The notes under the pieces are model-generated. The model saw only the letters and a program-made list of their open reading frames with translations, did no database searches and was not told where the DNA came from. The position numbers and the translations under genes were made by a program. DNA of 64,000 bases from a virus. The stretch spans positions 1 to 64,000 of the IMG/VR virus record IMGVR_UViG_3300042296_000700. The stretch is one strand, 5' to 3'. Positions 1-64,000 of this stretch are shown one piece after another. The first letter of the stretch is position 1; each line of letters begins with the position of its first letter.

Positions 1-149
1 TCTATGAGTTGTTCTGGGGTGAGTTGTTTGGTGTTGTCTGTGGCTTTGTAGCGGGTTTCTCCGTCGGTGCCGATGACTTTTTCTACGAGTCCGTTGACGA
101 TGAGGAAGTTGAGGTCTTTTTCTAGTTCTTCTGGGTTGTTTAGGTTCAT
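1..149 (-). CDS. hypothetical protein, partial (runs off window edge)
   Basis: ATG at 149, open frame MNLNNPEELEKDLNFLIVNGLVEKVIG..., preceded by a sigma-70-like promoter. Confidence 0.5.
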   Translation of the reverse strand, partial: MNLNNPEELEKDLNFLIVNGLVEKVIGTDGETRYKATDNTKQLTPEQLI

Positions 150-157
150 GGTTGTTG

Positions 158-186
158 AGTTTATCGTGTCTAGTTGTGTTTGTCAA
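158..186 (-). promoter_or_regulatory. sigma-70-type promoter
   Basis: TTGACA-17 nt-TAAACT on the minus strand, just upstream of the ATG at 149. Confidence 0.6.
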
Positions 187-286
187 GGGTTTACTTGATG
201 GGTGGGGTTAAATATATTCAACGCTCTTGGTGCTGTTTAAATTTAACTAACTGGGGGCTGTTGTGTGTGATATTCTTTTCACAAAG

Positions 287-360
287 CCGAATGTGGCGCA
301 GTTTGGTAGCGCAGGGCGTTTGGGACGCCAAGGTCGGGAGTTCAAATCTCTCCATTCGGA
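287..360 (+). tRNA. tRNA-Pro (anticodon TGG)
   Basis: Cloverleaf: acceptor CCGAATG/CATTCGG+A73, D-arm GCGC-AGTTTGGTA-GCGC, anticodon loop TTTGGGA, T-arm GGGAG-TTCAAAT-CTCTC; CCA not encoded. Confidence 0.93.
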
Positions 361-362
361 CA

Positions 363-857
363 CTATGCGTGTCGTTGTAGTTTTAGTAGATATTCAACGA
401 GGTCATCCATATGACGGATGTCTTCTTTGTTGACTAGATAGAAGTCGTCTGTTAACTGTTGTTTACGGTCAAAAAATGTGCGCTTTTTCCATCGCGGTTG
501 TGATGAGACCCCGATGGCTACCATCGCTCCCGTTACTTTACTGACGAGTATGTATGCGCAGGGTTTGTGGAGTTTGTCTTCAAAACTACTTACTGTGTCT
601 ACGATTGTGTCGTCGTAGGGGAAGTCGTTGGGGTCGTCTGTGAATTCTCTGCTGCTTGATTTGACTTCCAGTATGTGTGTGAGTCCTTCTAGGACGATGT
701 CTTGTTCTGTGAGTGTTAGGTGTCGGCGTTCTGCTGTGTTTTTGGCTATTTGTAGTTCTGGCGCATGGCATTTGATTTCTCTGGTGCGTAGGTATTCGGC
801 TACGCGACGGTTGTAGGCGTGTCCGTCTGTGAAGGCTTGTATGTAGTCATATGCCAC
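363..857 (-). CDS. putative PD-(D/E)xK-family nuclease
   Basis: QDIVLEG...LEVKS resembles the D...ExK catalytic motif. Confidence 0.5.
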   Translation of the reverse strand: MAYDYIQAFTDGHAYNRRVAEYLRTREIKCHAPELQIAKNTAERRHLTLTEQDIVLEGLTHILEVKSSSREFTDDPNDFPYDDTIVDTVSSFEDKLHKPCAYILVSKVTGAMVAIGVSSQPRWKKRTFFDRKQQLTDDFYLVNKEDIRHMDDLVEYLLKLQRHA

Positions 858-859
858 GT

Positions 860-1141
860 TTATTTACTGTCTGGTTTGTAGAAAGAAATGTTTTTACCGT
901 ATTTGTATTTTTTTACATTGCTTAAATCCGTGGTGACTACTGGCGTGTTGTCGTATATGAGTTGTTCGTAATAGCATTCACCACATGTCCATTGTGGCTC
1001 TTTGATTAGACGTGGAAGAATCACGCATTTGTGCGGGTGTTTTTTGTATTCTTCCAGTTGCTGCCAGTATTGCGTAACAATTTTTAGGTGTAGGTCGCAA
1101 CAAAATACTGAGTCGCCGCTTGTTGTGAGTTCGTACCACAT
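860..1141 (-). CDS. hypothetical Cys-rich (Zn-finger-like) protein
   Basis: CCDLH and CGEC motifs; tightly packed with neighbouring genes. Confidence 0.45.
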   Translation of the reverse strand: MWYELTTSGDSVFCCDLHLKIVTQYWQQLEEYKKHPHKCVILPRLIKEPQWTCGECYYEQLIYDNTPVVTTDLSNVKKYKYGKNISFYKPDSK

Positions 1142-1142
1142 G

Positions 1143-1484
1143 TCAGATGAAGTGTTTTACGATTGCTGTTACTGCAAGGATTATCCATGCAACATTGAAC
1201 AGGATGATGGTCGGAAGGGTTTTTTTGGTGGATGTCCAGATGAGGCTGAGGCTTGATGCGACTGCGAAGATGTATAGCCACCAGATTTGTTTGCCGAACA
1301 GCAAGCCAGGGAAAATGATTACAATTTTGGTTGCGAATCCCCATGCTTCTACGGTGTTTACGCGGTTCCAGTATGACTTGGATGACATCGTTTTGACGGC
1401 ACCAATGATTTTGCTAAAAAATGTTGTTGCGACCGTTTCAATGTTTGGTTGTGTTGTGCCGTAACGCTTGATTGGTGTGTTCAT
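1143..1484 (-). CDS. small membrane protein
   Basis: Three hydrophobic segments; GGAGG RBS and ATGA overlap with the stop of the upstream CoA-transferase. Confidence 0.6.
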   Translation of the reverse strand: MNTPIKRYGTTQPNIETVATTFFSKIIGAVKTMSSKSYWNRVNTVEAWGFATKIVIIFPGLLFGKQIWWLYIFAVASSLSLIWTSTKKTLPTIILFNVAWIILAVTAIVKHFI

Positions 1485-2671
1485 CTTGTTATTTCCTCCG
1501 CTAGTGGTGCCCAATATCCTAGCGAGTCTAGTATTTCTCCTGTGTGTTCGCCATGCATCGGTGCGTGGCTACTTGTTGTGAGTGGTGTTTCTGAGAACAT
1601 TGGTGCTTGTCGTGCTTCTCTAATCATCAAGTTTGCGCTTGGGTGTGTTCGGTCAATGAAAACTGCGTTTGTTTTAATTTGTTCATTATTTGGCAGGTCT
1701 TTGACGTCAGCAAAAATTGCTGCTGGTAAACCGTTTATGATGGCTGCTTGTACTTCTGCGACTGTCAGTTGTTTTGCGGCTTCATCTGTGATTTCAATGA
1801 GTGCTGGGGCGTTGTTGAATCGTGCCCCGATTGAACTAAAGCGTTCGTCTTCAAGGATTTCTGGAATGCATAATGTTCGTGCCCATATTTCAAACTCTTC
1901 GTCTGATGCTGGGGTCACTGCGCAGTATCCATCTTTGAGTGTGATGGTGCGGTAGTACTTATCTATTGTTGGTGAACGGTTGGTGTCTTCGTCTAGGAGT
2001 GCTGCGTCCATTCCGAGGTCTTGCCACATGAAGTGGGCTGCGACATCAAGCATGGATATGGAAATGTACTGTCCGCCGCACAGCCCGCGCTCTCGTGCGA
2101 ATAGTGCACCGAGCACTGATTGGGCTACGACGTGTGCTGTAACTTTGTCGCATACGAGTTGATGTACTACTTCTGGCGGGTCGTTTTGTGCGTTGCCCAT
2201 ACCAGTCATTGCTTGAATCATGTTGTCGTACGCTTTATTGTTTTTGAGCGGTCCGAAGTTTCCAAATCCTAAAACGTGGACGTAGATGAGGTTTGGGAAT
2301 TTTTCTTTGATTTGGTCGTATCCGAACCCGAGTGATTCCATTACGTCTGGGCGAAAGTTGTGTATGAGTACGTCTGCTGCGCATATTAATTTTTCTACTA
2401 CTTCGCGACCTTTGACGCCTTTGGCGTTTACCGCTATTCCTTTTTTGCCTCTGTTGTTGAGTGCAAAGATGCCTGACATGCCGTTTTTGTTTGAGCCAAC
2501 GAACCGCATGAGGTCACATGAGTCTTTGGGTTCTATTTTGATTACTTCGGCACCGTAGTCAGCGAGGAGGCTTGCACCTAGCGGACCAGCAATCATTGTT
2601 GACATGTCAACTATTTTTATCCCCATGAGTGGTGGATATTTTATTACTATATTATGCAAAGTATGGTCCAT
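1481..2671 (-). CDS. CoA-transferase family III (CaiB/BaiF)
   Basis: PL.GIKIVDMS.MIAGP, LADYGAEVIKIE, NRGKKGI, ADVLIHNFRP, and AYD carrying the catalytic Asp; start uncertain (2626-2734). Confidence 0.92.
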   Translation of the reverse strand: MDHTLHNIVIKYPPLMGIKIVDMSTMIAGPLGASLLADYGAEVIKIEPKDSCDLMRFVGSNKNGMSGIFALNNRGKKGIAVNAKGVKGREVVEKLICAADVLIHNFRPDVMESLGFGYDQIKEKFPNLIYVHVLGFGNFGPLKNNKAYDNMIQAMTGMGNAQNDPPEVVHQLVCDKVTAHVVAQSVLGALFARERGLCGGQYISISMLDVAAHFMWQDLGMDAALLDEDTNRSPTIDKYYRTITLKDGYCAVTPASDEEFEIWARTLCIPEILEDERFSSIGARFNNAPALIEITDEAAKQLTVAEVQAAIINGLPAAIFADVKDLPNNEQIKTNAVFIDRTHPSANLMIREARQAPMFSETPLTTSSHAPMHGEHTGEILDSLGYWAPLAEEITR

Positions 2672-2933
2672 CAACATCAAAGACAATGATTGGTGTTTGC
2701 TCGCCAATGTATGCACCGATGCAGTTGAACTCAATGTATTCTTCTGCGTCGTCGTAATTCATTCCGTCACGAAACATTAGAGTGTCTATCATTTTTTTGT
2801 GTGAGTAAACAGCGAGTGTCGGCTGGTTCATTGGGCGTGTGAATCCGATGAATGCTTCATCAAATCCGTCCATTAATAGGATTGATTCGTCCATTGCTTT
2901 GAATGCCGAATCTATTTGTTCGCGTGTAGGCAT
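2652..2933 (-). CDS. conserved phage hypothetical protein
   Basis: DGFDEAFIG...AVYS...EYIEFNC.GAY.GE.TPI pattern, typical of a recurrent aquatic-phage small protein. Confidence 0.7.
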   Translation of the reverse strand: MPTREQIDSAFKAMDESILLMDGFDEAFIGFTRPMNQPTLAVYSHKKMIDTLMFRDGMNYDDAEEYIEFNCIGAYIGEQTPIIVFDVDGPYFA

Positions 2934-2941
2934 AGTTTCTC

Positions 2942-3745
2942 CTATGGTGTGTGTTGTTCAATAAAGTCAATAAGTTTTTCGGCTGTTGTTTCACCAGCGA
3001 CCGCTGTGTCGCTTCGTAGCCAGCGTAAGAAGTCGTACCATTTGCGTTGTTGTGCCGCATCGTCAAACACGAGTGTGTATTGAACGATTGATTTACTGTT
3101 CCCGCCTGCGCCTACTGCACCTGAACCTTGGGTGATTGCTGTTTTGATGTCTGTGCCTTGCGCGGCGTTGATTGTTACGTCACCGTTTTCTTCCCGTGTC
3201 GTAACAATGTTTTGTGGCGAGTTGTACGAGGGGAGAGATGTTGTTGATTCTGCTATTTCGTCTATGTCTCGCAGTATTGGTTGTTCGTAGACGCCTGGTG
3301 TTGCAAGTTCGCCGCGTTCCATATCTAGGTCAAGCATTGCGAGTTCAAATTCGTCCCAGCCGAGGTCTTCTAGAAGGTCGCCGTAGTCTTCAATAATGTA
3401 TTCCATTGCTGCGTGAAGCAGATTGTCGTCTGTGTGCCCTAGTTCGTTCGTGCGGTTGTCTGCTAGTGCGAATGCCATTGCGCGCGAATCGTCTGCGTCC
3501 ATTTCCACGACAGCGATGTGTGTCCATCCGAGGCGACGTGCTGCTTCTAGTTGGTGGTTGCCTGCAATAACTGTTGCTGTTCCATCTGAGTTTGGTCGTA
3601 CAACGATTGGTCGTACTTGCCCAAATTCGGAGTATGACGCTGCAATAGAGTCAATGTTTCCTATTCTTGGGTTGCCTTGTAGGTGAACTAAATCATCTAG
3701 TGGGCGGGCTAAGGATACGATTGATTCATGAATCTTGTGGTTCAT
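2942..3745 (-). CDS. ParB/sulfiredoxin N-terminal domain protein
   Basis: NPR.G, FGQVRPIVV, VIAGNHQLEAA..LGW, ALADNRT motifs. Confidence 0.88.
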   Translation of the reverse strand: MNHKIHESIVSLARPLDDLVHLQGNPRIGNIDSIAASYSEFGQVRPIVVRPNSDGTATVIAGNHQLEAARRLGWTHIAVVEMDADDSRAMAFALADNRTNELGHTDDNLLHAAMEYIIEDYGDLLEDLGWDEFELAMLDLDMERGELATPGVYEQPILRDIDEIAESTTSLPSYNSPQNIVTTREENGDVTINAAQGTDIKTAITQGSGAVGAGGNSKSIVQYTLVFDDAAQQRKWYDFLRWLRSDTAVAGETTAEKLIDFIEQHTP

Positions 3746-3754
3746 TTTTCCTGC

Positions 3755-4096
3755 TTACATTGATACTTGTGTACGTACGTTTGCGTTGAGCGTGCGTAGT
3801 GCGTCAATTGACGTTCTTAAAGATGTTAATTTTTCACGCTTAGATTTAACTAATGCTTCAGCGATTTTGTAGTCGTATGATTCGTCTGAAAGTTTGTAAT
3901 CCGACCATGCTTCGCGCTCGCGAATTGAGCCTTTCGCTGAAAGATACTCTTTTGCCCAATTGGATTTGTATAAAGCCTCGTTTTTAGCGCAGTCCACTGC
4001 CAAAGTTTCAAATGCTTCGGTTTCTTCCTCAAGCATGTCCATGAGGCGAACCAGTTCATTCTCAATATCAACTTGGCTAATAGGTTTACTACGCAC
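3755..4096 (-). CDS. coiled-coil hypothetical protein
   Basis: Helical ORF ending LRTLNANVR, coupled to the RuvC-like gene. Confidence 0.6.
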   Translation of the reverse strand: MRSKPISQVDIENELVRLMDMLEEETEAFETLAVDCAKNEALYKSNWAKEYLSAKGSIREREAWSDYKLSDESYDYKIAEALVKSKREKLTSLRTSIDALRTLNANVRTQVSM

Positions 4097-4628
4097 GGTT
4101 CTCCTTATTGTTGTGTAGGGATACTAGCGGTTCCCAGTCTATTTTGTCAAGGGCTGATAATTGTGTGGCAGACCATTCGTATTCAGAAACACCAATGACG
4201 GTTCTGCACATCTCTTCCAGAATCCATGCGTCGCACATGTCGTCTGCGCCCTTGCCCGCAAAAATCATTCCAGTTTTAGCAGAGATTGATGACATCACTT
4301 CTGTTTTTGCTGCGTTCCCTCTGCCTGTAGCAAACTTTGCGCGACAAGTTGGCGGTATGTCAACGAACGGGATATTGCGCTCCCATAAGCGTGTGCGCAC
4401 TACTCCTCCGAGTTCACCAATGCTGAATGCTTGGCTATTGCGTGAAGCAAAAGAGTAACCTTCAATAGCGACAATTTCTATACTGTTATCAATTACTGCA
4501 TCCAATATTGCAAGTGAAATAATTGATAGGCGTTCTGCACCTTTTGCTTGTGTGGTGATTGTTCCAGTTTCGCCATTTACGGATATTCCAGTAGATGTTA
4601 AGGACAGGTCAATTCCAAGAATGTTCAT
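4089..4628 (-). CDS. RuvC-like Holliday junction resolvase
   Basis: ILGIDLSLTSTG, VAIEGY, KFATGRGNA.K, DD.CDA. Confidence 0.9.
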   Translation of the reverse strand: MNILGIDLSLTSTGISVNGETGTITTQAKGAERLSIISLAILDAVIDNSIEIVAIEGYSFASRNSQAFSIGELGGVVRTRLWERNIPFVDIPPTCRAKFATGRGNAAKTEVMSSISAKTGMIFAGKGADDMCDAWILEEMCRTVIGVSEYEWSATQLSALDKIDWEPLVSLHNNKENRA

Positions 4629-4674
4629 ACATGAAATCTAACACTTCTATTCGTATCGCGGTAGTGAAGTGAAG

Positions 4675-4974
4675 TTACTCCCACGAATGTTTAGCAAGAC
4701 CAAGGTCAAATGCTAACTGTGGGTTATTTCCTATGCGCGCGTGGCATGGTCTGCAGACGCACATAAGGTTCTCTTCATCCAAAATAGAACCACCCTGTGA
4801 GCGCCGAATCAACTCGTGAACATCTACGGATGCGTTTCTGCGATATGTTGTTTTCTCATCGTGCACAGCAAATACTGTGCATGCTTCACACAATGGGCGT
4901 TCTTCAAGGAGGCGTGCAACTAGCGGGCGACGCAGACGATATTCAGCCTCTTTTTTAGGAGAGCGGTAACGCAT
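4675..4974 (-). CDS. HNH endonuclease
   Basis: CEAC...DVHELIRRSQGG...NLMCVCRPCH. Confidence 0.85.
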   Translation of the reverse strand: MRYRSPKKEAEYRLRRPLVARLLEERPLCEACTVFAVHDEKTTYRRNASVDVHELIRRSQGGSILDEENLMCVCRPCHARIGNNPQLAFDLGLAKHSWE

Positions 4975-4976
4975 CG

Positions 4977-5339
4977 TTATTGAGTATTGCTACGGCGATA
5001 CGACTTTGCTTTTTCGGTAAAATCTTTGTAACCACACTTGAGACATGTTTTTCCCCAAGGGTAAAATCTGGTCATTTCAACTGGGTGCTGGCAATCAAGC
5101 GTTTCGTTTGCGGCAGCGTTACAGCATTCGCGCACAAATTCCGACATTGAGACGCCGTTCTTTTCTGCTGCGTCTTTCCATCGTTGATGGTCTGCCTCGC
5201 TGGCACGGACGAGCACTTGCTTCGCTGCGGGTTCACCTTGCTTTGACCCAGTATTTGTTGACCGAGTTAAATCAAGGGTTTCTGCCACTTTTTCCATTGC
5301 TGCTTCAACATTGTCAATTTCTTCTTTACTCATTTTCAA
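4977..5339 (-). CDS. ribbon-helix-helix DNA-binding protein with C-terminal Cys motif
   Basis: VLVRASEADHQRWKDAAEKNGVSMSEFVR (RHH-like), then CQH...CLKC. Confidence 0.6.
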   Translation of the reverse strand: MKMSKEEIDNVEAAMEKVAETLDLTRSTNTGSKQGEPAAKQVLVRASEADHQRWKDAAEKNGVSMSEFVRECCNAAANETLDCQHPVEMTRFYPWGKTCLKCGYKDFTEKAKSYRRSNTQ

Positions 5340-5967
5340 TTACCTCCGCATCAATGGGCATATCATCGTCTTCCGCCGCTTGTAGCATACGCTGATTTTG
5401 CGTAGTTCTACCCAACAACTGATTTATTGTATCCTCAGGAAGAACTCCTGAATCGCCCATGATTTGAAGCAATTTCTTTACCTCTTCCTCTGGGTTGAAA
5501 GCATTGAGTGCTGCTGGGCGTTCTACCCCAGCAAGCGATGCTCGCACAGGGTTTGTTCCGCCAGATATATCCATCTGGATGTTGACGTTGTTCTGTTCCA
5601 TGCCAAGTAATTTTGAGCGCCTATCCATAATGGACAGAGCGGTTTGAACCGCTTTCATGTCAGGTTCAACAGCAACTTCTGTCCCATCATCCATTTTCAC
5701 GCGACGGTGTTGTGTGAGTGGCCAGATTGCGGATTGCAAAGCGTCTAGTCTTTCAAGTTCCATGCGAAGGACTTCAGGGTAAGCCATAAGGGCTTCGCTG
5801 TTCATCTTTTGCAATTGACGGCGAATTGCGTTCCCTACAGCGGAAGGCGTCATGTTGAAGCGACGTGCTATTTCCGCTTGCTGGATACCGCTTTGGCGCA
5901 TCTTAAAGATACGTAAATCGCGCTCGGCTAAAAATTCTTTATTTAGCCCCTGTTGTGAGGTGTTCAT
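5326..5967 (-). CDS. HTH protein, possible terminase small subunit
   Basis: N-terminal HTH (MRQSG...EIARRF..TPSAV); ELERLDALQ..IW and IMDRRSKLLG resemble actinophage TerS-like HTH proteins. Confidence 0.55.
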   Translation of the reverse strand: MNTSQQGLNKEFLAERDLRIFKMRQSGIQQAEIARRFNMTPSAVGNAIRRQLQKMNSEALMAYPEVLRMELERLDALQSAIWPLTQHRRVKMDDGTEVAVEPDMKAVQTALSIMDRRSKLLGMEQNNVNIQMDISGGTNPVRASLAGVERPAALNAFNPEEEVKKLLQIMGDSGVLPEDTINQLLGRTTQNQRMLQAAEDDDMPIDAEVIENE

Positions 5968-7748
5968 CAGTCAACTTTCATAAATTCCAACACTTCAAAA
6001 GGAAAAATTTTTCCTCTTTTCATCTTGGTTGGGAATTGTCTTAAATCACGAGCACCACGAAAGTGCTTTACGTCGTATACGTAACCTTCCGTTGAAGTCG
6101 GGTCTGGTGTCAATGATAGACCAAATTCTGGCCAGCGTGACCATACAGCAGAACCAAATGGGCGCAAATCCCGACCACCAATAGATGAACCGAGGGGAGC
6201 GTGGTGTTCTAGCCACATAGCGCATCCGTAAACTTCGCGGATTGTGTCCAAATATTTGGCTACTTCAATAGCGATACTTTCGCTAGTTCGTCCGCCGGGG
6301 TCAACGAAAGATTTGTAAAGCGGACCCATGATGAGCAATTGTGGCTTAGTTTTTTCAATTGCTTCTTCCAGAATTGCTCTGTCTGACTGCTTCAATAGGT
6401 CAAGACCTGCTGGTTTGATAAGTAGATGTGCTTCAGTTTTGCGCGTGTGCCCGTAGTGGAGGGCGGCGCTCATAATGTTTTTTGATGTACGACGAATAAT
6501 TCGCTCAGGGTTTTCAAGGTCAACTGTCAAGGTACGAATAGGGGTCATTTTTGACATTGTGAAGGGATGTAGACCTGCTGATGCACATAATCCAACCTGT
6601 CTTGCCAGCATTGTTTTACCAACACCTTCCGCTGCTACGACAATGACGCGCTCACCTTTTTCAATAAGTTGAGGAATGACCCAGTCGTAACTATCGTTTT
6701 CAACTTCATCTAGAAAATCCTGCCAAACAACAAGTCGTCCTTTGTCGCTAATTTCTTGACGGTTCGTGGAGTTGAGTAGCAGCGATGCGCGGTTTAGTTT
6801 TTGTTCTAACGAGATGTCGTCTCGGGAAAAGATTGATTCCATTCCGCGCAATATCTCAGAAGCAGATTCGTCTTTGACTTCTAAAGAAATTTGTTCTTGT
6901 TGTGGATGTTCTGCAAGTTCTGGCTGTGCTGGTTCGTCAAACTCAAGTAGGTCATCTACACCTAACCCAGCCTCCAACATGTCGCTTACGTCTTTGTGAC
7001 CGTGGGGCGGAATGAATGAGGCGACCGTGCATCCTGCTGCCTCAAGTTGGGCGCTAACTAAGGCAACGTGTTCTTTGCCTACATCGTCTCTGTCTGAAAT
7101 TATGAATACGTTCGCGCCTGCGAGGGCTTCTGTGTGAATGTCTTGCCATTTGCCTGCACCGTTTGGCGGTGTGGTTGCGCAGAGACCAAGAGCAACAAGG
7201 TTATCTGCATCTTTTTCTCCCTCTACGAGCCATATGATTTCGCCTTTTTGTTTGGCGACTAAAATCTCTGGGAGCCTGTATAGAACTTTTGGAATTTCCC
7301 CGAGGTTGAATATCCATTCACCAGTATCTGGATTGGGTCTGCGTTGTCGGAAAGTTTTTCTACCTTCCTCGTTTACGAGACGCTGCTTTTGGAATAATAA
7401 TGTTCCGTCTGCATCACGATAATTGTATGTCGCAATGAGTGTTAACTTTTCCCGTTTAGGTTTTTCAACCTGTGTTGACTTTGGGAACAGTGAACTTTTC
7501 TGTACGTTCATTGCTTCACAAATTTCATCAACTGAACATCCACTGCCACGGTGGCAAGTTATCAGTACTCGTCCATCGGTTCCTTGACCGATTGAAAGTG
7601 ACGGGTTTGAGTCGTCGTTACGACATGGGCAACGAGCAGACCAGTTAGAACCGTTGTCGCGCACACCGTTTAGGCGTGCCAAAAATGATTCTACTTCTGG
7701 TGATGCTGAACGGTTACTCACGGACAAATGCGTCCGTTCACTGTCCAT
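5967..7748 (-). CDS. DNA primase-helicase (Zn finger + TOPRIM + RepA-like AAA helicase)
   Basis: ARCPC..D..PSLS, LVEGEKDAD, DRDDVG, Walker A AAEGVGKT, DLENP, FGSAVW. Confidence 0.9.
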   Translation of the reverse strand: MDSERTHLSVSNRSASPEVESFLARLNGVRDNGSNWSARCPCRNDDSNPSLSIGQGTDGRVLITCHRGSGCSVDEICEAMNVQKSSLFPKSTQVEKPKREKLTLIATYNYRDADGTLLFQKQRLVNEEGRKTFRQRRPNPDTGEWIFNLGEIPKVLYRLPEILVAKQKGEIIWLVEGEKDADNLVALGLCATTPPNGAGKWQDIHTEALAGANVFIISDRDDVGKEHVALVSAQLEAAGCTVASFIPPHGHKDVSDMLEAGLGVDDLLEFDEPAQPELAEHPQQEQISLEVKDESASEILRGMESIFSRDDISLEQKLNRASLLLNSTNRQEISDKGRLVVWQDFLDEVENDSYDWVIPQLIEKGERVIVVAAEGVGKTMLARQVGLCASAGLHPFTMSKMTPIRTLTVDLENPERIIRRTSKNIMSAALHYGHTRKTEAHLLIKPAGLDLLKQSDRAILEEAIEKTKPQLLIMGPLYKSFVDPGGRTSESIAIEVAKYLDTIREVYGCAMWLEHHAPLGSSIGGRDLRPFGSAVWSRWPEFGLSLTPDPTSTEGYVYDVKHFRGARDLRQFPTKMKRGKIFPFEVLEFMKVD

Positions 7749-8410
7749 GCTTTGTATGTCTCGGGCATAACTTCTTGAAACATTTTTTCTGCCGCGACTG
7801 CATATTCCCGAATTTCCTCTTGTGCTGTAGGGCTGGTTCGTAATTCAAGAAAGTTCATTAGTGAGCGAGCGTTTACAGTCCAGTAGAACTCGGTGTAGAT
7901 GTTAACTGGTAGGACAAGACGAGCCTGTTCTTTTGCAACACCCAACTGGATGAGATATAGATACGTGGAGTATGCGCGAGAGTTGGCTTCTGTGATTGCG
8001 AGTTGTGCTGCTTTGGCGTCTCTTTCGCGTGTTTCAAAGATTGGTGTGTATTCATAGTTCCCTTGTTTGCCAGTTTGCTGACGTATTGATTCCGCATTTG
8101 GCGTATAGAACGTGTTTGGCATTTCTGTGTATCTTGCCGAGAATTCGTTGAATGAGCCAATGCGGTGTCTAAACCATTCCCTTGCAACAAAGATTGGGCA
8201 TTTGACGTGGAAGCGAAATGAGTTGTGTTCAAACGGTGTCCCATGCTTGTAGCGCATCAGATAATTGATTAGCCCGATATCTTTATCGCGCATTTCTTGT
8301 GTGTCCTGTCCGAACGATACACGGGCGGAGTTGACAACGCTTAGGTCGTCTGCCATATATCCATCTAGGCGGATGAAACCACCATGAATATCAAAGTACT
8401 CATTCTGCAT
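7718..8410 (-). CDS. thyX: FAD-dependent thymidylate synthase
   Basis: HGTPFEH, REWFRHR..SFNE.SARY, EQARLVLP, NARSLMNFL.LR...AQ.EIR. Confidence 0.97.
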   Translation of the reverse strand: MQNEYFDIHGGFIRLDGYMADDLSVVNSARVSFGQDTQEMRDKDIGLINYLMRYKHGTPFEHNSFRFHVKCPIFVAREWFRHRIGSFNEFSARYTEMPNTFYTPNAESIRQQTGKQGNYEYTPIFETRERDAKAAQLAITEANSRAYSTYLYLIQLGVAKEQARLVLPVNIYTEFYWTVNARSLMNFLELRTSPTAQEEIREYAVAAEKMFQEVMPETYKAWTVNGRICP

Positions 8411-8720
8411 TTGCTTCTTCTTTCTTCATTCGTCGGCGTATTCGTCGTGTTGAATTGCTTTGACTTGAGGTCGCTTCTGGGGTGAGCGTGATGCCACATT
8501 TGCGTCTATAAATTTCGCGCTCTACTTCTTTCATTCCGCCCCATACGCCGTGTGTTTCGTTTCGTAATGCGTAATCCAAACATTGTTTGACAAGTTGACA
8601 TGACTTACATATGTCTATTGCTTTTGAAACATTGACTTTGGTCTCTCTGTTGTTTATTTCAGGGAACCACCAATGTGTTGGGAAGCCTTTGCAGGCACCT
8701 TGCGGTGTTGTCGTTTCCAA
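8400..8720 (-). CDS. whiB: WhiB-family Fe-S transcription factor
   Basis: C...WWFP...ICKSCQLVKQCLDYAL...GVWGG. Confidence 0.93.
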   Translation of the reverse strand: METTTPQGACKGFPTHWWFPEINNRETKVNVSKAIDICKSCQLVKQCLDYALRNETHGVWGGMKEVEREIYRRKCGITLTPEATSSQSNSTRRIRRRMKKEEANAE

Positions 8721-8787
8721 TTTGCCCCCTCGTCGTTTGTGTCTCGCACGATACTACCAACGAGGTGTGTCAATATTCAAATTGAAA

Positions 8788-9261
8788 TTATTTTTGTGCT
8801 TTTCTATCTGCTTGAGCATCACGTAGTTCGTACAGTCCTCGTTTGATTTTACGAAAAATGTCTGGGCGCGATTCAATAACTTTCAGTGCAGTAGAGTGCG
8901 ACACGCTTCCGATTTCTGCAATTTGCGCTGGCGTCACTTGCTCAAATATATGCTCATCAACATAGTTGAAAATCGCAGAGTATTTGTCGCTTCGTTTTTG
9001 TTTGCGCTCTGGTGCTGAGGTTGCTTTGTCCTCACCGATAAAGAGTGCTGCTACGCGCTTGTCAATTGAGTAGTGGCGAACCACTTCGGTCAGAGTCCAA
9101 GTGGATTGCGTATCCACACAGTAGTGGAATCTGGCTTCTTCGCTAACAAGGAAGGACAGTTCTTTCGGGATGTTAGATGCATTGCCGTATTCTTCAATGA
9201 GTGCTGTCATTGCCTCTTTGTATTGAATATTGGCTTCGGAGATGGGTAGCGGTGTTTTCAT
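8788..9261 (-). CDS. hypothetical protein with possible C-terminal winged HTH
   Basis: VTPAQIAEIGSVSHSTALK...FRKIKRGLY; has its own promoter. Confidence 0.55.
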   Translation of the reverse strand: MKTPLPISEANIQYKEAMTALIEEYGNASNIPKELSFLVSEEARFHYCVDTQSTWTLTEVVRHYSIDKRVAALFIGEDKATSAPERKQKRSDKYSAIFNYVDEHIFEQVTPAQIAEIGSVSHSTALKVIESRPDIFRKIKRGLYELRDAQADRKAQK

Positions 9262-9294
9262 AAATCCTTCTAGGTTTAGTAATAGTCTGTTGAC

Positions 9295-9323
9295 AGCCTA
9301 TCATCCTTTTGTTCATATGTCAA
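9295..9323 (-). promoter_or_regulatory. sigma-70-type promoter
   Basis: TTGACA-17 nt-TAGGCT with an extended -10 TG. Confidence 0.6.
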
Positions 9324-9852
9324 GTCGTGATATTTTCTTTGCTGTATGTAAATCAAGAAAAACTTGAACATACTGTATTGATACATCTCCGTTGTCATCA
9401 ACATACATCACAACATCAATCGCATCAGGAGGACACCCTAGTGCAGACGAAAGTGCACCTTGCAGTTTTTGAGCGTAAATCTCCGCCTCAATAGTTTCAT
9501 CCACGAAAATGTCGTGAACGTCAGGGAGCGGCACATACTCAGGGCGTTTGGTGTTTGAAAGTGCTTGAAGTTCAACGCCTTTTTCTTTTGCGATGACGCA
9601 TAGGGCACAAGCAATTTTGGGTGCTGAACTGGGTCGTTTGCGAACTTCCGTATGACCGCACACTAAACGGTGGCGGTATTCTACTTTGCCCCAAGAGCCC
9701 GTTCGCTCAATGGATAGAATCTCTTGTTGTGGTGCCTGTTTTTTATTGACTGCCACATTTTCCCCGATGCTTTTCGCAACATTATACAGATGGAGGGAAA
9801 ACAACCTGTCTGATTTGACCAACAATCTGTTGCGCTTGTGAGCCTCGTCCAA
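9313..9852 (-). CDS. hypothetical protein (possible Zn ribbon); start probably downstream of 9852
   Basis: LVCGH...CALC motif. Confidence 0.55.
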   Translation of the reverse strand: MDEAHKRNRLLVKSDRLFSLHLYNVAKSIGENVAVNKKQAPQQEILSIERTGSWGKVEYRHRLVCGHTEVRKRPSSAPKIACALCVIAKEKGVELQALSNTKRPEYVPLPDVHDIFVDETIEAEIYAQKLQGALSSALGCPPDAIDVVMYVDDNGDVSIQYVQVFLDLHTAKKISRLDI

Positions 9853-10150
9853 TCATGGTGACTGGCTCGTCAATGCCGAGTTCGTGGCGCACCCAATAAA
9901 GAAAATCAAGGTTGTAGACGCTGTCTTTAAGTTCTTCACGCACAATTCCGTCATTTCCGAAGATTGTTCCTTTGTGGTCGGAAAGGTCGGAGCGGAAGTT
10001 TTGAATTAGCCCTGCGTCACGAAGTTCTTCTTCGCTGAAGTGGGGTGCGTAGTATTGGGGCGAAAAAATTGTGTGCCCGTCACCTTCAATCATGCCGTCA
10101 TGCATGGCTTGAAGAACTCGTGTTTGAAATGAAGTCATATTTGTTCCCAT
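9782..10150 (-). CDS. hypothetical protein
   Basis: ORF track; in the packed minus-strand gene run. Confidence 0.55.
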   Translation of the reverse strand: MGTNMTSFQTRVLQAMHDGMIEGDGHTIFSPQYYAPHFSEEELRDAGLIQNFRSDLSDHKGTIFGNDGIVREELKDSVYNLDFLYWVRHELGIDEPVTMIGRGSQAQQIVGQIRQVVFPPSV

Positions 10151-10162
10151 CGTTTAGTTGTT

Positions 10163-10444
10163 TTAATAGTCTGCGCCCGAGTATTCGGGGTATTCAAGGT
10201 TAAAAAATTCTGGTTTTTGATGTTCGTCTGACAACCACCAGTCGTCGTGTGTTCGCGTACGTGCTGGGGTACGCAATTGTACGACATGGAAGTCTCCACG
10301 GAAACCGTCCAAGAACTGAGCGTCCATCCATGCAATGGCTTCTGCACCAGTCGTGAAAGGACCGTAGTTGTAGTCTTCCGTGTAAGTTGGCTTTGAGTGT
10401 GAGACCGCCACAAAACACGGTCCGAAATTTTTAATGTCTAACAT
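10163..10444 (-). CDS. hypothetical protein
   Basis: GAGG RBS before the ATG; packed gene run. Confidence 0.55.
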   Translation of the reverse strand: MLDIKNFGPCFVAVSHSKPTYTEDYNYGPFTTGAEAIAWMDAQFLDGFRGDFHVVQLRTPARTRTHDDWWLSDEHQKPEFFNLEYPEYSGADY

Positions 10445-10461
10445 TTATCCTCACTAATTGT

Positions 10462-10734
10462 TTAGTTCTTAGAGTCTAGCGCCTTTGTTGCGATTTTGCA
10501 AATTGTTGTTGCCACAACCATAACTAGTGCTGCACCGATGCAATTGATTAAATGCGCATCGTATGCTTTCATTTTTCCAGTAAATTCGTTTTCTGTGTAA
10601 AAAGAAGCAACGTCAATCGCTACCCAGAGTGCGGTACCGATAACTGTTGAAACAATGATGTTTGCTGCGACTGCCTTGATGAGTGTGTTTGTCATAACTC
10701 TGAACGTAGCATCATTTTTTCGGTTTAGCAACAT
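10462..10734 (-). CDS. small membrane protein
   Basis: Two hydrophobic helices. Confidence 0.5.
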   Translation of the reverse strand: MLLNRKNDATFRVMTNTLIKAVAANIIVSTVIGTALWVAIDVASFYTENEFTGKMKAYDAHLINCIGAALVMVVATTICKIATKALDSKN

Positions 10735-11014
10735 CGTCCCTGCTAGTTGCCACTTTTTTCTGATTGAAGCGTTGACCTATGCTTCCGAATCTTGCTCCCA
10801 AACTCCCTGCTGGGAAGTCTGTGATGATGACTGTAGTTTCCGCAGTACGTCTTGCAAGTTCCGCACGGATTTGTTGTATCTGCGTTTTAAGAATCTCGGT
10901 TTCTTGTCTGTGAGCGAAATCAGTATCATCCATTTCCATATTTTAACTCCGTATTCTTCCTCTTCAAGGAAATAGCAAACACCAATTTCTCGTGTGTCCA
11001 TAATGTTTATAGTA

Positions 11015-11407
11015 CTAATTCTCATTGTCTTTTAAATCATGCTCGTCGGGATACATTCGCCATTCTCGTGGAAAATACCTCGTAGGTATTTCACCGAGAA
11101 TAATAGCCATATCATGTACTAAAGGACATGATTTTGGAAGTACTCTATCAAGACTAATAAGCCAACCAGCACAATACAGTTCTTCCGACATCTGCGTCAT
11201 GATTTCTGGAAGCGCAGAACGCAGAAGTGATTTTTGCTGTACGTTTTCATTAACAACACGAGTAAACGATTCTTGTATCTCGCCAATAGAAAATTTGTGG
11301 GGGTATAGAGCCATAATTTGAACATCAAATGGCTGGTTTTCCGCCCTATGACGTATTGCTCGCTCCATCGCTCCACTCATTGCATCAAAATCCATCGCCG
11401 TCACCAT
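11015..11407 (-). CDS. hypothetical protein
   Basis: ORF track; SEELYCAGWL motif seen in small phage proteins. Confidence 0.5.
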   Translation of the reverse strand: MVTAMDFDAMSGAMERAIRHRAENQPFDVQIMALYPHKFSIGEIQESFTRVVNENVQQKSLLRSALPEIMTQMSEELYCAGWLISLDRVLPKSCPLVHDMAIILGEIPTRYFPREWRMYPDEHDLKDNEN

Positions 11408-11645
11408 ACGTCAATTGCGATAACAATGCGTACAGTTCGGGATTCGTTTGTTCCAGTGCCGCGATTTCTTCTAGGTGCGTGCTCATGTAAGTTTGTAGAG
11501 CACAAAGTGGCAAAGTGTTGCTTGTTGGCGGATGACTGTATGTGACTTTGACGCCCGAGAATGACGAATCAACAATCACATCTCTCATGTATCCACTAGA
11601 TGATGTCTGTGTGTAGTCGCCGGGGCGGCGAAGAAATTCACACAT
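11385..11645 (-). CDS. hypothetical protein
   Basis: ORF overlapping both neighbours (translational coupling). Confidence 0.45.
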   Translation of the reverse strand: MCEFLRRPGDYTQTSSSGYMRDVIVDSSFSGVKVTYSHPPTSNTLPLCALQTYMSTHLEEIAALEQTNPELYALLSQLTYGDGDGF

Positions 11646-11896
11646 TATGCGTTCTTTTCACGAATTATTATTTCGTCACAAATTTCTTTCCACATTTCGG
11701 GATGAGTTTTGCGTACCCATGATGCTGCCGCATTGTTTCGTTTTGCTTGCAGGTGCGTGTAGCGACGCGTTTTTGAACGCCCGTTTTCCGTCTTGCGATA
11801 CTTCTGCATGTAACTGCGTGCTGCCTTGCGACATTCTTCGCACCTACATTTGCTGTTCGTGTAGCATGCGTATGTTCCGTGTTTAAGTTCTGACAT
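11645..11896 (-). CDS. small Zn-finger protein
   Basis: HGT..CY...KCRCEECR motif typical of actinophage small proteins; GGAG RBS. Confidence 0.7.
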   Translation of the reverse strand: MSELKHGTYACYTNSKCRCEECRKAARSYMQKYRKTENGRSKTRRYTHLQAKRNNAAASWVRKTHPEMWKEICDEIIIREKNA

Positions 11897-11919
11897 AAGT
11901 TTCTCCGTTGTTATTTCTA

Positions 11920-12162
11920 TTAGTATTGTGCTATTTGAGTGAGGCGTTGAACCTCTGATTGTAGTTCGCAGACTTGGACTTCGTAACTCTCTAGGGCGCT
12001 ATGTGCTTGCCCTAAAAGTTGCATGACCAAGACGTCGTTGTTGATTGAGTCATACTTAAACCAATACTCATATTGGCTCTTGATGTTACTCATTAACTCT
12101 TTGCTTGCTTTGGGCATTACTACCCTTTCGTATCCTCGTATCAATTCCAGTTCCTTTGACAA
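11920..12162 (-). CDS. hypothetical coiled-coil protein
   Basis: ORF track; start uncertain. Confidence 0.45.
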   Translation of the reverse strand: MSKELELIRGYERVVMPKASKELMSNIKSQYEYWFKYDSINNDVLVMQLLGQAHSALESYEVQVCELQSEVQRLTQIAQY

Positions 12163-12272
12163 TTTAGTATGTTTTTACATTGCCACTTGTTGTGTGCAAG
12201 CAGATACCTGTAGACCGAGAGTCTAAGGCGACGCCGTTTGCAAAAATGGCAGCGAACAAATAGGTGATTCAT
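12141..12272 (-). CDS. 43-aa Cys-rich peptide (below the ORF-track cut-off)
   Basis: GGAG RBS, ATG at 12272; MNHLFVRCHFCKRRR...WQCKNILNCQRNWN. Confidence 0.45.
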   Translation of the reverse strand: MNHLFVRCHFCKRRRLRLSVYRYLLAHNKWQCKNILNCQRNWN

Positions 12273-12525
12273 TTGCGTCTCCAACCTGTGTAAATATTTA
12301 GTATAACAGGTATGTCGTATAACCGCAACCTATGGAATAATTTTCTCCAAAGACTTCCAGTCGCTCTTTCCCGTCAGATACGCCCAAACGTATGGAAGGA
12401 AATCCTCCTCTGTCCGAGCCACCGATGCCGCGACCTTACAAATTCTCTCGTAGTCTGCACGCATTTGTGCGCTATCGGAGAGCATCTTTGCTATTTCTAG
12501 TGTGTAGTCCTGCATAGTCATAATG

Positions 12526-13641
12526 TTACACCCTACGAAATACCTTGTCAAGCCCTGTGATAGATATTGACTTGGATGCTTTCGGCATTGTTCTAATCTT
12601 TCGGAACATGTCCTTATTAAGACCGCGCAATATGAACTTGGAAGCGGGAAACATAGCAAAAGCGGACGGAGATATTGCCCCTTCTGACTCAATGGTCTGT
12701 TTCTTGGCGGCTCCCAGAAGTTTTAGAAAAGCGTCCAAATGCTCCACGTTCTCAAATAGTGGTGTTGGTGCGACGATGTCCCCTTTGTCTGTATATCTAC
12801 GCCCTACGGCGGTTTTGAAGCCCCCTGCGACCAGTTTGGACTTGTCGCCTCCTGCTTCCTTGAGGAGCATCTTGTAGCGGTCTTCAATGTCTGCCAGAAA
12901 GTTCTTTCTGCCTGAATCTGACTTGAAGTTGTAGCCCGCTCGTGACCATGTATAGATGCCATCATCCAGCCCAGCGTTCAGATGAATTGACTTCACGCCC
13001 AGAGCCTCATATTTTGATTCTGCTTTTATGCCAAAATCTGCGCCGATACCTTTTCCTTGGTGCTCTTTGTCAATGCGTAAAATCTCATGGTACGCATGTG
13101 GCTCAAAACGGTCATTTGACCCGTCAAGATAAATGTGGCGTTCAAAAATGCCAACTTTTTTACCGTCAGAGTCAACAATTTTGCCACCTATTTGAATATA
13201 GGGACTACTGCTGGATTCATCTGCGACACGCATGTTTCTTTGACCCCAAATTCTTACGCCCTCGTCATCTCCCCAGAGTTCTGCAGAGTAACTACCGTCG
13301 TCTCCGAGACCCTTCATTTCAAAGATGCTTTTAGCCCAATCGCGAGTAATTTTTTTGGCTGCGCGTGAGTCTCCTTTGTCTGCCCTGAGGAGTATCTCCA
13401 GCATTTTTTCGTTGGAATGCATTGGTGGTTTTGTTTCTTTTACGGCTTTGATTATCCGTTTTTCATCAGCATCTAGTTGCTTTTTTTTAACATCATTCCA
13501 AAGTTTTTTGATGTCATCTTTAGCGTTCGCTATAGGGGCGGGAACGTTGTCTTCTCCGCTCGGTCCAGTGACAAAACCGTCTCCGTCGCCGTCTTCTTCG
13601 CCTAAGGCACCGATAGGTTTCCCGAGTATTTTGATAGACAT
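12526..13641 (-). CDS. GNAT-like acetyltransferase with N-terminal DGDGDG motif
   Basis: LRIDKEHQGKGIG (acetyl-CoA-binding motif A) and GIYTWSRAGYNF; start at 13641 or 13704. Confidence 0.75.
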   Translation of the reverse strand: MSIKILGKPIGALGEEDGDGDGFVTGPSGEDNVPAPIANAKDDIKKLWNDVKKKQLDADEKRIIKAVKETKPPMHSNEKMLEILLRADKGDSRAAKKITRDWAKSIFEMKGLGDDGSYSAELWGDDEGVRIWGQRNMRVADESSSSPYIQIGGKIVDSDGKKVGIFERHIYLDGSNDRFEPHAYHEILRIDKEHQGKGIGADFGIKAESKYEALGVKSIHLNAGLDDGIYTWSRAGYNFKSDSGRKNFLADIEDRYKMLLKEAGGDKSKLVAGGFKTAVGRRYTDKGDIVAPTPLFENVEHLDAFLKLLGAAKKQTIESEGAISPSAFAMFPASKFILRGLNKDMFRKIRTMPKASKSISITGLDKVFRRV

Positions 13642-13678
13642 AAAGAAGCCCTCACCTGATTTGGCGAGGGCTTCTTTT
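13642..13678. terminator. intrinsic terminator-like hairpin between the deacetylase and GNAT genes
   Basis: AAAGAAGCCCTC...GAGGGCTTCTTTT inverted repeat. Confidence 0.6.
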
Positions 13679-13720
13679 CCAGTCTTTTTGCGGAATGAAC
13701 CCATCCCTTTATTTTAGTGC

Positions 13721-14593
13721 TTAGATACCTGCGGATGTCCAAGTTTCAATAGTAATCCTGTGCCAGTCAACAACATCTTCCATTGTTTTCTTGCCCCATG
13801 TGTAGCCTCCTGCGAGGGCAAATACTGCTGGGGTGTCTGCAATGAAATCACTGACTGCTTTTTCGCGCCAAATAATGTCGCTTAGTGATACACCACTGTT
13901 GAGAGGGTCCATGCCTGCGTTGTAGATAATTAGGTCAAATGCGTCAAGTTCTCCTGCGTAATTTAACGCTTTGCCAATCTCTTGACGGTAATCCTGATGT
14001 CCTGCGTAAGTAATGCTACTTTCGCCTTCGGGTTCGTAGGTGTCAAATGCCGCGCAAGTTACGTCAACCTGTACAACCGACGGTAGGTGTGCGTTGATAA
14101 TGTCCCACGTTCCACCGCCTGCGTGTGCGTCAAAGTCAAGAATAAGAACGCGAGGTGCGTCCATTTCCACTGCTTGCCGTGCCGCGACTGCTAGACCGTT
14201 GATTGTGCAGAAACCCTTACCACTGTTCCTGTTGGCATGGTGGAGACCAGATGAGAGACTTCCTGCTCTGGTGTCTTCGCTGAGTGCTGCCGTAGTTGCT
14301 GCAACTAGACCAGTGCTATGGGCTAACGCCATAGTCCAAATTCCTTCATCCCAGTCAAATCCTTGAGATTCCGCCATGCTGAGTGGTGTCCCTGTCTGTA
14401 CTGCATTTACGTATTTTTTGTCGTGGACAGTGGGGAGTAGGTTGTAGGACTTTTCTGTAAACAGAATGGGGTCGTAGATGATTAAGTCGTCAATAGGGTT
14501 GGTTGCTAGTGATTCCCTGATGTGCTTGGATTTGCGAGTTGTGTCGTATGCGTATTTTGCCGCTACGTAATCGTCGTTGTAAAAAAGTTTCAT
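13721..14593 (-). CDS. histone deacetylase-family (AcuC/HdaH-like) Zn-dependent deacetylase
   Basis: GLHHA...GFC..NG, LDFDAH.GGGT, YNAGMDP, GGY; start at 14593 fits the promoter. Confidence 0.92.
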   Translation of the reverse strand: MKLFYNDDYVAAKYAYDTTRKSKHIRESLATNPIDDLIIYDPILFTEKSYNLLPTVHDKKYVNAVQTGTPLSMAESQGFDWDEGIWTMALAHSTGLVAATTAALSEDTRAGSLSSGLHHANRNSGKGFCTINGLAVAARQAVEMDAPRVLILDFDAHAGGGTWDIINAHLPSVVQVDVTCAAFDTYEPEGESSITYAGHQDYRQEIGKALNYAGELDAFDLIIYNAGMDPLNSGVSLSDIIWREKAVSDFIADTPAVFALAGGYTWGKKTMEDVVDWHRITIETWTSAGI

Positions 14594-14622
14594 GTTTGTT
14601 CTTTCTAGTAGTTGTTTGCTAT

Positions 14623-14651
14623 ATATTACACTAATTATTGACAAATGTCAA
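14623..14651 (-). promoter_or_regulatory. near-consensus sigma-70 promoter for the deacetylase
   Basis: TTGACA-17 nt-TAATAT. Confidence 0.7.
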
Positions 14652-14652
14652 A

Positions 14653-15135
14653 TTAGAGGTTTTGGTGCCTATGTGCGTAAAGAATGGGTATTAGGTCTAA
14701 TTTGAAAATCTTTTCCAGATGCTTGACAATGAGACGGTTCGGGATGAAGTCTCGCTTGCTGTCACGTCCCCAGTGTTCTTCCACTGGCTGTTCGTCTCGT
14801 AGCGTTATGAACGCATCTTCGGGCTCTACGCCACGAGCGATTGCAATTCCCCATGCTGTAGAGGTTGACCGTGACATGCCTGCGTGGCAGTGGACTAGGA
14901 GGTCATCTTTGTCCATTCCCCAGTTAATCATCTGCTCAATCTGTTTTAAGGTTGGCGCACGGTTGCCTATTGTGGTGTCGCCAAATTCAACGACAAGGTG
15001 CTGTGGGTGGTTCCAGTTGACTTCTGACGCCAACGGTCCTGCTGTGATGATTGCTGAAAATTCGTTTTTCCATGCTTCTGCTTCTTTGATGTTGCCAATT
15101 ACTGGTAGTGTGACGTTTGTCATAAGTTCCTTCAT
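14653..15135 (-). CDS. CX5R protein tyrosine/dual-specificity phosphatase
   Basis: LLVHCHAGMSRS P-loop, upstream FGD acid loop, PN motif. Confidence 0.9.
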   Translation of the reverse strand: MKELMTNVTLPVIGNIKEAEAWKNEFSAIITAGPLASEVNWNHPQHLVVEFGDTTIGNRAPTLKQIEQMINWGMDKDDLLVHCHAGMSRSTSTAWGIAIARGVEPEDAFITLRDEQPVEEHWGRDSKRDFIPNRLIVKHLEKIFKLDLIPILYAHRHQNL

Positions 15136-15168
15136 TGTGCCTCCTATGGCTAGTATTGTTATGGGAAC

Positions 15169-15197
15169 ACTTTACATTGTTTTGCAGGGGAATGCAA
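15169..15197 (-). promoter_or_regulatory. sigma-70-type promoter for the phosphatase
   Basis: TTGCAT-17 nt-TAAAGT; GGAGG RBS downstream. Confidence 0.55.
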
Positions 15198-15342
15198 CCC
15201 CTACCTATTGAGCCACAACATGAATAGGCAAAGCGCCACAAAAGCAACGACAACTATAAAGAACATAAAATCACCTCGCTAGGTTGTTATTGAATGGTAC
15301 TCCCATTATTCTTCTCCATGCCGTAAATAATCTTCACAAAGG

Positions 15343-15371
15343 TTGACAACATAGCAATCACCTGATAACCT
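15343..15371 (+). promoter_or_regulatory. sigma-70-type promoter (divergent)
   Basis: TTGACA-17 nt-TAACCT with an extended -10 TG. Confidence 0.6.
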
Positions 15372-15438
15372 TCACGGTAAGCCAATCGGCTGATAACAAC
15401 TAAACACAAATAACCCCTAAACAGAAATAAGGACAAAC

Positions 15439-15681
15439 ATGGCAACGGAATATGAAACATTGAAAGAAAAAATGCACATGCGACGTGGGCGGACACCGCT
15501 CCCAGTAGAGGAAAAAGCACGTCGTGAAAAGCAGCAGAAGTCGGAAAATCGTCGTCGGGCAGAGGCTCGTCGTCGTGCATACCTAGTTCTTCAACACAAA
15601 TACGAAGATGAATTTAAGACACTTTTCAACGAAGAGTACTCTGCGTTAGAAAACGACAAAAGGTTCATTACAACCCTTTAA
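15439..15681 (+). CDS. small basic protein, likely nucleic-acid binding
   Basis: AAGGA RBS; RRGRTP and an Arg/Lys-rich helix. Confidence 0.65.
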   Translation: MATEYETLKEKMHMRRGRTPLPVEEKARREKQQKSENRRRAEARRRAYLVLQHKYEDEFKTLFNEEYSALENDKRFITTL

Positions 15682-15715
15682 ATCTCGGTTTATTTTCACC
15701 GTAAAAAAACTAGTC

Positions 15716-15751
15716 AAAAGCACCCCATTCTTTATGGATGGGGTGCTTTTT
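15716..15751 (+). terminator. intrinsic terminator
   Basis: AAAAGCACCCCAT...ATGGGGTGCTTTTT. Confidence 0.8.
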
Positions 15752-15812
15752 ATGTGTCACAATATAAGCACCCCTTCAAACACAGGGCACCCTTCACAAA
15801 ACAGGAGAAAAC

Positions 15813-16166
15813 ATGTCAACTGCAGTACTTGCCCCCACGACCATCACATTGAACATTGCCGGGGTACTGACCACCAGCAGCATCGTCACAATGGCTATGC
15901 CATTCGCTGGCAAAATTACTGGCGCTACCGTCGCAGTAACTGGTGCACCAGCAGGTTCAGCACTTACCGCATCACTTCTTAAAGCAGCCGCTACCGCAGC
16001 AACGTTCTCTATTGCAGCCGCTGGAACATCAGCCACTGGAACATTGGGCACGGCAGCAGCGTGTGCTTTCGCAGCAGGCGACCTTGTTCACCTTGACGTC
16101 ACTGCTGTTGGCTCAGGCACCGCTGGTTCAAACATCACGGTTGCATTCACGGTCACTCAAGGCTAA
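15813..16166 (+). CDS. small Ala/Thr/Gly-rich beta-sandwich virion protein (decoration-like)
   Basis: AGGAG RBS; AP.G....F.AGD...LDVTAVGS..AG pattern of phage structural beta-sandwich domains. Confidence 0.6.
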   Translation: MSTAVLAPTTITLNIAGVLTTSSIVTMAMPFAGKITGATVAVTGAPAGSALTASLLKAAATAATFSIAAAGTSATGTLGTAAACAFAAGDLVHLDVTAVGSGTAGSNITVAFTVTQG

Positions 16167-16187
16167 GCAAACTTTTCAAGTAATATG

Positions 16188-16224
16188 AAACCACCCCACT
16201 TGTTATGAGTGGGGTGGTTTTTTT
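16188..16224 (+). terminator. intrinsic terminator
   Basis: AAACCACCCCACT...AGTGGGGTGGTTTTTTT. Confidence 0.85.
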
Positions 16225-16252
16225 ATGTAAAAATATAGTGAAAAGGCTGTGA

Positions 16253-16558
16253 ATGATGAGCAATCAATACCAACGACCAGATTACATATTTGATGACGTA
16301 CAAATTATTAGAGCAGACCGTAGCGCATGCATTATTTGCGGTCACCCAACTGGCGATTGCGCAACAGAAACAAGCAAACCAAGTCATATTTCTGGTGTCG
16401 GTGCATTCAAGTCAATTGACGTAAAACTCGTACATGTTGTAGAAGAAGACATATGGGAAGAACGGCAAATAAATCCGTACCATACTGCCCGCGTTTTGGT
16501 GTACAGAAAAGGCAGAGAGATTAGTCACGAACGAGCGCAAGAATTAGGTCTACTCTAA
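16253..16558 (+). CDS. hypothetical protein
   Basis: CIICGHPTGDC motif. Confidence 0.6.
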   Translation: MMSNQYQRPDYIFDDVQIIRADRSACIICGHPTGDCATETSKPSHISGVGAFKSIDVKLVHVVEEDIWEERQINPYHTARVLVYRKGREISHERAQELGLL

Positions 16559-16634
16559 ACAGTTTCTGTATTCATTCATGGTGTAATCTTTACCTCTCAC
16601 ACATCATTCTTTATGAACAGAAATGGGGGGCGTC

Positions 16635-18560
16635 ATGCCTATTCTTGAACAATCTTTTGTTGACTCTTACAAAACCAAAACCCCGCCTTGGGGATTCGGT
16701 GGTCTAGGCGAAATCGTTTATCTACGCACATACAGTCGTCCTGTAGAAGGAACAGACCGTAACGAAACATGGGTGGAAACAGTTCAGCGTGTTATTGAAG
16801 GCGCAGTAGGAATTGGTGTTCCATACACACAGCAACAAGCAGAGACTTTGTTTGACCACATGTTCTATTTGCGTTGCTCTATGTCGGGTCGTGCACTCTG
16901 GCAACTTGGCACACCACTCGTAAAGCAGTTCAACGGAACATCGCTAAACAACTGTTACTTCACAAACATTGAAAAAGTTGAAGACTTTGAACTTCTGTTT
17001 GATTACCTGATGCTCGGTGGTGGAGTTGGGTTCTCTGTTGAGCGTTCTAAAATTCATGACCTTCCTAAAATAAAAGCAGGAGTAACAGTCACACATGAGC
17101 GCACTAATGATGCAGACATCATTGTTCCTGACTCACGCCAAGGCTGGCGTCGCCTACTTCACTCGGTACTGAAGTCGTACTTTGAGACAGGAAAGTCCTT
17201 CACGTATTCCACGATTCTTGTTCGTGAATTTGGTGCTCGTCTAAAGACGTTCGGCGGAACTGCTTCTGGTCCTGGTTCGCTCATTGACGGAATTGAAGAC
17301 ATCTGCAAGGTGTTGGATAATCGTGCAGGAAAGAAGTTGCGCTCTATTGACGTTTTGGATATTTGCAATATCATCGGGCGAATTGTTGTCTCTGGTTCAT
17401 CGCGCCGTTCAGCACAAATTGCAATCGGCGACCCTGACGATGTTCTTTTCCTTCGTGCAAAGAACTGGGGAAGCGGAGAGATTCCAGCATGGCGCGCCAA
17501 CTCCAATAACAGTATTTACGCCGACTATTACGACCATATTCTTCCCGAACTATGGAAGGGCTATCAGGGCAACGGCGAACCTTACGGTTTACTTAACCGT
17601 CGTCTTTCACGCAAGTTTGGTCGCATCGGCGAAGCACGTCCAGACAACTCAATTGAAGGATTCAACCCATGTGCAGAAATTGCTCTTGGTGATGGAGAGT
17701 CTTGCAATCTTGCAACACTGTTCCTCCCGAACATTGAATCGTATGAGCAGTTTGTAGAAGTCTCAGAATTGCTGTACATCTGCCAGAAGCAAATTACTCG
17801 CATGGATTACCCATACGAAAAGACCACACAAATTGTTCGCAAAAACTCACGGCTCGGACAGTCAATCACAGGGATACTTCAAGCCAATGAAGAACAACTG
17901 TCATGGCTCAAGAAGGGCTACGAGGCTCTTGACGCATACGATGTGGCGTATTCCGAAGCAAATGGTTTCCCTCGTTCCGTGCGTCTCACAACAGTGCAAC
18001 CATCAGGAACACTCTCATTGCTGCCAGGTATCACGCCAGGTATCCATCCAGCGTATGCTCGGTTCTACACACGCCGCGTGCGTTTCAGTGCTGCTGACAA
18101 ACTTGTAGACGCATGTCGCAAGCGTGGCTACAAAGTTCAATGGGAAATCGGTCTTGATGGACGCGAAGACCATACTAAGTATGTAGTTGACTTCCCTTGC
18201 ATGTCTCCAGAGAACGCCGTTCTCGCCAAAGACATGACAGCAGTAGACCAACTTGAATGGGTCAAAAAGATGCAGGCGGAATGGGCAGACAATGCTGTTT
18301 CGGTAACCGTGTACTATCGCAAGGAAGAACTTGACGAGATTCGTGCATGGCTTGCAGCGAACTACGACACAAGCATCAAGTCAGTATCTTTCCTTCTGCA
18401 CGCAGACCACAACTTCCCACTTCCCCCATACGAGGAAATCACAGAAGATGAATACAAGAAGGCAGTCTCCAAGATTGACTTCACTATTCAAATGCAATCC
18501 TCTGGAAATGACGTAATTGACTTGGATGATTGCGCAACGGGGGCGTGCCCTGTAAAGTAA
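16635..18560 (+). CDS. nrdJ: class II (adenosylcobalamin-dependent) ribonucleotide reductase
   Basis: RTYSR, LNNC, GGGVG, RRSA, NPCAEI, CNL, TVQPSGT, C-terminal CATGACP redox pair. Confidence 0.95.
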   Translation: MPILEQSFVDSYKTKTPPWGFGGLGEIVYLRTYSRPVEGTDRNETWVETVQRVIEGAVGIGVPYTQQQAETLFDHMFYLRCSMSGRALWQLGTPLVKQFNGTSLNNCYFTNIEKVEDFELLFDYLMLGGGVGFSVERSKIHDLPKIKAGVTVTHERTNDADIIVPDSRQGWRRLLHSVLKSYFETGKSFTYSTILVREFGARLKTFGGTASGPGSLIDGIEDICKVLDNRAGKKLRSIDVLDICNIIGRIVVSGSSRRSAQIAIGDPDDVLFLRAKNWGSGEIPAWRANSNNSIYADYYDHILPELWKGYQGNGEPYGLLNRRLSRKFGRIGEARPDNSIEGFNPCAEIALGDGESCNLATLFLPNIESYEQFVEVSELLYICQKQITRMDYPYEKTTQIVRKNSRLGQSITGILQANEEQLSWLKKGYEALDAYDVAYSEANGFPRSVRLTTVQPSGTLSLLPGITPGIHPAYARFYTRRVRFSAADKLVDACRKRGYKVQWEIGLDGREDHTKYVVDFPCMSPENAVLAKDMTAVDQLEWVKKMQAEWADNAVSVTVYYRKEELDEIRAWLAANYDTSIKSVSFLLHADHNFPLPPYEEITEDEYKKAVSKIDFTIQMQSSGNDVIDLDDCATGACPVK

Positions 18561-18565
18561 GGGGC

Positions 18566-19255
18566 ATGGCTCACGAACACATAGTTATAGTTTCATATCC
18601 ACGTAGTGGCTCAACCATTATTCAGCGAGTCTTGAATAAGGCTGAAGGAACTCTGGTTAAGGGTGAAACAATCGGCGCTATCAACCATTTAGCGGAGTTT
18701 GTCCACCTGATTGAGGACGTACGCCGTGATGTGGCTCCGCTATTGGATATGCCATCTAGTGATGACCGCAATCCAATGTTCGGGTATGAGGACTTCAATA
18801 TTGATGTTGTTATGGACAATCTCCGTAACGCATTCACTCACGGAGTGCTCAGCATGCCAGAAGGCATCCATAGGCTCGGATGGAAAGAGAACTTCATTTC
18901 CCCGTTAACTTTGGGTCATCAGAAGGCAACAAAAACCTTGCAGTTCATTCAGCGGCTACTACCGAACACGAAGTTTATTTTCAATGTTCGTTCTCCTGAG
19001 GTCACTGCAAAAAGCGCCGTCTGGCGAACCCAGTTAAATCCAGTTGAAAAGATTGCCGAATTTAAAGACTGGATTCACAGCGTGCACAATTCAGAGATAC
19101 TGGGTAGCGCAAATACCCTCCTCCTTGACTACGAGGAATGGAACAACAACCCAGAACATCTTCAGATTGCTCTTGCGCGTTTTGGAATATTCATACCAAA
19201 AGAAGATGTAAAACTTATTCTTGATGAGCAATTGACCCACTTAGATAATTGGTAA
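18566..19255 (+). CDS. sulfotransferase family protein
   Basis: N-terminal PAPS-binding YPRSGST, GWKE, FIFNVR.P...AKS, DYEE. Confidence 0.8.
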   Translation: MAHEHIVIVSYPRSGSTIIQRVLNKAEGTLVKGETIGAINHLAEFVHLIEDVRRDVAPLLDMPSSDDRNPMFGYEDFNIDVVMDNLRNAFTHGVLSMPEGIHRLGWKENFISPLTLGHQKATKTLQFIQRLLPNTKFIFNVRSPEVTAKSAVWRTQLNPVEKIAEFKDWIHSVHNSEILGSANTLLLDYEEWNNNPEHLQIALARFGIFIPKEDVKLILDEQLTHLDNW

Positions 19256-19258
19256 GTA

Positions 19259-19621
19259 GTGGGTCTAATGGAGGTGCGGTTTCTGGGTGCTAGTAAGCGC
19301 CTAGAGCGAACTATCCAAGTTCTTGATGAGCGTGGACTTTGCAAGAACATGTATGTGAATCCATATTCTAAGACCGTAAGTATGACTGGTGCTTTGTTGT
19401 GCGCTTTCGGGGTTCCTGACGAGAACATTCTCGCTTGGGGTGGTGACGTTACTGAACTGCCCTTGATAGATAAGGACAGGGCAATGTTTCAGGAATTGCT
19501 TAATCTTTTGGAAGGCGTAGTTGACGACGACTTGGAATCATGGAGCGATAAATCGTCTCAAGATGAAGTTAAACACGCGCTAAATCGTTTGATAAATCTT
19601 ATTGAAATAAGCGTCACTTAG
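19259..19621 (+). CDS. hypothetical protein
   Basis: ORF track; SMTGALL...W.D motif. Confidence 0.55.
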   Translation: MGLMEVRFLGASKRLERTIQVLDERGLCKNMYVNPYSKTVSMTGALLCAFGVPDENILAWGGDVTELPLIDKDRAMFQELLNLLEGVVDDDLESWSDKSSQDEVKHALNRLINLIEISVT

Positions 19622-20401
19622 TTAATTCTTAGTTTTATTGTATGCTTCAAGCAGCGAACGCCCTTTAGCAGCAAGTTTCGCTGCGTCTTCCATCGTTTCT
19701 GGCACTGGCTCACCCCACGCAGCAGCAGATAACGCTAATCGTGTTGGTTTTCCATTAGGTAATTTCATCGGACCGCTCGGGTTAGTGAAAAAACGAGTTA
19801 GAAATGAACCTTTGCGACGCATTTTCATGGGCGTATCGGCAGGTCCAGTAACACCTGGTCTTAGATTTGAGCCCTGTGTTCTGTTGTAGAACGCTCGCCC
19901 CCTAGCGGTTAACCCGCCTTTCGGGTCTTTAAGAGGTTGCGTTAGTTCTTTTTTTTTTGCTTCGCCATCAGTAATCGTTGGACCGCCAACAACCCATGCA
20001 TCGCAGGTTCGTTCGGCATGGCATTTGAAGTCAAATGCTTCACAGTAGCCAATCTTGCCAGCATCAATAATGTCCATTGCGGTATTGCCTGCTTCGTTAC
20101 CGAGAGCACCTTCAATACACTTAAGAATCCGAGGCGAACGCACAAACATAATACAATTACCGCATAGTTGTTTCTTTGATGATTCAATGGAAACGTCCCA
20201 GCGGTCAGCCTTTTTCTTCCAGAAATCAACATTGGGCTCTTTTGGATTTAGAGGACCATAACCAGCGGTATCAATTGCTTTTTGACGATTCTTAATATTG
20301 ACAGCAATATCTTGTGTCGCTAGAGGGCAAACATCACCTTCAGCCTTAATTTGGATTCCAGTGATTTTGCTAATGTCCATTATTTTTTGAACTCTTCCCA
20401 A
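19622..20401 (-). CDS. two-domain conserved phage protein (Cys-rich domain + DUF6321-like KDPKGGLT domain)
   Basis: CP.ATQD...YGP.NP...CGNC...C..FDFKC...RTCDAW and KDPKGGLTARGR...RRKGSF..RF. Confidence 0.65.
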   Translation of the reverse strand: MGRVQKIMDISKITGIQIKAEGDVCPLATQDIAVNIKNRQKAIDTAGYGPLNPKEPNVDFWKKKADRWDVSIESSKKQLCGNCIMFVRSPRILKCIEGALGNEAGNTAMDIIDAGKIGYCEAFDFKCHAERTCDAWVVGGPTITDGEAKKKELTQPLKDPKGGLTARGRAFYNRTQGSNLRPGVTGPADTPMKMRRKGSFLTRFFTNPSGPMKLPNGKPTRLALSAAAWGEPVPETMEDAAKLAAKGRSLLEAYNKTKN

Positions 20402-20781
20402 GTTTTGTCTCCAACACCAAAGTACTCTCTGGCGTGACCTGACTGAATAATATCAGTGTTTAGACATGCGGTCGTCGGGTCATCAATTTTGTCTGAAGAA
20501 AAGATGCGGGCTAAGACTCGCCCGTATTTATCATTTTTGTCTGGGATGGTATTCACAAAAACCCATTTATGGCTAGTGAGCCAGTCCTGAGTAAAACTTT
20601 TGGCTTTCAGACCCAACTCTTTTTCTTTGAGGTCTTTAGTGCGTGATTCAGGAGTATTGACACCGTATAGGCGGACACGAATCTTGTGGTGCACATCAAA
20701 CCCAAGGTCAACCATCAGTTCAATAGTGTCCCCATCAATCACCTTGAGAAGGGTTGCTCCATACCAAAATCGTTCAGCCAT
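20380..20781 (-). CDS. thermonuclease (SNase-like)
   Basis: VIDGDT, RVRLYGVNTPE, DKYGRVLA. Confidence 0.92.
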   Translation of the reverse strand: MAERFWYGATLLKVIDGDTIELMVDLGFDVHHKIRVRLYGVNTPESRTKDLKEKELGLKAKSFTQDWLTSHKWVFVNTIPDKNDKYGRVLARIFSSDKIDDPTTACLNTDIIQSGHAREYFGVGDKTWEEFKK

Positions 20782-20816
20782 ATATACATTATCCCATACG
20801 TAGTGTTCAGATAAAG

Positions 20817-20852
20817 CAAAAACCCCCCGCCGTTTCCGACAGGGGGTTTTTG
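20817..20852 (-). terminator. intrinsic terminator after the major capsid gene
   Basis: CAAAAACCCCC...GGGGGTTTTTG hairpin. Confidence 0.75.
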
Positions 20853-20879
20853 TTGCCTAAGGTAGGCGGATGTTGCTTA

Positions 20880-22181
20880 TCAGGCAGGAGCGCTGTTGAA
20901 GGTGACTTCAACGAATGCTTCAGGGCGCTTGACTGCGAGAGCCAGACGCTGTTCTGCGAGCACAACGATTGCGTTGCGGACGAAGAAGTCTGCGTGCTGT
21001 TCGCTGATGCGGATGCTTGCCTGCTCACGGTCGTACAACTGTGCTCCCGTACCGAATGCGCCGATGAGACCCTTGCCTTCGGTCATTGCTGGGGTGTCCA
21101 CGACTGGGATGCGCCACAAGCGTGGCTCTCCGCCGAGGGCAACCGAAACGGCTACGAGGTACTGACCATTGTCGTCCTTTGACAATTCAATGTCTTCCCA
21201 ATCATTCGGGTGAAGAACAACGCCAGTTGGCTCGTAGTAAGCGAGGAACGACAAGGTTGCGGCACGACGAATCGCGTCAGCCTTGGTGTCACCTGCTGCT
21301 CCAGACGACCAAGAGTAATCCTGAACGCCAGTGGTGTTGAGGATTCCGAGGAGGTTTTCGCCAACTCCGTCACCGTTAAGGATTTGGGCATCTTCCTGAA
21401 GGCGCAAGCCGTAAAGAAGTTCGTTGTCAATGATGCTGCGCAATTGCGGCTCATCGGCGAGAACGTTACGGTGTGCTGCTTCCCAGTGAGCCAAAGTGCG
21501 AACAGGAGCCTGCTCACCAACGAATTGGAAAGACGACTGCGGCTTGGCAGCAAAGGCGTTACCACTACGCTCGGCAACTGCGCCTGCGTTGTTGGTGAAA
21601 CCAGTCATACGGAAGTATTCAATGACCGAAGCAGTCGTGGTACGGCTTGGGAACAAGTCGCGAACACGCTTGGTACGCATTGGAGGAATGACGATGGCAT
21701 CGCGCTGGATTGAACCAAACGAACCAGGGGTTCCCGTTGGCAATGCGCTGTACATGTCCTTGGTGCTCCAGAGACCCGTGACATCTGCACGGTTAACTTG
21801 GAAAGGAGCAGGCATGTTTGCGCCATTCTTGCCGCCGCCAAGAGCCTTGAATTCTGTTGAATCCAAGAACGCCTGTCCGAGGCTCTTTGCCGAAGCAGGT
21901 GCTTGACTCCACTGACCTTGAGCGGCAGCAGCCTCTGCTACTGAACCACCCTGTGGCTGTGAGCCCCATGCTTCAACATCGCGCATACTTTCAAGACCCT
22001 CAATGAGGCTCTTGATTTCGCGGATATCTCGCATATTGCTGTCAAATGCTGACTTCTGCTCGGATGAAACGATTACGGTGCCTTCTTCAATTTTGAATGA
22101 GTCGGCGATTTCTTTGTTGTTTGCCATCTTGGTGCGAAGCGCACCTTGAAGTTCAGACAATCGGTTTGCGTCAAAAGACAT
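20880..22181 (-). CDS. major capsid protein (HK97 fold, N-terminal delta domain)
   Basis: KSLG.AF, VRTLAHW, LADEPQL.S.ID.EL..GL...ED.QILNGDG, VLHPNDW..IEL.KD..G.Y, AE.RLALAV.RPEAF. Confidence 0.96.
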   Translation of the reverse strand: MSFDANRLSELQGALRTKMANNKEIADSFKIEEGTVIVSSEQKSAFDSNMRDIREIKSLIEGLESMRDVEAWGSQPQGGSVAEAAAAQGQWSQAPASAKSLGQAFLDSTEFKALGGGKNGANMPAPFQVNRADVTGLWSTKDMYSALPTGTPGSFGSIQRDAIVIPPMRTKRVRDLFPSRTTTASVIEYFRMTGFTNNAGAVAERSGNAFAAKPQSSFQFVGEQAPVRTLAHWEAAHRNVLADEPQLRSIIDNELLYGLRLQEDAQILNGDGVGENLLGILNTTGVQDYSWSSGAAGDTKADAIRRAATLSFLAYYEPTGVVLHPNDWEDIELSKDDNGQYLVAVSVALGGEPRLWRIPVVDTPAMTEGKGLIGAFGTGAQLYDREQASIRISEQHADFFVRNAIVVLAEQRLALAVKRPEAFVEVTFNSAPA

Positions 22182-22327
22182 TTTTACTCCTATGAGTGTG
22201 TTGAGGGGTTTGTTTTTGCTTATATAACTTGCGGTTTAGGTAAGCACCCAACCAACGTGTCTTTATGTAAGATACACCTAGATATACAACGTACGCTGTA
22301 ACTTTCAGGGATTTTGTGAGAATATTA

Positions 22328-23557
22328 TTAAATCTCTTGAGCATCTTCTAAGACATAATGTCGGGTGACATTTCTTGGTACCCCACGCCGCTCTGATGAG
22401 CCACGCAAAGAAACCTCTAGTTCCTTATAGTTTACACCATTCATTGTAAACGACTTTAATTTCTTGCCTTTGTCCTTCCAAGGATGTCCTTCTGGGAGTA
22501 GGTCATTATCTGTTGTATATGACGCTTTTGCGCTACCAGTCATCAACAATTTAAGGAAAGCATTGACACGACCCATTGCCCATTGGTTTCTATTCATGCC
22601 GGGTCGGTGGCTGACACTAAAAGCACCAGCACCGCGACGGTAAACAGATTTAAGCGCACGAAGATTAGTTTTTGACCAATCGTCTTTTTTCTTGTCTTTT
22701 ACAGCAGAGTTATGTTCGCGAACTTTGGTCACTAAAGAGTTCTCAACGCCAATAGTTAGCGAGATTTCACTCCCTGAACTTACAGAACTTGCCGAACCGA
22801 CACTATTCCGACTTGAGCCGATAATCTTGTCCTTCTTAGGCGCAGGAGTTTTTGCCCCAGATTTATCGTCAGTGATGACTTCTTCAACCTCGTCCTTTTT
22901 CTTGGGACGTCCATCGTTTCTGAGTCCACGTACTTTGTTGTAATCAGGGGATGTGGTGCACGGTAAGTAAACGATTTTGCCGTCACTTGCACGGTAACTA
23001 CGGATACCAATACAACCTAACTGACGTGCGCGTACACGGGCTGAATCTGGGTTCGTATAAACGTCAGGGTCTGTTGAACGAGAAACATAATTAACGAAAC
23101 CCTTAGCGTCCATCTGTTCCACTTCAAGCGTCTTGCCTGAAACGAGACCGCCACCAGAAAGAGTGTCTATAGAGAGCACCCCACGCTCACCCAGTTTTTC
23201 AAAATCATTCTTTTTCGGGATAGGTTGCCCATTATTGCAAATGCTGTAAACGGCAACACCGTTGCGCATTATCGTCCGTACCCCACCACACCTACGCTTT
23301 TTAGCCTCAAGCAATGCTTCAGCACGAGAACTAAATGTTTCTGTGCTTTTAGAGTCAGTAATAGCAATCTTGGCTTGAAAAGATGGAGTCAAAGTCTTTT
23401 CGTTACGCACTTTTTGTTGACCACGAATAGCGTCAGTCATCACCTCATGGCTGACACAGGGCATCCAGCGACCTTCGGCATCCTGATGAGCGCCGTAGCA
23501 CCCAAGCATTCTTGCCACGCGCATTGCCTGCTTGCGTGTTGCCGACTCCATTATCAA
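22328..23557 (-). CDS. head-associated protein with three xGC.G...PC repeats and a C-terminal conserved domain
   Basis: ARMLGCYGAH..MPC, AKKRRCGGVR..IC, ARQLGCIGIR..LPC; VYRRGAGAF..SHRP...QWAMGRVNAF...DNDLLP.GHP. Confidence 0.65.
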   Translation of the reverse strand: MIMESATRKQAMRVARMLGCYGAHQDAEGRWMPCVSHEVMTDAIRGQQKVRNEKTLTPSFQAKIAITDSKSTETFSSRAEALLEAKKRRCGGVRTIMRNGVAVYSICNNGQPIPKKNDFEKLGERGVLSIDTLSGGGLVSGKTLEVEQMDAKGFVNYVSRSTDPDVYTNPDSARVRARQLGCIGIRSYRASDGKIVYLPCTTSPDYNKVRGLRNDGRPKKKDEVEEVITDDKSGAKTPAPKKDKIIGSSRNSVGSASSVSSGSEISLTIGVENSLVTKVREHNSAVKDKKKDDWSKTNLRALKSVYRRGAGAFSVSHRPGMNRNQWAMGRVNAFLKLLMTGSAKASYTTDNDLLPEGHPWKDKGKKLKSFTMNGVNYKELEVSLRGSSERRGVPRNVTRHYVLEDAQEI

Positions 23558-23871
23558 ACCTCAGGGTAGAGGATTTTGACTTTACGTGGAATTGAACTCT
23601 TGCCGTCTTTTTCTGTCAAATCGCCCATATAGAAACCGTTATTGGAGAACTTGACAAAAACCTTCTCTAGTTCTTTTTGGTTTTTCTTTTGGCTGAAATA
23701 CCAGACAGTTGAGTGAATTAGTTCGTCATCATCTGTTTCCTCATCAAGCGCATTCGCTATGAGAAGGACTTTACGACGCACCTCTTCAGGGAGTTTCATA
23801 AACTCCTCTTTGATGTGGGCAATGTTTTGAGGTGTTAAACCAATTTTTTTAGAAATTTTATTCTTCGTCAC
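23554..23871 (-). CDS. small protein downstream of the GNAT effector (candidate immunity protein)
   Basis: Overlaps the stop of the 1213-aa gene. Confidence 0.55.
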   Translation of the reverse strand: MTKNKISKKIGLTPQNIAHIKEEFMKLPEEVRRKVLLIANALDEETDDDELIHSTVWYFSQKKNQKELEKVFVKFSNNGFYMGDLTEKDGKSSIPRKVKILYPEV

Positions 23872-26800
23872 GTGGGTCCGCCTTAATCAAGTTCTTGTCA
23901 AGATAGAAAGTTCCGCTTGCTAGTCCCATGTTGGTTGCGAACCAGTTGCGCAGTTCTGTATCGCGGGCTCGCTTTGCTTCGCGTTCGTCGTTGCCGTAGG
24001 GGTTTGTTAGTGCATAAATAAAATCCATATGCCTGACGGAGTTTGGATTGTCTTTGTGTTTATCTATCAAATATTCAATGATATTAGCATCTTCTTCGTT
24101 TTTGATGATTGAAGTGTCGCCACGCCGAAAAGCGTTGAGTTGTGTATTCAAATTACTGACATGCGTGTTTGGGATAGGGGCTTCAAATCCAATGCGACCC
24201 CAAACATAAGGTCCATCGTCAGCAGTGCCTACAGTAATTTTTTCAAATCCAGCAGCCTTAGCATACATGAAAGCGTGCTGGTTGTAAACAGTTTGAATTC
24301 CATTGTTCTTGTGGTCGTTGCCACGAATAAACATTGTGCCGTTTCTAACCACACCTGCGTTGAGGTCTAAGTATCTACTACTGTCTCCCATGTTTGTCCA
24401 AGTGCCATTTGCGTTTTTTACCTCAAAATTAACGCTCACAGTGATTTGATTACCACTCAGACTGGCAGTTGCAACAGACCTGTATGTTTTACCGTTTGAG
24501 CCTTGAATTTCAGGGTGGGAGTACATTGCCTTAGCCCACGCTTCTAGTTGATTTCTTGCCGCTGATGCTTCTGGTCCACGTCCTTGTGCGTCGCGTAAAA
24601 GTTCTTGGCGTTTTTGAAGTGTCATTTCTTTCCATGGTGCGTTGCCTGCGCCGTATTGCCTATCTAGATGAAGAGCAAGTGTTCTTTGTCGTCCTTCAAT
24701 TGCGTCCTTCACACGCTGTTCTGCTTGACGTGCCAATTCAGGGTTTAGTGGTTCTGGTGCTGGCGCCGCAAGTGCTGCATCAATTTCCGCTTTCCGTTCT
24801 TTATATCTGTCGCGATGTGCAATTGCCACAATGAGGTCACGTTGCGCTACAAGGAAATTATCGTTTACTCCTTGTCCTTCGCGAGCGTCATAATTACGCT
24901 TTTTGGAAGCAACAACCTCATCTAGTTCGGCAAGACGCCGCTCATATGCTGGCAATATGCCGTCCCTATCGCGCATCCGCATGAGGGCGTCTCCGCCACC
25001 ATTGAAAGCACCGTTGAAGTCGGCATCAGCCCTGCCAACGCCGTCGTTCACAGCATTGTTTGCGCGAGATACGCGCTCGTTGACATTAGGCGCACCCTGT
25101 GCTTCAAAGAAAGCGCGCCATTGTGCAGGGGTGCGCCCTCTGACGTCATCGTCTCCACCAATACGGGTTGCTTGTTGTGCTGCCGCAGAAGGTTCTCTTG
25201 GAGCAGATGGCGTCCGACTTGGTTCTGGAGCATTTGGTGCGTCGTTGCCTTCAAGTTCTGCAGCACGACGCTTGAAAGCATTTCGTGTATCCATAACACG
25301 TTGAACTTGACCATTTTTGTCAATTACGTTTCTTGCTGCGTCTTCTTTGTCTTCATCTCCAGCATTACCAAAGGCGTCTGCCGCTTCACGAAGTTCTCTC
25401 CGTGCATCATCAAGCGCATTCTCCTGAACTTGGACGTTCGCACGAAGTTCAACAAGGTCACCACGCCTCCACGCAGCCATATTCTGAGGAAGTTGAACAT
25501 CGCGGTTTTGGATGATTCCTTCTTGAACTCGCCTTGCATAATCATCATCCATATTGTTGCCAAGCATGCGACGAAGTTGGGCTTTATCAAGACCGTCATC
25601 TGGAATATCAAATCCCATACGAAGGTCGGCTGGCACGCTACGAGGGTTACGCGCTGCTTCAACCTGACGCCTAGCCTGCTCTACAGTATTTTCAGCACGA
25701 GCAGGCTGTCCGTTGTTACGGTCATAAACCTCTTGCCATGCGTCCCTATAATCCTTGAGACCCCTTCTGACTTGACCAATACTAATTCTTTCACCGTCGT
25801 CGCGCTCAAAGAAATCCCTGTCAGCAATTTGTCCACGATTAATCGCATCCTCTAGACGGTCCCACCTCGCTTTAGAAATCGTAACTTTCTGGCGCGCTTC
25901 GTCTGCCTTGCTTCTTTTTCTAGCAGCACTGTCAGGGAAGTTGCGGTCGTCATTCAAAATCATTATTGGGTCATTGGGCAAAATGTCACGAAGTACGTAT
26001 TCCTTAAAATTGTCGTCATTTAAGACTTGGTTTAAATCACCTGCTCGTACACCACCCCCTGACGTGAATAGGCGTCCCCTGTTAGTTGCGTTATCGCTTT
26101 GACCAGCACGAGCAGGCTTGCGTGGGTCAGGAAGTGACCTCAACTGACGTTCTCTGCGAACGTCCGCAAGTATCATTCCAACTCTTGTTCTGTCTAAATC
26201 TTCACGCTGTATGTTGTCACGCTGGTTTTGAACTAGTTTTTCAAGTTCCAACAGGTCAGCGTCTTGAACTTGGTCAAGATTATTAAAGACATTCCTTTGT
26301 TCTTCATTAAACTCCCCAGCAAAGAAGTTGTCTTCAGGATTTTCTTGCATTTGGCGATTTATGCGCTTTGCGTCGCGTTCAACTCCGCCTAAACGACCAG
26401 CATTGTCGTCTCTTGTAATCGTGCGAGCAGGTGTTGTTTCGCGAGCGGCAGGTGCTGCGGATGGTTTGCGAGCCGCCGCACCTTCATTTTGACGAGAAGC
26501 AGTATCCCTATTATTGGCTGGTCGGCGACGACCCGCATTAGCAGGACGACGTGGAGCAGCAGGGCGAGGTCTTGCTGCAGGAGCAGGTGCAGCATCAACA
26601 TCAGTTCGTGCAGCACCAGGATTGTCAATTTCTCGTTGCATGCGACGTTCTTCAGATGCGCGCAGGTTTCGGCGTGGGCGTTTGGCGGCTGCAGGACGAG
26701 GGCGTGGGTTAGCATTATTTTGGCGACGACCGCGAGTTGCTTTACGTCGTTTCAACTCTGCCATTACTCGTTTGTAGTCGTCGCTATCCCTGCCATCGGT

Positions 26801-27499
26801 AGCGTTTTCTAACTCTTCACGCATTTCCTCTAAAACTTCAGTCGGTTCGGCTGCGAGAAGGTTGACGTCTTCACGTTCTTCACGAGCAGGACGAGCAGGG
26901 GTATCTGCGGCGTTGTCGGGAGTCAAGTCTCGTCCTCTGTCACGACCGCGAGGTGCTTGGGGAGCATCAGCGCGGCGAGCACGCCCTTCACGATTTGGCT
27001 TATCTGGGTCAACTACTTCGGCAAGACGACCCGCTGCTCGCTCAAGACGACCAGTAGGACGAGGCACTTCTGCGCCAACACGATTACGTTGTCCGCCTTG
27101 GCGACCTGTTAGGTCAAGAGCATCACCAACACGACCTGCGGCACGCTCAATTGCGCCTGGTGCTCCAGCCAAACGACCAGCCATACGGTCGTTACGTTTG
27201 CGTAGTTTTCGTTCGCGTCGGCGGTCACCAACATTTTCAAGACGTTCACCTAAATCAGAGATTTCATTAGCGAGACGGCGGGCTACACCCCAACCGCAGT
27301 TCCTGCCGAAACGGTCAGTAATTTGACCACCATAACGAGTTCCTACTGGACAACGAAAACCACCGCGGCGACTAGTCCCTGGTACTGCAAGGGATGGGTC
27401 AAATATTGCTCGTGCACGCTTAACTTCGTACAGCATGGAAGAGCGATTGCTTTCCGTTGTAAAGCGAAGAGCCTTATATGAAACTAGGTTTTTGTCCAT
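23858..27499 (-). CDS. large RCPxG-module protein with Arg/Pro/Ala linker and C-terminal GNAT-like domain
   Basis: GGFRCPVGTRYGGQITDRFGRNCG; C-terminal HKNNGIQT...GFEKITV...DDGPYVWGRIGF, similar to 12526-13641; likely start MDKNL at 27499. Confidence 0.75.
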   Translation of the reverse strand: MDKNLVSYKALRFTTESNRSSMLYEVKRARAIFDPSLAVPGTSRRGGFRCPVGTRYGGQITDRFGRNCGWGVARRLANEISDLGERLENVGDRRRERKLRKRNDRMAGRLAGAPGAIERAAGRVGDALDLTGRQGGQRNRVGAEVPRPTGRLERAAGRLAEVVDPDKPNREGRARRADAPQAPRGRDRGRDLTPDNAADTPARPAREEREDVNLLAAEPTEVLEEMREELENATDGRDSDDYKRVMAELKRRKATRGRRQNNANPRPRPAAAKRPRRNLRASEERRMQREIDNPGAARTDVDAAPAPAARPRPAAPRRPANAGRRRPANNRDTASRQNEGAAARKPSAAPAARETTPARTITRDDNAGRLGGVERDAKRINRQMQENPEDNFFAGEFNEEQRNVFNNLDQVQDADLLELEKLVQNQRDNIQREDLDRTRVGMILADVRRERQLRSLPDPRKPARAGQSDNATNRGRLFTSGGGVRAGDLNQVLNDDNFKEYVLRDILPNDPIMILNDDRNFPDSAARKRSKADEARQKVTISKARWDRLEDAINRGQIADRDFFERDDGERISIGQVRRGLKDYRDAWQEVYDRNNGQPARAENTVEQARRQVEAARNPRSVPADLRMGFDIPDDGLDKAQLRRMLGNNMDDDYARRVQEGIIQNRDVQLPQNMAAWRRGDLVELRANVQVQENALDDARRELREAADAFGNAGDEDKEDAARNVIDKNGQVQRVMDTRNAFKRRAAELEGNDAPNAPEPSRTPSAPREPSAAAQQATRIGGDDDVRGRTPAQWRAFFEAQGAPNVNERVSRANNAVNDGVGRADADFNGAFNGGGDALMRMRDRDGILPAYERRLAELDEVVASKKRNYDAREGQGVNDNFLVAQRDLIVAIAHRDRYKERKAEIDAALAAPAPEPLNPELARQAEQRVKDAIEGRQRTLALHLDRQYGAGNAPWKEMTLQKRQELLRDAQGRGPEASAARNQLEAWAKAMYSHPEIQGSNGKTYRSVATASLSGNQITVSVNFEVKNANGTWTNMGDSSRYLDLNAGVVRNGTMFIRGNDHKNNGIQTVYNQHAFMYAKAAGFEKITVGTADDGPYVWGRIGFEAPIPNTHVSNLNTQLNAFRRGDTSIIKNEEDANIIEYLIDKHKDNPNSVRHMDFIYALTNPYGNDEREAKRARDTELRNWFATNMGLASGTFYLDKNLIKADPRDEE

Positions 27500-27506
27500 T
27501 AGATGT

Positions 27507-27755
27507 TCACTTCCCAAACAATTCGCGTACTTTTGCCTCATAATCGCCCGAATAGTCACCCTCGGTGATTTCGCTATAAGTGCTGCTGGTAATAATTTCA
27601 CCGATTTTAGGTTTCTTATCACCTAAAGAATACCATTCGTCAAACGATTCATCTTGCTTGCCGTCGCTATCAAACAGTTTTATGCCGTTGTCTGTCTCAA
27701 TGTAAACATTCTTATATGTTTTGTCTTCAGTTGAAGTTACTACTACGTATTTCAT
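27507..27755 (-). CDS. small acidic protein downstream of the kinase effector (candidate immunity protein)
   Basis: 82 aa, GGAAAAG RBS, fills the gap between two paralogues. Confidence 0.6.
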   Translation of the reverse strand: MKYVVVTSTEDKTYKNVYIETDNGIKLFDSDGKQDESFDEWYSLGDKKPKIGEIITSSTYSEITEGDYSGDYEAKVRELFGK

Positions 27756-27767
27756 TTACTTTTCCAA

Positions 27768-30473
27768 TCAACGGGCTGTTATGAGGTTGTATATTTGTTC
27801 TGGTGTCAAGTTTAAGAGGTATTCCTGCCGAGCGGCAAGCCCATCAACATGGTCATTATGCCCTGGTGAAACGGATAACCCACTAGGGTCGCGCCTTGCT
27901 TCAACTGCATCTCTACCAAAGTCTGCGATATCTCGCTCGCGTTGCGCAGCACGAAGGGCATCTTGTGCTAATCCAATTTCTCGGATTACTTCGGAACGTT
28001 GGTCGTTGCGAAGTTCGGCACGCATCGGGTTGCGATTACCGCCTTGTCCATCCGCGAGCCATGTCCTGAATCCTGATTCGTTGGCATAATCACCTGATTG
28101 AAAATACCCTTGTCGCCCTCTGAACCCAAGTCCGTTATCAATTGGGACGAGATGCTTTTTGCCATTTTGCGTAACAAGAAAGTAGTTTTCGTTATGCCTG
28201 TCTGTGTTCATTATTAGGTAGTCAAGAAATGTTGCGCGAACCTTGTCCTTTACCACATTAGGGACGTCGTTACGACCACGTGGTTTGATAGGACTAGCAA
28301 CGTAGTTGCCGACATGTTCAAACATAATAGGACGAGCCTTTGCTGGAGGTTGACCGTTGAAAGGAGGCCCTGCAAATCTAAACTCACCGACAGGAAAGCC
28401 TAACCGAGCAGCAACATTATTGCCCACAATTTCGTTGAGGTCTTCATTTTTGCCAAACATAAGTTTCCCTGTCCTGCCCCTATGGTCGCCAGAGAATTTG
28501 ACAAAGAATTTTTTACCCGTTGCAGTATCTGTGAACAAATCTGCTGACCCGTTGATTCCGCCTCCTAGTGTGGATTTGGTGAAACGCTTTCCTTGACCCG
28601 AGTTGGCTTTCATTGCATTAAACAGGAAATCATCAGGTACGTCTCTAATGTCTCCGCCGTTGGCGAGGTGTAGGTCTGCGTCCGCTTGTACGTTGATATT
28701 TTTGTTGCCTTTAGGGATATGGCGAATGTCTGGGACACCGTTTGCAATATCACCTATTTTGTTGTCGTTTTGCTTTACCCTAATGTTTGGGGCTTTGCGA
28801 ACTCTGGAACCAGTGCCAGCATTACGTGGTGCTCGTGGTGCTCGCGGAGGACGAGCGGGAGCAGGAGCGGGTGCGGCTTGTTCTCCTAAAATTCTTTCTA
28901 GTTGAGCGATTCTCGCATCGCGATTAGCACCAGGAACATTCTGGTCACGGTCTTCTCGTAGTTGATTCAGTTCCTCACGAAGTCCTGCCTCTTCGGACGG
29001 GGTGAACTGTCGTGCTGCAGGTCTACGTGGACGAGGGGCTGCTGGTTGAACAGCATCTGGCTGGTCATTAGGGCGGGGACGACGATTCGCAGGACGGCGA
29101 CCATTTTGTGCGGCTGCCCCAGTACGACGTCCACGTCCTCCATTCGGGCGAGGACGGGCTGGTGCATTGCCAGCGTCAGGATTGCGGTCACGCCATGCTT
29201 GTTCTACGGCAGGACCGTGGAAACGTTCCCATTCTGAGCGACGCAAGAATCCAGCATTTCCACCTCCGTCACGAATACGACGAACCTCTGCTTGATGCTC
29301 ATTGTATTTACGTGTCTTGTATGTGTCTAGTGATTCCCGTGCACTTGGTGCTCCTGCAGGTACGGGAACTCCGCTCGTATTGTCTACGGGAACATTTCGC
29401 GGTCTTGCAGGGCGAGGATTTGCAGGACGACGCGGTGCAGCAGGACGAGGACGGTTGGCTGGCGCTACTGGGGCGTCGCCTGTTCGTGGAGCGCCAGGAT
29501 TGTCAATTTCGCGTTCCATGCGTCGTTCTTCTGAATCGCGAAGGTTGGGGCGACGACGAGGATTTCGTTGCGGAGCAGCAGGACGAGGATTGCGGGCTGG
29601 TGCTCTCCTGTTGCGGGTGGGCTTGTCGGGGTCAACAACGTCAGCAATTCGCCCTGCGGCACGCTCAAGACGACCAGGTTTCACGGTGTCTACCTGACCT
29701 GTGCGGTTGCGCTGTCCTCCTTGACGACCTCCCATACCAGTGAGGTCAAGCGCATCGCCAACTGCGCGTGCGCCTCGTTCAATTGCTCCGCCTCCAGCAA
29801 GGCGACGAGCCATTCTTTCGTTTCGTCGTGTTACGCGTCGTTCGCGTCGGCGGTCACCAACATTTTCAAGGCGTTCACCGAGGTCAGAGATTTCGTTAGC
29901 CAAACGGCGGGCAACTCCCCAACCGCAGTTCCTACCGAAACGGTCAGTGATTTGTCCGCCATAACGTGTCCCTACTGGACAACGAAATCCGCCACGGCGT
30001 TCTGTGCCTGGTACTGCTAGAGACGCGTCCCAAACTGAACGAGTGCGCTTAACTTCGTATGTGAAAGATGATTTGTTTTGGTCTGCAATAAAAGCGACAG
30101 CCTTGTACTGCACAGCATTTTTCCACGCTTCAACAGGAAATTCGGAGAGTTGAATATCCATAAGGGAGATAACTGGCAGAAGTTCTGCTGAAGCATCTTT
30201 CTTTTCAATTTCTTTAGACGGTTTTGTGAGTGAACGGTTCTTTAATTCTTCTACTACAGAGTCACTAACAGTTGTTTCAAGCGACATTGAATTATCAAGA
30301 GTTACGGTTAGTTCCTCTTTGCTAATCTTTTTCCCAGCGTATTCATCAGCCATCCACTTTGACCACGATTTTGCGGCTGCTACAACAGGATGAAACTGTG
30401 CACCGTCGGGAAGAATTTCAACGAGCGCGTACGGCTTGTTCTCTCTGTCTTTAATGAGAAATCGTGCAGCCAT
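27768..30473 (-). CDS. RCPxG-module protein with C-terminal HipA/PI3K-PI4K-like kinase
   Basis: Gly loop GGGING, FFVK, NEIVG (alphaC Glu), DYLIMNTDRHNENY catalytic loop, PIDNG. Confidence 0.85.
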   Translation of the reverse strand: MAARFLIKDRENKPYALVEILPDGAQFHPVVAAAKSWSKWMADEYAGKKISKEELTVTLDNSMSLETTVSDSVVEELKNRSLTKPSKEIEKKDASAELLPVISLMDIQLSEFPVEAWKNAVQYKAVAFIADQNKSSFTYEVKRTRSVWDASLAVPGTERRGGFRCPVGTRYGGQITDRFGRNCGWGVARRLANEISDLGERLENVGDRRRERRVTRRNERMARRLAGGGAIERGARAVGDALDLTGMGGRQGGQRNRTGQVDTVKPGRLERAAGRIADVVDPDKPTRNRRAPARNPRPAAPQRNPRRRPNLRDSEERRMEREIDNPGAPRTGDAPVAPANRPRPAAPRRPANPRPARPRNVPVDNTSGVPVPAGAPSARESLDTYKTRKYNEHQAEVRRIRDGGGNAGFLRRSEWERFHGPAVEQAWRDRNPDAGNAPARPRPNGGRGRRTGAAAQNGRRPANRRPRPNDQPDAVQPAAPRPRRPAARQFTPSEEAGLREELNQLREDRDQNVPGANRDARIAQLERILGEQAAPAPAPARPPRAPRAPRNAGTGSRVRKAPNIRVKQNDNKIGDIANGVPDIRHIPKGNKNINVQADADLHLANGGDIRDVPDDFLFNAMKANSGQGKRFTKSTLGGGINGSADLFTDTATGKKFFVKFSGDHRGRTGKLMFGKNEDLNEIVGNNVAARLGFPVGEFRFAGPPFNGQPPAKARPIMFEHVGNYVASPIKPRGRNDVPNVVKDKVRATFLDYLIMNTDRHNENYFLVTQNGKKHLVPIDNGLGFRGRQGYFQSGDYANESGFRTWLADGQGGNRNPMRAELRNDQRSEVIREIGLAQDALRAAQRERDIADFGRDAVEARRDPSGLSVSPGHNDHVDGLAARQEYLLNLTPEQIYNLITAR

Positions 30474-30475
30474 AA

Positions 30476-32677
30476 CTAAATCCCTACTAGTTTGTTGAAT
30501 TGGGTGTTTTGTTTTTTCAACGTATCTCTACGTGTCGTGAATAGTCTCTTGACCATTTCAAGGTGACGCTTTTCTGCATCAGAAAGCATTCCATCGGCAG
30601 TAAGCCTGCTCACATATTCATCCCAGTTGAACGCATCAATCTTCTTAAATAAGTCATCAACAAGACTTGCAAGCATTTTACGCTCTGATTCACTTAAAGA
30701 ACCGAAACTATCTTTATAAACACGAGCACCACGCTCATCAAGATAATCAGGAATGTCAATTTTGAACCGTCGTGCAATTTCGGCAGCGGTCAATCCAGCC
30801 ATATTTGACAACTCGTTACTACTTGGAATAACGGTAATCCGAGAACCATCGCGGACTGCAGAAAGTGTTGCAGGAGAGCGGTCACGACGGTCGGTCAAAT
30901 AATCGGCGATGGCTAAGCGAAGAATGTCTGCTTTAGGAATCTTGTCAAACTCCAGTGAAGTATCAAACCGTGTTTCGCCTTGACTGATGTCATTCATGAT
31001 GAGGTCACGCTTTGAGGCACTGCCACCAATTTTGGTATTAGGCATTTTGAGACCTACATGTGAAGCAATATCTGCGTACACCTTTTCCGAGACACTGCCG
31101 TACGTGACGGTTTCTGGAACTTGGAGAACAGATTTTCCGCTCCCTGCTTGATGCTTAATAATGCCAGTACCAAGCGGAGTTGACTTATAAGATTTGCTGT
31201 TTTTTAATGCGTCAGAAATGAATTCAGAAGGAATGTCAAACGGGTCTCCACCATTATCAAGCATTTTGATTGATTCAGCGAGCGTTGTCGGTGAGTCGTT
31301 CTTTGGTGTTGTGTCTTCACGGATAGTTTCCGTAGGAGCAACTGGCTTAATCTTGCCTTTACCGTTGGACATGAAAGTTTCGTAGACCCAACGGCGTACT
31401 TCAACTTTGCCCCCACGACCATTATTAACTGATATGAGGTCGTTGGGCTTGTCAATATTTGGGAACTTCTCGGTGTATTTGAACGCTCCGCCAGATGAGT
31501 TAGCAAAATCACGGATGTTGTTACCAACATCAAATTGGTCACTTTCACCAGCAACTCTGTTTAGTTGGCGTCCAAATTTACGGCGTTCGCCAACAGTTAG
31601 GTCACGAGCACGCTCAATTGTGAGGGTTGAACCGTTTGGCAGAACATACGTTACTTGCCGTACTGCTGCACCAGATAGGAGGGCAAGGTCGTCGCCAACA
31701 ATGTCTTTCGGTACTTGGATGGGGCGCACCATGACGCTTCCGTCCATGTCGGAGTTTCCACTAAACTTACGCAGCACAGAAGATGGAACGATTGGTTTCA
31801 AGACTACGGCGTCGCGCCGAATGAGTCGTCCCTCTGTTGTTGGTGCGCCAGTAACCGTGCGGATTGCGGCTTGTACTGCTTTTAAGCGTTCTGCTGGCTT
31901 ATCTGCGCCAGTTCTAGGGATTTGTGCCATGCGAAGAATTGATGCAGTGTTGGAAGTTGCTCCACCACTAACTACTTCGGAAAGGCTGTCTGCCTCTGTT
32001 CGTGGAAGTTTGGGTTTGCTGTTTAACCGCCGTGCTGCGCCGAGCGCAACACCGAGGGCAGAAGGAATATCAAACAACTGTGCACCACATGTTGAATAGC
32101 GAGAATCAGTAAATCGTCCACCAAACTGAAATCCTGCAGGACAACGAAATCCTCGTGTCGGTTTTGGTACAACACGGCGAATCTTGCCTAATCCTGGCAC
32201 GTTTCCACCAGGAACTAGAGCGGAGTAAACGCGGGAGCGAATCGGGCTGCGAATTCCTGATAGGTCACCAGGTAGGGCGATTGTGCCCGCTGCCTGAATG
32301 TTTTGACCAAGAGCGCCACTGGAACCAATCACACCAACTTTGACGCTTACCGATGAACCCATGCGGTTGCGGGTTGGCGTGGAGAATGCTGCTGCCTTAA
32401 AGTTGACGACGTTGCGTTCAGTCCCACTTAAATGTTGGTGCATTGCGAGGGACATTGATTTGACGTACGGTTCAAGCGGGCGCTTCTGTGCTGTAAAGTA
32501 TTCGCCGTTTTCAATACGTGTACGTGTTACCTGAGACTTTGTACTACTTGGGTTAAATGGAATCTTGATATAACCATCGCCGTCAACAACCGTACGAACA
32601 AAAGAACTGTCTTTACGCAGCAAAGGGCGCTGATGTCGCAAAAAACTATTTATTGAACTTTTGCTATCAACGCTCAT
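30476..32677 (-). CDS. RCPxG-module protein with degenerate kinase-like C-terminus (pseudokinase)
   Basis: RGFRCPAGFQFGGRFTDSRYSTCG; SEKVY..IA..VGL..P, DYLTDRRDRSPATL, IPSSN (lost His/Asn and the D of the PIDxG motif). Confidence 0.7.
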   Translation of the reverse strand: MSVDSKSSINSFLRHQRPLLRKDSSFVRTVVDGDGYIKIPFNPSSTKSQVTRTRIENGEYFTAQKRPLEPYVKSMSLAMHQHLSGTERNVVNFKAAAFSTPTRNRMGSSVSVKVGVIGSSGALGQNIQAAGTIALPGDLSGIRSPIRSRVYSALVPGGNVPGLGKIRRVVPKPTRGFRCPAGFQFGGRFTDSRYSTCGAQLFDIPSALGVALGAARRLNSKPKLPRTEADSLSEVVSGGATSNTASILRMAQIPRTGADKPAERLKAVQAAIRTVTGAPTTEGRLIRRDAVVLKPIVPSSVLRKFSGNSDMDGSVMVRPIQVPKDIVGDDLALLSGAAVRQVTYVLPNGSTLTIERARDLTVGERRKFGRQLNRVAGESDQFDVGNNIRDFANSSGGAFKYTEKFPNIDKPNDLISVNNGRGGKVEVRRWVYETFMSNGKGKIKPVAPTETIREDTTPKNDSPTTLAESIKMLDNGGDPFDIPSEFISDALKNSKSYKSTPLGTGIIKHQAGSGKSVLQVPETVTYGSVSEKVYADIASHVGLKMPNTKIGGSASKRDLIMNDISQGETRFDTSLEFDKIPKADILRLAIADYLTDRRDRSPATLSAVRDGSRITVIPSSNELSNMAGLTAAEIARRFKIDIPDYLDERGARVYKDSFGSLSESERKMLASLVDDLFKKIDAFNWDEYVSRLTADGMLSDAEKRHLEMVKRLFTTRRDTLKKQNTQFNKLVGI

Positions 32678-33128
32678 ACAGTGCTGTCCTTAGTCGTTTC
32701 TGCTCATTTACTACCCGACTATTTGTCTCAGCATTCAAATCAGTCGCAGTTGGTGACATCTTTTGTTTATTGCCATATATGTCTTCTGGCTTTACCCCTA
32801 CACTTGTAAGGATATCAGGGCTTATGGGCTTGGAGCGGGTAGAAAACATGGCTATCCAAGTTTCTGTATCCATCTTTTCTGAGCGTGAAGACATTTCCCA
32901 AAACTGCTTGTGGAACTCGGTTGTTTCTATTAACCGCCATTCGTCAAGTTTTGTTTGAATTCCGCCATCGTTTAGGTGAAAGTATAAAGCGTAAACTTTA
33001 ATCGGTGTATCCACGCCGCCCTCAGAAAAATAGCCGTCGTAGTTTGATGACTTTGGCTTTAGGCACGTATAAATAATTGCTTTGTCTACTACTGCGACTG
33101 GTATGGGGAATTCTTTTTTGTCAATCAT
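32667..33128 (-). CDS. protein downstream of the DUF3626-like effector (candidate immunity protein)
   Basis: ATG at 33128, immediately after the stop at 33130. Confidence 0.55.
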   Translation of the reverse strand: MIDKKEFPIPVAVVDKAIIYTCLKPKSSNYDGYFSEGGVDTPIKVYALYFHLNDGGIQTKLDEWRLIETTEFHKQFWEMSSRSEKMDTETWIAMFSTRSKPISPDILTSVGVKPEDIYGNKQKMSPTATDLNAETNSRVVNEQKRLRTALYER

Positions 33129-33129
33129 C

Positions 33130-35511
33130 TTACGAAACACTTTCCTCGTCTGGCGTTGACGGAGCGGACGCCCATCGGATTTGTTGCTGAACGTCTTCAA
33201 GCAACTGTTTACGCACGCGTGCCCCCCAAATGTCGGTAATGCGGTCTCCAGCCTTGCCACCGTCATATTTTGTTGGGTCTCCTAAATCAAGACCATCATA
33301 AGAACCAAAAATGACTTTAGCATTCGGAGCCTTTTCGGCGACCAATGAAGTAATTCGCTCCATTTCCATGGCAGATATCAAACCATTGAGTTTTAACTCA
33401 TCTCTCATTGCAGAAGCCTGATTCTTGGTATTATCTGGTTGAGCGTTTGTTACCTTCCATCCAGAAATTTTTGCACGTGCAACTTCTATCTCGCCCATTG
33501 TGAAACCTGCGGCAAGCAACTGTTCAGTAGAAAGATGCTGGTCTTCAATTTTTTGAATCAATTCTGCGCCATCAACGCCGTTGGGGTTAAACTGGTTTTT
33601 GTAAGTTGGGAACAATTTCGTTGCATCAAGTTTGATTTCCTTAATGTCTTGAGCGGTGAATCCTCCAAGTATTTGTGATTCCGTAAATTGACCATTTTGT
33701 TCTAGTCCACTTTTATTCCAGTTAACAAAATCTTGCGTAACGTGGGTTCGTAATAGGCGATTGATGTTGTCGTTCATGTCGCTGCTGTCCAAGTGACCAG
33801 CGATTGATTCAATTAGTTCCTCGTCTGATGCGCCAACTGCCGCAGTGCCTCTTGCTTGATTAAGGATGCTGTCCTTATGGTGAATTGTTGTCCTATCGGC
33901 AACCTCTGGGTGAAGTACAAATTCCATGTCTCCATAGCCGATTCCATTTCCAGCAAATGCACCTACAAACTCGTCAGTAACCCCTGCTGCACCCCTACCA
34001 GGAATGGTCAAGTAGTGGTCTGTGGTGAATAGTTCCATTCCTTCTTTTGCGTTGTTCTCATCTGTGATTCGTTTTAACTCGTCGTCCCAGAAAGTAAAGC
34101 GACTAAAACCGTATACAGGGCGAACACCAGAACCGTGTACTGCTCCGACACTTGCTTCATATTGTCCACGGCTGCCAAGTAGTGATGACATAGCATCACC
34201 AACCTTGGCATCAGTTTTGACTTCCATCGGAAGGTAGCCATCTGTTAAATATGCTTCTAAATGTTGCCCTTTAGCCCACACTGAGGCTTCAGGTTTGCGG
34301 GCTTTTGCAATCGTTAATGCAGTCTGTTCTATCGCTGCAATTACTTCATCATCAGTGTGCGTGAGGATAAATTCATGCGTTTTGGGGTCTATAACTTTGT
34401 CAAATGGAAGTCCATTTATGTCGGTCTGGATGCCTGATTCAATCATGCTGCGAAGGTCGGAAACCTTTTCTGCCATCATTGTCCTGCGTTGCGTCTGTCG
34501 TTCTTTCAGAGTCAAAATGGCTTTACCTGCATAGAAGCCAGAATCATTTATTGCTTTAATGTCCTCATCCGTAGGCTTGCCCCACTTCGGAGCCTTGGCG
34601 AGAACCTCGGCATTGAAGTCTTTGATTTGTGCAGATGTTGCGTGCTCAGCACTTGGAAGTCCGAGTAAGTCTGAAGAATCGGTAAGTTTCCCAACAGCAC
34701 GGTCAACAGCAGTGGGCTCGTTAGCGTTAATGCCTCTAAAACGTTCTTTTGTTGACTTAATAACATCGTTGAATGAACCTTGCATCTTTTCTGAAAGTTC
34801 GCCACCCTTAATACGGAGACGTTTCATTCTTTCGGCAAATGCCTCCTGATATTCGTCAACCTGTTCTTTGGTTTTGTTCCACTTTTCTTTAGCGTTTGCT
34901 AACGCCACCTTGACAGGCACCATGCCACCAGTAACAAATATGCTCGTCAACATTTCAATACCTTCGTTGGTATCAGAGTCACCACTGGCACCAGTGAAGT
35001 CATTTATCATGCTGCCAATGTCGCCGAAATTGCCAAAAAAAGTGCCCCAGTAAGCCGTAGCCCAAGCAAGTTTTTTCACTATCGCTTTTTGTTCAGGAGT
35101 TAAGCGTCGCTTGTCTTTTTCAAGCGTGTCATCAATATCAATACCAAGCGCCCTGAACTCTGCAATAAGTTTAGGTGACGTCTTGCTAGGCACGAGACTT
35201 GATGCTGCTTGGGCGGCAGCATTCGCCACTGTTTCTGCACTTGGAACCATACAGTTAGACATCTGCATGTCGGTAAACTGGTTAGCATTCGGCGTTCCTG
35301 GCGGACACCGCATTTTGCCATTCTCGTCAATAATGATTCCAGCACGACGAGCAGCATGCTGTCCCACTGAAGGAAGTTTATCGTTGTCGCGAACGGTAGG
35401 TCCAAGGAAACCTTTCACCATTACACTTGTGCGGACAACAGAAACTGCTGACGTGAAACCGTCAATACGTTCGTTCGCTATGTCAGGGAGTGACCTCATA
35501 GTCACGGGCAC
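33130..35511 (-). CDS. RCPxG-module protein with C-terminal DUF3626-like domain
   Basis: GKMRCPPGTPNANQFTDMQMSNC; RPVYG...YGDMEFVL.PEV.DRTT...DS...ESQILGG...DI. Confidence 0.7.
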   Translation of the reverse strand: MPVTMRSLPDIANERIDGFTSAVSVVRTSVMVKGFLGPTVRDNDKLPSVGQHAARRAGIIIDENGKMRCPPGTPNANQFTDMQMSNCMVPSAETVANAAAQAASSLVPSKTSPKLIAEFRALGIDIDDTLEKDKRRLTPEQKAIVKKLAWATAYWGTFFGNFGDIGSMINDFTGASGDSDTNEGIEMLTSIFVTGGMVPVKVALANAKEKWNKTKEQVDEYQEAFAERMKRLRIKGGELSEKMQGSFNDVIKSTKERFRGINANEPTAVDRAVGKLTDSSDLLGLPSAEHATSAQIKDFNAEVLAKAPKWGKPTDEDIKAINDSGFYAGKAILTLKERQTQRRTMMAEKVSDLRSMIESGIQTDINGLPFDKVIDPKTHEFILTHTDDEVIAAIEQTALTIAKARKPEASVWAKGQHLEAYLTDGYLPMEVKTDAKVGDAMSSLLGSRGQYEASVGAVHGSGVRPVYGFSRFTFWDDELKRITDENNAKEGMELFTTDHYLTIPGRGAAGVTDEFVGAFAGNGIGYGDMEFVLHPEVADRTTIHHKDSILNQARGTAAVGASDEELIESIAGHLDSSDMNDNINRLLRTHVTQDFVNWNKSGLEQNGQFTESQILGGFTAQDIKEIKLDATKLFPTYKNQFNPNGVDGAELIQKIEDQHLSTEQLLAAGFTMGEIEVARAKISGWKVTNAQPDNTKNQASAMRDELKLNGLISAMEMERITSLVAEKAPNAKVIFGSYDGLDLGDPTKYDGGKAGDRITDIWGARVRKQLLEDVQQQIRWASAPSTPDEESVS

Positions 35512-35522
35512 CTCCCGGTGAA

Positions 35523-35753
35523 TTATTCAGCCTCTGCTGCTGGCTCTTCTTTGGCGACTTCAGGTTCAGCAGCAACTTCCTCTGCTGCGACTGGTGCTTC
35601 TTCTTCTTTGACGGCTGCTTCGGTCTTCTTGCTTGCTCGCTTAGATACCTTTTCAACTGCTGGCTCTTCAACGACTTCTGCAATCACTGGGGCTTCTACT
35701 GACTTGTTGTAAACAACGAATCCAGAATCGCTTGGTTGATTAACTTTTTTCAC
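35523..35753 (-). CDS. small Glu/Ala/Lys low-complexity protein
   Basis: GTG start right after the upstream stop; E/A/K/P-rich. Confidence 0.5.
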   Translation of the reverse strand: MKKVNQPSDSGFVVYNKSVEAPVIAEVVEEPAVEKVSKRASKKTEAAVKEEEAPVAAEEVAAEPEVAKEEPAAEAE

Positions 35754-35754
35754 C

Positions 35755-37110
35755 TTAGATTCCTTCCTCAATTGTGAGCATTTCAAATTCAAGCAAGTCT
35801 GCAAGGAGTTTTGTTGCTTCTGCATCTTCTGCTGACTTTTCGCCTTCAGCCATCTCTTCTTTAGGCTTTTCGGCTTCTTCGTCCCAACTGTCAGGAATCA
35901 TGTCTTCCTTGCCAAGTTCCTTAGCGCGCTTCTGGCAGTGCATTTTCACTTCATCAGGGTTGGAAGCCCGACCGACAGCCATGATTGCATTCTTCAAGTC
36001 TTCTTCATCCTTGATTGGATAAGAGCCATCAGGCATAGCCATTCCGCCCTTAGCCATTTCCATGCGCTCTTCGTCGCCATACATTGCTTTCAATGCGAGG
36101 TCAGCGACTTCTGCGTCAATGTCTTCTGCTTCACTGGCGTCATATTCATCCCAACCAAGGACTTCACCGTCAAGGCTAACGAACACGTCGTATGACTTTC
36201 CGTCGTCTCCTTCAACTTCAACAGCGTAAGCGTCGTAGCCTTCAAACATGTCGGCATCAACACTGATGACTTCGCCTTCAATGCTCTTAACGGCGATGTC
36301 TGCTGCTTCGTTGAATGAAATAACTCTTTCTCCAGCAATTTCAGCGACTTCTCCAAGAACTTTTTCGTTGAGGAGATGCCAGCCCATTACTTCGCCAGAT
36401 GTTCCGTCAAAGAAAATTTCTACTGGCTTGCCATCTTTGCGTTGAACGTCAACGATGAAAATGTCTGTTTCGTCTGCGTATGCAGAGTCAAGAACTTTTC
36501 CTGAGAACATGTCTTCTGCGATGCCTTCAACTTCAAGTAGTGATGGCATGTCTGCTTCTGAGGCACATCCACCAGGGCATTGTGCACAAACTTGGGAATT
36601 TCCAGCAAGCATTTTGCGTTCAAATGCGCAAACAAATGCGTCGTCATCAAATTCGCCAGACTTTACGCCCATGGTTTCCATGCGCTTCTTGCGTGCCTTC
36701 TTGCGCTTTGCAATAGGGTCGGAATCCAGTTCGTCTTCAACGTCTGATGCCATGCTCTCCATTGGCGACATGCCACCTTTTACTTCAGGAGTTTCTGCTG
36801 TGACCCAGTCTTCTGACTTGGCAGCAATGGTTTCTGCGGCAGCACCACATTTCCCACACACCTTCTGACCAGGCTTGTAACCGCACTCAGAAATAGGTAG
36901 AGCCTTAGCGCACTTGATAGTACCGTCGGCGAGTAGTTGAACAATCGGCTTATCTGCCATTTCGTCTTTCTCCTTGTATTGCATGGTTGATGTTAGGCAG
37001 CCACTTGGTTTTGTGCATCCAGAACATGGTGCCATGCGTTTTTCGCCTGAGACCATGCAACTGTATTTTGTTGAAACTTTGGGTAATCCGTTTTGTGAAG
37101 TATAACTCAT
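35755..37110 (-). CDS. acidic Cys-rich protein with PepSY-like domains and a DUF6582-like domain
   Basis: Three Cys clusters; ISFNEAADIA....GEVISVD....YAVEV...DGKSYDVFV..DGEVL (PepSY); A.PDGSYPI....DL.NAI.A.GR. Confidence 0.7.
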   Translation of the reverse strand: MSYTSQNGLPKVSTKYSCMVSGEKRMAPCSGCTKPSGCLTSTMQYKEKDEMADKPIVQLLADGTIKCAKALPISECGYKPGQKVCGKCGAAAETIAAKSEDWVTAETPEVKGGMSPMESMASDVEDELDSDPIAKRKKARKKRMETMGVKSGEFDDDAFVCAFERKMLAGNSQVCAQCPGGCASEADMPSLLEVEGIAEDMFSGKVLDSAYADETDIFIVDVQRKDGKPVEIFFDGTSGEVMGWHLLNEKVLGEVAEIAGERVISFNEAADIAVKSIEGEVISVDADMFEGYDAYAVEVEGDDGKSYDVFVSLDGEVLGWDEYDASEAEDIDAEVADLALKAMYGDEERMEMAKGGMAMPDGSYPIKDEEDLKNAIMAVGRASNPDEVKMHCQKRAKELGKEDMIPDSWDEEAEKPKEEMAEGEKSAEDAEATKLLADLLEFEMLTIEEGI

Positions 37111-37125
37111 TGTTGCACTCCTATA

Positions 37126-39156
37126 TTACCCGTTTATTGACTTATATCCATTAACTGCCGCATTTATTGCTTCAGTTGCTGACGTGGTTAGACCGCTCAA
37201 ATGAATGCCTTCATCATCAATATAACTATGGATGTTGTGGTATTCAAGCACTGGGTCAATTAATGATTTAACTTCAAACATTTCGTCAATTGCTAACGAG
37301 ATTGTTGCTGAGTCGTATTTGACTTCAACTTCTACCCCGCCAGCGGAACTGATGACTTCTTGGAGCATTACGAGCATGTCTTTGAGTTTCTTCAAGTTAC
37401 GGTTATTGAGTACGCGACCAGCCTTGGTCTCCATCTCATAACTCAATGACTTTTCAAGAGCAGTCATTGCTTGAATCATGCCGATTGCTGGCTTGTCAGT
37501 TCCGCACGACCCTGCGCCTCCGCAGCCGCATCCGCAATCACCATGGTCGTCATCGTCATCATTGCGACGAATGTGGACTACCAAGGTGCGACCTTTGCTT
37601 TCGTCATCAGATTCACCGTAGTGTTCCCAGTTTGACTTCTCTCCAATGAATTTAACGAATTCTGGCTGAGCATCAAGGAACTCCTTGAGATACATCATTG
37701 CCTTTTCCTCAACTTCTTGAGGAGGAACGCCGCTCAAGTCATCTTCGCCTTCGCCCAGTCCCATGGTTTTGCCATCGGGAATCTTGTCAAGACGTGCACT
37801 CCATTCGCTGTCATTCCAAATTGAGCCATTAGAAACGCCGCGAATCTTGTTACGGCAGTTCTTCATGCCGGGGTGATGGCATCCCTCGTTCGGCCAAAGT
37901 CCAGTTGTTTCATGGTGAAGCCAAGCACAAATGTTGTTCAATGGATATAGTTCTGGGTGGTCTGCAAGGATTACTTTGCAACGCCTAAATCCGCCTGGTT
38001 TCTTCATGATTGGACGCCAATACTTAAGCAATGCCTCAAGGTTTCCGCGACGAGGACCGTATCCACGCATAACATCGCCAGTAACCCGTTCTTGGGGGAG
38101 GGCGTCTGGAGGAATTGGTGCCTTGACTTCTTCTTCAACCTCTCCAAGTTCACTAGATTCTTTGCCACTCATGCAGCCACACTTGCAGGCTTCGTACTTT
38201 GGCTTTACGCCTTCTGGAACCATCGGGTTCTTGTCCATATCGTAGTTTGACTCGTATGGATTCTGACCTTCATTGTGGTTTGCTGCTGGATTCTTGCCCG
38301 CTTCGTTTTCGTTTGCTGGGAGGTAGACCATCTGTGGTCGGACGGCAACTGGTGTGCCAAACATGAACTCGTCACCGTCAAAATGGTAGGTGACGCGCAT
38401 TGTCGTCGGTTCTTCGTTGCCTTTTTTGTGGTCAAAAATGACCATGTTCTCTTCTGCTGAACGGACTCGTACGGCACCACCGAAGCGTGTTGCGAGGGCG
38501 CGACTAAGGTTCGCCATGCGACCCATTGCAGGGTTCATTGCTGGCACACCACCGTCTTCGCCACGAGGACCAGAGTAGTCAGCCTCGTTATTGTCTGCTT
38601 CGTAGATTTTTACACTTGGCTGTGTTTGTGCGTGCTTGATAGAGATTGTTCCAGTTAACTGGTTTGCTCCGTGGAGAACAGGGCTGACTTCGTAGAGTTC
38701 TACCTCTTTGAGAATGTTCGCTTGGCGCGATGAGTCATATTCAGCATCAAGGGTTTTGTATCCGATAGACCATTCTTGTTCTGTGCCAAAGAATGAGATG
38801 TCAAGGAATGCTTGTTTGCCGCGCTCAGATTTCAAGTTGAATTGGACGCGAGCGTAAAGTCCACCAATTCCAGCACGCTTCATTTTCATTGGCAGGCGCG
38901 GGTCGTTTGGGTTTACTTCGTAAATTTCAATAACTTTGCCGATTGGCTCGTTCCAATTATGTCCCCAAACAACTCGTGGTTTACGGCGTTTGAGACTTTC
39001 AGTAAAGCAGCCTGGTGCACAAATGTCACCAACACCGTCTTTGTTGCCAAGACCAGCAACGAAACATTCAACTATGCCCTGCGCCTCGTCTACATTGATT
39101 TGACCATTGTCAATCGCTTTGTATTCTGTTGCAGTGATTTCTTGCAGTTGCGGCAT
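37126..39156 (-). CDS. HK97-type prohead protease with a long C-terminal extension
   Basis: D..GD...PG.F..SL, WGHNWN.PIGK, EWSIGY, LYEVSPVL.GAN. Confidence 0.9.
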   Translation of the reverse strand: MPQLQEITATEYKAIDNGQINVDEAQGIVECFVAGLGNKDGVGDICAPGCFTESLKRRKPRVVWGHNWNEPIGKVIEIYEVNPNDPRLPMKMKRAGIGGLYARVQFNLKSERGKQAFLDISFFGTEQEWSIGYKTLDAEYDSSRQANILKEVELYEVSPVLHGANQLTGTISIKHAQTQPSVKIYEADNNEADYSGPRGEDGGVPAMNPAMGRMANLSRALATRFGGAVRVRSAEENMVIFDHKKGNEEPTTMRVTYHFDGDEFMFGTPVAVRPQMVYLPANENEAGKNPAANHNEGQNPYESNYDMDKNPMVPEGVKPKYEACKCGCMSGKESSELGEVEEEVKAPIPPDALPQERVTGDVMRGYGPRRGNLEALLKYWRPIMKKPGGFRRCKVILADHPELYPLNNICAWLHHETTGLWPNEGCHHPGMKNCRNKIRGVSNGSIWNDSEWSARLDKIPDGKTMGLGEGEDDLSGVPPQEVEEKAMMYLKEFLDAQPEFVKFIGEKSNWEHYGESDDESKGRTLVVHIRRNDDDDDHGDCGCGCGGAGSCGTDKPAIGMIQAMTALEKSLSYEMETKAGRVLNNRNLKKLKDMLVMLQEVISSAGGVEVEVKYDSATISLAIDEMFEVKSLIDPVLEYHNIHSYIDDEGIHLSGLTTSATEAINAAVNGYKSING

Positions 39157-39256
39157 TGCAGACTCCGTTGCTTAGCGTGTTGATACAACAATAAACTACA
39201 TAATCGTTTTGTGCGTGCAACTATCTTGCTAAATGTCGCAGGTTTCAGTAAACCTG

Positions 39257-39595
39257 TTAAGCGACTTTCAGTAAAGTCTTAATCTTTTGGACTAGAGCGT
39301 TCTTCGCAGTTGCGCCGATGACCGACCCAACTGGTTCCCCATCCTTGAACATAATCATGTTTGGGATGCTCATAATGTTATTGGAAGAAGCAAGTTTAGG
39401 GAAATCGTCAATATTTACTTTGAAAAACTTGACTGTTGGTAACTCTTCAGAAACACCAATCAGAATTGGTTCCATCATTTTGCATGGAGCGCACCATTCT
39501 GCCCAAAAGTCAACAAACGCATAACCCGAAGAGATTGATTCCTTAAAATTGGACTCATTCAAATCTTTTATCATCAGTTGAACCTTAGACGGCAA
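39257..39595 (-). CDS. trxA: thioredoxin
   Basis: VDFWAEWCAPCK, SIP, FKDG. Confidence 0.93.
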   Translation of the reverse strand: MPSKVQLMIKDLNESNFKESISSGYAFVDFWAEWCAPCKMMEPILIGVSEELPTVKFFKVNIDDFPKLASSNNIMSIPNMIMFKDGEPVGSVIGATAKNALVQKIKTLLKVA

Positions 39596-41775
39596 CGACA
39601 GTTAATTGTGAGACTTGGTGGGGCAAGGGGGTCACCAGGGAAACGCAGGACTGAGTCATTCAACACAAATCCGTCCCCAAGAGGCACGCTTTTGCCATGA
39701 AGCAGACGGTGCTCGGTGCGAACGGCAGAATCCTTACGCGTTACCCATGTTTTCTCTGTAGCGCCAAGACGCTTACCAGTGAAGTAAATACCAGCATTAT
39801 GTGATGTCTGTGCTTCAAGTTCAGCAATGACTCGCTTCCTCTTGCCAAGCAAATTCACGAATATTGCCGTGAGTGCTGCACGCAATAATCCAATTCTGTC
39901 TTCGTCATCACCAAGCGCCATAGCAATCAAAATTGCTGCTGCAACTTCTTCCTTGGTCGTGCTGTTTGATTTCTTCATCCGTTCAATTTGCTCATCAACG
40001 GTTTTTTCAACATCTGCTTCTTCAACATCTGCAGGCATGTTTGCTTGTTGAGCGCCAGAAGTTACGCCTTCCATGGCGATTGCTTTCAGCACAGGTCGGA
40101 TGTCGTCTTCAAGTTGCTTGTTCCAAGTTGCTTCATCAAAGATTGTGTCAACATCTAATTTCTTGGTTGAAACTGCTTTGCGAGCCTTTGAGCCAGATGC
40201 TTTTTCCAATACGACACGTTGCTGACGCTCATAGACACGCTCTAGGGCGCGTTCAAGAATGTCAGTCCATCGGTCAGTATCTTGTTCTGCCTTTGTATCA
40301 AAATCGTCATACATGTATGAAATGTCTTGTGACTTAACTTCAATGCCACCCATGTTTGCCGAAAGTTGTCCTTCTGGCGGTGGAGGGGTTGCTGTTTCAG
40401 GACTGGTAGGTGCCGCTGCTTCTGGTGCAGGAAGAGCCTCTGGAGCGGGTGGTGATGTTTGAGGAAGACCTTGCTGAGGCATGCCCGCTTGACCAGTGGG
40501 GTCTTGCGCAACTCCAACCATATCAACTGGTTGTTGTTCGTCTGCCTTGAACGGCTTCTCCGTATTTGCAATCGGTGTGAGGTTAGGGTTAGACAGCAGA
40601 CTATCCGCAAGTTCGGAATCAACCTTTTTCTTACCTGTTCCATCACGATATTCGTTAACACTGATGAGACCTTGCTGGTACTCGTCCATGAGGTAACGTG
40701 CGCGTTCCTGTTTTGCAATAATCAGAATTGGGACACTACTGGTATCAAAATCAATGTAATATTTTTCGTCTAGTTCATCAAATGCGCGAGCAAGTGGTTC
40801 TAGGTGAGGGAGCATTGTCTCCATCCAGAACACACGAATTTCTTCCGATGCGTTAGAGAACGTTCGTCCTGCAGCGTTACCAATAACGGATTCAGGAACA
40901 CCAAAGGAAGCAAGAATTTCTTCTTTCTGAATTTGGCGCATTTGCGTATATGCAGCATCGCGTGGAGAAGCGGACGTGTCCACGAAGTCAACGCCATCAT
41001 CTGACGAAATAACAGTAGTTGCGCCAGTGCGACTCAAGTTTCCGCGGAACCTGTTCCGAAGTTCCTCTTTGTCGTCGTCTTCCATTTCTCCACGAACAAC
41101 AAGTAAGCCACCGGGGCGACCGTCGTTTAGGAGGTAGTTGCGATTATAAAGTTTTGAGAGATTTTCAAGTTCAATTGCGATTCCAGCAGACTCCATTGGA
41201 GTGATGGAAAGATATGGGTCTAGCGGGTGTGGGCGACGAATCCAAACAACATCTTCGGGCTTGAGAATAACTTTTGTGCCGTTTCGCATATCCACTTCGT
41301 ATCCAGAGATAAAAGTTTTCGGATGTGGAATTGGTGCTGTGTGCTGGGGCGGAAGAAGGTGGAGGGCAATTATCTCTCCGTTACGTCCTCTTACTTTTTC
41401 AACGAAAACGCCTCTGCTTGACATGAGGAGTTGTGCTGAGAGGCGATAGCGGAAAATAAAAGAGTTTTCGCCTTGGTTTGTTTTGGTATTAAAGATGTCA
41501 AGCAAAGAATTCTTTGACCTGACGATTTCCCCGTGCGGTGAATTGTCTTTGCGTAGAACCATTGGGAGGCGTGCTTGGTTGCCTGCGATGGCGTCAATGC
41601 ATCGGAAGACCCAAGTAACTTTTTGTGCACCTTCGCGATATGCGCGCTCAATGTCCCAATTGTCCTTGTATGGCTTATTTACCATTCCAGGGTTGAATGC
41701 AACTGGGGCACCTGCATTAAGAATGGACTTAGCGTCGCCTTGTTGAAGGTTTTTATTGCTCGTATTCCAACTCAT
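39574..41775 (-). CDS. HK97-family portal protein fused to a C-terminal MuF (minor head) domain
   Basis: WVFRCID.IA, NDGRPGGL, EEI...FGVP.S.IG; C-terminal KTW....D..VR..H..L.G...FPGDP.....INCRC. Confidence 0.92.
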   Translation of the reverse strand: MSWNTSNKNLQQGDAKSILNAGAPVAFNPGMVNKPYKDNWDIERAYREGAQKVTWVFRCIDAIAGNQARLPMVLRKDNSPHGEIVRSKNSLLDIFNTKTNQGENSFIFRYRLSAQLLMSSRGVFVEKVRGRNGEIIALHLLPPQHTAPIPHPKTFISGYEVDMRNGTKVILKPEDVVWIRRPHPLDPYLSITPMESAGIAIELENLSKLYNRNYLLNDGRPGGLLVVRGEMEDDDKEELRNRFRGNLSRTGATTVISSDDGVDFVDTSASPRDAAYTQMRQIQKEEILASFGVPESVIGNAAGRTFSNASEEIRVFWMETMLPHLEPLARAFDELDEKYYIDFDTSSVPILIIAKQERARYLMDEYQQGLISVNEYRDGTGKKKVDSELADSLLSNPNLTPIANTEKPFKADEQQPVDMVGVAQDPTGQAGMPQQGLPQTSPPAPEALPAPEAAAPTSPETATPPPPEGQLSANMGGIEVKSQDISYMYDDFDTKAEQDTDRWTDILERALERVYERQQRVVLEKASGSKARKAVSTKKLDVDTIFDEATWNKQLEDDIRPVLKAIAMEGVTSGAQQANMPADVEEADVEKTVDEQIERMKKSNSTTKEEVAAAILIAMALGDDEDRIGLLRAALTAIFVNLLGKRKRVIAELEAQTSHNAGIYFTGKRLGATEKTWVTRKDSAVRTEHRLLHGKSVPLGDGFVLNDSVLRFPGDPLAPPSLTINCRCRLRFN

Positions 41776-41951
41776 TAGTCACGTCCCAACAAAAATCCGT
41801 ACAAACCTGAACATACCCCTAAGGAAACCAACCCGATGGGTGGTGCTATCATTGCTATACCTACAGACGTAAAAATTACAAAAGAAGCCATTAAACCGTG
41901 TGCAGCATTTGCTCTGGTTAAACGGGCGTTTAAGATTTTTGATAGTTTCAT
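41775..41951 (-). CDS. 58-aa membrane protein preceding the portal gene
   Basis: MKLSKIL...FVIFTSVGIAMIAPPIGLVSLGVCSGLYGFLLGRD; TAATG stop/start overlap with the portal. Confidence 0.65.
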   Translation of the reverse strand: MKLSKILNARLTRANAAHGLMASFVIFTSVGIAMIAPPIGLVSLGVCSGLYGFLLGRD

Positions 41952-41967
41952 GTAGATATCACCTTAG

Positions 41968-41997
41968 CGCAGTACTCTGCAATAATACAGTACTGCG
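41968..41997. promoter_or_regulatory. inverted repeat in the head/terminase divergence
   Basis: CGCAGTACT-12 nt-AGTACTGCG. Confidence 0.45.
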
Positions 41998-42019
41998 AGT
42001 ACAGAATTGGGGCGAAGCA

Positions 42020-43324
42020 ATGACTGACTGGCAGAAAGTTCTTGAGTATTTACAACCAAAGGCGTCTCCTTATTGTCCTGAGGAACCTTCAATCACTCAA
42101 AAGGTTTTTTTAAGAACGAATGCTCTTGAGGGATTATTCGGTGGCGCTGCAGGTGGTGGCAAGAGTTCAGCCCTACTTATGTCTGCCATGCAGTTCGTGG
42201 ATGTGCCTAACTACTCTGCGATTCTTTTCCGTCGCACATACGCCGACCTTTCGTTGCCTGGTGCTTTGATGGACAGATTCAAGGACTGGATTGGTGGAGT
42301 GGAGGAAATCCACTGGAATGCCAATAGTTATGTAGCAACATTCCCTTCTGGTGCAAGAATTTCATTTGGCTATTTAAATAATACCAATGACTATTTACGC
42401 TATAAGGGTTCTGAGTTCCAATTTATTGGCATGGACGAGGTCACGGAAATTCGTGAATCTGACTATAGGTATATGTTCTCCCGCCTTCGTCGTCCCAACT
42501 CTGGGGCACTGTCTCAAGTTCCTCTCCGAATGAGGGCAGCATCCAACCCCGCCCCAAACTGGGTTAGGCAGAGATTTATTGTGGAGGGCAAGGAAACTGG
42601 GCGTATTTTTGTTCCTTCGCTTCTAACCGACAACCCTGGAATTGATGCTGACTCCTATCGTCAGGCGCTTCAGGCTCTTGACCCCGTAGAGCGTCGGCGT
42701 CTTGAATTGGGCGATTGGTGGTCAACGACCTTGGGAACACTGTTTGACCGTAACGATTTTGTAATAATTGACCAGCACGAAGTGCCAATTGTCACATCTG
42801 CTGCTCGCGCTGTCAGATTTTGGGACTTAGCAGCAACAGAACCGCACTCTGGCAACCTTGACCCCGACTGGACAGTCGGAACACTGATGCTATTTGACCA
42901 AGGAATTGGTTATGTCATGGATGTTCGCAAAATTAGGGCAAAAGGGGACAGAGTAGAACAACTGATTGCTCAAACCGCCGCCGAAGATGGTCATAGTGTT
43001 TCAATTCGGATAGAGCAAGAGCCTGGTTCTTCTGGTAAGGCACTAATAGACCAATATGCAAGATATGTAGTCCCAGGTTACGACCTCATTGGTTTACGAG
43101 CATCTGGCGACAAAGTAACAAGAGCACGACCATTCGCTGCCGCTGTAGCAAACGGAAACATCCGACTAGTTCGCGGTCCGTGGCTGACGGACTTCCTTGA
43201 CGAAATGTCTTCATTCCCAGAAGCATGCAACCACGATGACCAAGTTGACTCCTGCGTAGGCGCTTTCACATATTTAGCAGGCTTGGGGTTGCCTCAACGG
43301 CGAAGGGCTGCTATTCTCATCTGA
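42020..43324 (+). CDS. terminase large subunit
   Basis: GGAAGGGKS Walker A, IGMDE Walker B, ASNP, WDLAA, HDDQVD nuclease motif. Confidence 0.95.
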   Translation: MTDWQKVLEYLQPKASPYCPEEPSITQKVFLRTNALEGLFGGAAGGGKSSALLMSAMQFVDVPNYSAILFRRTYADLSLPGALMDRFKDWIGGVEEIHWNANSYVATFPSGARISFGYLNNTNDYLRYKGSEFQFIGMDEVTEIRESDYRYMFSRLRRPNSGALSQVPLRMRAASNPAPNWVRQRFIVEGKETGRIFVPSLLTDNPGIDADSYRQALQALDPVERRRLELGDWWSTTLGTLFDRNDFVIIDQHEVPIVTSAARAVRFWDLAATEPHSGNLDPDWTVGTLMLFDQGIGYVMDVRKIRAKGDRVEQLIAQTAAEDGHSVSIRIEQEPGSSGKALIDQYARYVVPGYDLIGLRASGDKVTRARPFAAAVANGNIRLVRGPWLTDFLDEMSSFPEACNHDDQVDSCVGAFTYLAGLGLPQRRRAAILI

Positions 43325-43355
43325 CATAAACCATACTGAAACCTTGGAAGGTTAA

Positions 43356-43856
43356 ATGACTGACGTAGACCTAATGCTAAAAAACCTTATGGCTTCCTTG
43401 ATGGAAGCAGACAAACTGCTAAATGAATTTGCTGAAAGTAACCCTGACCTAAAAGATGTTGGCGTAACAGTTGTTGAACTCCATTCCCTCAAAGCGGCAA
43501 TGGGCGACATCTACTCAACTTTCTCCGCAAAAGCAGTCAAACTGTTTGAAGAAGCAGAAGTCATGGATATGTCTCTTGGCGAAAGTCGCATTGAGGTAAG
43601 AGGTGCAGCAGACCGAAAGCAATGGGAGCACCCACGACTCATGGCGGAAGTAGCAAGACGATTAGTCTTTGAATCAATTGACATGGAAACAGGCGAGATA
43701 ATGGTTTCGCCTGAGCAGTTAATTTTAAAGGTTTTGGATTTCGTTCAGCCTTCATACTGGCGAATCAAAGAACTCTCAAAAATAGGTATCAACGCAGACA
43801 AATTCTGCGAAGTTGGAGAACACAAAACAAACATTATTGTTAGAAAGGGCAAGTAA
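43356..43856 (+). CDS. hypothetical protein in the recombination cluster
   Basis: RKQW.H...D.ETGE...SYWR..L...GI..D.FC pattern. Confidence 0.65.
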   Translation: MTDVDLMLKNLMASLMEADKLLNEFAESNPDLKDVGVTVVELHSLKAAMGDIYSTFSAKAVKLFEEAEVMDMSLGESRIEVRGAADRKQWEHPRLMAEVARRLVFESIDMETGEIMVSPEQLILKVLDFVQPSYWRIKELSKIGINADKFCEVGEHKTNIIVRKGK

Positions 43857-43861
43857 CAGAC

Positions 43862-44650
43862 ATGGCAACAGTAAAGAAAACTACTGCAGTAAACGAGGAC
43901 TCTTCCACTATTGGAGAGTATGAGATTCAGAGTGCTTTTGATTGGGCGAAGGAACGGGCACGCGCACGCGATGAACGCTCAAAACTATTAGTCCAAATGG
44001 GCAAAGAACTATCTGAACCATTCGCTCCCGAAGTTGAAAAAATACTCAAAAAGGGCGGAGCATCACTCACCTACATCCCTGTGAGCGAAGTAATCAATCG
44101 TCTCAATAAAGTATTTGGGATTGACGGGTGGAGTAGTGAGATTGTTAAATGTGAACGTGACCAACTTGACCCCGAGTTCATCGTTGCATGTGTACGACTC
44201 ACAGTGTCTGTTGATGGCGACCATTACGGAACTGTTTCAAAAGATGGTTACGGCGGACAGAAAATTAAGCGCATGAAAAATGGCGACATTGTTGACTTGG
44301 GTGACGAGTTCAAGGGCGCAGTTTCTGACGCACTCAAGAAAGCAGCACAGCAATTTGGTATCGGTCTTTACCTTGCAAGAAGCGAAGAGGCTCTCAGTCT
44401 TGATGAAGCGGAAGAAGTAGCAGCATCAGCACCTCAAGTGAGTGAGAAGTATCCTCAATTCAAAACCTTTTTGGACAAGTTCACTCCTGAGCAAAAAGGT
44501 GAAGTTAAGCAGTTTTGGACGAAGGTTAGCGATGGCAGACCAACACCGAAGCCACATGAATTCACTGACAAGGAATTGCAATCCCTTATTGCGGAATGTG
44601 TTCGCATTGAATTCGGGGGCATTACTTTAGATGAATCCCACAACGGATAA
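43862..44650 (+). CDS. Rad52/Rad22-family single-strand annealing protein (Sak-like)
   Basis: LTYI....VI.RLN.VFG..GW, KGAVSDALKKAA..FGIG.YL. Confidence 0.88.
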   Translation: MATVKKTTAVNEDSSTIGEYEIQSAFDWAKERARARDERSKLLVQMGKELSEPFAPEVEKILKKGGASLTYIPVSEVINRLNKVFGIDGWSSEIVKCERDQLDPEFIVACVRLTVSVDGDHYGTVSKDGYGGQKIKRMKNGDIVDLGDEFKGAVSDALKKAAQQFGIGLYLARSEEALSLDEAEEVAASAPQVSEKYPQFKTFLDKFTPEQKGEVKQFWTKVSDGRPTPKPHEFTDKELQSLIAECVRIEFGGITLDESHNG

Positions 44651-45410
44651 TTTACCTCTAATACCTCCGCCTCACTTATCGGCGTCTTCAATATCAACAT
44701 TTCAGCAATGCCCTCTGCGGTATAAGTATTCTCGCATTGACAATTTGCCTGAGCCACCATCGGTTGACTCATTAAGAGGCAACTTTGTGCATGATGTTCT
44801 TGAAAATGTTTACCGAGAAGAATCTGCGGTTCGGACACTGTCCACTGCTAGGGCGATTGCTAAAACAATTTGGGCAGACTATGAGGAACGGGCACACACT
44901 GTGGCTCGCTCCGAAGAAGCCATTAGGAGATTCAAAGCAACCGCATGGTATTGCATTGAAAATCTTTTCAACATGGAAGACCCAAAAAAATTAGAATTTG
45001 ATGGTCTTGAGGCTGAAATCAACCACGAAGTTAGTGGCGTTCGTGTTAAAGGATTCATTGACAGATGGAACCGTTCTGATGGAGGCATCGTAATTGGTGA
45101 CTACAAAACAGGAAAAACTCCAGCACCCAAATATGTAGACGACAAATTTTTCCAACTCCTTCTATACGGCGTAGTGCTTCGTGAACAGTTGAACGAAGAC
45201 ATCGTTGGCTTGGAGTTACTTTACATCAAAGACGGCGACCGCCTTAAGAAAACGCCAACAGAATTAGACATGCAAAATGTCCATGAAACTGTTGTAGAAA
45301 TAAAAAACAAAATTGATGCCCGATGTGTGACTGGTGAGTTTGAATACAAACCATCACGTCTATGCGACTGGTGTTCATTTAAACCAATATGCCCCCACTG
45401 GAGAAAATAA
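44631..45410 (+). CDS. RecB/Cas4-like PD-(D/E)xK exonuclease with Fe-S cysteines
   Basis: LS.SSI..F.QCP, GFIDR, DYKTGK, QL.LY, CDWC.F...CP. Confidence 0.9.
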   Translation: MNPTTDNLPLIPPPHLSASSISTFQQCPLRYKYSRIDNLPEPPSVDSLRGNFVHDVLENVYREESAVRTLSTARAIAKTIWADYEERAHTVARSEEAIRRFKATAWYCIENLFNMEDPKKLEFDGLEAEINHEVSGVRVKGFIDRWNRSDGGIVIGDYKTGKTPAPKYVDDKFFQLLLYGVVLREQLNEDIVGLELLYIKDGDRLKKTPTELDMQNVHETVVEIKNKIDARCVTGEFEYKPSRLCDWCSFKPICPHWRK

Positions 45411-45925
45411 TGAATGACGATACTTTTGCACGCGTAGTAGCCGAGGATGTGAAAAATCGTGCTAGTGATGCACAACGCGATTACTTGATGCTTCCTGAAA
45501 ACTGGAGCAAATGGCAACGTGCTCTAAAGACGCTTGAAGCAAACCTTGCTGACCAACTCGTAAGTATTCAAGAACACGAGATGGGGCAGATTGCCACATA
45601 TAAGGCTCTTGGTAAAGATGGCATCAAACTAGTTGCTGAGGCTGCTGCCGAATTTGAGAGCCGTCGCAAGAAGATTGAACGATTCAAATTCCACGTTACG
45701 AATCGCCTTGATGAGGTATCGCGCATGATTGCCATGGGGACTGATGCTGTTGATGAGCGACTCAAAACAGTGGACTTTTTACGCCGTGCTATTGAGCAAC
45801 ATCGGACAATGATGACATCGTATGACCTTGAACCAACACCAATTGATGTCGCATTATGGGCAACGCTTGATGGGCGCTGGGAGTTTGACAATCTCTCAGA
45901 AGACGACATTCTCGCATTTTCATGA
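45410..45925 (+). CDS. coiled-coil hypothetical protein
   Basis: Coupled to both neighbours; ends D.ALWA.L.G.W. Confidence 0.65.
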   Translation: MNDDTFARVVAEDVKNRASDAQRDYLMLPENWSKWQRALKTLEANLADQLVSIQEHEMGQIATYKALGKDGIKLVAEAAAEFESRRKKIERFKFHVTNRLDEVSRMIAMGTDAVDERLKTVDFLRRAIEQHRTMMTSYDLEPTPIDVALWATLDGRWEFDNLSEDDILAFS

Positions 45926-47085
45926 CTCGTCAACGGATGTTCTTGGACACTTCGTGCGTTGAAGCCGCTCGCGAACGGATGCGACATGTCTACGATACTT
46001 TTGACACTGTTTGCGTACAATTCTCGGGTGGTAAAGACTCAACCGCGATTCTTTATCTTGCAAAAGAAATCCATGAAGAAAGAAACCTTGGACCAGTCAA
46101 GGTAATTTTCAGGGATGAAGAAATGGTCAGCCCATTAGTTATTGACTTCATTATGAAGGTTCGCGACTATGACTGGGTAGACATGGAGTGGTATTGCTTG
46201 CCAGTTGGGCAAGAGGTCTGGGTTCTTGGGCGACGTGAATACTGTTTACTTTGGTCTCCAGAACGAGCAAAAAGAAACATGCTCATTCGTCAGATGCCAT
46301 CGTTTGCTATTCGTGCAGAACATTTTGGGATTGACCCATCACGCCCAATACCTGAAACCATTGACTTCTATACGATGCAAGGCAAAAAGGGTCGTACCGC
46401 TTTCATTACGGGCGTGCGGGCGAATGAGTCAATGATTCGTTATCGTTCCTGTGTTCAGAAACTCCACGAGAATTACATCAATATTCCTTTCAGGATGAAA
46501 AAGTCTGTACCCCTAAGGTTTGCTAAAGTCATTTATGACTGGACAACCGATGACGTTTTAAAGTTTATTACGGAGGAACATAATGGTGAATACTGTGAGT
46601 ATTACGATTTGGCGGCGATTACGGGAAGCAACACGCGCGTGGGCATTCCGCTACATGCAGTGGCGGCACGGCGCTTAGGTGACGTTGTTGCAACAGAGCC
46701 AGAGTTCTTTGACAGGCTCTACGAGTGTTACCCCCATGTGGATGCCCAGCGCCGCTGGTGGAGTGAGTTTAACGTTGAAGGATTAATCGCTCAATACGTT
46801 GATGACGGGTGGGAGGGTGTTCGTGATTGCATTGAAGACAATATGCTCACACCAGGAATACAGGGTGCTGCAATGAAGTTTGCTGGAGAATTCCGTCGCA
46901 AACAAGCAACTGACCCATTCGGCTACCCTCTTGATTCTTTAATCAGGACACTTTTGCTTAATGAGTTTCAGGTGACATCACCTAACCCAGTTGGTCCGAA
47001 AACACGGGCACACACGATACGAACTCTTGCTGCTCAGCAAGAACAAGACCAAAACGACCTAGACAGTTTGGATGATTTTAAATGA
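45922..47085 (+). CDS. PAPS-reductase-family protein (IbrA/YbdN-like)
   Basis: FSGGKDS PP-loop, FRDEE, W.CLP, GVRA.ES..R, IYDW...DV. Confidence 0.88.
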   Translation: MTRQRMFLDTSCVEAARERMRHVYDTFDTVCVQFSGGKDSTAILYLAKEIHEERNLGPVKVIFRDEEMVSPLVIDFIMKVRDYDWVDMEWYCLPVGQEVWVLGRREYCLLWSPERAKRNMLIRQMPSFAIRAEHFGIDPSRPIPETIDFYTMQGKKGRTAFITGVRANESMIRYRSCVQKLHENYINIPFRMKKSVPLRFAKVIYDWTTDDVLKFITEEHNGEYCEYYDLAAITGSNTRVGIPLHAVAARRLGDVVATEPEFFDRLYECYPHVDAQRRWWSEFNVEGLIAQYVDDGWEGVRDCIEDNMLTPGIQGAAMKFAGEFRRKQATDPFGYPLDSLIRTLLLNEFQVTSPNPVGPKTRAHTIRTLAAQQEQDQNDLDSLDDFK

Positions 47086-47627
47086 ACATTATGGACGTGC
47101 CTGTAAATTCTATCAAGCCTGCCCCTTGGAGGGTTAATTACGTTTTGAAACCAGATATGCAATTGTTGAAAATTTCAATGATTGAGTATGGCTGGCTTCA
47201 GCCAATCATTGTTCGGGAGAGCACTGGCGAAATTATTGACGGTTTCCACAGGTGGTTAGTCGCGCAAGATAAAGATTTTTGGAAGAAGTACGGCGATGAT
47301 GTTCCCGTTATCTATAGAGATGTTGACAATATTGATGCGATGATTATGCACGTGCGCCTAAATAGGGCACGCGGTGACATTTTTGCCAAACCGTTCAGCA
47401 AACTTATTAGAACCATTGTCGTTTCTGACAAATATTCAACTGACGACGTGGCAGACATGCTAAATATGTCGGCAGACGAGTTTGACCTCATGGTTACGGG
47501 CGGACTCCTGAAACAACGCAAAATTCCGCAACACCAGTATTCAAAGGCATGGGTTCCCATTGAGGCACCGAGCAAAGACGAACTTGACAAGCGGATTATT
47601 GAGCGTCCACCTAATGCTGATAGATGA
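47082..47627 (+). CDS. ParB-like protein (IbrB/YbdM-like)
   Basis: GW.QPIIV, IIDGFHR, VRLNRARG, YSKAW.P. Confidence 0.88.
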   Translation: MNIMDVPVNSIKPAPWRVNYVLKPDMQLLKISMIEYGWLQPIIVRESTGEIIDGFHRWLVAQDKDFWKKYGDDVPVIYRDVDNIDAMIMHVRLNRARGDIFAKPFSKLIRTIVVSDKYSTDDVADMLNMSADEFDLMVTGGLLKQRKIPQHQYSKAWVPIEAPSKDELDKRIIERPPNADR

Positions 47628-47686
47628 TAAATGAAAGCGATTTAATGTGGTAATGTTGGTCAGACTCGCATTTGGAGGACTGGCTT

Positions 47687-48094
47687 ATGCCCACAAGCAA
47701 TTTAACAGAAGATGTTGAATTTTTAACTGATGTTGATACGCGTGGCGACGTTGTTCGTCGTGCCCGATTCATTCGTCGTCCTCGTCGTGTAGGCGGACGA
47801 AACGTACCAGGAAATGCACGTTACTACCGTCGCCGTCAGCGTGAATTACTCGCTGGCAGGCGCGCGGCACAGCGAGCCGAGCGCGGTGGAGCACGGGCTG
47901 CCGCTGCTGGTCGCGCTGCACGTTCTGCAGGAGGTCGCGCCGCTCGGGCACCACGCGGTGCTGGAGGAGCAGCCCCCGCAGGTGGTCAGCGTCGCGCAGG
48001 GTTACTGACTCGTATTCGCCGCACCATCAGAGATGCCGCACGACGCGTTCAGGCTAACCGCGCTAGAAAACGTCAAGCAGCAAACCGACGATAG
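47687..48094 (+). CDS. Arg-rich protamine-like basic protein
   Basis: GGAGG RBS; about 37 Arg in 135 aa after a short acidic leader. Confidence 0.7.
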   Translation: MPTSNLTEDVEFLTDVDTRGDVVRRARFIRRPRRVGGRNVPGNARYYRRRQRELLAGRRAAQRAERGGARAAAAGRAARSAGGRAARAPRGAGGAAPAGGQRRAGLLTRIRRTIRDAARRVQANRARKRQAANRR

Positions 48095-48108
48095 GGAGGT
48101 AACCAGCC

Positions 48109-48975
48109 ATGCTGGTATCTATTTCTGACCTTTCCATGTATATGGATGTTAGGTTCAGCATTCGTCAAGAAGAGGCTGCTGCATTTATTCTTGAAGGTCT
48201 TCAAAGTGAACTTGAGGGCTACTTGCGTCGTCCTGTGGAACTAACAGATTTTGTAGAGACTTATGTTCTTGAATCAAACTTTGTTGGTGTACCGATGTCG
48301 TCGTTCTTCTCAAATGAGACATCCACGTCAGATGACTCTATTGGGACGGTTACATACGCTCAGCCTCCGCAGACTATCTATATTCGTAATTCTCCAGTTG
48401 TTTCGGTGCAGCAGGTGGCTGTTTCCAGTCTTACCGAAACTGGTCGTGTTCTTGGCGAAGCGGTAAGAAGGACTGCAAACATCACTTCGGTAACTGTCGC
48501 TGGAACAACTGTTACCTATACGGCTGCCAACCACGGTTTTACTGTTGGGCAGAACATTAAGGTAAGTGGTTTGAGTACTGCTGCTTTAAATCTTTCTTCT
48601 AATGTAATTTCTTCTGTTACTACTACTACTTTCACAGTGACACAAACTGGTCTTACTGCGGGAACTTTCGCTCAAACTGGAACAGTGGTTGCAGTCGGAA
48701 ATGATTACACCGTCAGAAGGTATGGAATTGACTTCTATCGTGGTTTTGCTAATGACGTCGTCACCATCTCCTACAAAGCAGGTTTGGCGGGAGATGGCAT
48801 AAAGGTTTTCCGTTTGATGATTCTTCGTGCCGCTACACGCGAAATGCAAAACATGCACGATGACGTTGTAGGTATTAAGGACTTGGAGACAAGAAATGTC
48901 GCTTCCCTTGAAACTGGTTTCCTTGAAAAAGAACTTGCCGCAGTAAAACGCTGGCGACGGAGCCGCGTCTCTTGA
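48109..48975 (+). CDS. head-tail adaptor with an inserted Thr-rich beta domain
   Basis: LVS.SDL..Y, ELEGYL.R, VT.SY.AG; insert ...TYTAANHGFTVGQ.I.VSG...TFTV. Confidence 0.75.
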   Translation: MLVSISDLSMYMDVRFSIRQEEAAAFILEGLQSELEGYLRRPVELTDFVETYVLESNFVGVPMSSFFSNETSTSDDSIGTVTYAQPPQTIYIRNSPVVSVQQVAVSSLTETGRVLGEAVRRTANITSVTVAGTTVTYTAANHGFTVGQNIKVSGLSTAALNLSSNVISSVTTTTFTVTQTGLTAGTFAQTGTVVAVGNDYTVRRYGIDFYRGFANDVVTISYKAGLAGDGIKVFRLMILRAATREMQNMHDDVVGIKDLETRNVASLETGFLEKELAAVKRWRRSRVS

Positions 48976-49430
48976 TTCGCATAAACATTGAATGTGATGC
49001 GGATGATGCCATCAAGTTCCTTGATGGGATGATTGACCGTAGTCAAAATTTTACGGTTGTTTTTCAATGGGCTAAAAGATATTTGGCTAAAGCAAATTCG
49101 GAGAACTTTACTAGTGGTGGGTTGCCTGTTGGTGGTTGGTCTCCTTTGAAGCCTAAGTATTCTGCATGGAAGGCAGTGAGATTCCCCGGCATGCCGCTCA
49201 TGCAGCAAACTGGAAAGTTGTTTCGTGACTTAGCGAGCCTTAATGGTTCCCCTAATGAGATAAATCCAACTAGCGCAACATTCGGAACACGTATTGAATA
49301 TGCTAAATTTCATCAGTATGGGACGACGCGCATGCCGAAGCGAGAAATTGTTTTTGAACCACCATTGTTCGCCAAGGAATTGGCAGAAAAGGCAGCCAAG
49401 CACGTTGTTGGGAAAGCGGGTGCTTTGTAA
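48972..49430 (+). CDS. virion morphogenesis / neck protein (Mu gpG-like)
   Basis: W.PL.P.Y, TG.L...L, GT..EYAKFHQYGT.RMP.R. Confidence 0.8.
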   Translation: MIRINIECDADDAIKFLDGMIDRSQNFTVVFQWAKRYLAKANSENFTSGGLPVGGWSPLKPKYSAWKAVRFPGMPLMQQTGKLFRDLASLNGSPNEINPTSATFGTRIEYAKFHQYGTTRMPKREIVFEPPLFAKELAEKAAKHVVGKAGAL

Positions 49431-50026
49431 TGCCTAGTAACGAAGATGTTGTCATGTTTGGCGCCCATTACGCTAAAGAGGTTGTAAATAATTACCTTGA
49501 ATATGATATCCCGCGACGCCTAATCAGATACAGGAATGCATGGGGCGTGGACGACTACGCACTTCCCTCGCCGCAAAAGTATTTGGTGTACGAGCCAATC
49601 GCTCTTGACCATTGGCCGACGCTGATTACCGTTGTTATCTCCACAAATTCATTTGACAGAATGATGAATTATGGTGGCGGTGACCCCCTTTACCGTGTTT
49701 CTTATTCAATGCGAACATACATTTGGGCTAAGACTGAGGGTTCAGAGGAAGTCACGTTGATGCGTGACAGGCTTTCTACTGTCGTCAGGTCTGCGTTGCT
49801 TGACTCGCCTTGCATGAAGGGTCTTTCGCAACCAGTTGTGGATGTAATGCTTGACGAAAGCACGATGAGGGAAGAGTTTTCTGATTTGACGCTCATAAAA
49901 GGCGACCGTGTACTAGCGGGAGCATACATAGGGTATGATTTATACTTGAACGAACTTGTTTACCGTCAACCTATTGGTGAGGTAACAGAGATTGAAACAG
50001 AAACCATCAATATGCGAGGTTTGTAA
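49430..50026 (+). CDS. tail terminator/completion protein
   Basis: Synteny between neck and sheath genes; size. Confidence 0.6.
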   Translation: MPSNEDVVMFGAHYAKEVVNNYLEYDIPRRLIRYRNAWGVDDYALPSPQKYLVYEPIALDHWPTLITVVISTNSFDRMMNYGGGDPLYRVSYSMRTYIWAKTEGSEEVTLMRDRLSTVVRSALLDSPCMKGLSQPVVDVMLDESTMREEFSDLTLIKGDRVLAGAYIGYDLYLNELVYRQPIGEVTEIETETINMRGL

Positions 50027-50394
50027 TGGCACAAATTAATGTATGGAACGCGACAAGTCATGTTGTAGTTCTTGACAACGGCGCAATGCTTGACCCAGCG
50101 CAAATTTCATCGGCAGACGGCGACGACGAGGGTATCAAAGCACTTCTTCAAAATGGTGAAATTATCAACGTAGACGCCGTGGAAGAGGCTCCCCAGCCAC
50201 TGCCAAGTGTTGAAGAGATGAATGAGGATTCGGCAAAATATGCCGCAAAATCAAAATCTACAAAATCAAAACGGAATGTTTCTGAAGATACTGAAGTCAG
50301 CGAAGAAAATACAGTACAATTACTTAGCGATTCAAACAACGAAGTTGAAAATGAGACACCGTCTGATTCAATACTTCCTGAAGATAGCGAATGA
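50026..50394 (+). CDS. acidic hypothetical protein
   Basis: ORF immediately upstream of the sheath gene. Confidence 0.55.
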   Translation: MAQINVWNATSHVVVLDNGAMLDPAQISSADGDDEGIKALLQNGEIINVDAVEEAPQPLPSVEEMNEDSAKYAAKSKSTKSKRNVSEDTEVSEENTVQLLSDSNNEVENETPSDSILPEDSE

Positions 50395-50456
50395 CTTGAG
50401 TATAATCACTCAAAGAAGAATTCATTAGAGTTTTCAATTAGCACGGAGGATGGCGA

Positions 50457-51935
50457 ATGCCTGGTGTACAAATTACAACTGCAGTACGTACAGGGCCTGC
50501 AGTAACTGGTACTGCTCCCGACTCAACATTTTTTATTGTTGGTCGTACGGAGCGAGGGACAGACTCTGGGGCTAAACTCGTAACTAGTCTTGATGAGTAC
50601 GTAACGTACTTTGGTGGCTACGTAGCCGACCAGTACACTTACTCAAGTGTTCGCACGTTCTTTGAAGAGGGTGGAGCAAATTGCTACGTCTCTCGCGCAT
50701 CTGCTGCTGACGGCGTTGCTGCCTTCCGTGACTGCGCCGCCGCAACAGGCGGAATCAAACTTACTGCTGTCGGCAAGGGAACATGGGGCAATAATATCGG
50801 CATTCTTGTTACCGTCGCTGGTGGCACGATGGCTGTCACGTTAACCTACGGAGCAACCCCTGTAACATTTTTCTCTGTAACCGTCAGCAGCATTGCTGAA
50901 CTTGTTACAGCATTAGAGAACGACCTTGTCGCCCCTAACTATGTTTCTGTTGCGCTTCTCGCTTCAACAAACACAAGCACCCTCCTCACAACGATGGCTA
51001 CAGCAGGTTCACTTGCAACTGGTTCTGACGGCGCCATTGCTCTTACCGATTACACCGCCGCACTTGGCGACTTCACCGAAGAACTCGGTGGCGGATGTGT
51101 AGCAATCCCAGGTGTCGCTACTGGCACAATCGGCACAGACGACGATGTCTATGAAGCAATCAAGACACACGCCATGCAGTTCAACCGCATCGGTCTCTGT
51201 TCTTTCGCAAGCGGAGCATCAGATTCAGCGGTTCGTACGAACTCAACAACGTACGGCGCTTCTGACAACACTGGTCACGAATACCTTGCATTCTTCTACC
51301 CATGGGTAACAATCCCATCAGGTACTGGCGTCACACTCACCATTCCGCCTGAAGGATATGTTGCAGCCGTACGGTCAAAGACACAGAACTCAACTGGTTC
51401 ATGGAAAGCGTATGCTGGTGTTGCTTCAAATGCACGATTCGTCACTGGAATCGCTACCGCCATCAGTGCAACCACTGGCGACCTGCTTGACGCAGCACGC
51501 GTCAACGCACTTCGTGTGATTTCTAACGACATCCGCATCTACGGTGCCCGTTCACACTCAACGGTGACTGCACAGTGGCGTTTCATCACGGCACGTGAAG
51601 TTATCAACTATGTGGTCAACCAAGCCAACATCGCTCTTGAGCCGCTCGTTTTCTCAACAATTGATGGTCGTAAGACGATTTATGCTGACGTTACTGCAGC
51701 ACTTCAGTCAGTGCTTGAACCAGTCCGTATCGCTGGAGGCTTGTACGAAGGCTTCAACGCTGCTGGCAAGCGCCTTGACTACGGTTACACCATCAAGGTT
51801 GATGACGCTCTGAACCCTGCAAGTCAACTGGAAACAGGACTTATCAAGGCTCAGGTCGGTATCCGAGTCTCCACTATTGGTGACAAGATTACTGTCAATA
51901 TCGTTAAGTCAAACCTGACAACCGCTCTGGTATAA
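50457..51935 (+). CDS. contractile tail sheath protein
   Basis: MPGV, G.TERG, FF.EGG..CY, G.WGN.I, FYPWV, PP.G..A, IYGARS. Confidence 0.93.
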   Translation: MPGVQITTAVRTGPAVTGTAPDSTFFIVGRTERGTDSGAKLVTSLDEYVTYFGGYVADQYTYSSVRTFFEEGGANCYVSRASAADGVAAFRDCAAATGGIKLTAVGKGTWGNNIGILVTVAGGTMAVTLTYGATPVTFFSVTVSSIAELVTALENDLVAPNYVSVALLASTNTSTLLTTMATAGSLATGSDGAIALTDYTAALGDFTEELGGGCVAIPGVATGTIGTDDDVYEAIKTHAMQFNRIGLCSFASGASDSAVRTNSTTYGASDNTGHEYLAFFYPWVTIPSGTGVTLTIPPEGYVAAVRSKTQNSTGSWKAYAGVASNARFVTGIATAISATTGDLLDAARVNALRVISNDIRIYGARSHSTVTAQWRFITAREVINYVVNQANIALEPLVFSTIDGRKTIYADVTAALQSVLEPVRIAGGLYEGFNAAGKRLDYGYTIKVDDALNPASQLETGLIKAQVGIRVSTIGDKITVNIVKSNLTTALV

Positions 51936-51945
51936 CGGAGGAAAA

Positions 51946-52410
51946 ATGCCTGATTCAATGCGTAAACTCGCAGCACAACGCCAGATTGTGGCGAAGATTG
52001 CACCAAGTGTCTCTGGCACTGGTCAACTCTTTGCCGACTACTTCACACAGGTTTCTGGTGGAGAGATTTCCGCTTCCGTGGAAAAGGTCTACCACGGCAA
52101 GTCGTTGTTCCCTGAGACACTGTGTGCCCCAGCAGAAATTGGCGACATCACCGTTACTGGCTATGTCTCCTATGACTCTTCGTTTCTTGTCAAGTTGCAA
52201 GACCTCCGTCAACTGGTAGGTCGTATCTATTACGATATTACTGTTCAAATATTTGACTGTGACCTTAGTGTTCCTGGTGCTGACCGCTTCTACTCCAAGG
52301 CTCTCCTTGTTGGTTTGAGCGAAGGCGAAGGCGATGCCTCCTCGGGAACTCCAGCAACTTTTGCGCTGACCTTCAGTATTTCAACTGTTTCTGTTCCAGC
52401 AACAGCATAA
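51946..52410 (+). CDS. tail tube protein
   Basis: Follows the sheath gene; F..VSGG.I, DITV, DA.SG. Confidence 0.8.
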   Translation: MPDSMRKLAAQRQIVAKIAPSVSGTGQLFADYFTQVSGGEISASVEKVYHGKSLFPETLCAPAEIGDITVTGYVSYDSSFLVKLQDLRQLVGRIYYDITVQIFDCDLSVPGADRFYSKALLVGLSEGEGDASSGTPATFALTFSISTVSVPATA

Positions 52411-52464
52411 TTTTTTAAGGCAAGTTGCACTTGCGCTCAAGAAATATAGTGCTAGGCTCACGGC

Positions 52465-52983
52465 ATGGATGAAAACAACTCATATTCAATCGTAAGCAAT
52501 ATCCCTAGTGATACAAGCGACGAATCGTCAAACAATGTGCTGGCTGCTCTTAAGGCTGTTATCAGCAAGAGCGTAAAACGCCCTGACATTTATATTGAGA
52601 TTCCAGAACGCCCAGGCGTTTCTGTGCGTGTTTCACCGAATATCACACAGCAACAGTTGAAAGCATGGCGCAAAAACGCTGGCGATGACACTAAGGCTGG
52701 AATGGACACCGTCAAGTTTGCTTGTGCCGTTATTGGTCATACGACAACTGGCATCGCTTTCAACAACGAAATTGTTAGCGATGACCGTGGAACTGCTGTC
52801 ACTTTCGCTTCGCCAGAAATCCTTGCGATGACGAACACGACACGCCCACTGCCAGATTGTGTAAAAGCATTCTTTGGTATTGAGCCTCACGTTGAAGCAG
52901 CCGCTGTAGCCATCATGGAGGCTTCAGGTTACGGAGATACGGTGGAAACCGCGGACCCTACGAGGACGTCCTCTTCAGACTGA
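52465..52983 (+). CDS. tail assembly chaperone (G-like)
   Basis: Between the tube and tape measure genes; ends ...DPTRTSSSD. Confidence 0.75.
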   Translation: MDENNSYSIVSNIPSDTSDESSNNVLAALKAVISKSVKRPDIYIEIPERPGVSVRVSPNITQQQLKAWRKNAGDDTKAGMDTVKFACAVIGHTTTGIAFNNEIVSDDRGTAVTFASPEILAMTNTTRPLPDCVKAFFGIEPHVEAAAVAIMEASGYGDTVETADPTRTSSSD

Positions 52984-53162
52984 CTGAGGACGTCAGAATA
53001 GTAAATGCCGCCCGTTTGGGTGAATTATTTGGGACAGACCCCATAGCGTTGCTCAACTGCTCAGAAGATGAGTGGCTCATAAGATTTGCCTGTGCTAAAG
53101 TTATAGAGCAAGACCGTGAGCGACAGGCTAAAGAGTCTGAAAGAACTCGTGGTAAATTTTAA
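52956..53162 (+). CDS. tail assembly chaperone C-terminal extension in the -1 frame (T-like)
   Basis: 68-codon open frame without an in-frame ATG, overlapping the TAC end at GAC CCT ACG. Confidence 0.6.
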   Translation, partial: PYEDVLFRLTEDVRIVNAARLGELFGTDPIALLNCSEDEWLIRFACAKVIEQDRERQAKESERTRGKF

Positions 53163-53186
53163 ATAGTTTACGCTTTTGGGGTTCGC

Positions 53187-56100
53187 ATGGCTGAGCAAGT
53201 CACCATTAAAATTAATGTAAAGGCTGACACTGCTGCTATTGAACGCCTCAGGGCACAGTTAAAGTCGCTTTGCCGTGAAGCCGACGATTGTAGCGACACT
53301 TTTGACAAGTACTCCAAAGGACTAAACACCACTAGTACTAGCCAAAAGAAGTTGACAAATACCACAGATGACAACTCTTCAGCAATAAAAAGATTGTCTG
53401 GCGCTACACGTGGGGCAGGGAACGATAACCGCAAGTTTGGCAAGAGCATGGGGATGCTATCCAAGGTTGGAAAATTTTTTGGCAACATGCTCATGGGAGT
53501 AGCCAAGTTAGGTTTTAAATATCTTGCTATTGAAGCGGCTCTCGCGGCAGCAGTTATTGCCTCATCCGTAGTCTGGTTTAAGGTCGCTAGTGCTTCCGCT
53601 AAAGGCTATCAGATGGCTGTTGCAGGTGCTGGATACGCTTTAACGGTGTTTGCTGCGGCTGGGTCGGCATTTCTGGCTGCTCAAGAACAATTTGCCTCCG
53701 TTCAATTTGCCCCCATGTTCACCGAAGGATTAGTGAACACTAGCGACAAGTTTGAAGCAGCGAACCTTGCTATGAAGTCGTTTGTTAACGATTCGCAACT
53801 GGCAGTTTTTGGCACTAAAGCATTGTCGGGTGCATTTGCTGAAATGGCAAAAAACTTAGACGGTCAGAAACTTGGTCAAGCCACTGGCGCCCTGAGGCAA
53901 ATGGGAAATGTTGCTGCTGGCATGGGCGGGGATATTGGTAAGAACTTTGGTGACGTATCCAAGTTTGTTACCTCGTTCATGAAGGAAGGAAAATTAACCG
54001 ACAAGGTTAAGACGCAGGGTGAAGAACTTAGTCCGATATTCAAAAAAGTTATGGAAGAGCAAGTCAAGGCTGGCAACACGACTTATGAAAAGTTTATGGC
54101 GACGGTTGGGGACAACGAGACATTTAAGGAAGCATACGGCGGACAATTAGATGCGTTGAATGACACCGTTGTGGGTCGTTTCAAGTCTGCTATTACAGAA
54201 ATTAAAAAGAGTTTTACTTCTATGGGTGCACCTATGCTCGGTCCTCTCACTAAGGCTATTGGTAAAATTAAGAATCTTATTTTGGCGATGTTGATACGTG
54301 TCCGTGGAAGTGTTGAGGAGGTTGGTTCGGGGAGCCTTCTTAACGGACTGATTAAAGGGGTGGAAAAACTTACTCTCCTTATGGGGCGGATGATGACATC
54401 CGACATGGCGCAGGCTGGTGGTGCTGTTGATAAAATAAAAAACGGGTGGAAGTCTGTTCTCAGGGTTTTTGAAAAAATTTCTGATTATCTGCGTCCTTTG
54501 CAGGAATCGGCACGAGTTCTGTTTGCTGCTCTGCAACCCATTCTTGGTGCGCTGTTTGGGAATCTTGATAACACAATTCAAGGCTTGTCTAAATCACTTA
54601 TTGACAACAAAGACAAGTTCATTCAGTTCACCACAGGTATTGCCAACTTTATTAAACAGGTCGGCGCATTCGGCATGGTGATAAAAGATATTTTCATTTC
54701 GGCTATGCCATTTTTGAGCATAATGTTAAGTACTTTTACGTTGATTTTTAAGGCTGTAACTAATTTAGTTGACGCAATAATGGACCTTTCTGGACCTCTA
54801 GATGTTATTGCTGGTCCGATGCTTGCTATTGCTGGCATCGCTGGCGTCATGGGTGGAAAGGCATTATTTAAAGGCGCTGGAGGAGCCACGGGCTTGTTGG
54901 GCAAAGGGATGCAGAAGGCAGGTGGCGGAGGGGCGCTATCAAAAATTGGGGGTGCGGTCGCAACTAATGCGGCAACGATGACTGTTAATGCTGGTGTCGT
55001 GAATGTTTTGGGAGGTGCTGCAGGGGCGGCGGCAAGTTCAGCAGCAGACCTTGCTACTGGCGGAGGCAAGGCTGGCAAAGGTGGAATGTTGTCAAGAGTG
55101 AAAGGTTTTTTGAAGGGACCTGGAAAATTAGCGAAGATTGGCAAAGTGGCTGGTCCAGCCGCTTTATTGGCTGCTGGTGCTTATGGTGCTCACAAGATTG
55201 GCGACTTCGCAGGTAGTAAATTTAAAGACAACTCAATCAAGTCAAAGGCAGGCGGTGCGCTTACTGGTGCGGCAGGCGGAGCAGCGATTGGTGCAGCAGT
55301 TGGGTCAGTAGTACCAGTTGTTGGTACTGCCATGGGTGCAGTCGTTGGAGGAATTATTGGCGGTGTAAGCGGCTGGTTCTCGGCAGGAAAAAATAAAACA
55401 AAAGCCCAAAAAGCGGCAAAGAATATGGTGGAGTCTTACACGAGCGCGGTTGACGAGGCTTTCGCAGACGGTGATGTTGATGCTCTACTAGAGTTAAAAG
55501 ACGGAATGTTGGCACAAATCGCGGAGTCTGCTGCGGGGGACATAGAGGTATACAACGCGGAAATTGCAAAACTCCAACCCGAATTAGACAAAATCAATAA
55601 TCGCATAGAAAAGTTCTCGTCAAACGCCGAACAAATGGCTAAATGGCTTGGCATAGATGGCGACAAAATGAACGAACTGACCGAAAAATTTGGTTTCCAA
55701 TTCCAAACCAGATTTGTCAGCATTTTTGAAGTCATTGGCAGGGCAGGCGAAGAACTTGGTACTGACCTCGCCACGTTCTTTAAAGATGTCATTGACGAAA
55801 TGAATCAGAAACAGAACGCTGGAATTTTGGATTTGATGGACCAGCCAGCAAAAATTGCTGCACTTGGTAAGGAAGTTGATGCCTCGCAAGCCGCATATAT
55901 GAGCGGCGACAACACTGATGAAGCAAAAGATAAACTAATCAAAGACCAATATGCGTATGCCTTAGAACAAACTGGTGGCGATGCGATGAAGGCTCTCGCT
56001 TTAACTCAAGACATGTTTAAGCAAGGTGACTTAGCGGGGGGCGCATACGAGGGTAAGGGTCAGGCTCTCCTAGACCGCATGGGTGCGGGTGGAATGGGTC

Positions 56101-56678
56101 TACTGGGCGACAGTACGGAAAGTAGGCAGAACCTAGTTAACTTGGCTAGAGATTCTGGTTCGGTAAGTCTTGGTGCGACGCAAGTTGCTGGATTGTCGGG
56201 GATTGACCAAAAGTCTGCAGAAAACCTGATGTTGAATCAGATTGCTACGGGTGGCATTGATGCAGCCATGATGCAGCAAGAGTTGGTGAAGAGTTATGCT
56301 TTGACTGCAGCAGGTGAAAAGGGCGGTATATCTCAGCAAGATTTCTTGACAGGTTTGAGTGGTGGAATTGAGCAACTCACGGCAATGACTAATAAGGCGA
56401 TGGAATTGCAATCGTATAGTGACCCGACTTATGGGGGTGGCGGAGTTTTGATGAACGCACCTGTTGCTCCTGGCTCTTTATCAACTGGTACTGACGTGCT
56501 TAAACCGACTACGGCTACACAGACGATTACTGTTGGGGAAACGAAGGTTCAGGTTAGTGGCATTATGAGTCCGAGTGAAGCGCAACTGATTGCTAACGCG
56601 ATTATGAAGACGCAAACTGGCCTTTGGGAACGCATACGCTCTGGCACTCTTATTGGCAAACCGTTGCCAGTGGAATAA
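53187..56678 (+). CDS. tape measure protein
   Basis: 1163 aa, helical, Ala/Gly-rich with hydrophobic segments; position after the TAC. Confidence 0.9.
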   Translation: MAEQVTIKINVKADTAAIERLRAQLKSLCREADDCSDTFDKYSKGLNTTSTSQKKLTNTTDDNSSAIKRLSGATRGAGNDNRKFGKSMGMLSKVGKFFGNMLMGVAKLGFKYLAIEAALAAAVIASSVVWFKVASASAKGYQMAVAGAGYALTVFAAAGSAFLAAQEQFASVQFAPMFTEGLVNTSDKFEAANLAMKSFVNDSQLAVFGTKALSGAFAEMAKNLDGQKLGQATGALRQMGNVAAGMGGDIGKNFGDVSKFVTSFMKEGKLTDKVKTQGEELSPIFKKVMEEQVKAGNTTYEKFMATVGDNETFKEAYGGQLDALNDTVVGRFKSAITEIKKSFTSMGAPMLGPLTKAIGKIKNLILAMLIRVRGSVEEVGSGSLLNGLIKGVEKLTLLMGRMMTSDMAQAGGAVDKIKNGWKSVLRVFEKISDYLRPLQESARVLFAALQPILGALFGNLDNTIQGLSKSLIDNKDKFIQFTTGIANFIKQVGAFGMVIKDIFISAMPFLSIMLSTFTLIFKAVTNLVDAIMDLSGPLDVIAGPMLAIAGIAGVMGGKALFKGAGGATGLLGKGMQKAGGGGALSKIGGAVATNAATMTVNAGVVNVLGGAAGAAASSAADLATGGGKAGKGGMLSRVKGFLKGPGKLAKIGKVAGPAALLAAGAYGAHKIGDFAGSKFKDNSIKSKAGGALTGAAGGAAIGAAVGSVVPVVGTAMGAVVGGIIGGVSGWFSAGKNKTKAQKAAKNMVESYTSAVDEAFADGDVDALLELKDGMLAQIAESAAGDIEVYNAEIAKLQPELDKINNRIEKFSSNAEQMAKWLGIDGDKMNELTEKFGFQFQTRFVSIFEVIGRAGEELGTDLATFFKDVIDEMNQKQNAGILDLMDQPAKIAALGKEVDASQAAYMSGDNTDEAKDKLIKDQYAYALEQTGGDAMKALALTQDMFKQGDLAGGAYEGKGQALLDRMGAGGMGLLGDSTESRQNLVNLARDSGSVSLGATQVAGLSGIDQKSAENLMLNQIATGGIDAAMMQQELVKSYALTAAGEKGGISQQDFLTGLSGGIEQLTAMTNKAMELQSYSDPTYGGGGVLMNAPVAPGSLSTGTDVLKPTTATQTITVGETKVQVSGIMSPSEAQLIANAIMKTQTGLWERIRSGTLIGKPLPVE

Positions 56679-56686
56679 GGAATATA

Positions 56687-57487
56687 ATGGCTTATCAAAT
56701 TGACAACACAAGAAATGCCACGCGCACTATTGGTACAACGGCAAGAGCAAAACTTGGTACAAAAGTCGTCAAAATTCAGCGCAGCAACATTTCTAAAGCG
56801 ATAAATCTTGACGAAAATAGAACTACTGCTTTCATGCGATTATTGCCAATTCAGGGCGAAGACACGATTTACGAATTTCATTTCCCGTTTTCTCCTATCA
56901 ATATTTCTTATGATGGTTTATCAAACGAAATAGCAGAGATTGACAGACCTGGTGCAACTTCAATTCTTGCTTTCAAAAAACATCAATTGATGAAAGTTTC
57001 TTTTGATTTCGTTGTTGCTGTACCATATGACGGAATAACCACTTCAATTGACTCAGACTTGTTTCTTTTGCGTACGATGGCTGAGCATACGACTCGTCCT
57101 GTCCGTGTTTTTAATCTTGACCAAATGTTTGAGCGCACGGCGCGGCGTAGGTATCAACCCGCAAATACTCGGCATAGGTCATATCAGACGAAATTTCGTA
57201 TTGCCGAGTTAAACTTCACGAGTGTTAAAAGGAACATGGCGGGGAAAATTACTCAGGCTGACTGCAAGATTACATTGATTGAAGACGTGAACCCTAAAAT
57301 TGATGTCGCGCTCATCCCAAGGTTTGTGCCGCCACCAACAATTCCCAAAAAGACCACTAAGACACCCCCACCAGGTAGCAAGAAGGGTCATCCGAAGGCT
57401 TCCACTGGTACTGACGCTATGGCTAAATCAAACTTCCCATGGGTTGTTAAACCAGTAGTGCGAACTGTCGGCCCACGAGACCGTTAG
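56687..57487 (+). CDS. tail tube initiator / baseplate protein
   Basis: F.FPFSP..I.Y, EI.RPG, .ITL.E; AAGGA RBS before the ATG at 56687. Confidence 0.65.
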   Translation: MAYQIDNTRNATRTIGTTARAKLGTKVVKIQRSNISKAINLDENRTTAFMRLLPIQGEDTIYEFHFPFSPINISYDGLSNEIAEIDRPGATSILAFKKHQLMKVSFDFVVAVPYDGITTSIDSDLFLLRTMAEHTTRPVRVFNLDQMFERTARRRYQPANTRHRSYQTKFRIAELNFTSVKRNMAGKITQADCKITLIEDVNPKIDVALIPRFVPPPTIPKKTTKTPPPGSKKGHPKASTGTDAMAKSNFPWVVKPVVRTVGPRDR

Positions 57488-57497
57488 TGTGTGAAAA

Positions 57498-58775
57498 ATG
57501 ATTGATGCAACAATTTTTCGTCCTGTTGGCGCACCCCCACCAGGTTACCCTTACGCCCAAGCAATAAATTCATACGGCAATATAGACATGTTGAACCGCC
57601 CTAGAATTGTTAATGCGGACGGAAGTATTTCAACTGTTCGCAGTATAAGTATTTCGGAAAGTATTACTCGTGGTGACACAAAGTTTACGATTCAAGTATT
57701 GATTCCTACAGTTTTTAAAGATGGAGTCGTTTCTGACGCAGTTGCTATAAGCAGGTATAAAAAAAGCGGTGAGCATCTTGGGAAGTTTTCTACCGTAAAA
57801 GACGTTAATCGTTATTCCATTATGTTGCACGATATGGAAGAAGCAAGAATTAATGGCGAAGAATACGAACAAAAATTTTCTAGTCCTGACCAGACCGCCA
57901 TTTATGATGCGGTAACTTCATTCAAAGTGAATTATGCGTTGACTGCTGGCGCGGAAATATCTGTTGATTTTGCCGACTATCAAGGACAGATGTTCCTAAA
58001 TAACTATTTTCAGATTGGTACACAATACTTTTATCGCGAAGAACCCTTTCAGATGGCATCTGTTGAAGTCTCGCAAGGAGAAGGTGAATACTGGAATGTT
58101 ACGTGCAAACTGCGCACATGGCAACAGCAGCAGATGAAGGAAGATTTACATCCAGAAGTGTTGAAATCTGCTAACGGCTACGATTTTGCTAAAAAACTTG
58201 CTGACAAATATGGATTAAAATTTATTGGTGAAGAAGTTAAAGGTAAACAGCAGGAAATAAAAGTCAAAACTAAAAATAATAAAGAAAGTTCATGGGATGT
58301 ACTTCAGCGTAGTGCTGGAGATAATCAGTATTATGCGTTTATTGCGCAGGGTTCTTTGTTTTTTTGTAGTCCACTTTTCCTGTTGGGTCAATGGGGTATT
58401 GACGAAACGCCTGGTGTCAAAAAAAAGTTGATTCGGTACGTACCTCTCGTGTATCCGACACCAGAATCTGAAACACGTTTTCTTCTTATGGGGTTGCCTG
58501 AGATGCGTTCTTCGTTTGACTCTCCCAAAGAGGCTGAGGGTAGCGCGATGTTGTGGCGTGATAATGCAACACAACTTCGTGCTGGGATGACGGTGTATGT
58601 TAAGCAAATGGGTATTTATGACGGCGCATATATTATTAGTTCGGTTGATTATGCTGAAGGTCAGCCCGAGCCTGTTTCTATCAGTTTTGCTACTGTTACA
58701 AAATTGGCTGATGAGGATAAGAAAAAAGTTGATGAAAAAATTTCAGAAACTACCGTTATTAGTGGGGCGAAATAA
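57498..58775 (+). CDS. baseplate hub (gp27/late control D-like) with an extra N-terminal domain
   Basis: ESSWDVLQR, G..DG.Y.I.SV; N-terminal GNID..NRP.I.NADGSISTVRSISI...HLGKF domain. Confidence 0.7.
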   Translation: MIDATIFRPVGAPPPGYPYAQAINSYGNIDMLNRPRIVNADGSISTVRSISISESITRGDTKFTIQVLIPTVFKDGVVSDAVAISRYKKSGEHLGKFSTVKDVNRYSIMLHDMEEARINGEEYEQKFSSPDQTAIYDAVTSFKVNYALTAGAEISVDFADYQGQMFLNNYFQIGTQYFYREEPFQMASVEVSQGEGEYWNVTCKLRTWQQQQMKEDLHPEVLKSANGYDFAKKLADKYGLKFIGEEVKGKQQEIKVKTKNNKESSWDVLQRSAGDNQYYAFIAQGSLFFCSPLFLLGQWGIDETPGVKKKLIRYVPLVYPTPESETRFLLMGLPEMRSSFDSPKEAEGSAMLWRDNATQLRAGMTVYVKQMGIYDGAYIISSVDYAEGQPEPVSISFATVTKLADEDKKKVDEKISETTVISGAK

Positions 58776-58777
58776 TT

Positions 58778-59065
58778 ATGGCTTATGATTTTCTTAGTGA
58801 ACCGCAGTTTTATGGTGGTGGAGGAAGCGAGCCTCAGGCTGCTGGTCTTCATATTGGTATCGTAAAGACTGTTAGTTCAGCCACCAAATCTGTGATGGTT
58901 CTTGTCCCTACTATTAACGAATCTGACATGATTGGTCCTTGTCGTATTGTTGTGCCTTTGGTTTCTGGTGCGACAGTTGTTATGCCAGCAATCAACTCAA
59001 AAGTTGTTGTTGGATTTCTTGACGGTAGTTATGACCAGATGGTCTGTTTCGGGAAACTGCTTTAG
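58778..59065 (+). CDS. baseplate spike OB-fold protein (gpV/gp5-like)
   Basis: GIV, V.VP, P...S.V.VGF.DG. Confidence 0.7.
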   Translation: MAYDFLSEPQFYGGGGSEPQAAGLHIGIVKTVSSATKSVMVLVPTINESDMIGPCRIVVPLVSGATVVMPAINSKVVVGFLDGSYDQMVCFGKLL

Positions 59066-59103
59066 ATAATGAAAATACTTGATTGTTGTGAGAGAATTGA
59101 TTG

Positions 59104-59406
59104 ATGGACACACTATTACTACCCATGTCTTTTAGTTCTGGGCAAGCAAAAGTTCTAACTGACGGTACGGATGAGTATTACGCAACATTACTGTCAAGAC
59201 TTATGCAGATTGAACCAGGCGAATACCCGATTTCAATCTATTTTGGTGTCCCAGACCCCACATTTAGCAACATTAATCGTGCATCACTTGTAGAATTGGC
59301 TTCACAGTTTGTCCCTGAAATTGATATATCTTCTATTGAAAACACGATTGACGAAGATAATCCAGGCGAAGAAACTCTACTCATCTTCTTTGAGAGGGCA
59401 GAATGA
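59104..59406 (+). CDS. gp25-like baseplate wedge / sheath initiator
   Basis: PGEYP....FG..DP.F. Confidence 0.65.
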   Translation: MDTLLLPMSFSSGQAKVLTDGTDEYYATLLSRLMQIEPGEYPISIYFGVPDPTFSNINRASLVELASQFVPEIDISSIENTIDEDNPGEETLLIFFERAE

Positions 59407-60731
59407 CATCCCCAGATTTTAGACAATATATTGACTTAACCGTCTTTGACACAACACCACAAAAACTGTATGACGATTCCGTAACATACGCACAGACAGC
59501 AATGCCAGAGTTTGACCCACGTATTGGAACAATTGAAGACGCCCTATTGCAGTCAATGTCCTTCGTTGGTGCGGTTCTTGCCACTGGAATCAACAGGCTT
59601 CCAAACGGTTTAATGGAAGGCATTTTGCGTCTTGTTGGATTCACTCGGAACGAAGCAACATTCGCTACAGGTTCAGTACTAATAACAACAAGCATTAACA
59701 CTGGAGCAGTTATTCCTGCTGGCACCGTCGTTACATACGACGTGCTTGACGGGGACATTGTTACCTCTTATCCGTTCGCCACCGATACCGACTTAATCAT
59801 CCCATTAGGTTCAGACAGCGGAACGATTGCCGTTACCGCCACTACAGCAGGAAAGTATCCTTCACTTCTTTCAGGGCAAGCACTGACACTCGTGTCACAA
59901 GTTCAATATGTGTTGACTACAGCATTGACCGCCGACATAGCCGTTGGTACTGACACAGAAACACAAACAGCATACTTTAATCGTGCCTCACAATATCTTG
60001 CATCTTTAAATACGACTCTCGCCACAGCGTCACATATGACAAACTATATTAGTTCAAACTATACTTCTGTTCCAGTTTTTAAAGTCTATGATTTAATGAA
60101 CAGTTCAAACATGTTGTTTGCGACCGCAGACGCACCAGGCTATGTCACCGTTGCTGTCTGCAACACGGACGGTGCTGCTTTAACTACGGACGTCAAAAAT
60201 GAACTTGATGCAGACTTGGAAGACAAGTGTGTTGCTGGGTTGGTTATAGACGTTGTCAACATGCTGAATTTTGGTGTCACAGTAACCATTGCCATAGATG
60301 TTTTGGACGGCTTCACTCCAGCGACAGTTCAAGCAGACGTTGCCACAGTCATTGAGTCATACCTAAGTTATACGGGTTGGGATTTTAGCGAAACAATCAA
60401 CAAAAACATTTTAATTGCCAAAGTGTCTCAAGTTTCTGGCGTAAAATTTGTTTCATCTTTATCTATAAATACAACAAAAACAGCAGGTAGTTTTGTTACT
60501 GGAACTAGTTATACTATTGCTACTGCTGGTACCACAAACTTTACGTTAATTGGCGCAGCAAACAACACTGTTGGCACCGTTTTTACCGCAACTGGTCCTG
60601 GTGCTGGAACTGGCACGGCAACCGCCACTTTCACTACACCCGAAATAGTGAGCAGCGTGGCAACTGGCAACATCACAATTCTTCGCGCTGGCTTAATCCC
60701 AGTTGGAGACGCAGAAGTAACGGTTATCTGA
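59403..60731 (+). CDS. baseplate J-like protein
   Basis: IPAGT, GTD.ET...Y..R, PG.VTV, VSGV..V. Confidence 0.85.
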   Translation: MTSPDFRQYIDLTVFDTTPQKLYDDSVTYAQTAMPEFDPRIGTIEDALLQSMSFVGAVLATGINRLPNGLMEGILRLVGFTRNEATFATGSVLITTSINTGAVIPAGTVVTYDVLDGDIVTSYPFATDTDLIIPLGSDSGTIAVTATTAGKYPSLLSGQALTLVSQVQYVLTTALTADIAVGTDTETQTAYFNRASQYLASLNTTLATASHMTNYISSNYTSVPVFKVYDLMNSSNMLFATADAPGYVTVAVCNTDGAALTTDVKNELDADLEDKCVAGLVIDVVNMLNFGVTVTIAIDVLDGFTPATVQADVATVIESYLSYTGWDFSETINKNILIAKVSQVSGVKFVSSLSINTTKTAGSFVTGTSYTIATAGTTNFTLIGAANNTVGTVFTATGPGAGTGTATATFTTPEIVSSVATGNITILRAGLIPVGDAEVTVI

Positions 60732-60733
60732 CC

Positions 60734-61969
60734 GTGGGACTAACAGTTAATACCCTTGCATCGGATGATTCAAACTTTCTAGCCTTGACCGTACCTACAG
60801 CATGGACTGTAGTAAATGGTGCACTAGGAATTGACCTCAACGAATACAAGAATGTTGGCTCAGGTTCTTTAAAACTAACCCCAAGTAGTGCTTCTCCTGT
60901 AGTTAGGTTTAACTATGACTTGGCGTCACTCACGGCGATAACGACAGCAGATTTTATTGGCGACAGAGCAGAGTCGTACGTATGGATAAGGGCAACAAAG
61001 AACGTAACTATCACCCCAATGATAACTTTGACTCGCGTAATGGCTGGCACGCCACAAGCGGAGGACATAATCACTGATACGGGCAGTTCAGTAAACATCA
61101 CTTCTGGTGAATGGTATCTCGTACGCACTGACCCTTTTGATATCCCGCTATCTCCCGCGAACGCGCACTATAGGGTTACTTTGCAATATACATTTTCTTC
61201 CCCAGAGTACGCAACAACATTTATTTACATTAACAAGCCTACTATTTATAATCAACTGGCTTTTTTGCGTAACTTTTATGTTATGGATGTTTGGGATTTC
61301 TTGCCCCAAATTTTTATAGACAACGACCTTGAAACGCCACTACCCAGTTATCCGATGATTCGCCTAGCAGAAATTGGTATGTCGGCACATGGCATTCTCT
61401 ATGACCTCGCGCGCGGCTTTCAGTACAACGACATCTCAGAAGGCAAGGATGCGACAGACGCTGAAACATTGAGTCTGCTGGTTGAACCTGACAGAGTTCC
61501 ACGTGAATATATGCCTTGGCTCGCCCAGTTCACAGGAACAAAACTCCTCAACCCTGTCGCTGGTGGTACCCCGTGGGCTAACTTGCCAGCAGGATGGCAA
61601 GGTATTGACGCTATTGACGTAACAGTAGACGCAAACGACTCTGTTGCGTGGGGTGCTCTGCAAGGGTTTGCACCAGAAATTGCTGGTTTGGATGAGTTTT
61701 TCCAATGGCAAATTGAGACTGGATATTACGGTTACGCGGCGGGTTCTATTGCGGCTATTCGTGAGGCTACAAAACGTGTTCTTACTGACACCAAAACATG
61801 CACTATTACTAAACGTTATACGGGTTCACCGTGGAAAATATTGATTGAAACAAAACTTGCGGAGACTCCTGACGCGACGACAGTCGGGCAGTCCATAGAT
61901 GAGATGCTTCAATTAATGGAATTATCTCGCCCACTTGGTGTTTCTCTCACTCACGCCATAATCGCATAG
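60734..61969 (+). CDS. baseplate wedge (P2 gpI-like) with N-terminal carbohydrate-binding-like domain
   Basis: P...P..Y.PWLAQF.G, GS..AI, RP.GV. Confidence 0.7.
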   Translation: MGLTVNTLASDDSNFLALTVPTAWTVVNGALGIDLNEYKNVGSGSLKLTPSSASPVVRFNYDLASLTAITTADFIGDRAESYVWIRATKNVTITPMITLTRVMAGTPQAEDIITDTGSSVNITSGEWYLVRTDPFDIPLSPANAHYRVTLQYTFSSPEYATTFIYINKPTIYNQLAFLRNFYVMDVWDFLPQIFIDNDLETPLPSYPMIRLAEIGMSAHGILYDLARGFQYNDISEGKDATDAETLSLLVEPDRVPREYMPWLAQFTGTKLLNPVAGGTPWANLPAGWQGIDAIDVTVDANDSVAWGALQGFAPEIAGLDEFFQWQIETGYYGYAAGSIAAIREATKRVLTDTKTCTITKRYTGSPWKILIETKLAETPDATTVGQSIDEMLQLMELSRPLGVSLTHAIIA

Positions 61970-62013
61970 TTGTATAGTTGTATACTTAAAGAGTATCTGC
62001 TTAGGAGAATTGA

Positions 62014-63504
62014 ATGACAGCCATACAAACCGACCGTCTTGCACTCTATAAATGGGAAAGCAGCAACGACGAGTTCACCCGCGTGCAGATGAACGACACC
62101 CATGAATCATTAGAATTCTTGGCAGCCAAATTCAGCACTGGTGCAGGAGCGCCAACATCAAGCACCACCGCAGATACTAAAGCATTCTACTGGGATACAA
62201 CAAGTGGTTCCTTATATTTCCGTGGAATAGTGGTCGGTGGCGTTGCCCCAACGTGGACACAACTCTCTCACAGTTACGCCACAGCAACACAGATACAAAA
62301 TACTACGGCGACTGCTGGTAGTGGCGTAAGCCTTGCTCGCGCCAACCATGTTCACTCAGTTGAAACAGCAACAGCCGTTGACATCAACGCTGCTTCGGGT
62401 ACTGGTAGCGGCACTGCTCTTGCTCTGGCTAACCACACACACAAAATCCCACCACTATTTATTACCGATGCGATGATTTCTAATACTGCGGCTATCGCAT
62501 CAACAAAAATTAGTGGCGCTGTTGCTTCTGCCACATCGTGGGCGACTGCACGAACAATCAACTTGGCGGGAGATTTAACTGGTTCTGTTTCCATTAACGG
62601 AACTGCAGACGTCACGCTTACAGCAGTTGTTGTTGACGAAAGCCATGCTCACGCATCCCAATATCAGCCTGTTGACGCCGACTTGACGGCGCTTGCAGCA
62701 CTCGCCACTACAGGAATGGTTACGCGAACCGCAGCAAACACTTATGTTCCAAGAACAATAGTCGTTTCTGGTACTGGTTTAACTATCACAAACGCAGACG
62801 GTGTTAGCGGAAACCCGACTATTGCTATTGCTACTGCTACATTAGCAACAGCAAACACTCTTGTTTTGCGTGACGGTACTGGTAGTTTTACTGCAGGAAC
62901 CATCACTGCTGCTCTCGCTGGCAACGCAAACACTGCCACAAAATGGGCTGCGACGCGGACAATCACTCTTTCAACTGATGCCACTGGTTCGGTAACTTTT
63001 GATGGTTCCGCTAACGCCACTTTGGCTATAACGGTAACTAACGCTGCACAAGCAACAAAACTTACTACCGCCCGCACAATCAGTCTCGGCGGTGATGCCT
63101 CTGGTTCAGTGTCTTTTGACGGAAGCAGCGCAACGAACACCATTACTGCGACTGTCGCTACGGCTACTGCTCTGCGTACTGCTCGTACGTTTACTTTTAC
63201 TGGTGATGTTGCTACAACGAACGCTGGTACGACCGATGTTACTGCGTCGTTTGACGGTTCGGCTGCACCTACATTTAACCTTAAAATCAAGAACGACAGT
63301 CACACACACAATACTCAGCACTACACCGAAACAGAAATTAACAGCGCAAAGTTGTACCAATACGGAAATACAACATCTGGACAAGGTGTCGGACTTCCAT
63401 CCGATGCGGCACGCACAACACCACGAGTATATGTTCAGGCAACAGAACCGACATACCCTGCTGGTCAAGTAGCCGTAACTGGTGACATCTGGTTCCAAAT
63501 CTAA
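62014..63504 (+). CDS. tail fibre protein
   Basis: Four (A/T)xARTI.L.GD..GSV.FDGS repeats, ARA.H.H motifs, C-terminal GDIW. Confidence 0.85.
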   Translation: MTAIQTDRLALYKWESSNDEFTRVQMNDTHESLEFLAAKFSTGAGAPTSSTTADTKAFYWDTTSGSLYFRGIVVGGVAPTWTQLSHSYATATQIQNTTATAGSGVSLARANHVHSVETATAVDINAASGTGSGTALALANHTHKIPPLFITDAMISNTAAIASTKISGAVASATSWATARTINLAGDLTGSVSINGTADVTLTAVVVDESHAHASQYQPVDADLTALAALATTGMVTRTAANTYVPRTIVVSGTGLTITNADGVSGNPTIAIATATLATANTLVLRDGTGSFTAGTITAALAGNANTATKWAATRTITLSTDATGSVTFDGSANATLAITVTNAAQATKLTTARTISLGGDASGSVSFDGSSATNTITATVATATALRTARTFTFTGDVATTNAGTTDVTASFDGSAAPTFNLKIKNDSHTHNTQHYTETEINSAKLYQYGNTTSGQGVGLPSDAARTTPRVYVQATEPTYPAGQVAVTGDIWFQI

Positions 63505-63509
63505 TAGCC

Positions 63510-63704
63510 ATGGGAACTTCACGAGTATTTTTTGATGGTGAATGGAAGCACATTCTGAATGCCTATGCGTGGCATGACGGCTGGGTTCAGGTAAAAGCAC
63601 TCCGCGTCATGGGTGATAGTGGATGGGTTCAAATCCAATTTGAAAACTCAACTGCTATTGCACCAATTGAAGAATGGCGCACAATGTTGGCGATGGCGGC
63701 GTGA
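63510..63704 (+). CDS. small tail-fibre-associated protein
   Basis: Repeated xxGxW beta-hairpin motifs. Confidence 0.55.
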   Translation: MGTSRVFFDGEWKHILNAYAWHDGWVQVKALRVMGDSGWVQIQFENSTAIAPIEEWRTMLAMAA

Positions 63705-63706
63705 CA

Positions 63707-64000
63707 TGTCTGATTTACAAAAGATTGATATTCAACTTGATATTGCTTTAACTTTAAGGCTCGTGTTGGCATTGATGGGATTTATGGCTTTTTCACAAAA
63801 CAGCATGATTATTCCAGGGTTTTTTGCACTCGTCGCTGTCGGTTTTGTTCTTTTTCATATGCTTGTAGGTGTTTATGTTGAGCATAAGCACATGTATCTT
63901 GCCGCTATGTGTATGTGGGCTAGTGCGAGTGTCGCAACCGCTGTTCATGGAGAGGCGGTTTGGCTTACTGTTTTGTTTGCCTGTTTATATTTATACGAAA
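63707..64000 (+). CDS. membrane protein, partial
   Basis: ATG at 63707, several hydrophobic helices, runs off the window. Confidence 0.5.

Follow-up and report, generated by a model that had tools for sequence, protein, structure and literature searches.

Four consecutive head-operon genes of an uncultured phage share an N-terminal two-Cys module that may tag enzyme cargo for the virion

The DNA analyzed here, referred to as the window, is positions 1-64,000 (64,000 nucleotides) of the IMG/VR record IMGVR_UViG_3300042296_000700, which derives from an uncultured phage and measures 107 kb in all. The host is probably an actinobacterium, because the record carries two WhiB genes. The head operon includes a portal with MuF at its C-terminus (a portal-MuF fusion), an S78 prohead protease with a long C-terminal extension (37126-39156, minus strand) and an HK97-type major capsid protein (20880-22181, minus strand) that has its own delta domain and a conserved K99↓S100-L-G site, the arrow marking the candidate bond. 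An earlier note on this DNA placed four large genes between the protease and capsid genes, and the coordinates agree. These genes, P0004, P0003, P0002 and P0001, are consecutive on the minus strand, and the same interval also holds a PepSY protein (35755-37110) and a basic DUF3721/DUF5824 protein (22328-23557). The order portal-MuF, protease, PepSY, four to five tagged proteins, basic protein and capsid recurs on 49 viral contigs, so that the linkage of homologues to head genes, on which the earlier note had staked its reading, is conserved at 49 loci. A thioredoxin gene also lies within the head operon, adjoining the genes of the Cys-bearing proteins.

All four genes (4 of 4) carry an N-terminal two-Cys motif, RCPxG-x8/9-TD-x5-C, and the peptides that the earlier note had quoted for it were located in each. 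The type C module core of P0004 is RCPPGTPNANQFTDMQMSNC (35251-35310, minus strand), with a conserved K33↓G34 site (KGFLG) 35 residues upstream. The type B core of P0003, RCPAGFQFGGRFTDSRYSTC (32087-32146, minus strand), was delimited by motif search and by conservation in the 42-sequence alignment. The type A core, RCPVGTRYGGQITDRFGRNC, occurs in P0002 (29925-29984, minus strand), preceded by conserved YK↓A and YEVK↓R sites, and was found by motif search in P0001 (27296-27355, minus strand). P0001 and P0002 are 73% identical over 186 aa, which reduces the independent module types from four to three (A, P0001 and P0002; B, P0003; C, P0004). The motif of P0002 matches that of P0003 at E 2e-5, and matches to P0004 are weaker (E ~0.01). 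Taken alone, the P0004 match would suit the view that chance or composition produced the shared motif, with no function in common. However, across 42 diverged modules of the three subtypes only seven columns are invariant (R, C, P, G, T, D and C), and each subtype is separately conserved across hundreds of proteins. In a six-frame translation of the window, RCPxG occurs four times vs ~1 expected by shuffling, and the pattern C[PA]xG..[TS]D..C is exclusive to the four genes; the entire 107-kb record holds no copies of the motif beyond these four. The module defines 522 metagenomic clusters (50% identity), with protein lengths of 87-4528 aa. Because of this exclusivity, the invariance across 42 sequences and the 522 clusters, coincidence is effectively refuted and we give it next to no credence.

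The module is ~60-100 aa long and starts at a fixed hydrophobic-Lys-small site. Profile searches returned no Pfam or PHROG match for it, and it was absent among cultured phages and the 185,579 prokaryote species genomes searched. In none of the relatives examined was it joined to a portal, a MuF domain or the catalytic domain of a protease. The four proteins and their modules gave no match to MuF (PF04233), as the earlier note had anticipated in stating that the shared module is not MuF. This N-terminal tag is previously undescribed. The Lys-small site is kept in 244/249 type A, 30/30 type B and 56/56 type C modules, and is retained even where the module is internal in fused giant proteins. 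Cleavage of HK97 gp5 occurs at K103↓S104, and the capsid protein here keeps K↓S[LI]G at the matching position. The Lys sites of the module are short motifs and candidate cleavage sites. The giant tagged proteins of relatives begin with a Cys/His-rich segment that is found here in the C-terminal extension of the protease.

P0001 (23858-27622, minus strand) is a 1254-aa ORF, for which M42 at 27499 is the likelier start (1213 aa). It comprises the type A module, a basic linker, an acidic helical middle and a C-terminal domain, P1C (23861-24742, minus strand), with a predicted GNAT or p300-like acetyltransferase fold that was examined by AF2, Foldseek, VIA and a BFVD search. The AF2 model is of high quality (pLDDT 90, pTM 0.85), and the top 50 Foldseek matches in the PDB are all acetyltransferases (50/50; best E 6e-4). 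VIA gave Z 7.5-8.7 to Elp3, GCN5, NatD, p300 and AtaT (rmsd 2.6-4.3, 100-146 aligned residues). The GNAT-like C-terminus proposed for P0001 is thus supported at the level of predicted fold. At the sequence level, P1C had no GNAT match; searches of Pfam (E<=5) and of PDB profiles returned nothing. Within the domain 23 columns are invariant. The acetyl-CoA loop departs from the canonical Q/R-x-x-G-x-G/A, reading K-N-N-G-I-Q-T here and D-R-G-A-D-I-Q-T in relatives. In a different uncultured phage, the BFVD search also recovered a P1C-like fold joined to MuF, a head-morphogenesis domain. A small 105-aa ORF with a weak HTH_19 match comes after P0001 (23554-23871, minus strand); it follows P1C genes in only some relatives.

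P0002 (27768-30473, minus strand; 901 aa) has an N-terminal extension, the type A module, an Arg/Pro/Ala linker and a PI3/4K/HipA-like kinase domain (27771-28703, minus strand) with the motifs NTDRHNEN and PIDNG, assigned by Pfam match and alignment. The match to PF00454 (PI3_PI4_kinase; E 9e-7 to 2.4e-7, 29.5-31.4 bits, cut-off 27.1) spans profile positions 138-172 only, that is, the catalytic loop, and a HipA_2 match (E 1.4e-3) falls under its cut-off. In the alignment DRHxxN and DxG are intact, and the catalytic motifs are strictly kept across kinase-type orthologues, in agreement with the HipA/PI3K-like kinase named previously. P0003 (30476-32677, minus strand; 733 aa) occupies slot 2. Its type B module is followed by a middle domain, also conserved, and then by a C-terminal domain that alignment shows to be homologous to the P0002 kinase (30479-31300, minus strand). 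Every P0003 orthologue has replaced the beta3 Lys, the His and Asn of DRHxxN and the Asp of DxG, which bears out its designation as a pseudokinase. The two Arg/Pro/Ala-rich linkers that had been reported are those of P0001 and P0002, with pI values of 11.4 and 11.8 and net charges of +23 and +40, respectively. One relative matches a histone-H1-like Pfam family.

P0004 (33130-35511, minus strand; 793 aa) is the slot 1 protein and is acidic (pI 5.2). The type C module is followed by a helical extension and a DUF3626/SopF-like C-terminus with a putative ADP-ribosyltransferase fold; the ADP-ribosyltransferase-like region, placed approximately at aa ~400-740 (33292-34314, minus strand), contains the blocks RPVYG, YGD..R-TT..DS and YTESQILGG. 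The AF2 model is poor (pLDDT 64), and Foldseek returned nothing significant with it. VIA matched it to Tpt1 (Z 6.6), to SopF with NAD (7dn9; Z 6.4, 243 aligned residues, rmsd 6.2) and to DarT (Z 4.5-5.3), all under the Z 8 noise guide. Language-model leads were DarT/PARP, OspC and Arr (scores 0.81-0.83). P0004 had no direct match to Pfam DUF3626 (PF12294) in the profile search, but the slot 1 paralogue L026 matches this family at E 6e-10, and hhalign of P0004 vs the DUF3626 class gave P 2.3e-4 over three collinear blocks. SopF carries DUF3626 (PMC6682159), and its PDB entry 7dn9 contains NAD. P0004 resembles these enzymes in the three blocks it has in common with DUF3626-bearing paralogues of the same slot and in having SopF, Tpt1 and DarT as its best structural matches, but differs in its large insertions, its E-x-Q third block and its low model confidence. 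The leads converge from three methods, and the earlier DUF3626-like call is moderately supported, with P0004 a putative DUF3626/SopF-like ADP-ribosyltransferase. A small ORF of ~153 aa (32667-33128, minus strand) starts 1 nt past the P0004 stop. It gave no Pfam or PHROG match and occurs only in loci with the P4C cassette.

Each of the four proteins has one recognizable enzyme domain, and true polymorphism of these cassettes is confined to the P0004 position. There, five unrelated C-terminal classes (kinase, X, P4C, Y and DUF3626) follow type C N-termini that are 56-78% identical among loci despite the different classes. Most classes bring their own downstream ORF: 153 aa at 4/4 P4C loci, 74-97 aa at 6/7 X loci and 66 aa at 2/2 DUF3626 loci. 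Weak ParB-like and phrog_2859 matches were also found in slot 1 classes. From its gene arrangement, slot 1 appears to act like a polymorphic-toxin locus in which C-termini are exchanged and the matching small ORFs are putatively immunity-like. The earlier note had extended a polymorphic architecture to the whole array. This stands for slot 1, where five C-terminal classes occur, most with a class-specific ORF, but not for slots 3-4, where nearly all relatives retain the kinase and P1C cassettes as core genes. The C-termini of the homologues are therefore variable in slot 1 and conserved in the kinase and P1C cassettes, and the kinase and GNAT cassettes as a hypervariable repertoire were rejected.

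One alternative is that the four are structural proteins of the internal core, condensing DNA within the head as an inner body or scaffold. The module would then be an oligomerization, metal or disulfide knuckle, the enzyme-like domains secondary or vestigial, and the main role that of organizing or neutralizing the packaged genome. The extremely basic, low-complexity linkers, the histone-H1-like match in a relative and the conserved pseudokinase (1 of 4) would fit, as would a thioredoxin gene beside Cys-bearing proteins in the head operon, and a capsid protein with its own delta domain makes extra core proteins plausible. However, no kinase-type orthologue departs from the catalytic motifs, 23 columns are invariant in the GNAT-fold domain, and P0004 is acidic. 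Moreover, close relatives swap slot 1 cassettes along with the cognate small ORFs, an unusual trait in a structural core. We consider this alternative unlikely.

The reading that we find somewhat the more probable, based on gene context and analogy, is that the four genes, in a clade of uncultured actinophages that encode WhiB and have genomes of ~110-160 kb, specify internal head (ejection) proteins, recruited through the module, whose enzyme cargo is injected. Each protein would consist of a leader (variable or absent), the module of ~60-100 aa, a long linker that is very basic and apparently disordered in 2 of the 4 proteins, and one enzyme cassette. The module would recruit tagged proteins into the prohead, the HK97-type protease may remove the leader after Lys, and the basic linkers could run along the packaged DNA. 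The cargo, namely a presumably active PI3/4K/HipA-like kinase, its pseudokinase partner, a GNAT-fold acyltransferase and a DUF3626/SopF-like ADP-ribosyltransferase, would enter the cell with the DNA, where modification of host proteins or nucleic acids would serve takeover or anti-defense. What the analysis shows is the module and its conservation, the gene order, the predicted domain folds and the exchange of cassettes; we infer packaging, cleavage, ejection and targets alike, and a late-expressed operon position is by itself no proof of packaging.

The four could instead be late-expressed enzymes or toxins that stay unpackaged in the cytoplasm and serve takeover, superinfection exclusion or inter-phage competition, with operon position setting timing only and the module acting as a regulatory or partner-binding domain. 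A cassette with a small downstream ORF does look like a toxin-immunity pair, and the module has no match among known virion-protein families. However, the position between protease and capsid is strictly kept at 49 loci, relatives fuse tagged proteins with a segment common to the protease protein, and the Lys-small sites are conserved as is the capsid maturation site. Lengths of 700-4500 aa with disordered basic linkers are, in addition, typical of ejection proteins. We regard a purely cytoplasmic role as quite improbable.

For delivered head proteins there are known precedents. IPI-III and Alt (an ADP-ribosyltransferase) of T4 and Dar of P1 reside inside the head: an N-terminal signal brings them in, the prohead protease processes them, and they are ejected along with the DNA. 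The T4 capsid-targeting signal is ~10 residues long and is removed after LxE. The putative cargo described here would be alike in pairing head-internal enzymes with an N-terminal element. The module differs from the T4 signal as a Cys-containing element of 60-100 aa that the mature protein would retain, with any cleavage falling after Lys, as in HK97. Sequence similarity to the T4/P1 capsid-targeted cargo is absent. MuF-anchored polymorphic toxins of temperate phages were reportedly described by Jamet et al. in 2017. The array resembles such toxins in its conserved N-terminal head-associated module, variable C-terminal domains of enzymatic or toxic kind and small downstream gene, and in the P1C-like fold joined to MuF elsewhere. 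It differs in that the N-terminal module is not MuF, which is here on the portal, in the tandem tagged paralogues between protease and capsid, and in being truly polymorphic in slot 1 only. MuF-effector fusions have also been noted among polyvalent proteins, a class that phages and conjugative elements encode and for which packaging and injection are predicted; ADP-ribosyltransferase, kinase, GNAT and ParB are the protein-modifying domains typical of the class (Iyer, Burroughs, Anand, de Souza, Aravind 2017; PMC5512222). The kinase described for them belongs to a truncated Ser/Thr/Tyr-type clade (PMC5512222), whereas the kinase here is PI3/4K/HipA-like. Kinase, GNAT-fold, ADP-ribosyltransferase-like and weak ParB-like domains in large proteins among virion genes recall this class; unlike it, the cargo is split over four genes, each with one enzyme domain and its own non-Pfam module. 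By analogy, the array may be grouped with virion-delivered polyvalent or polymorphic effectors, with a new tag.

More tentatively, and as a possibility that we hold at somewhat less than even, RCPxG...TD...C may be a new and portable tag for head incorporation, one that matches the T4 capsid-targeting sequence or MuF in function yet is unrelated to either. A whole clade of freshwater-type actinophages would use it to load exchangeable cassettes (kinases, a GNAT-fold acyltransferase, SopF-like ADP-ribosyltransferases and ParB-like domains), with the protease trimming after the fixed Lys and cognate small proteins silencing the cargo until packaging. If the tag directs capsid entry, it would provide a sequence handle for virion-delivered effectors in a large uncultured actinophage group, and it could become a tool for loading proteins into actinobacterial phage capsids. 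Slot 1 would offer a natural catalogue of cargo domains and putative neutralizing partners, testable as anti-defense or takeover enzymes. Phage heads would be an unusual place to find protein kinases, or a kinase-pseudokinase pair, as cargo.

The array may represent a 'split' polyvalent protein, the same cassettes being fused into single giants in relatives. Both forms exist in the clade, which would, given a tag that directs capsid entry, show how a polyvalent protein can be divided into tagged units and fused again. The polypeptides of relatives join several cassettes, as polyvalent proteins do, and reach 4528 aa in P0171, which combines the module, five P1C domains and a kinase; P1C-kinase fusions occur in P0142, P0149, P0182 and P0194.

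Four large minus-strand genes lie between the prohead protease and major capsid genes. Their products, P0004 (33130-35511; 793 aa), P0003 (30476-32677; 733 aa), P0002 (27768-30473; 901 aa) and P0001 (23858-27622; 1254 aa as an ORF, or 1213 aa from the M42 start used in public records, at 27499), share an N-terminal element of the form RCPxG...TD...C, referred to here as the module. The RCPxG peptides quoted in an earlier note are present where it placed them. The six-frame translation contains four RCPxG occurrences, compared with about one expected by shuffling, and the extended pattern C[PA]xG..[TS]D..C is confined to the four tagged genes. The shared N-terminal motif is thus real and non-random, as that note had claimed, and a chance resemblance is excluded. 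P0001 and P0002 are 73% identical across 186 residues; the independent module types are therefore three, namely type A (P0001 and P0002; consensus ..YK-A..F....YEVKR.RA.WDPSLSIPGT.RRGG[WF]RCPxGTRYGGQITDRFGRNCGWG), type B (P0003; ..EK[VA]GL.GS....IRSPIRS..Y.ALTPGG...RCPxGF.xGGRFTD..FSTCGAQLF) and type C (P0004; ..FKGFLGP......SVG.RAARAAGVIVD..GK[LM]RCPPGTPNANQFTD.QMSNC). Each subtype is strongly conserved, and only R, C, P, G, T, D and C are invariant in an alignment of 42 diverged modules drawn from the window and related loci. None of these 42 sequences had a match in Pfam and PHROG scans.

Related viral loci were retrieved (n = 49), and all of those spanning the region have an identical gene order: portal, protease, PepSY protein, slot 1 (type C, occupied here by P0004), slot 2 (type B, P0003), two or three type A proteins, a DUF3721-type basic protein and capsid. 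The proposed linkage of the tagged proteins to head genes is borne out by this order. In relatives, the C-terminal domain of P0001 (P1C) and the kinase are joined in one chain, and fusion reaches an extreme in the metagenomic protein P0171 (4528 aa), with one RCPxG module, five P1C copies and a terminal kinase. Module-bearing giants of relatives (1700-2870 aa) begin with a Cys/His-rich segment at the extreme N-terminus that in this phage is part of the C-terminal extension of the protease (aa 340-428; 60-80% identity to the giants). A DUF6321-like identity for this segment was rejected (E>1 by BLAST against the DUF6321 protein encoded at 19622-20401; no Pfam match).

The catalytic loop of P0002 exceeds Pfam's curated cut-off for PI3_PI4_kinase (E 9e-7 to 2.4e-7), with weaker matches to HipA_2 and Fam20C, and the beta3 Lys, DRHxxN and DxG equivalent are retained in all of its kinase-type orthologues, which upholds the kinase call of the earlier note. 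Comparison of the kinase domain with PDB sequences returned nothing meaningful. The C-terminus of P0003 is homologous to this kinase (E 7e-4 at the start of the N-lobe), and all P0003 orthologues have substitutions at the Lys, the His, the Asn and the metal-binding Asp (DRSPAT, PSSNE); the domain is predicted from these replacements to be a conserved pseudokinase, in agreement with the previous assignment.

P1C comprises the last 294 residues of P0001 and is well conserved, with 23 invariant columns. Sequence profiles did not detect a GNAT in it, and a PDB sequence search gave nothing meaningful. Its AlphaFold2 model (pLDDT 90, pTM 0.85) was compared with the PDB using Foldseek, and the top 50 matches were all acetyltransferases, including p300/CBP (E 6e-4) and GNATs with a probability of about 1.0. 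VIA-align gave Z values of 7.5-8.7 to Elp3, GCN5, NatD, p300 and the AtaT/KacT toxins, which are middling on the guide of that program and come from a homogeneous match list. The acetyl-CoA loop is atypical. We accept the predicted GNAT fold, as first suggested from sequence, and assign no chemistry to it. Within BFVD, the P1C fold recurs in a 960-aa uncultured-phage protein (TM 0.81), as part of a fusion with MuF ('phage head morphogenesis'), and in several actinophage acetyltransferases and polyvalent-type giants.

P0004 had been described as DUF3626-like, a call that stands in part: P0004 has no direct Pfam match, but several lines of evidence, each weak, converge on it. A slot-1 paralogue in relatives (L026) matches DUF3626 (E 6e-10), and hhalign of the P0004 class against the DUF3626 class gave P 2.3e-4 over 151 columns, with collinear blocks RPxYG, YG..R[ST]T..DS and Y.E.Q..GG. 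DUF3626 is present in SopF (PMC6682159). The AlphaFold2 model of P0004 is poor (pLDDT 64) and yielded nothing significant with Foldseek; among the highest-ranked structures in a search independent of Foldseek were Tpt1 (Z 6.6), SopF with NAD (Z 6.4 over 243 residues) and DarT (Z 4.5-5.3). Language-model neighbors include DarT/PARP, OspC and Arr clusters (0.81-0.83). Searches against PDB sequences gave nothing meaningful for the P0004 alignment and did not match the DUF3626 paralogue to SopF. Taken together, an ADP-ribosyltransferase-like domain in P0004 is moderately supported.

The earlier note had described the whole array as polymorphic, which holds for slot 1 but not for the type A proteins. 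Hypervariability of all four slots was rejected, because the C-termini of the best 120 type A relatives are of just two types, kinase or P1C, and both are present in almost every locus. Slot-1 type C N-termini share 56-78% identity over ~200 residues and are followed by five unrelated C-terminal classes: kinase (17), two unnamed classes designated X (16) and Y (6), the class of P0004, P4C (7), and DUF3626 (3). By these C-termini, slot 1 is judged truly polymorphic. Classes X and Y matched no named family in Pfam or PHROG, their sole matches being phrog_2859 (unknown function) and a weak ParB-like one. Slot 2 also varies in architecture, since its genes in many relatives (L018:8279-9991 and similar) have a DUF5872 insertion before the type B module, which places the motif at aa ~303, and the encoded proteins lack the pseudokinase. 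Most slot-1 classes are followed by a small ORF of their own: that of P4C is 153 aa long (32667-33128), starts 1 nt after the stop and occurs in P4C-bearing loci only; that of class X is 74-97 aa (6/7 loci), that of the DUF3626 class is 66 aa (2/2 loci), and part of the kinase class has one of ~124 aa. A slot-1 cassette with its small ORF thereby resembles the toxin and cognate-partner layout of polymorphic toxin loci. The alternative that the tagged proteins are late enzymes or toxins that stay unpackaged, favored by this likeness and opposed by the fixed place of their genes among head genes, we consider quite unlikely.

Two of the linkers had been described as Arg/Pro/Ala-rich; those of P0001 and P0002 are indeed so and are extremely basic (pI 11.4 and 11.8; net charge +23 and +40, respectively). 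Linkers of this kind would be well suited to touching the packaged DNA and to transit in extended form. That the proteins form a mainly structural, DNA-condensing core, a role that these linkers favor and the retained kinase motifs speak against, seems to us unlikely. In all relatives the capsid protein retains K|S[LI]G at residue 99/100, where a delta domain of ~99 aa ends; the site matches the HK97 gp5 K103|S104 maturation cut in position and chemistry. Every module type likewise has a Lys site fixed upstream of RCP: hydrophobic-[KR]-[AST] at -41 in type A (244/249 sequences), K-[VA]-G at -60 to -64 in type B (30/30) and K-G-[FY]-L-G at -35 in type C (56/56). The stretch N-terminal to the conserved Lys ranges in length from 8 to ~125 residues, and the sites are retained in the internal modules of fused giants. 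These putative sites would be compatible with a prohead protease that trims off a leader or splits a polyprotein into its units, though they do not in themselves demonstrate cleavage.

We lean toward viewing the tagged proteins as ejection proteins housed inside the head, which together amount to a polyvalent protein split into parts; incorporation would then depend on the RCPxG module that they share, with the enzyme cassettes as delivered cargo. Precedents for the principle are the T4 capsid-targeting sequence and Alt, P1 Dar, MuF toxins and polyvalent proteins. What is new is the module itself, its tandem use on separately encoded, re-fusable units, and, within a large clade of uncultured actinophages, a kinase-rich cargo that includes a conserved predicted pseudokinase, along with a polymorphic slot 1 and its cognate partners. 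Polyvalent proteins, multi-effector phage proteins predicted to be packaged and injected, have a repertoire of ADP-ribosyltransferase, kinase, GNAT and ParB (PMC5512222), exactly the cargo proposed here, where ParB is a possible member.

A word-indexed search with the P0002 module returned 420 proteins of 495-1577 aa, metagenomic without exception, and profile searching across 1.84 billion cluster representatives returned 522 clusters at E<=1e-3 (protein lengths 87-4528 aa). The type A and type C modules had no match at E<=1 by tblastn against 50,697 cultured phage records, and pattern scans for both types found no relative in 185,579 prokaryote species genomes. A profile search did not find the module in Gordonia phage ChisanaKitsune and Brevibacterium phage Cantare, the closest cultured phages by capsid; a 13.7-bit match in that search contains an internal stop and was taken as noise. 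The module therefore marks a large uncultured clade, which is apparently non-lysogenic. Searching the phage collection for near-identical DNA gave no match, and the closest cultured capsid proteins (~50% identity) are those of Cantare and Gordonia myophages. The IMG/VR virus record that contains the window (107 kb; estimated completeness 73%) has two WhiB-family genes (window 8514-8702, minus strand; record position 93524-93715, plus strand), which point to an actinobacterium as the most likely host.

The remaining genes of the locus described here with coordinates are on the minus strand. The HK97-type major capsid gene (20880-22181) is followed directly by a staphylococcal-nuclease-like gene (20380-20781) and the DUF6321 gene (19622-20401); a segment resembling the DUF6321 protein is present in the larger protease proteins of relatives. 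The gene next upstream of the capsid gene encodes a basic 409-aa DUF3721/DUF5824 protein (22328-23557), conserved in position and 188-735 aa long across relatives. A 105-aa ORF lies downstream of P0001, and an acidic 82-aa ORF (27507-27755) occupies the interval separating P0001 from the kinase gene; five distant loci have weak matches to it (E ~1e-3) in the corresponding position, but the closest relative has none. The S78 prohead protease gene (37126-39156), which encodes the long C-terminal extension, is followed directly 3' by that of a very acidic PepSY-containing protein (35755-37110; 451 aa, pI 4.3), kept in position in all related loci, which could be a protease regulator or scaffold. 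MuF in this phage is at the C-terminus of the portal protein (39574-41775; Phage_portal aa 55-378, Phage_Mu_F aa 644-730) and is without a toxin domain. Between the portal and protease genes is a thioredoxin gene (39257-39595; Pfam E 4e-25), adjoining genes of head proteins with conserved cysteines, and it may be connected with whether the module's two invariant cysteines are oxidized or reduced.

Follow-up and report, generated by a model that had tools for sequence, protein, structure and literature searches.

Two adjacent genes in the head module of an uncultured freshwater phage were found to encode large proteins with homologous C-terminal kinase-like domains, one apparently live and one apparently dead. 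In the reading that we favour, and hold to be fairly probable, an intact kinase domain (K1) is borne by a variable virion carrier protein, P0001, while its homologue (K2) on the core protein P0002 is an ancient dead kinase serving as an adaptor or scaffold, and the two have no obligate partnership. To our knowledge, virus-encoded pseudokinases with a conserved role have rarely been described. K2 has become fixed on a core gene of the head module in a large clade of freshwater phages that are abundant but uncultured, and these phages offer a natural contrast in which the same fold is alive on shuffled carriers (one of 22 domains being an exception) and dead on all the core proteins. This contrast could reveal how an effector domain gets domesticated into a structural or adaptor part.

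The window, a stretch of 64,000 nucleotides from an IMG/VR record, was analysed together with related IMG/VR loci, from which the genomic context of the array genes was read. The host of the source phage is probably an actinobacterium, and the record holds two WhiB genes. The gene order is portal+MuF, thioredoxin, S78 protease, PepSY protein, P0004, P0002, P0001, P0003 and major capsid protein, so that an array of four large proteins sits between the prohead protease and the major capsid gene. This position was fixed in every locus examined. The array proteins are as follows.

33130 to 35511, minus strand: P0004, 793 aa, a 'type A' carrier (RCPPGTPNANQFTD..SNC), from the motif survey.
30476 to 32677, minus strand: P0002, 733 aa, the core protein ('type B') of the array, from the ORF and its homologues.
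27768 to 30473, minus strand: P0001, 901 aa, a 'type C' variable carrier with a C-terminal, apparently live kinase, from the ORF and its homologues.
23858 to 27622, minus strand: P0003, 1254 aa, a second type-C carrier with a C-terminus unlike that of P0001, from BLASTP and the motif survey.

The P0001 and P0002 ORFs had been taken as real in an earlier note on this DNA, and they were upheld as such. A search for P0002 homologues returned 188 at E ≤ 1e-3; the protein occurs in 151 confirmed IMG/VR stretches, and 80 loci from these were retained for analysis. The results showed that there are three carrier types and that the order A-B-C is conserved in 79 loci; P0002 is a conserved core gene of the head module. 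Neither megablast of the region nor tblastn of P0002 against 50,697 phage records gave a match to a cultured relative, and the K1 domain had a single weak match among cultured phage records, in a Vibrio phage.

P0002 is laid out as a small beta domain, a conserved disordered motif region, an alpha/beta domain and the C-terminal dead-kinase domain. Three of these parts were delimited.

32072 to 32272, minus strand: residues 136-202 of P0002, a highly conserved motif region predicted to be disordered (alignment; pLDDT <50).
31358 to 31924, minus strand: residues 252-440 of P0002, a well-folded alpha/beta domain of the type-B core (AlphaFold2 pLDDT ~88).
30479 to 31315, minus strand: residues 455-733 of P0002, the predicted pseudokinase domain K2 (AlphaFold2, Foldseek, VIA-align and hhalign).

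The K2 domain was modelled by AlphaFold2 with a pLDDT of 92.2 and a pTM of 0.90, and the best Foldseek matches of the model were CtkA, HipT, HipA, PI4KII and CotH. VIA-align gave Z scores of 14.9 for CotH (230 aa, rmsd 3.4), 14.0 each for CtkA and PI4KII, and 13.0 for HipA. K2 thus folds with high confidence, as a model, into a bilobal kinase of the CotH/CtkA/PI4KII/HipA type, which answers the question of whether the C-terminus of P0002 folds as a kinase at all. The earlier note had reported that P0002 carries DRSPAT and PSSN and has lost metal-binding and catalytic residues, and the alignment agrees: the two motifs lie at 599-604 and 618-621, the beta3 Lys is replaced by Q519, the catalytic-loop Asn by T604 and the DFG-like Asp by S620. 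D599 is present in P0002 but variable across the K2 family, where the catalytic Asp is kept in 20/63 distinct relatives, the beta3 Lys in 0/63, the catalytic-loop Asn in 7/63 and the DFG-like Asp in 5/63. D592, D596 and R600 of P0002 are invariant or nearly so in the family (in domain numbering, D138 63/63, D142 62/63 and R146 62/63), and N621 is mostly conserved; the residues that K2 retains map to the catalytic loop, the positions directly past the DFG site, the activation-segment region and the C-terminal helices. The K2 lineage is monophyletic (support 1.0) on a long stem (0.85). Because none of the 63 relatives keeps the full catalytic set and they form a single well-supported clade, the loss is not local decay, and the simple decay that homologues with intact residues would have revealed was not seen. 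By sequence and predicted fold, with three canonical residues gone, the C-terminus of P0002 is a pseudokinase.

The remainder of P0002 was also searched for relatives. Residues 136-202 hold the motifs PGDxSxIRSPIRSR and then RCPxGFQFGGRFTD..STCG, which form near-invariant alignment columns. Foldseek of the N-terminal half against the PDB gave nothing at E ≤ 1e-3, and a likeness to JAMM/MPN was rejected (best VIA-wide Z 5.1, within noise). The alpha/beta domain (252-440) had no clear solved relative; its BFVD matches were models labelled 'Minor capsid protein', the labels being unverified (E 6e-6 to 8e-4), and an ESM Atlas search with residues 250-445 gave no usable match. A MuF identity for this middle domain was rejected at the sequence level, the fold-level BFVD matches staying a lead: it has no Pfam or PHROG function, and hhalign to the phage's portal-MuF domain gave 1.4% and 0.1%. 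No Pfam match to Phage_Mu_F (PF04233) was found in P0001, P0002 or 72 type-B relatives.

P0001 was divided into the following parts.

29601 to 30122, minus strand: residues 118-291 of P0001, a carrier module with the RCPVGTRYGGQITDRFGRNC motif (29925-29984), from BLASTP and the motif survey.
28707 to 29906, minus strand: residues 190-589 of P0001, an Arg/Pro/Ala-rich low-complexity linker, from the translation.
27771 to 28706, minus strand: residues 590-901 of P0001, the K1 kinase domain, from Pfam, family invariants and a profile search.

The linker DNA is G+C-rich (GC 0.536 at 28001-30000). The kinase fold of residues 590-901 is predicted from homology to K2 (described below) and from a Pfam PI3_PI4_kinase match of 29.5 bits against a cut-off of 27.1; furthermore, the K1 profile matched Fam20C, Fam20A and PI4KII among PDB sequences. 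The key residues in P0001 are K659, E677/E681, D751, N756, D758-R759-H760, N763 and D779. FFVK (K659), the alphaC Glu (E677/E681), DRHNEN (D758, N763) and PIDNG (D779) had been described as kept, and all were located. The catalytic set of beta3 Lys, catalytic-loop Asp and Asn and DFG-like Asp is complete, and K659, D758, N763 and D779 are invariant in K1 alignments of 60 and 20 sequences. In domain numbering, the family invariants are D60, K70, D162, N167, D169, R170, N174 and D190. Among 22 distinct K1 domains from related loci, K70 was present in all but one, and D169, R170, N174 and D190 in all. P0001 looks like a competent kinase, every family-invariant catalytic residue being present in its sequence.

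The earlier note had proposed a kinase-pseudokinase paralogue pair, on the basis of a pre-kinase motif common to both proteins. The motif is indeed shared (P0001 602-621, P0002 473-492; BLASTP 36% over 44 aa, E 7e-4), and profile-profile comparison of K1 and K2 with hhalign gave a probability of 99.5% and an E value of 6e-23 over 232 columns, so that the C-terminal domains of P0001 and P0002 are, from their sequences, homologous far beyond chance. The homology of the pair therefore stands; the idea of a recent duplicate or functional unit does not, since identity is ~17% and the dead clade is old and long-stemmed, and since the dead kinase is part of a conserved core protein and the live one is shuffled on variable carriers.

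A second motif common to P0001 and P0002, overlooked earlier, is RCPxG...TD...C (P0001 164-183, P0002 about 178-197; BLASTP E 2e-5). It is also present in P0003 and P0004 and hence in all four large array proteins, and the region is probably unstructured. The carrier module of P0001 and the N-terminus of P0003 are 75% identical (BLASTP 131/175, E 8e-79), whereas their C-termini differ. Carrier proteins range from 495 to >3300 aa, and the place of the K1 domain within them varies. K1 is a mobile domain found on variable carriers upstream or downstream of the core protein, in 0 to 3 copies; P0004-type (type A) carriers sometimes bear it in related phages, and it also occurs within giant proteins.

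P0002 is, as had been pointed out, alone in the array in having no trailing small ORF, such ORFs trailing P0004, P0001 and P0003. Two small genes bear on K1.

27507 to 27755, minus strand: an 82-aa ORF 3′ of the kinase gene, a candidate cognate partner (inhibitor, immunity protein or chaperone).
14653 to 15135, minus strand: a 160-aa dual-specificity-phosphatase-like gene (Pfam DSPc E 4.4e-5, below the cut-off).

The 82-aa ORF is fast-evolving; one weak relative (27% over 70 aa, E 1.6e-4) occupies the equivalent place behind the closest K1 gene, in L004, while other homologues and a Pfam family were not found. With a single weak positional relative, it was rejected as a conserved immunity gene and stays a candidate. 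The phosphatase-like gene tracks K1, occurring in 7/10 K1-positive records and 0/10 K1-negative records, counts that ignore kinship.

Under the favoured reading, P0001 is a variable carrier whose N-terminal motif module is joined through a long, basic and disordered linker to a catalytically intact, atypical CotH/Fam20/CtkA/HipA/PI4KII-like kinase. We infer by analogy that the array proteins are virion-associated, packed in the head and probably ejected, in the manner of 'polyvalent' proteins, and K1 would then modify host proteins early in infection; the small downstream ORF and the separately encoded, co-occurring phosphatase-like gene are candidate controls. K2 would be an ancient monophyletic dead descendant of the same fold, held under selection, and may serve as a scaffold or adaptor within a core protein of the head module whose synthesis keeps pace with that of the downstream carrier. 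Its cleft may be a binding surface rather than a phosphotransfer site, though the D596, R600 and N621 kept there could equally serve non-canonical catalysis. Of the roles suggested by the earlier note (allosteric regulator, decoy, scaffold), scaffold is the most plausible, and nothing supports a decoy for host antitoxins.

A bolder version, which we advance tentatively and regard as rather unlikely, is a new cargo system in which RCPxG...TD...C is the address tag, K2 the docking module, and live kinases the payloads, checked by a co-inherited phage phosphatase. K2 would here be a domesticated ex-effector kinase that holds or orders variable effectors, or else a host target, while the head is loaded or its contents are ejected, and live kinases would be one of several interchangeable payloads. 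The RCPxG motif and the kinase-phosphatase co-occurrence offer handles on the loading and timing of host-modifying enzymes.

SelO, an AMPylase, and SidJ, a glutamylase, are precedents for kinase-fold enzymes with a shifted active site, and K2 could likewise be active through D596, R600 and N621. Consistent with this, D142 and R146 (62/63 each) and N167 (49/63) lie in or next to the catalytic loop while adjacent canonical residues vary, and the K2 fold is strongly conserved. However, apart from R557 (R103 in domain numbering) the N-lobe has no conserved Lys or Arg, conservation of the alphaC Glu is lacking (20/63), and there is neither a Gly-rich loop signature nor a conserved metal-binding Asn/Asp pair. 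We therefore consider a repurposed enzyme unlikely.

Fam20A is an obligate activator of Fam20C. Like K2 and K1, the two are homologous dead and live atypical kinases, and the K1 profile matches both (E 3.8e-4 and 6.6e-3), so its best solved relatives include a pseudokinase as well as a kinase. In the source lineage, K2 of P0002 might accordingly heterodimerize with K1 of P0001 and activate it or set its specificity. In favour of such a pair, P0002 and P0001 are adjacent and translationally coupled, with 2 nt between the P0002 stop and the P0001 ATG; K1 and K2 share the N-terminal 'NGGD..D(V/I)P' helix in addition to their homology; and a K2 gene is followed by a K1 carrier in the nearest relatives (L002, L004, L006, L009, L011 and L012). 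However, the coupling is independent of what the next gene encodes: in 54/55 related phages its ATG lies at -74 to +35 nt from the K2 stop, mostly as an ATGA overlap, and the tight spacing holds whatever that gene is. K1 was near K2 in 13 of 55 K2-bearing phage loci and absent in 42/55 (counts that ignore kinship), and a single-sequence K1 search, which recovered 4/5 known K1 carriers as a positive control and missed one, did not find K1 in ten K2-bearing genome records, seven of them ≥88% complete. Conversely, K1 carriers adjoin type-B proteins that have no K2 in at least 15 loci (L087, L092-L105, L109), and K1 is found, too, on upstream type-A carriers and in multiple copies. Because K1 and K2 each occur without the other, an obligate regulatory pair is unlikely; the co-occurrence and mutual dependence typical of Fam20A/Fam20C were not found, K1 and K2 being distributed independently across related phages. 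The suggestion that K2 is an allosteric regulator is unlikely to hold as an obligate role, and a lineage-specific pair of this kind seems improbable.

Packaging and ejection are read entirely from gene position and analogy, because no cultured relative carries the array proteins. The array proteins could instead be late cytoplasmic or secreted products, for example toxins against competitors or grazers, with P0002 as a decoy soaking up a host factor (an antitoxin or a kinase substrate). The case for packaging is indirect, the small ORF behind each variable carrier recalls toxin-immunity cassettes, and freshwater actinobacterial phages are reported to encode ADP-ribosyltransferase toxins, interpreted as a 'Trojan horse' strategy (PMC6802176). 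On the other hand, the protease-capsid position is conserved, the common unstructured motif suits a signal for loading or processing, neither signal peptides nor secretion genes were noticed, and the decoy idea has no specific support, so we regard unpackaged proteins as doubtful. If they prove to be so, the finding shrinks to a new atypical-kinase family with dead relatives in phage genomes. It is very improbable that the P0002 C-terminus is a decaying, functionless relic: the catalytic residues are gone and some type-B proteins have no K2 domain at all, but K2 persists in relatives as distant as 24% identity and keeps invariant positions, the pLDDT-92 model is backed by its alignment, and it is a single old clade.

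The favoured reading, of an intact kinase on a packaged carrier and a dead adaptor on the core protein, was compared with known systems. The solved structures that K2 matches best, over 210-230 residues, are CotH (5JD9), CtkA (3AKJ), HipA/HipT and PI4K type II, whose catalytic loops resemble the K1 pattern D..L..N.DRH..N; identity is 11-15%, however, and the catalytic residues common to all these proteins are missing from P0002. Unlike HipA, the proteins have no HipB/HipS partner and no HipA N-terminal subdomain. Membership of HipA toxin-antitoxin systems was rejected (Pfam HipA_2 E 0.014, 15 bits against a cut-off of 27; no HTH antitoxin adjoining P0001). As in MuF-anchored polymorphic toxins and SPP1 gp7/Mu F, a conserved N-terminal part is joined to a swappable C-terminal effector and small ORFs follow the effectors, but neither P0001 nor P0002 has a detectable MuF domain, and the MuF of the source phage is fused to the portal. 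Nothing specific was found in the literature on phage pseudokinases or CotH/Fam20-like phage kinases.

The closest likeness is to the 'polyvalent' proteins of phages and conjugative elements, described in the relevant passages of Iyer, Burroughs, Anand, de Souza and Aravind (2017; PMC5512222) as large multidomain proteins, encoded alongside portal-terminase head genes, that are predicted to travel in the head and to be injected, with kinase, GNAT and ART domains among those of predicted head-packaged proteins. Given that precedent, the view that a kinase is unexpected in a phage head operon was overstated. The array proteins are likewise large and multidomain, lie in a portal-terminase gene neighbourhood and carry protein-modifying domains, including a kinase, shuffled as in polymorphic toxins. 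The kinase in those passages, from (pro)phages of Verrucomicrobia, Chlamydia and Bacteroidetes, has no C-terminal subdomain, whereas K1 and K2 have a full, CotH/Fam20/CtkA/HipA/PI4KII-like C-lobe; the kinase, capsid and head passages of that paper contain neither an RCPxG module nor a conserved dead-kinase core protein. According to the summary given there, a short targeting sequence directs T4 Alt and internal proteins into the head, from which they are injected along with the DNA; the array shares the concept only, there being no sequence relation, and RCPxG may by analogy have a targeting role. Among the type-B proteins, a 574-aa variant matches cultured pelagiphages and a cyanophage solely via an inserted DUF5872 segment.

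The C-terminal domain of P0002, a 733-aa protein of the head-gene array (residues 455–733; K2 below), matched no Pfam family. Folding of this segment with 70 sequences gave a model with a pLDDT of 92.2 and a pTM of 0.90, and Foldseek matched the model to CtkA, HipT, HipA, PI4KIIα, CotH and actin-fragmin kinase. VIA-align gave Z 14.9 for CotH (230 aligned, rmsd 3.4), 14.0 for both CtkA and PI4KII, and 13.0 for HipA. Profile–profile comparison of the K2 family with the family of the live kinase domain of the neighbouring P0001 (K1) gave 99.5% probability (E 6e-23, 232 columns) and placed P0002 Q519 at the β3 Lys position, D599 at the catalytic Asp, T604 at the catalytic-loop Asn position and S620 at the DFG-like Asp position.

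Searches yielded 188 relatives of P0002 at E ≤ 1e-3, and 151 stretches were confirmed in IMG/VR. Conservation was counted in 63 distinct dead-kinase domains.

Residues kept among the dead-kinase domains (K2 numbering, P0002 residue in brackets)
β3 Lys: 0/63
Catalytic Asp: 20/63
Catalytic-loop Asn: 7/63
DFG-like Asp: 5/63
Full catalytic set: 0/63
D138 (D592): 63/63
D142 (D596): 62/63
R146 (R600): 62/63
N167 (N621): 49/63

All 64 dead domains in a 227-domain tree grouped in a single clade, with a support of 1.0 and a stem of 0.85 substitutions per site. Judged from these sequences, K2 is the outcome of one old inactivation followed by retention. Local decay in this lineage was ruled out, the loss being family-wide (full set 0/63; single clade). 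Because the C-terminus of P0002 is kinase-like in the model and none of the 63 domains keeps the full catalytic set, the earlier note's observation of a kinase beside a homologous pseudokinase stands. The comparisons show that P0002, a core head-module protein, carries a conserved kinase homologue predicted to be catalytically degenerate. The near-invariance of D142 and R146 speaks for another reading, an enzyme repurposed around a displaced active site, which we consider unlikely.

The motifs quoted in the earlier note were all found in the translations of P0001 and P0002, and the pre-kinase motifs of the two proteins align (BLASTP, E 7e-4). The C-terminus of P0001 matched Pfam PI3_PI4_kinase just over the curated cut-off, and HipA_2 and Fam20C weakly. 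Among solved-structure sequences, the K1 family profile matched Fam20C and PI4KII, and also Fam20A, which is a pseudokinase. Alignments of K1 relatives (60 and 20 sequences) are invariant at K659 (β3 Lys), at the αE Asp, across N-x-D-R-H..N, which includes D758 and N763, and at D779 (DFG-like Asp). In distinct live-type domains from the same loci, D169, R170, N174 and D190 (K1 numbering) were kept in 22/22, low profile scores included, and K70 in 21/22. These comparisons show that P0001 carries all the hallmarks of a predicted active atypical kinase. In L004, L011 and L094–L100 (related IMG/VR loci), a single head module has two or three intact kinase copies spread over different carriers. In G011, the phage record of L019, a third K1-like match lies at 4111–4269, within a 681-aa ORF well away from the head module.

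The phage record containing the window is 107 kb long (IMG/VR). Two WhiB-family genes, at 8514–8702 (−) of the window and 93524–93715 (+) of the record (G000), suggest that the host is an actinobacterium, WhiB being a host marker (PMC6802176). The head module reads as follows.

Head module on the minus strand, portal first
39574–41775 (−), portal protein fused to a MuF domain (Phage_Mu_F at the C-terminus, residues 644–730)
39257–39595 (−), thioredoxin gene (Pfam E 4e-25), between portal and prohead protease
37126–39156 (−), S78 prohead protease with a C-terminal extension of ~470 residues
35755–37110 (−), PepSY-domain protein, 451 aa, after the S78 protease and inside the module
next after the PepSY protein (−), P0004, 793 aa
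between P0004 and P0002 (−), small ORF
30476–32677 (−), P0002, 733 aa
27768–30473 (−), P0001, 901 aa
between P0001 and P0003 (−), 82-aa ORF
after the 82-aa ORF (−), P0003, 1254 aa
after P0003 (−), 105-aa ORF
after the 105-aa ORF, before the major capsid protein (−), DUF3721/DUF5824 protein
20880–22181 (−), major capsid protein

A second motif common to P0001 and P0002, GFRCPxG...TD...CG (BLASTP E 2e-5), was absent from the earlier note. In the form RCPxG...TD...C it occurs in 4/4 large array proteins, in three conserved flavours.

Carrier types
Type A, P0004: RCPPGTPNANQFTD..SNC
Type B, P0002: RCPxGFQFGGRFTD..STC
Type C, P0001 and P0003: RCPVGTRYGGQITDRFGRNC

The A-B-C order is kept across 79 loci. 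Types A and C are highly variable (495 to >3300 aa, with differing C-termini), and type C is present in 0 to 3 copies; over an N-terminal stretch of 175 residues P0001 and P0003 are 75% identical, and beyond it they differ. Type B always occupies the same position, and its size is also constant where the dead-kinase tail is present. Its AlphaFold model (P0002) comprises a small β domain, a strongly conserved yet low-confidence region (101–251) with the RCPxG motif inside, and a confident α/β domain (252–440). Structure searches with the α/β domain found no clear solved relative and matched viral models labelled "Minor capsid protein", a label taken from the database; sequence comparison found no link to MuF. 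Arg/Pro/Ala-rich low-complexity linkers, partly conserved between the two proteins, span residues 190–589 of P0001 and about 215–400 of P0003, and linker-coding DNA at 28001–30000 has a G+C of 0.536 versus about 0.46. The thioredoxin and the two-cysteine RCPxG...C motif common to all array proteins may be linked through redox.

The type-B gene is directly adjoined by the following gene, regardless of what that gene encodes: the first ATG of the next large ORF lies −74 to +35 nt from its stop in 54/55 loci, usually in an ATGA overlap, and the P0002/P0001 junction in the window reads TAG, 2 nt, ATG.

Among the non-redundant loci, 55 extend 3 kb or more past the dead-kinase gene, and a live kinase lay within 10 kb of that gene in only 13 of these. 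A single-sequence search found none anywhere in 10 dead-kinase-bearing records, 7 of which have a completeness of 88% or more; run on known carriers as a positive control, it recovered 4/5, a good but not perfect sensitivity. In loci baited with the live kinase, the type-B protein often lacks the dead-kinase tail. This variant is 574 aa long with a DUF5872 insertion (P0097/P0089-type proteins) and has a kinase carrier directly downstream of it, often with more kinase copies up- and downstream (L087, L092–L105, L109). Only its DUF5872 segment matches cultured Pelagibacter and Synechococcus phages, in hypothetical proteins. The live domain also occurs on type-A carriers (L004, L005, L009, L011, L012) and mid-protein in giant proteins (L036, L046, L063). 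These results show that the live and dead domains are independently distributed; the pair put forward in the earlier note is not an obligate functional one. A lineage-specific, Fam20A-like activation of the P0001 kinase by the dead kinase of P0002, favoured by the Fam20A match of the K1 profile and disfavoured by this distribution, appears improbable.

A better partner for the live kinase may be the candidate below.

14653–15135 (−), 160-aa dual-specificity-phosphatase-like gene (Pfam match E 4.4e-5, sub-threshold)

It was found in 7/10 live-kinase records (one of the seven matches marginal), the other three being fragments at most 45% complete, and in 0/10 records carrying the dead kinase only (Fisher p ~0.003, ignoring shared ancestry of the records). 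The kinase-positive set includes lineages (L019, L093/L094) that lie no closer to the window than those of the negative set. An HDAC-family deacetylase gene (13721–14644, −, E 2.7e-24) adjoins the phosphatase-like gene.

By analogy, the array architecture fits the polyvalent-protein theme of large, predicted head-packaged proteins in which kinase, GNAT, ART and peptidase domains are shuffled (PMC5512222). The kinase type described in that work differs from the one here. We propose that the array proteins would be loaded into the phage head, perhaps via the shared unstructured RCPxG motif, and delivered together with the DNA, and that the P0001 kinase would modify host proteins. The dead-kinase domain may provide a binding or adaptor surface; conserved K2 residues are concentrated in the catalytic loop, directly behind the DFG position, in the region of the activation segment and in the C-terminal helices. 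Small ORFs of 80–150 aa follow the variable carriers and never the type-B gene, a pattern that would fit a reading of the array proteins as non-packaged toxins with P0002 as a decoy, which we think unlikely. The 82-aa ORF after P0001 has a single weak relative (E 1.6e-4), in L004, where it occupies the same position behind the closest kinase gene. With D138 kept in every domain counted, a functionless relic is a most improbable description of the P0002 C-terminal domain.

Megablast of the region and tblastn of P0002 found no cultured relatives among 50,697 phage records. Cultured Gordonia myophages have a capsid protein ~49% identical and a comparable effector island between portal and protease, but with other content. 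In Gordonia phage ChisanaKitsune (L082, MZ820089.1; locus 6644–11609), the island consists of genes for an RNA ligase, for an ADP-ribosyltransferase of VIP2-like type and for an HNH protein of 970 aa.
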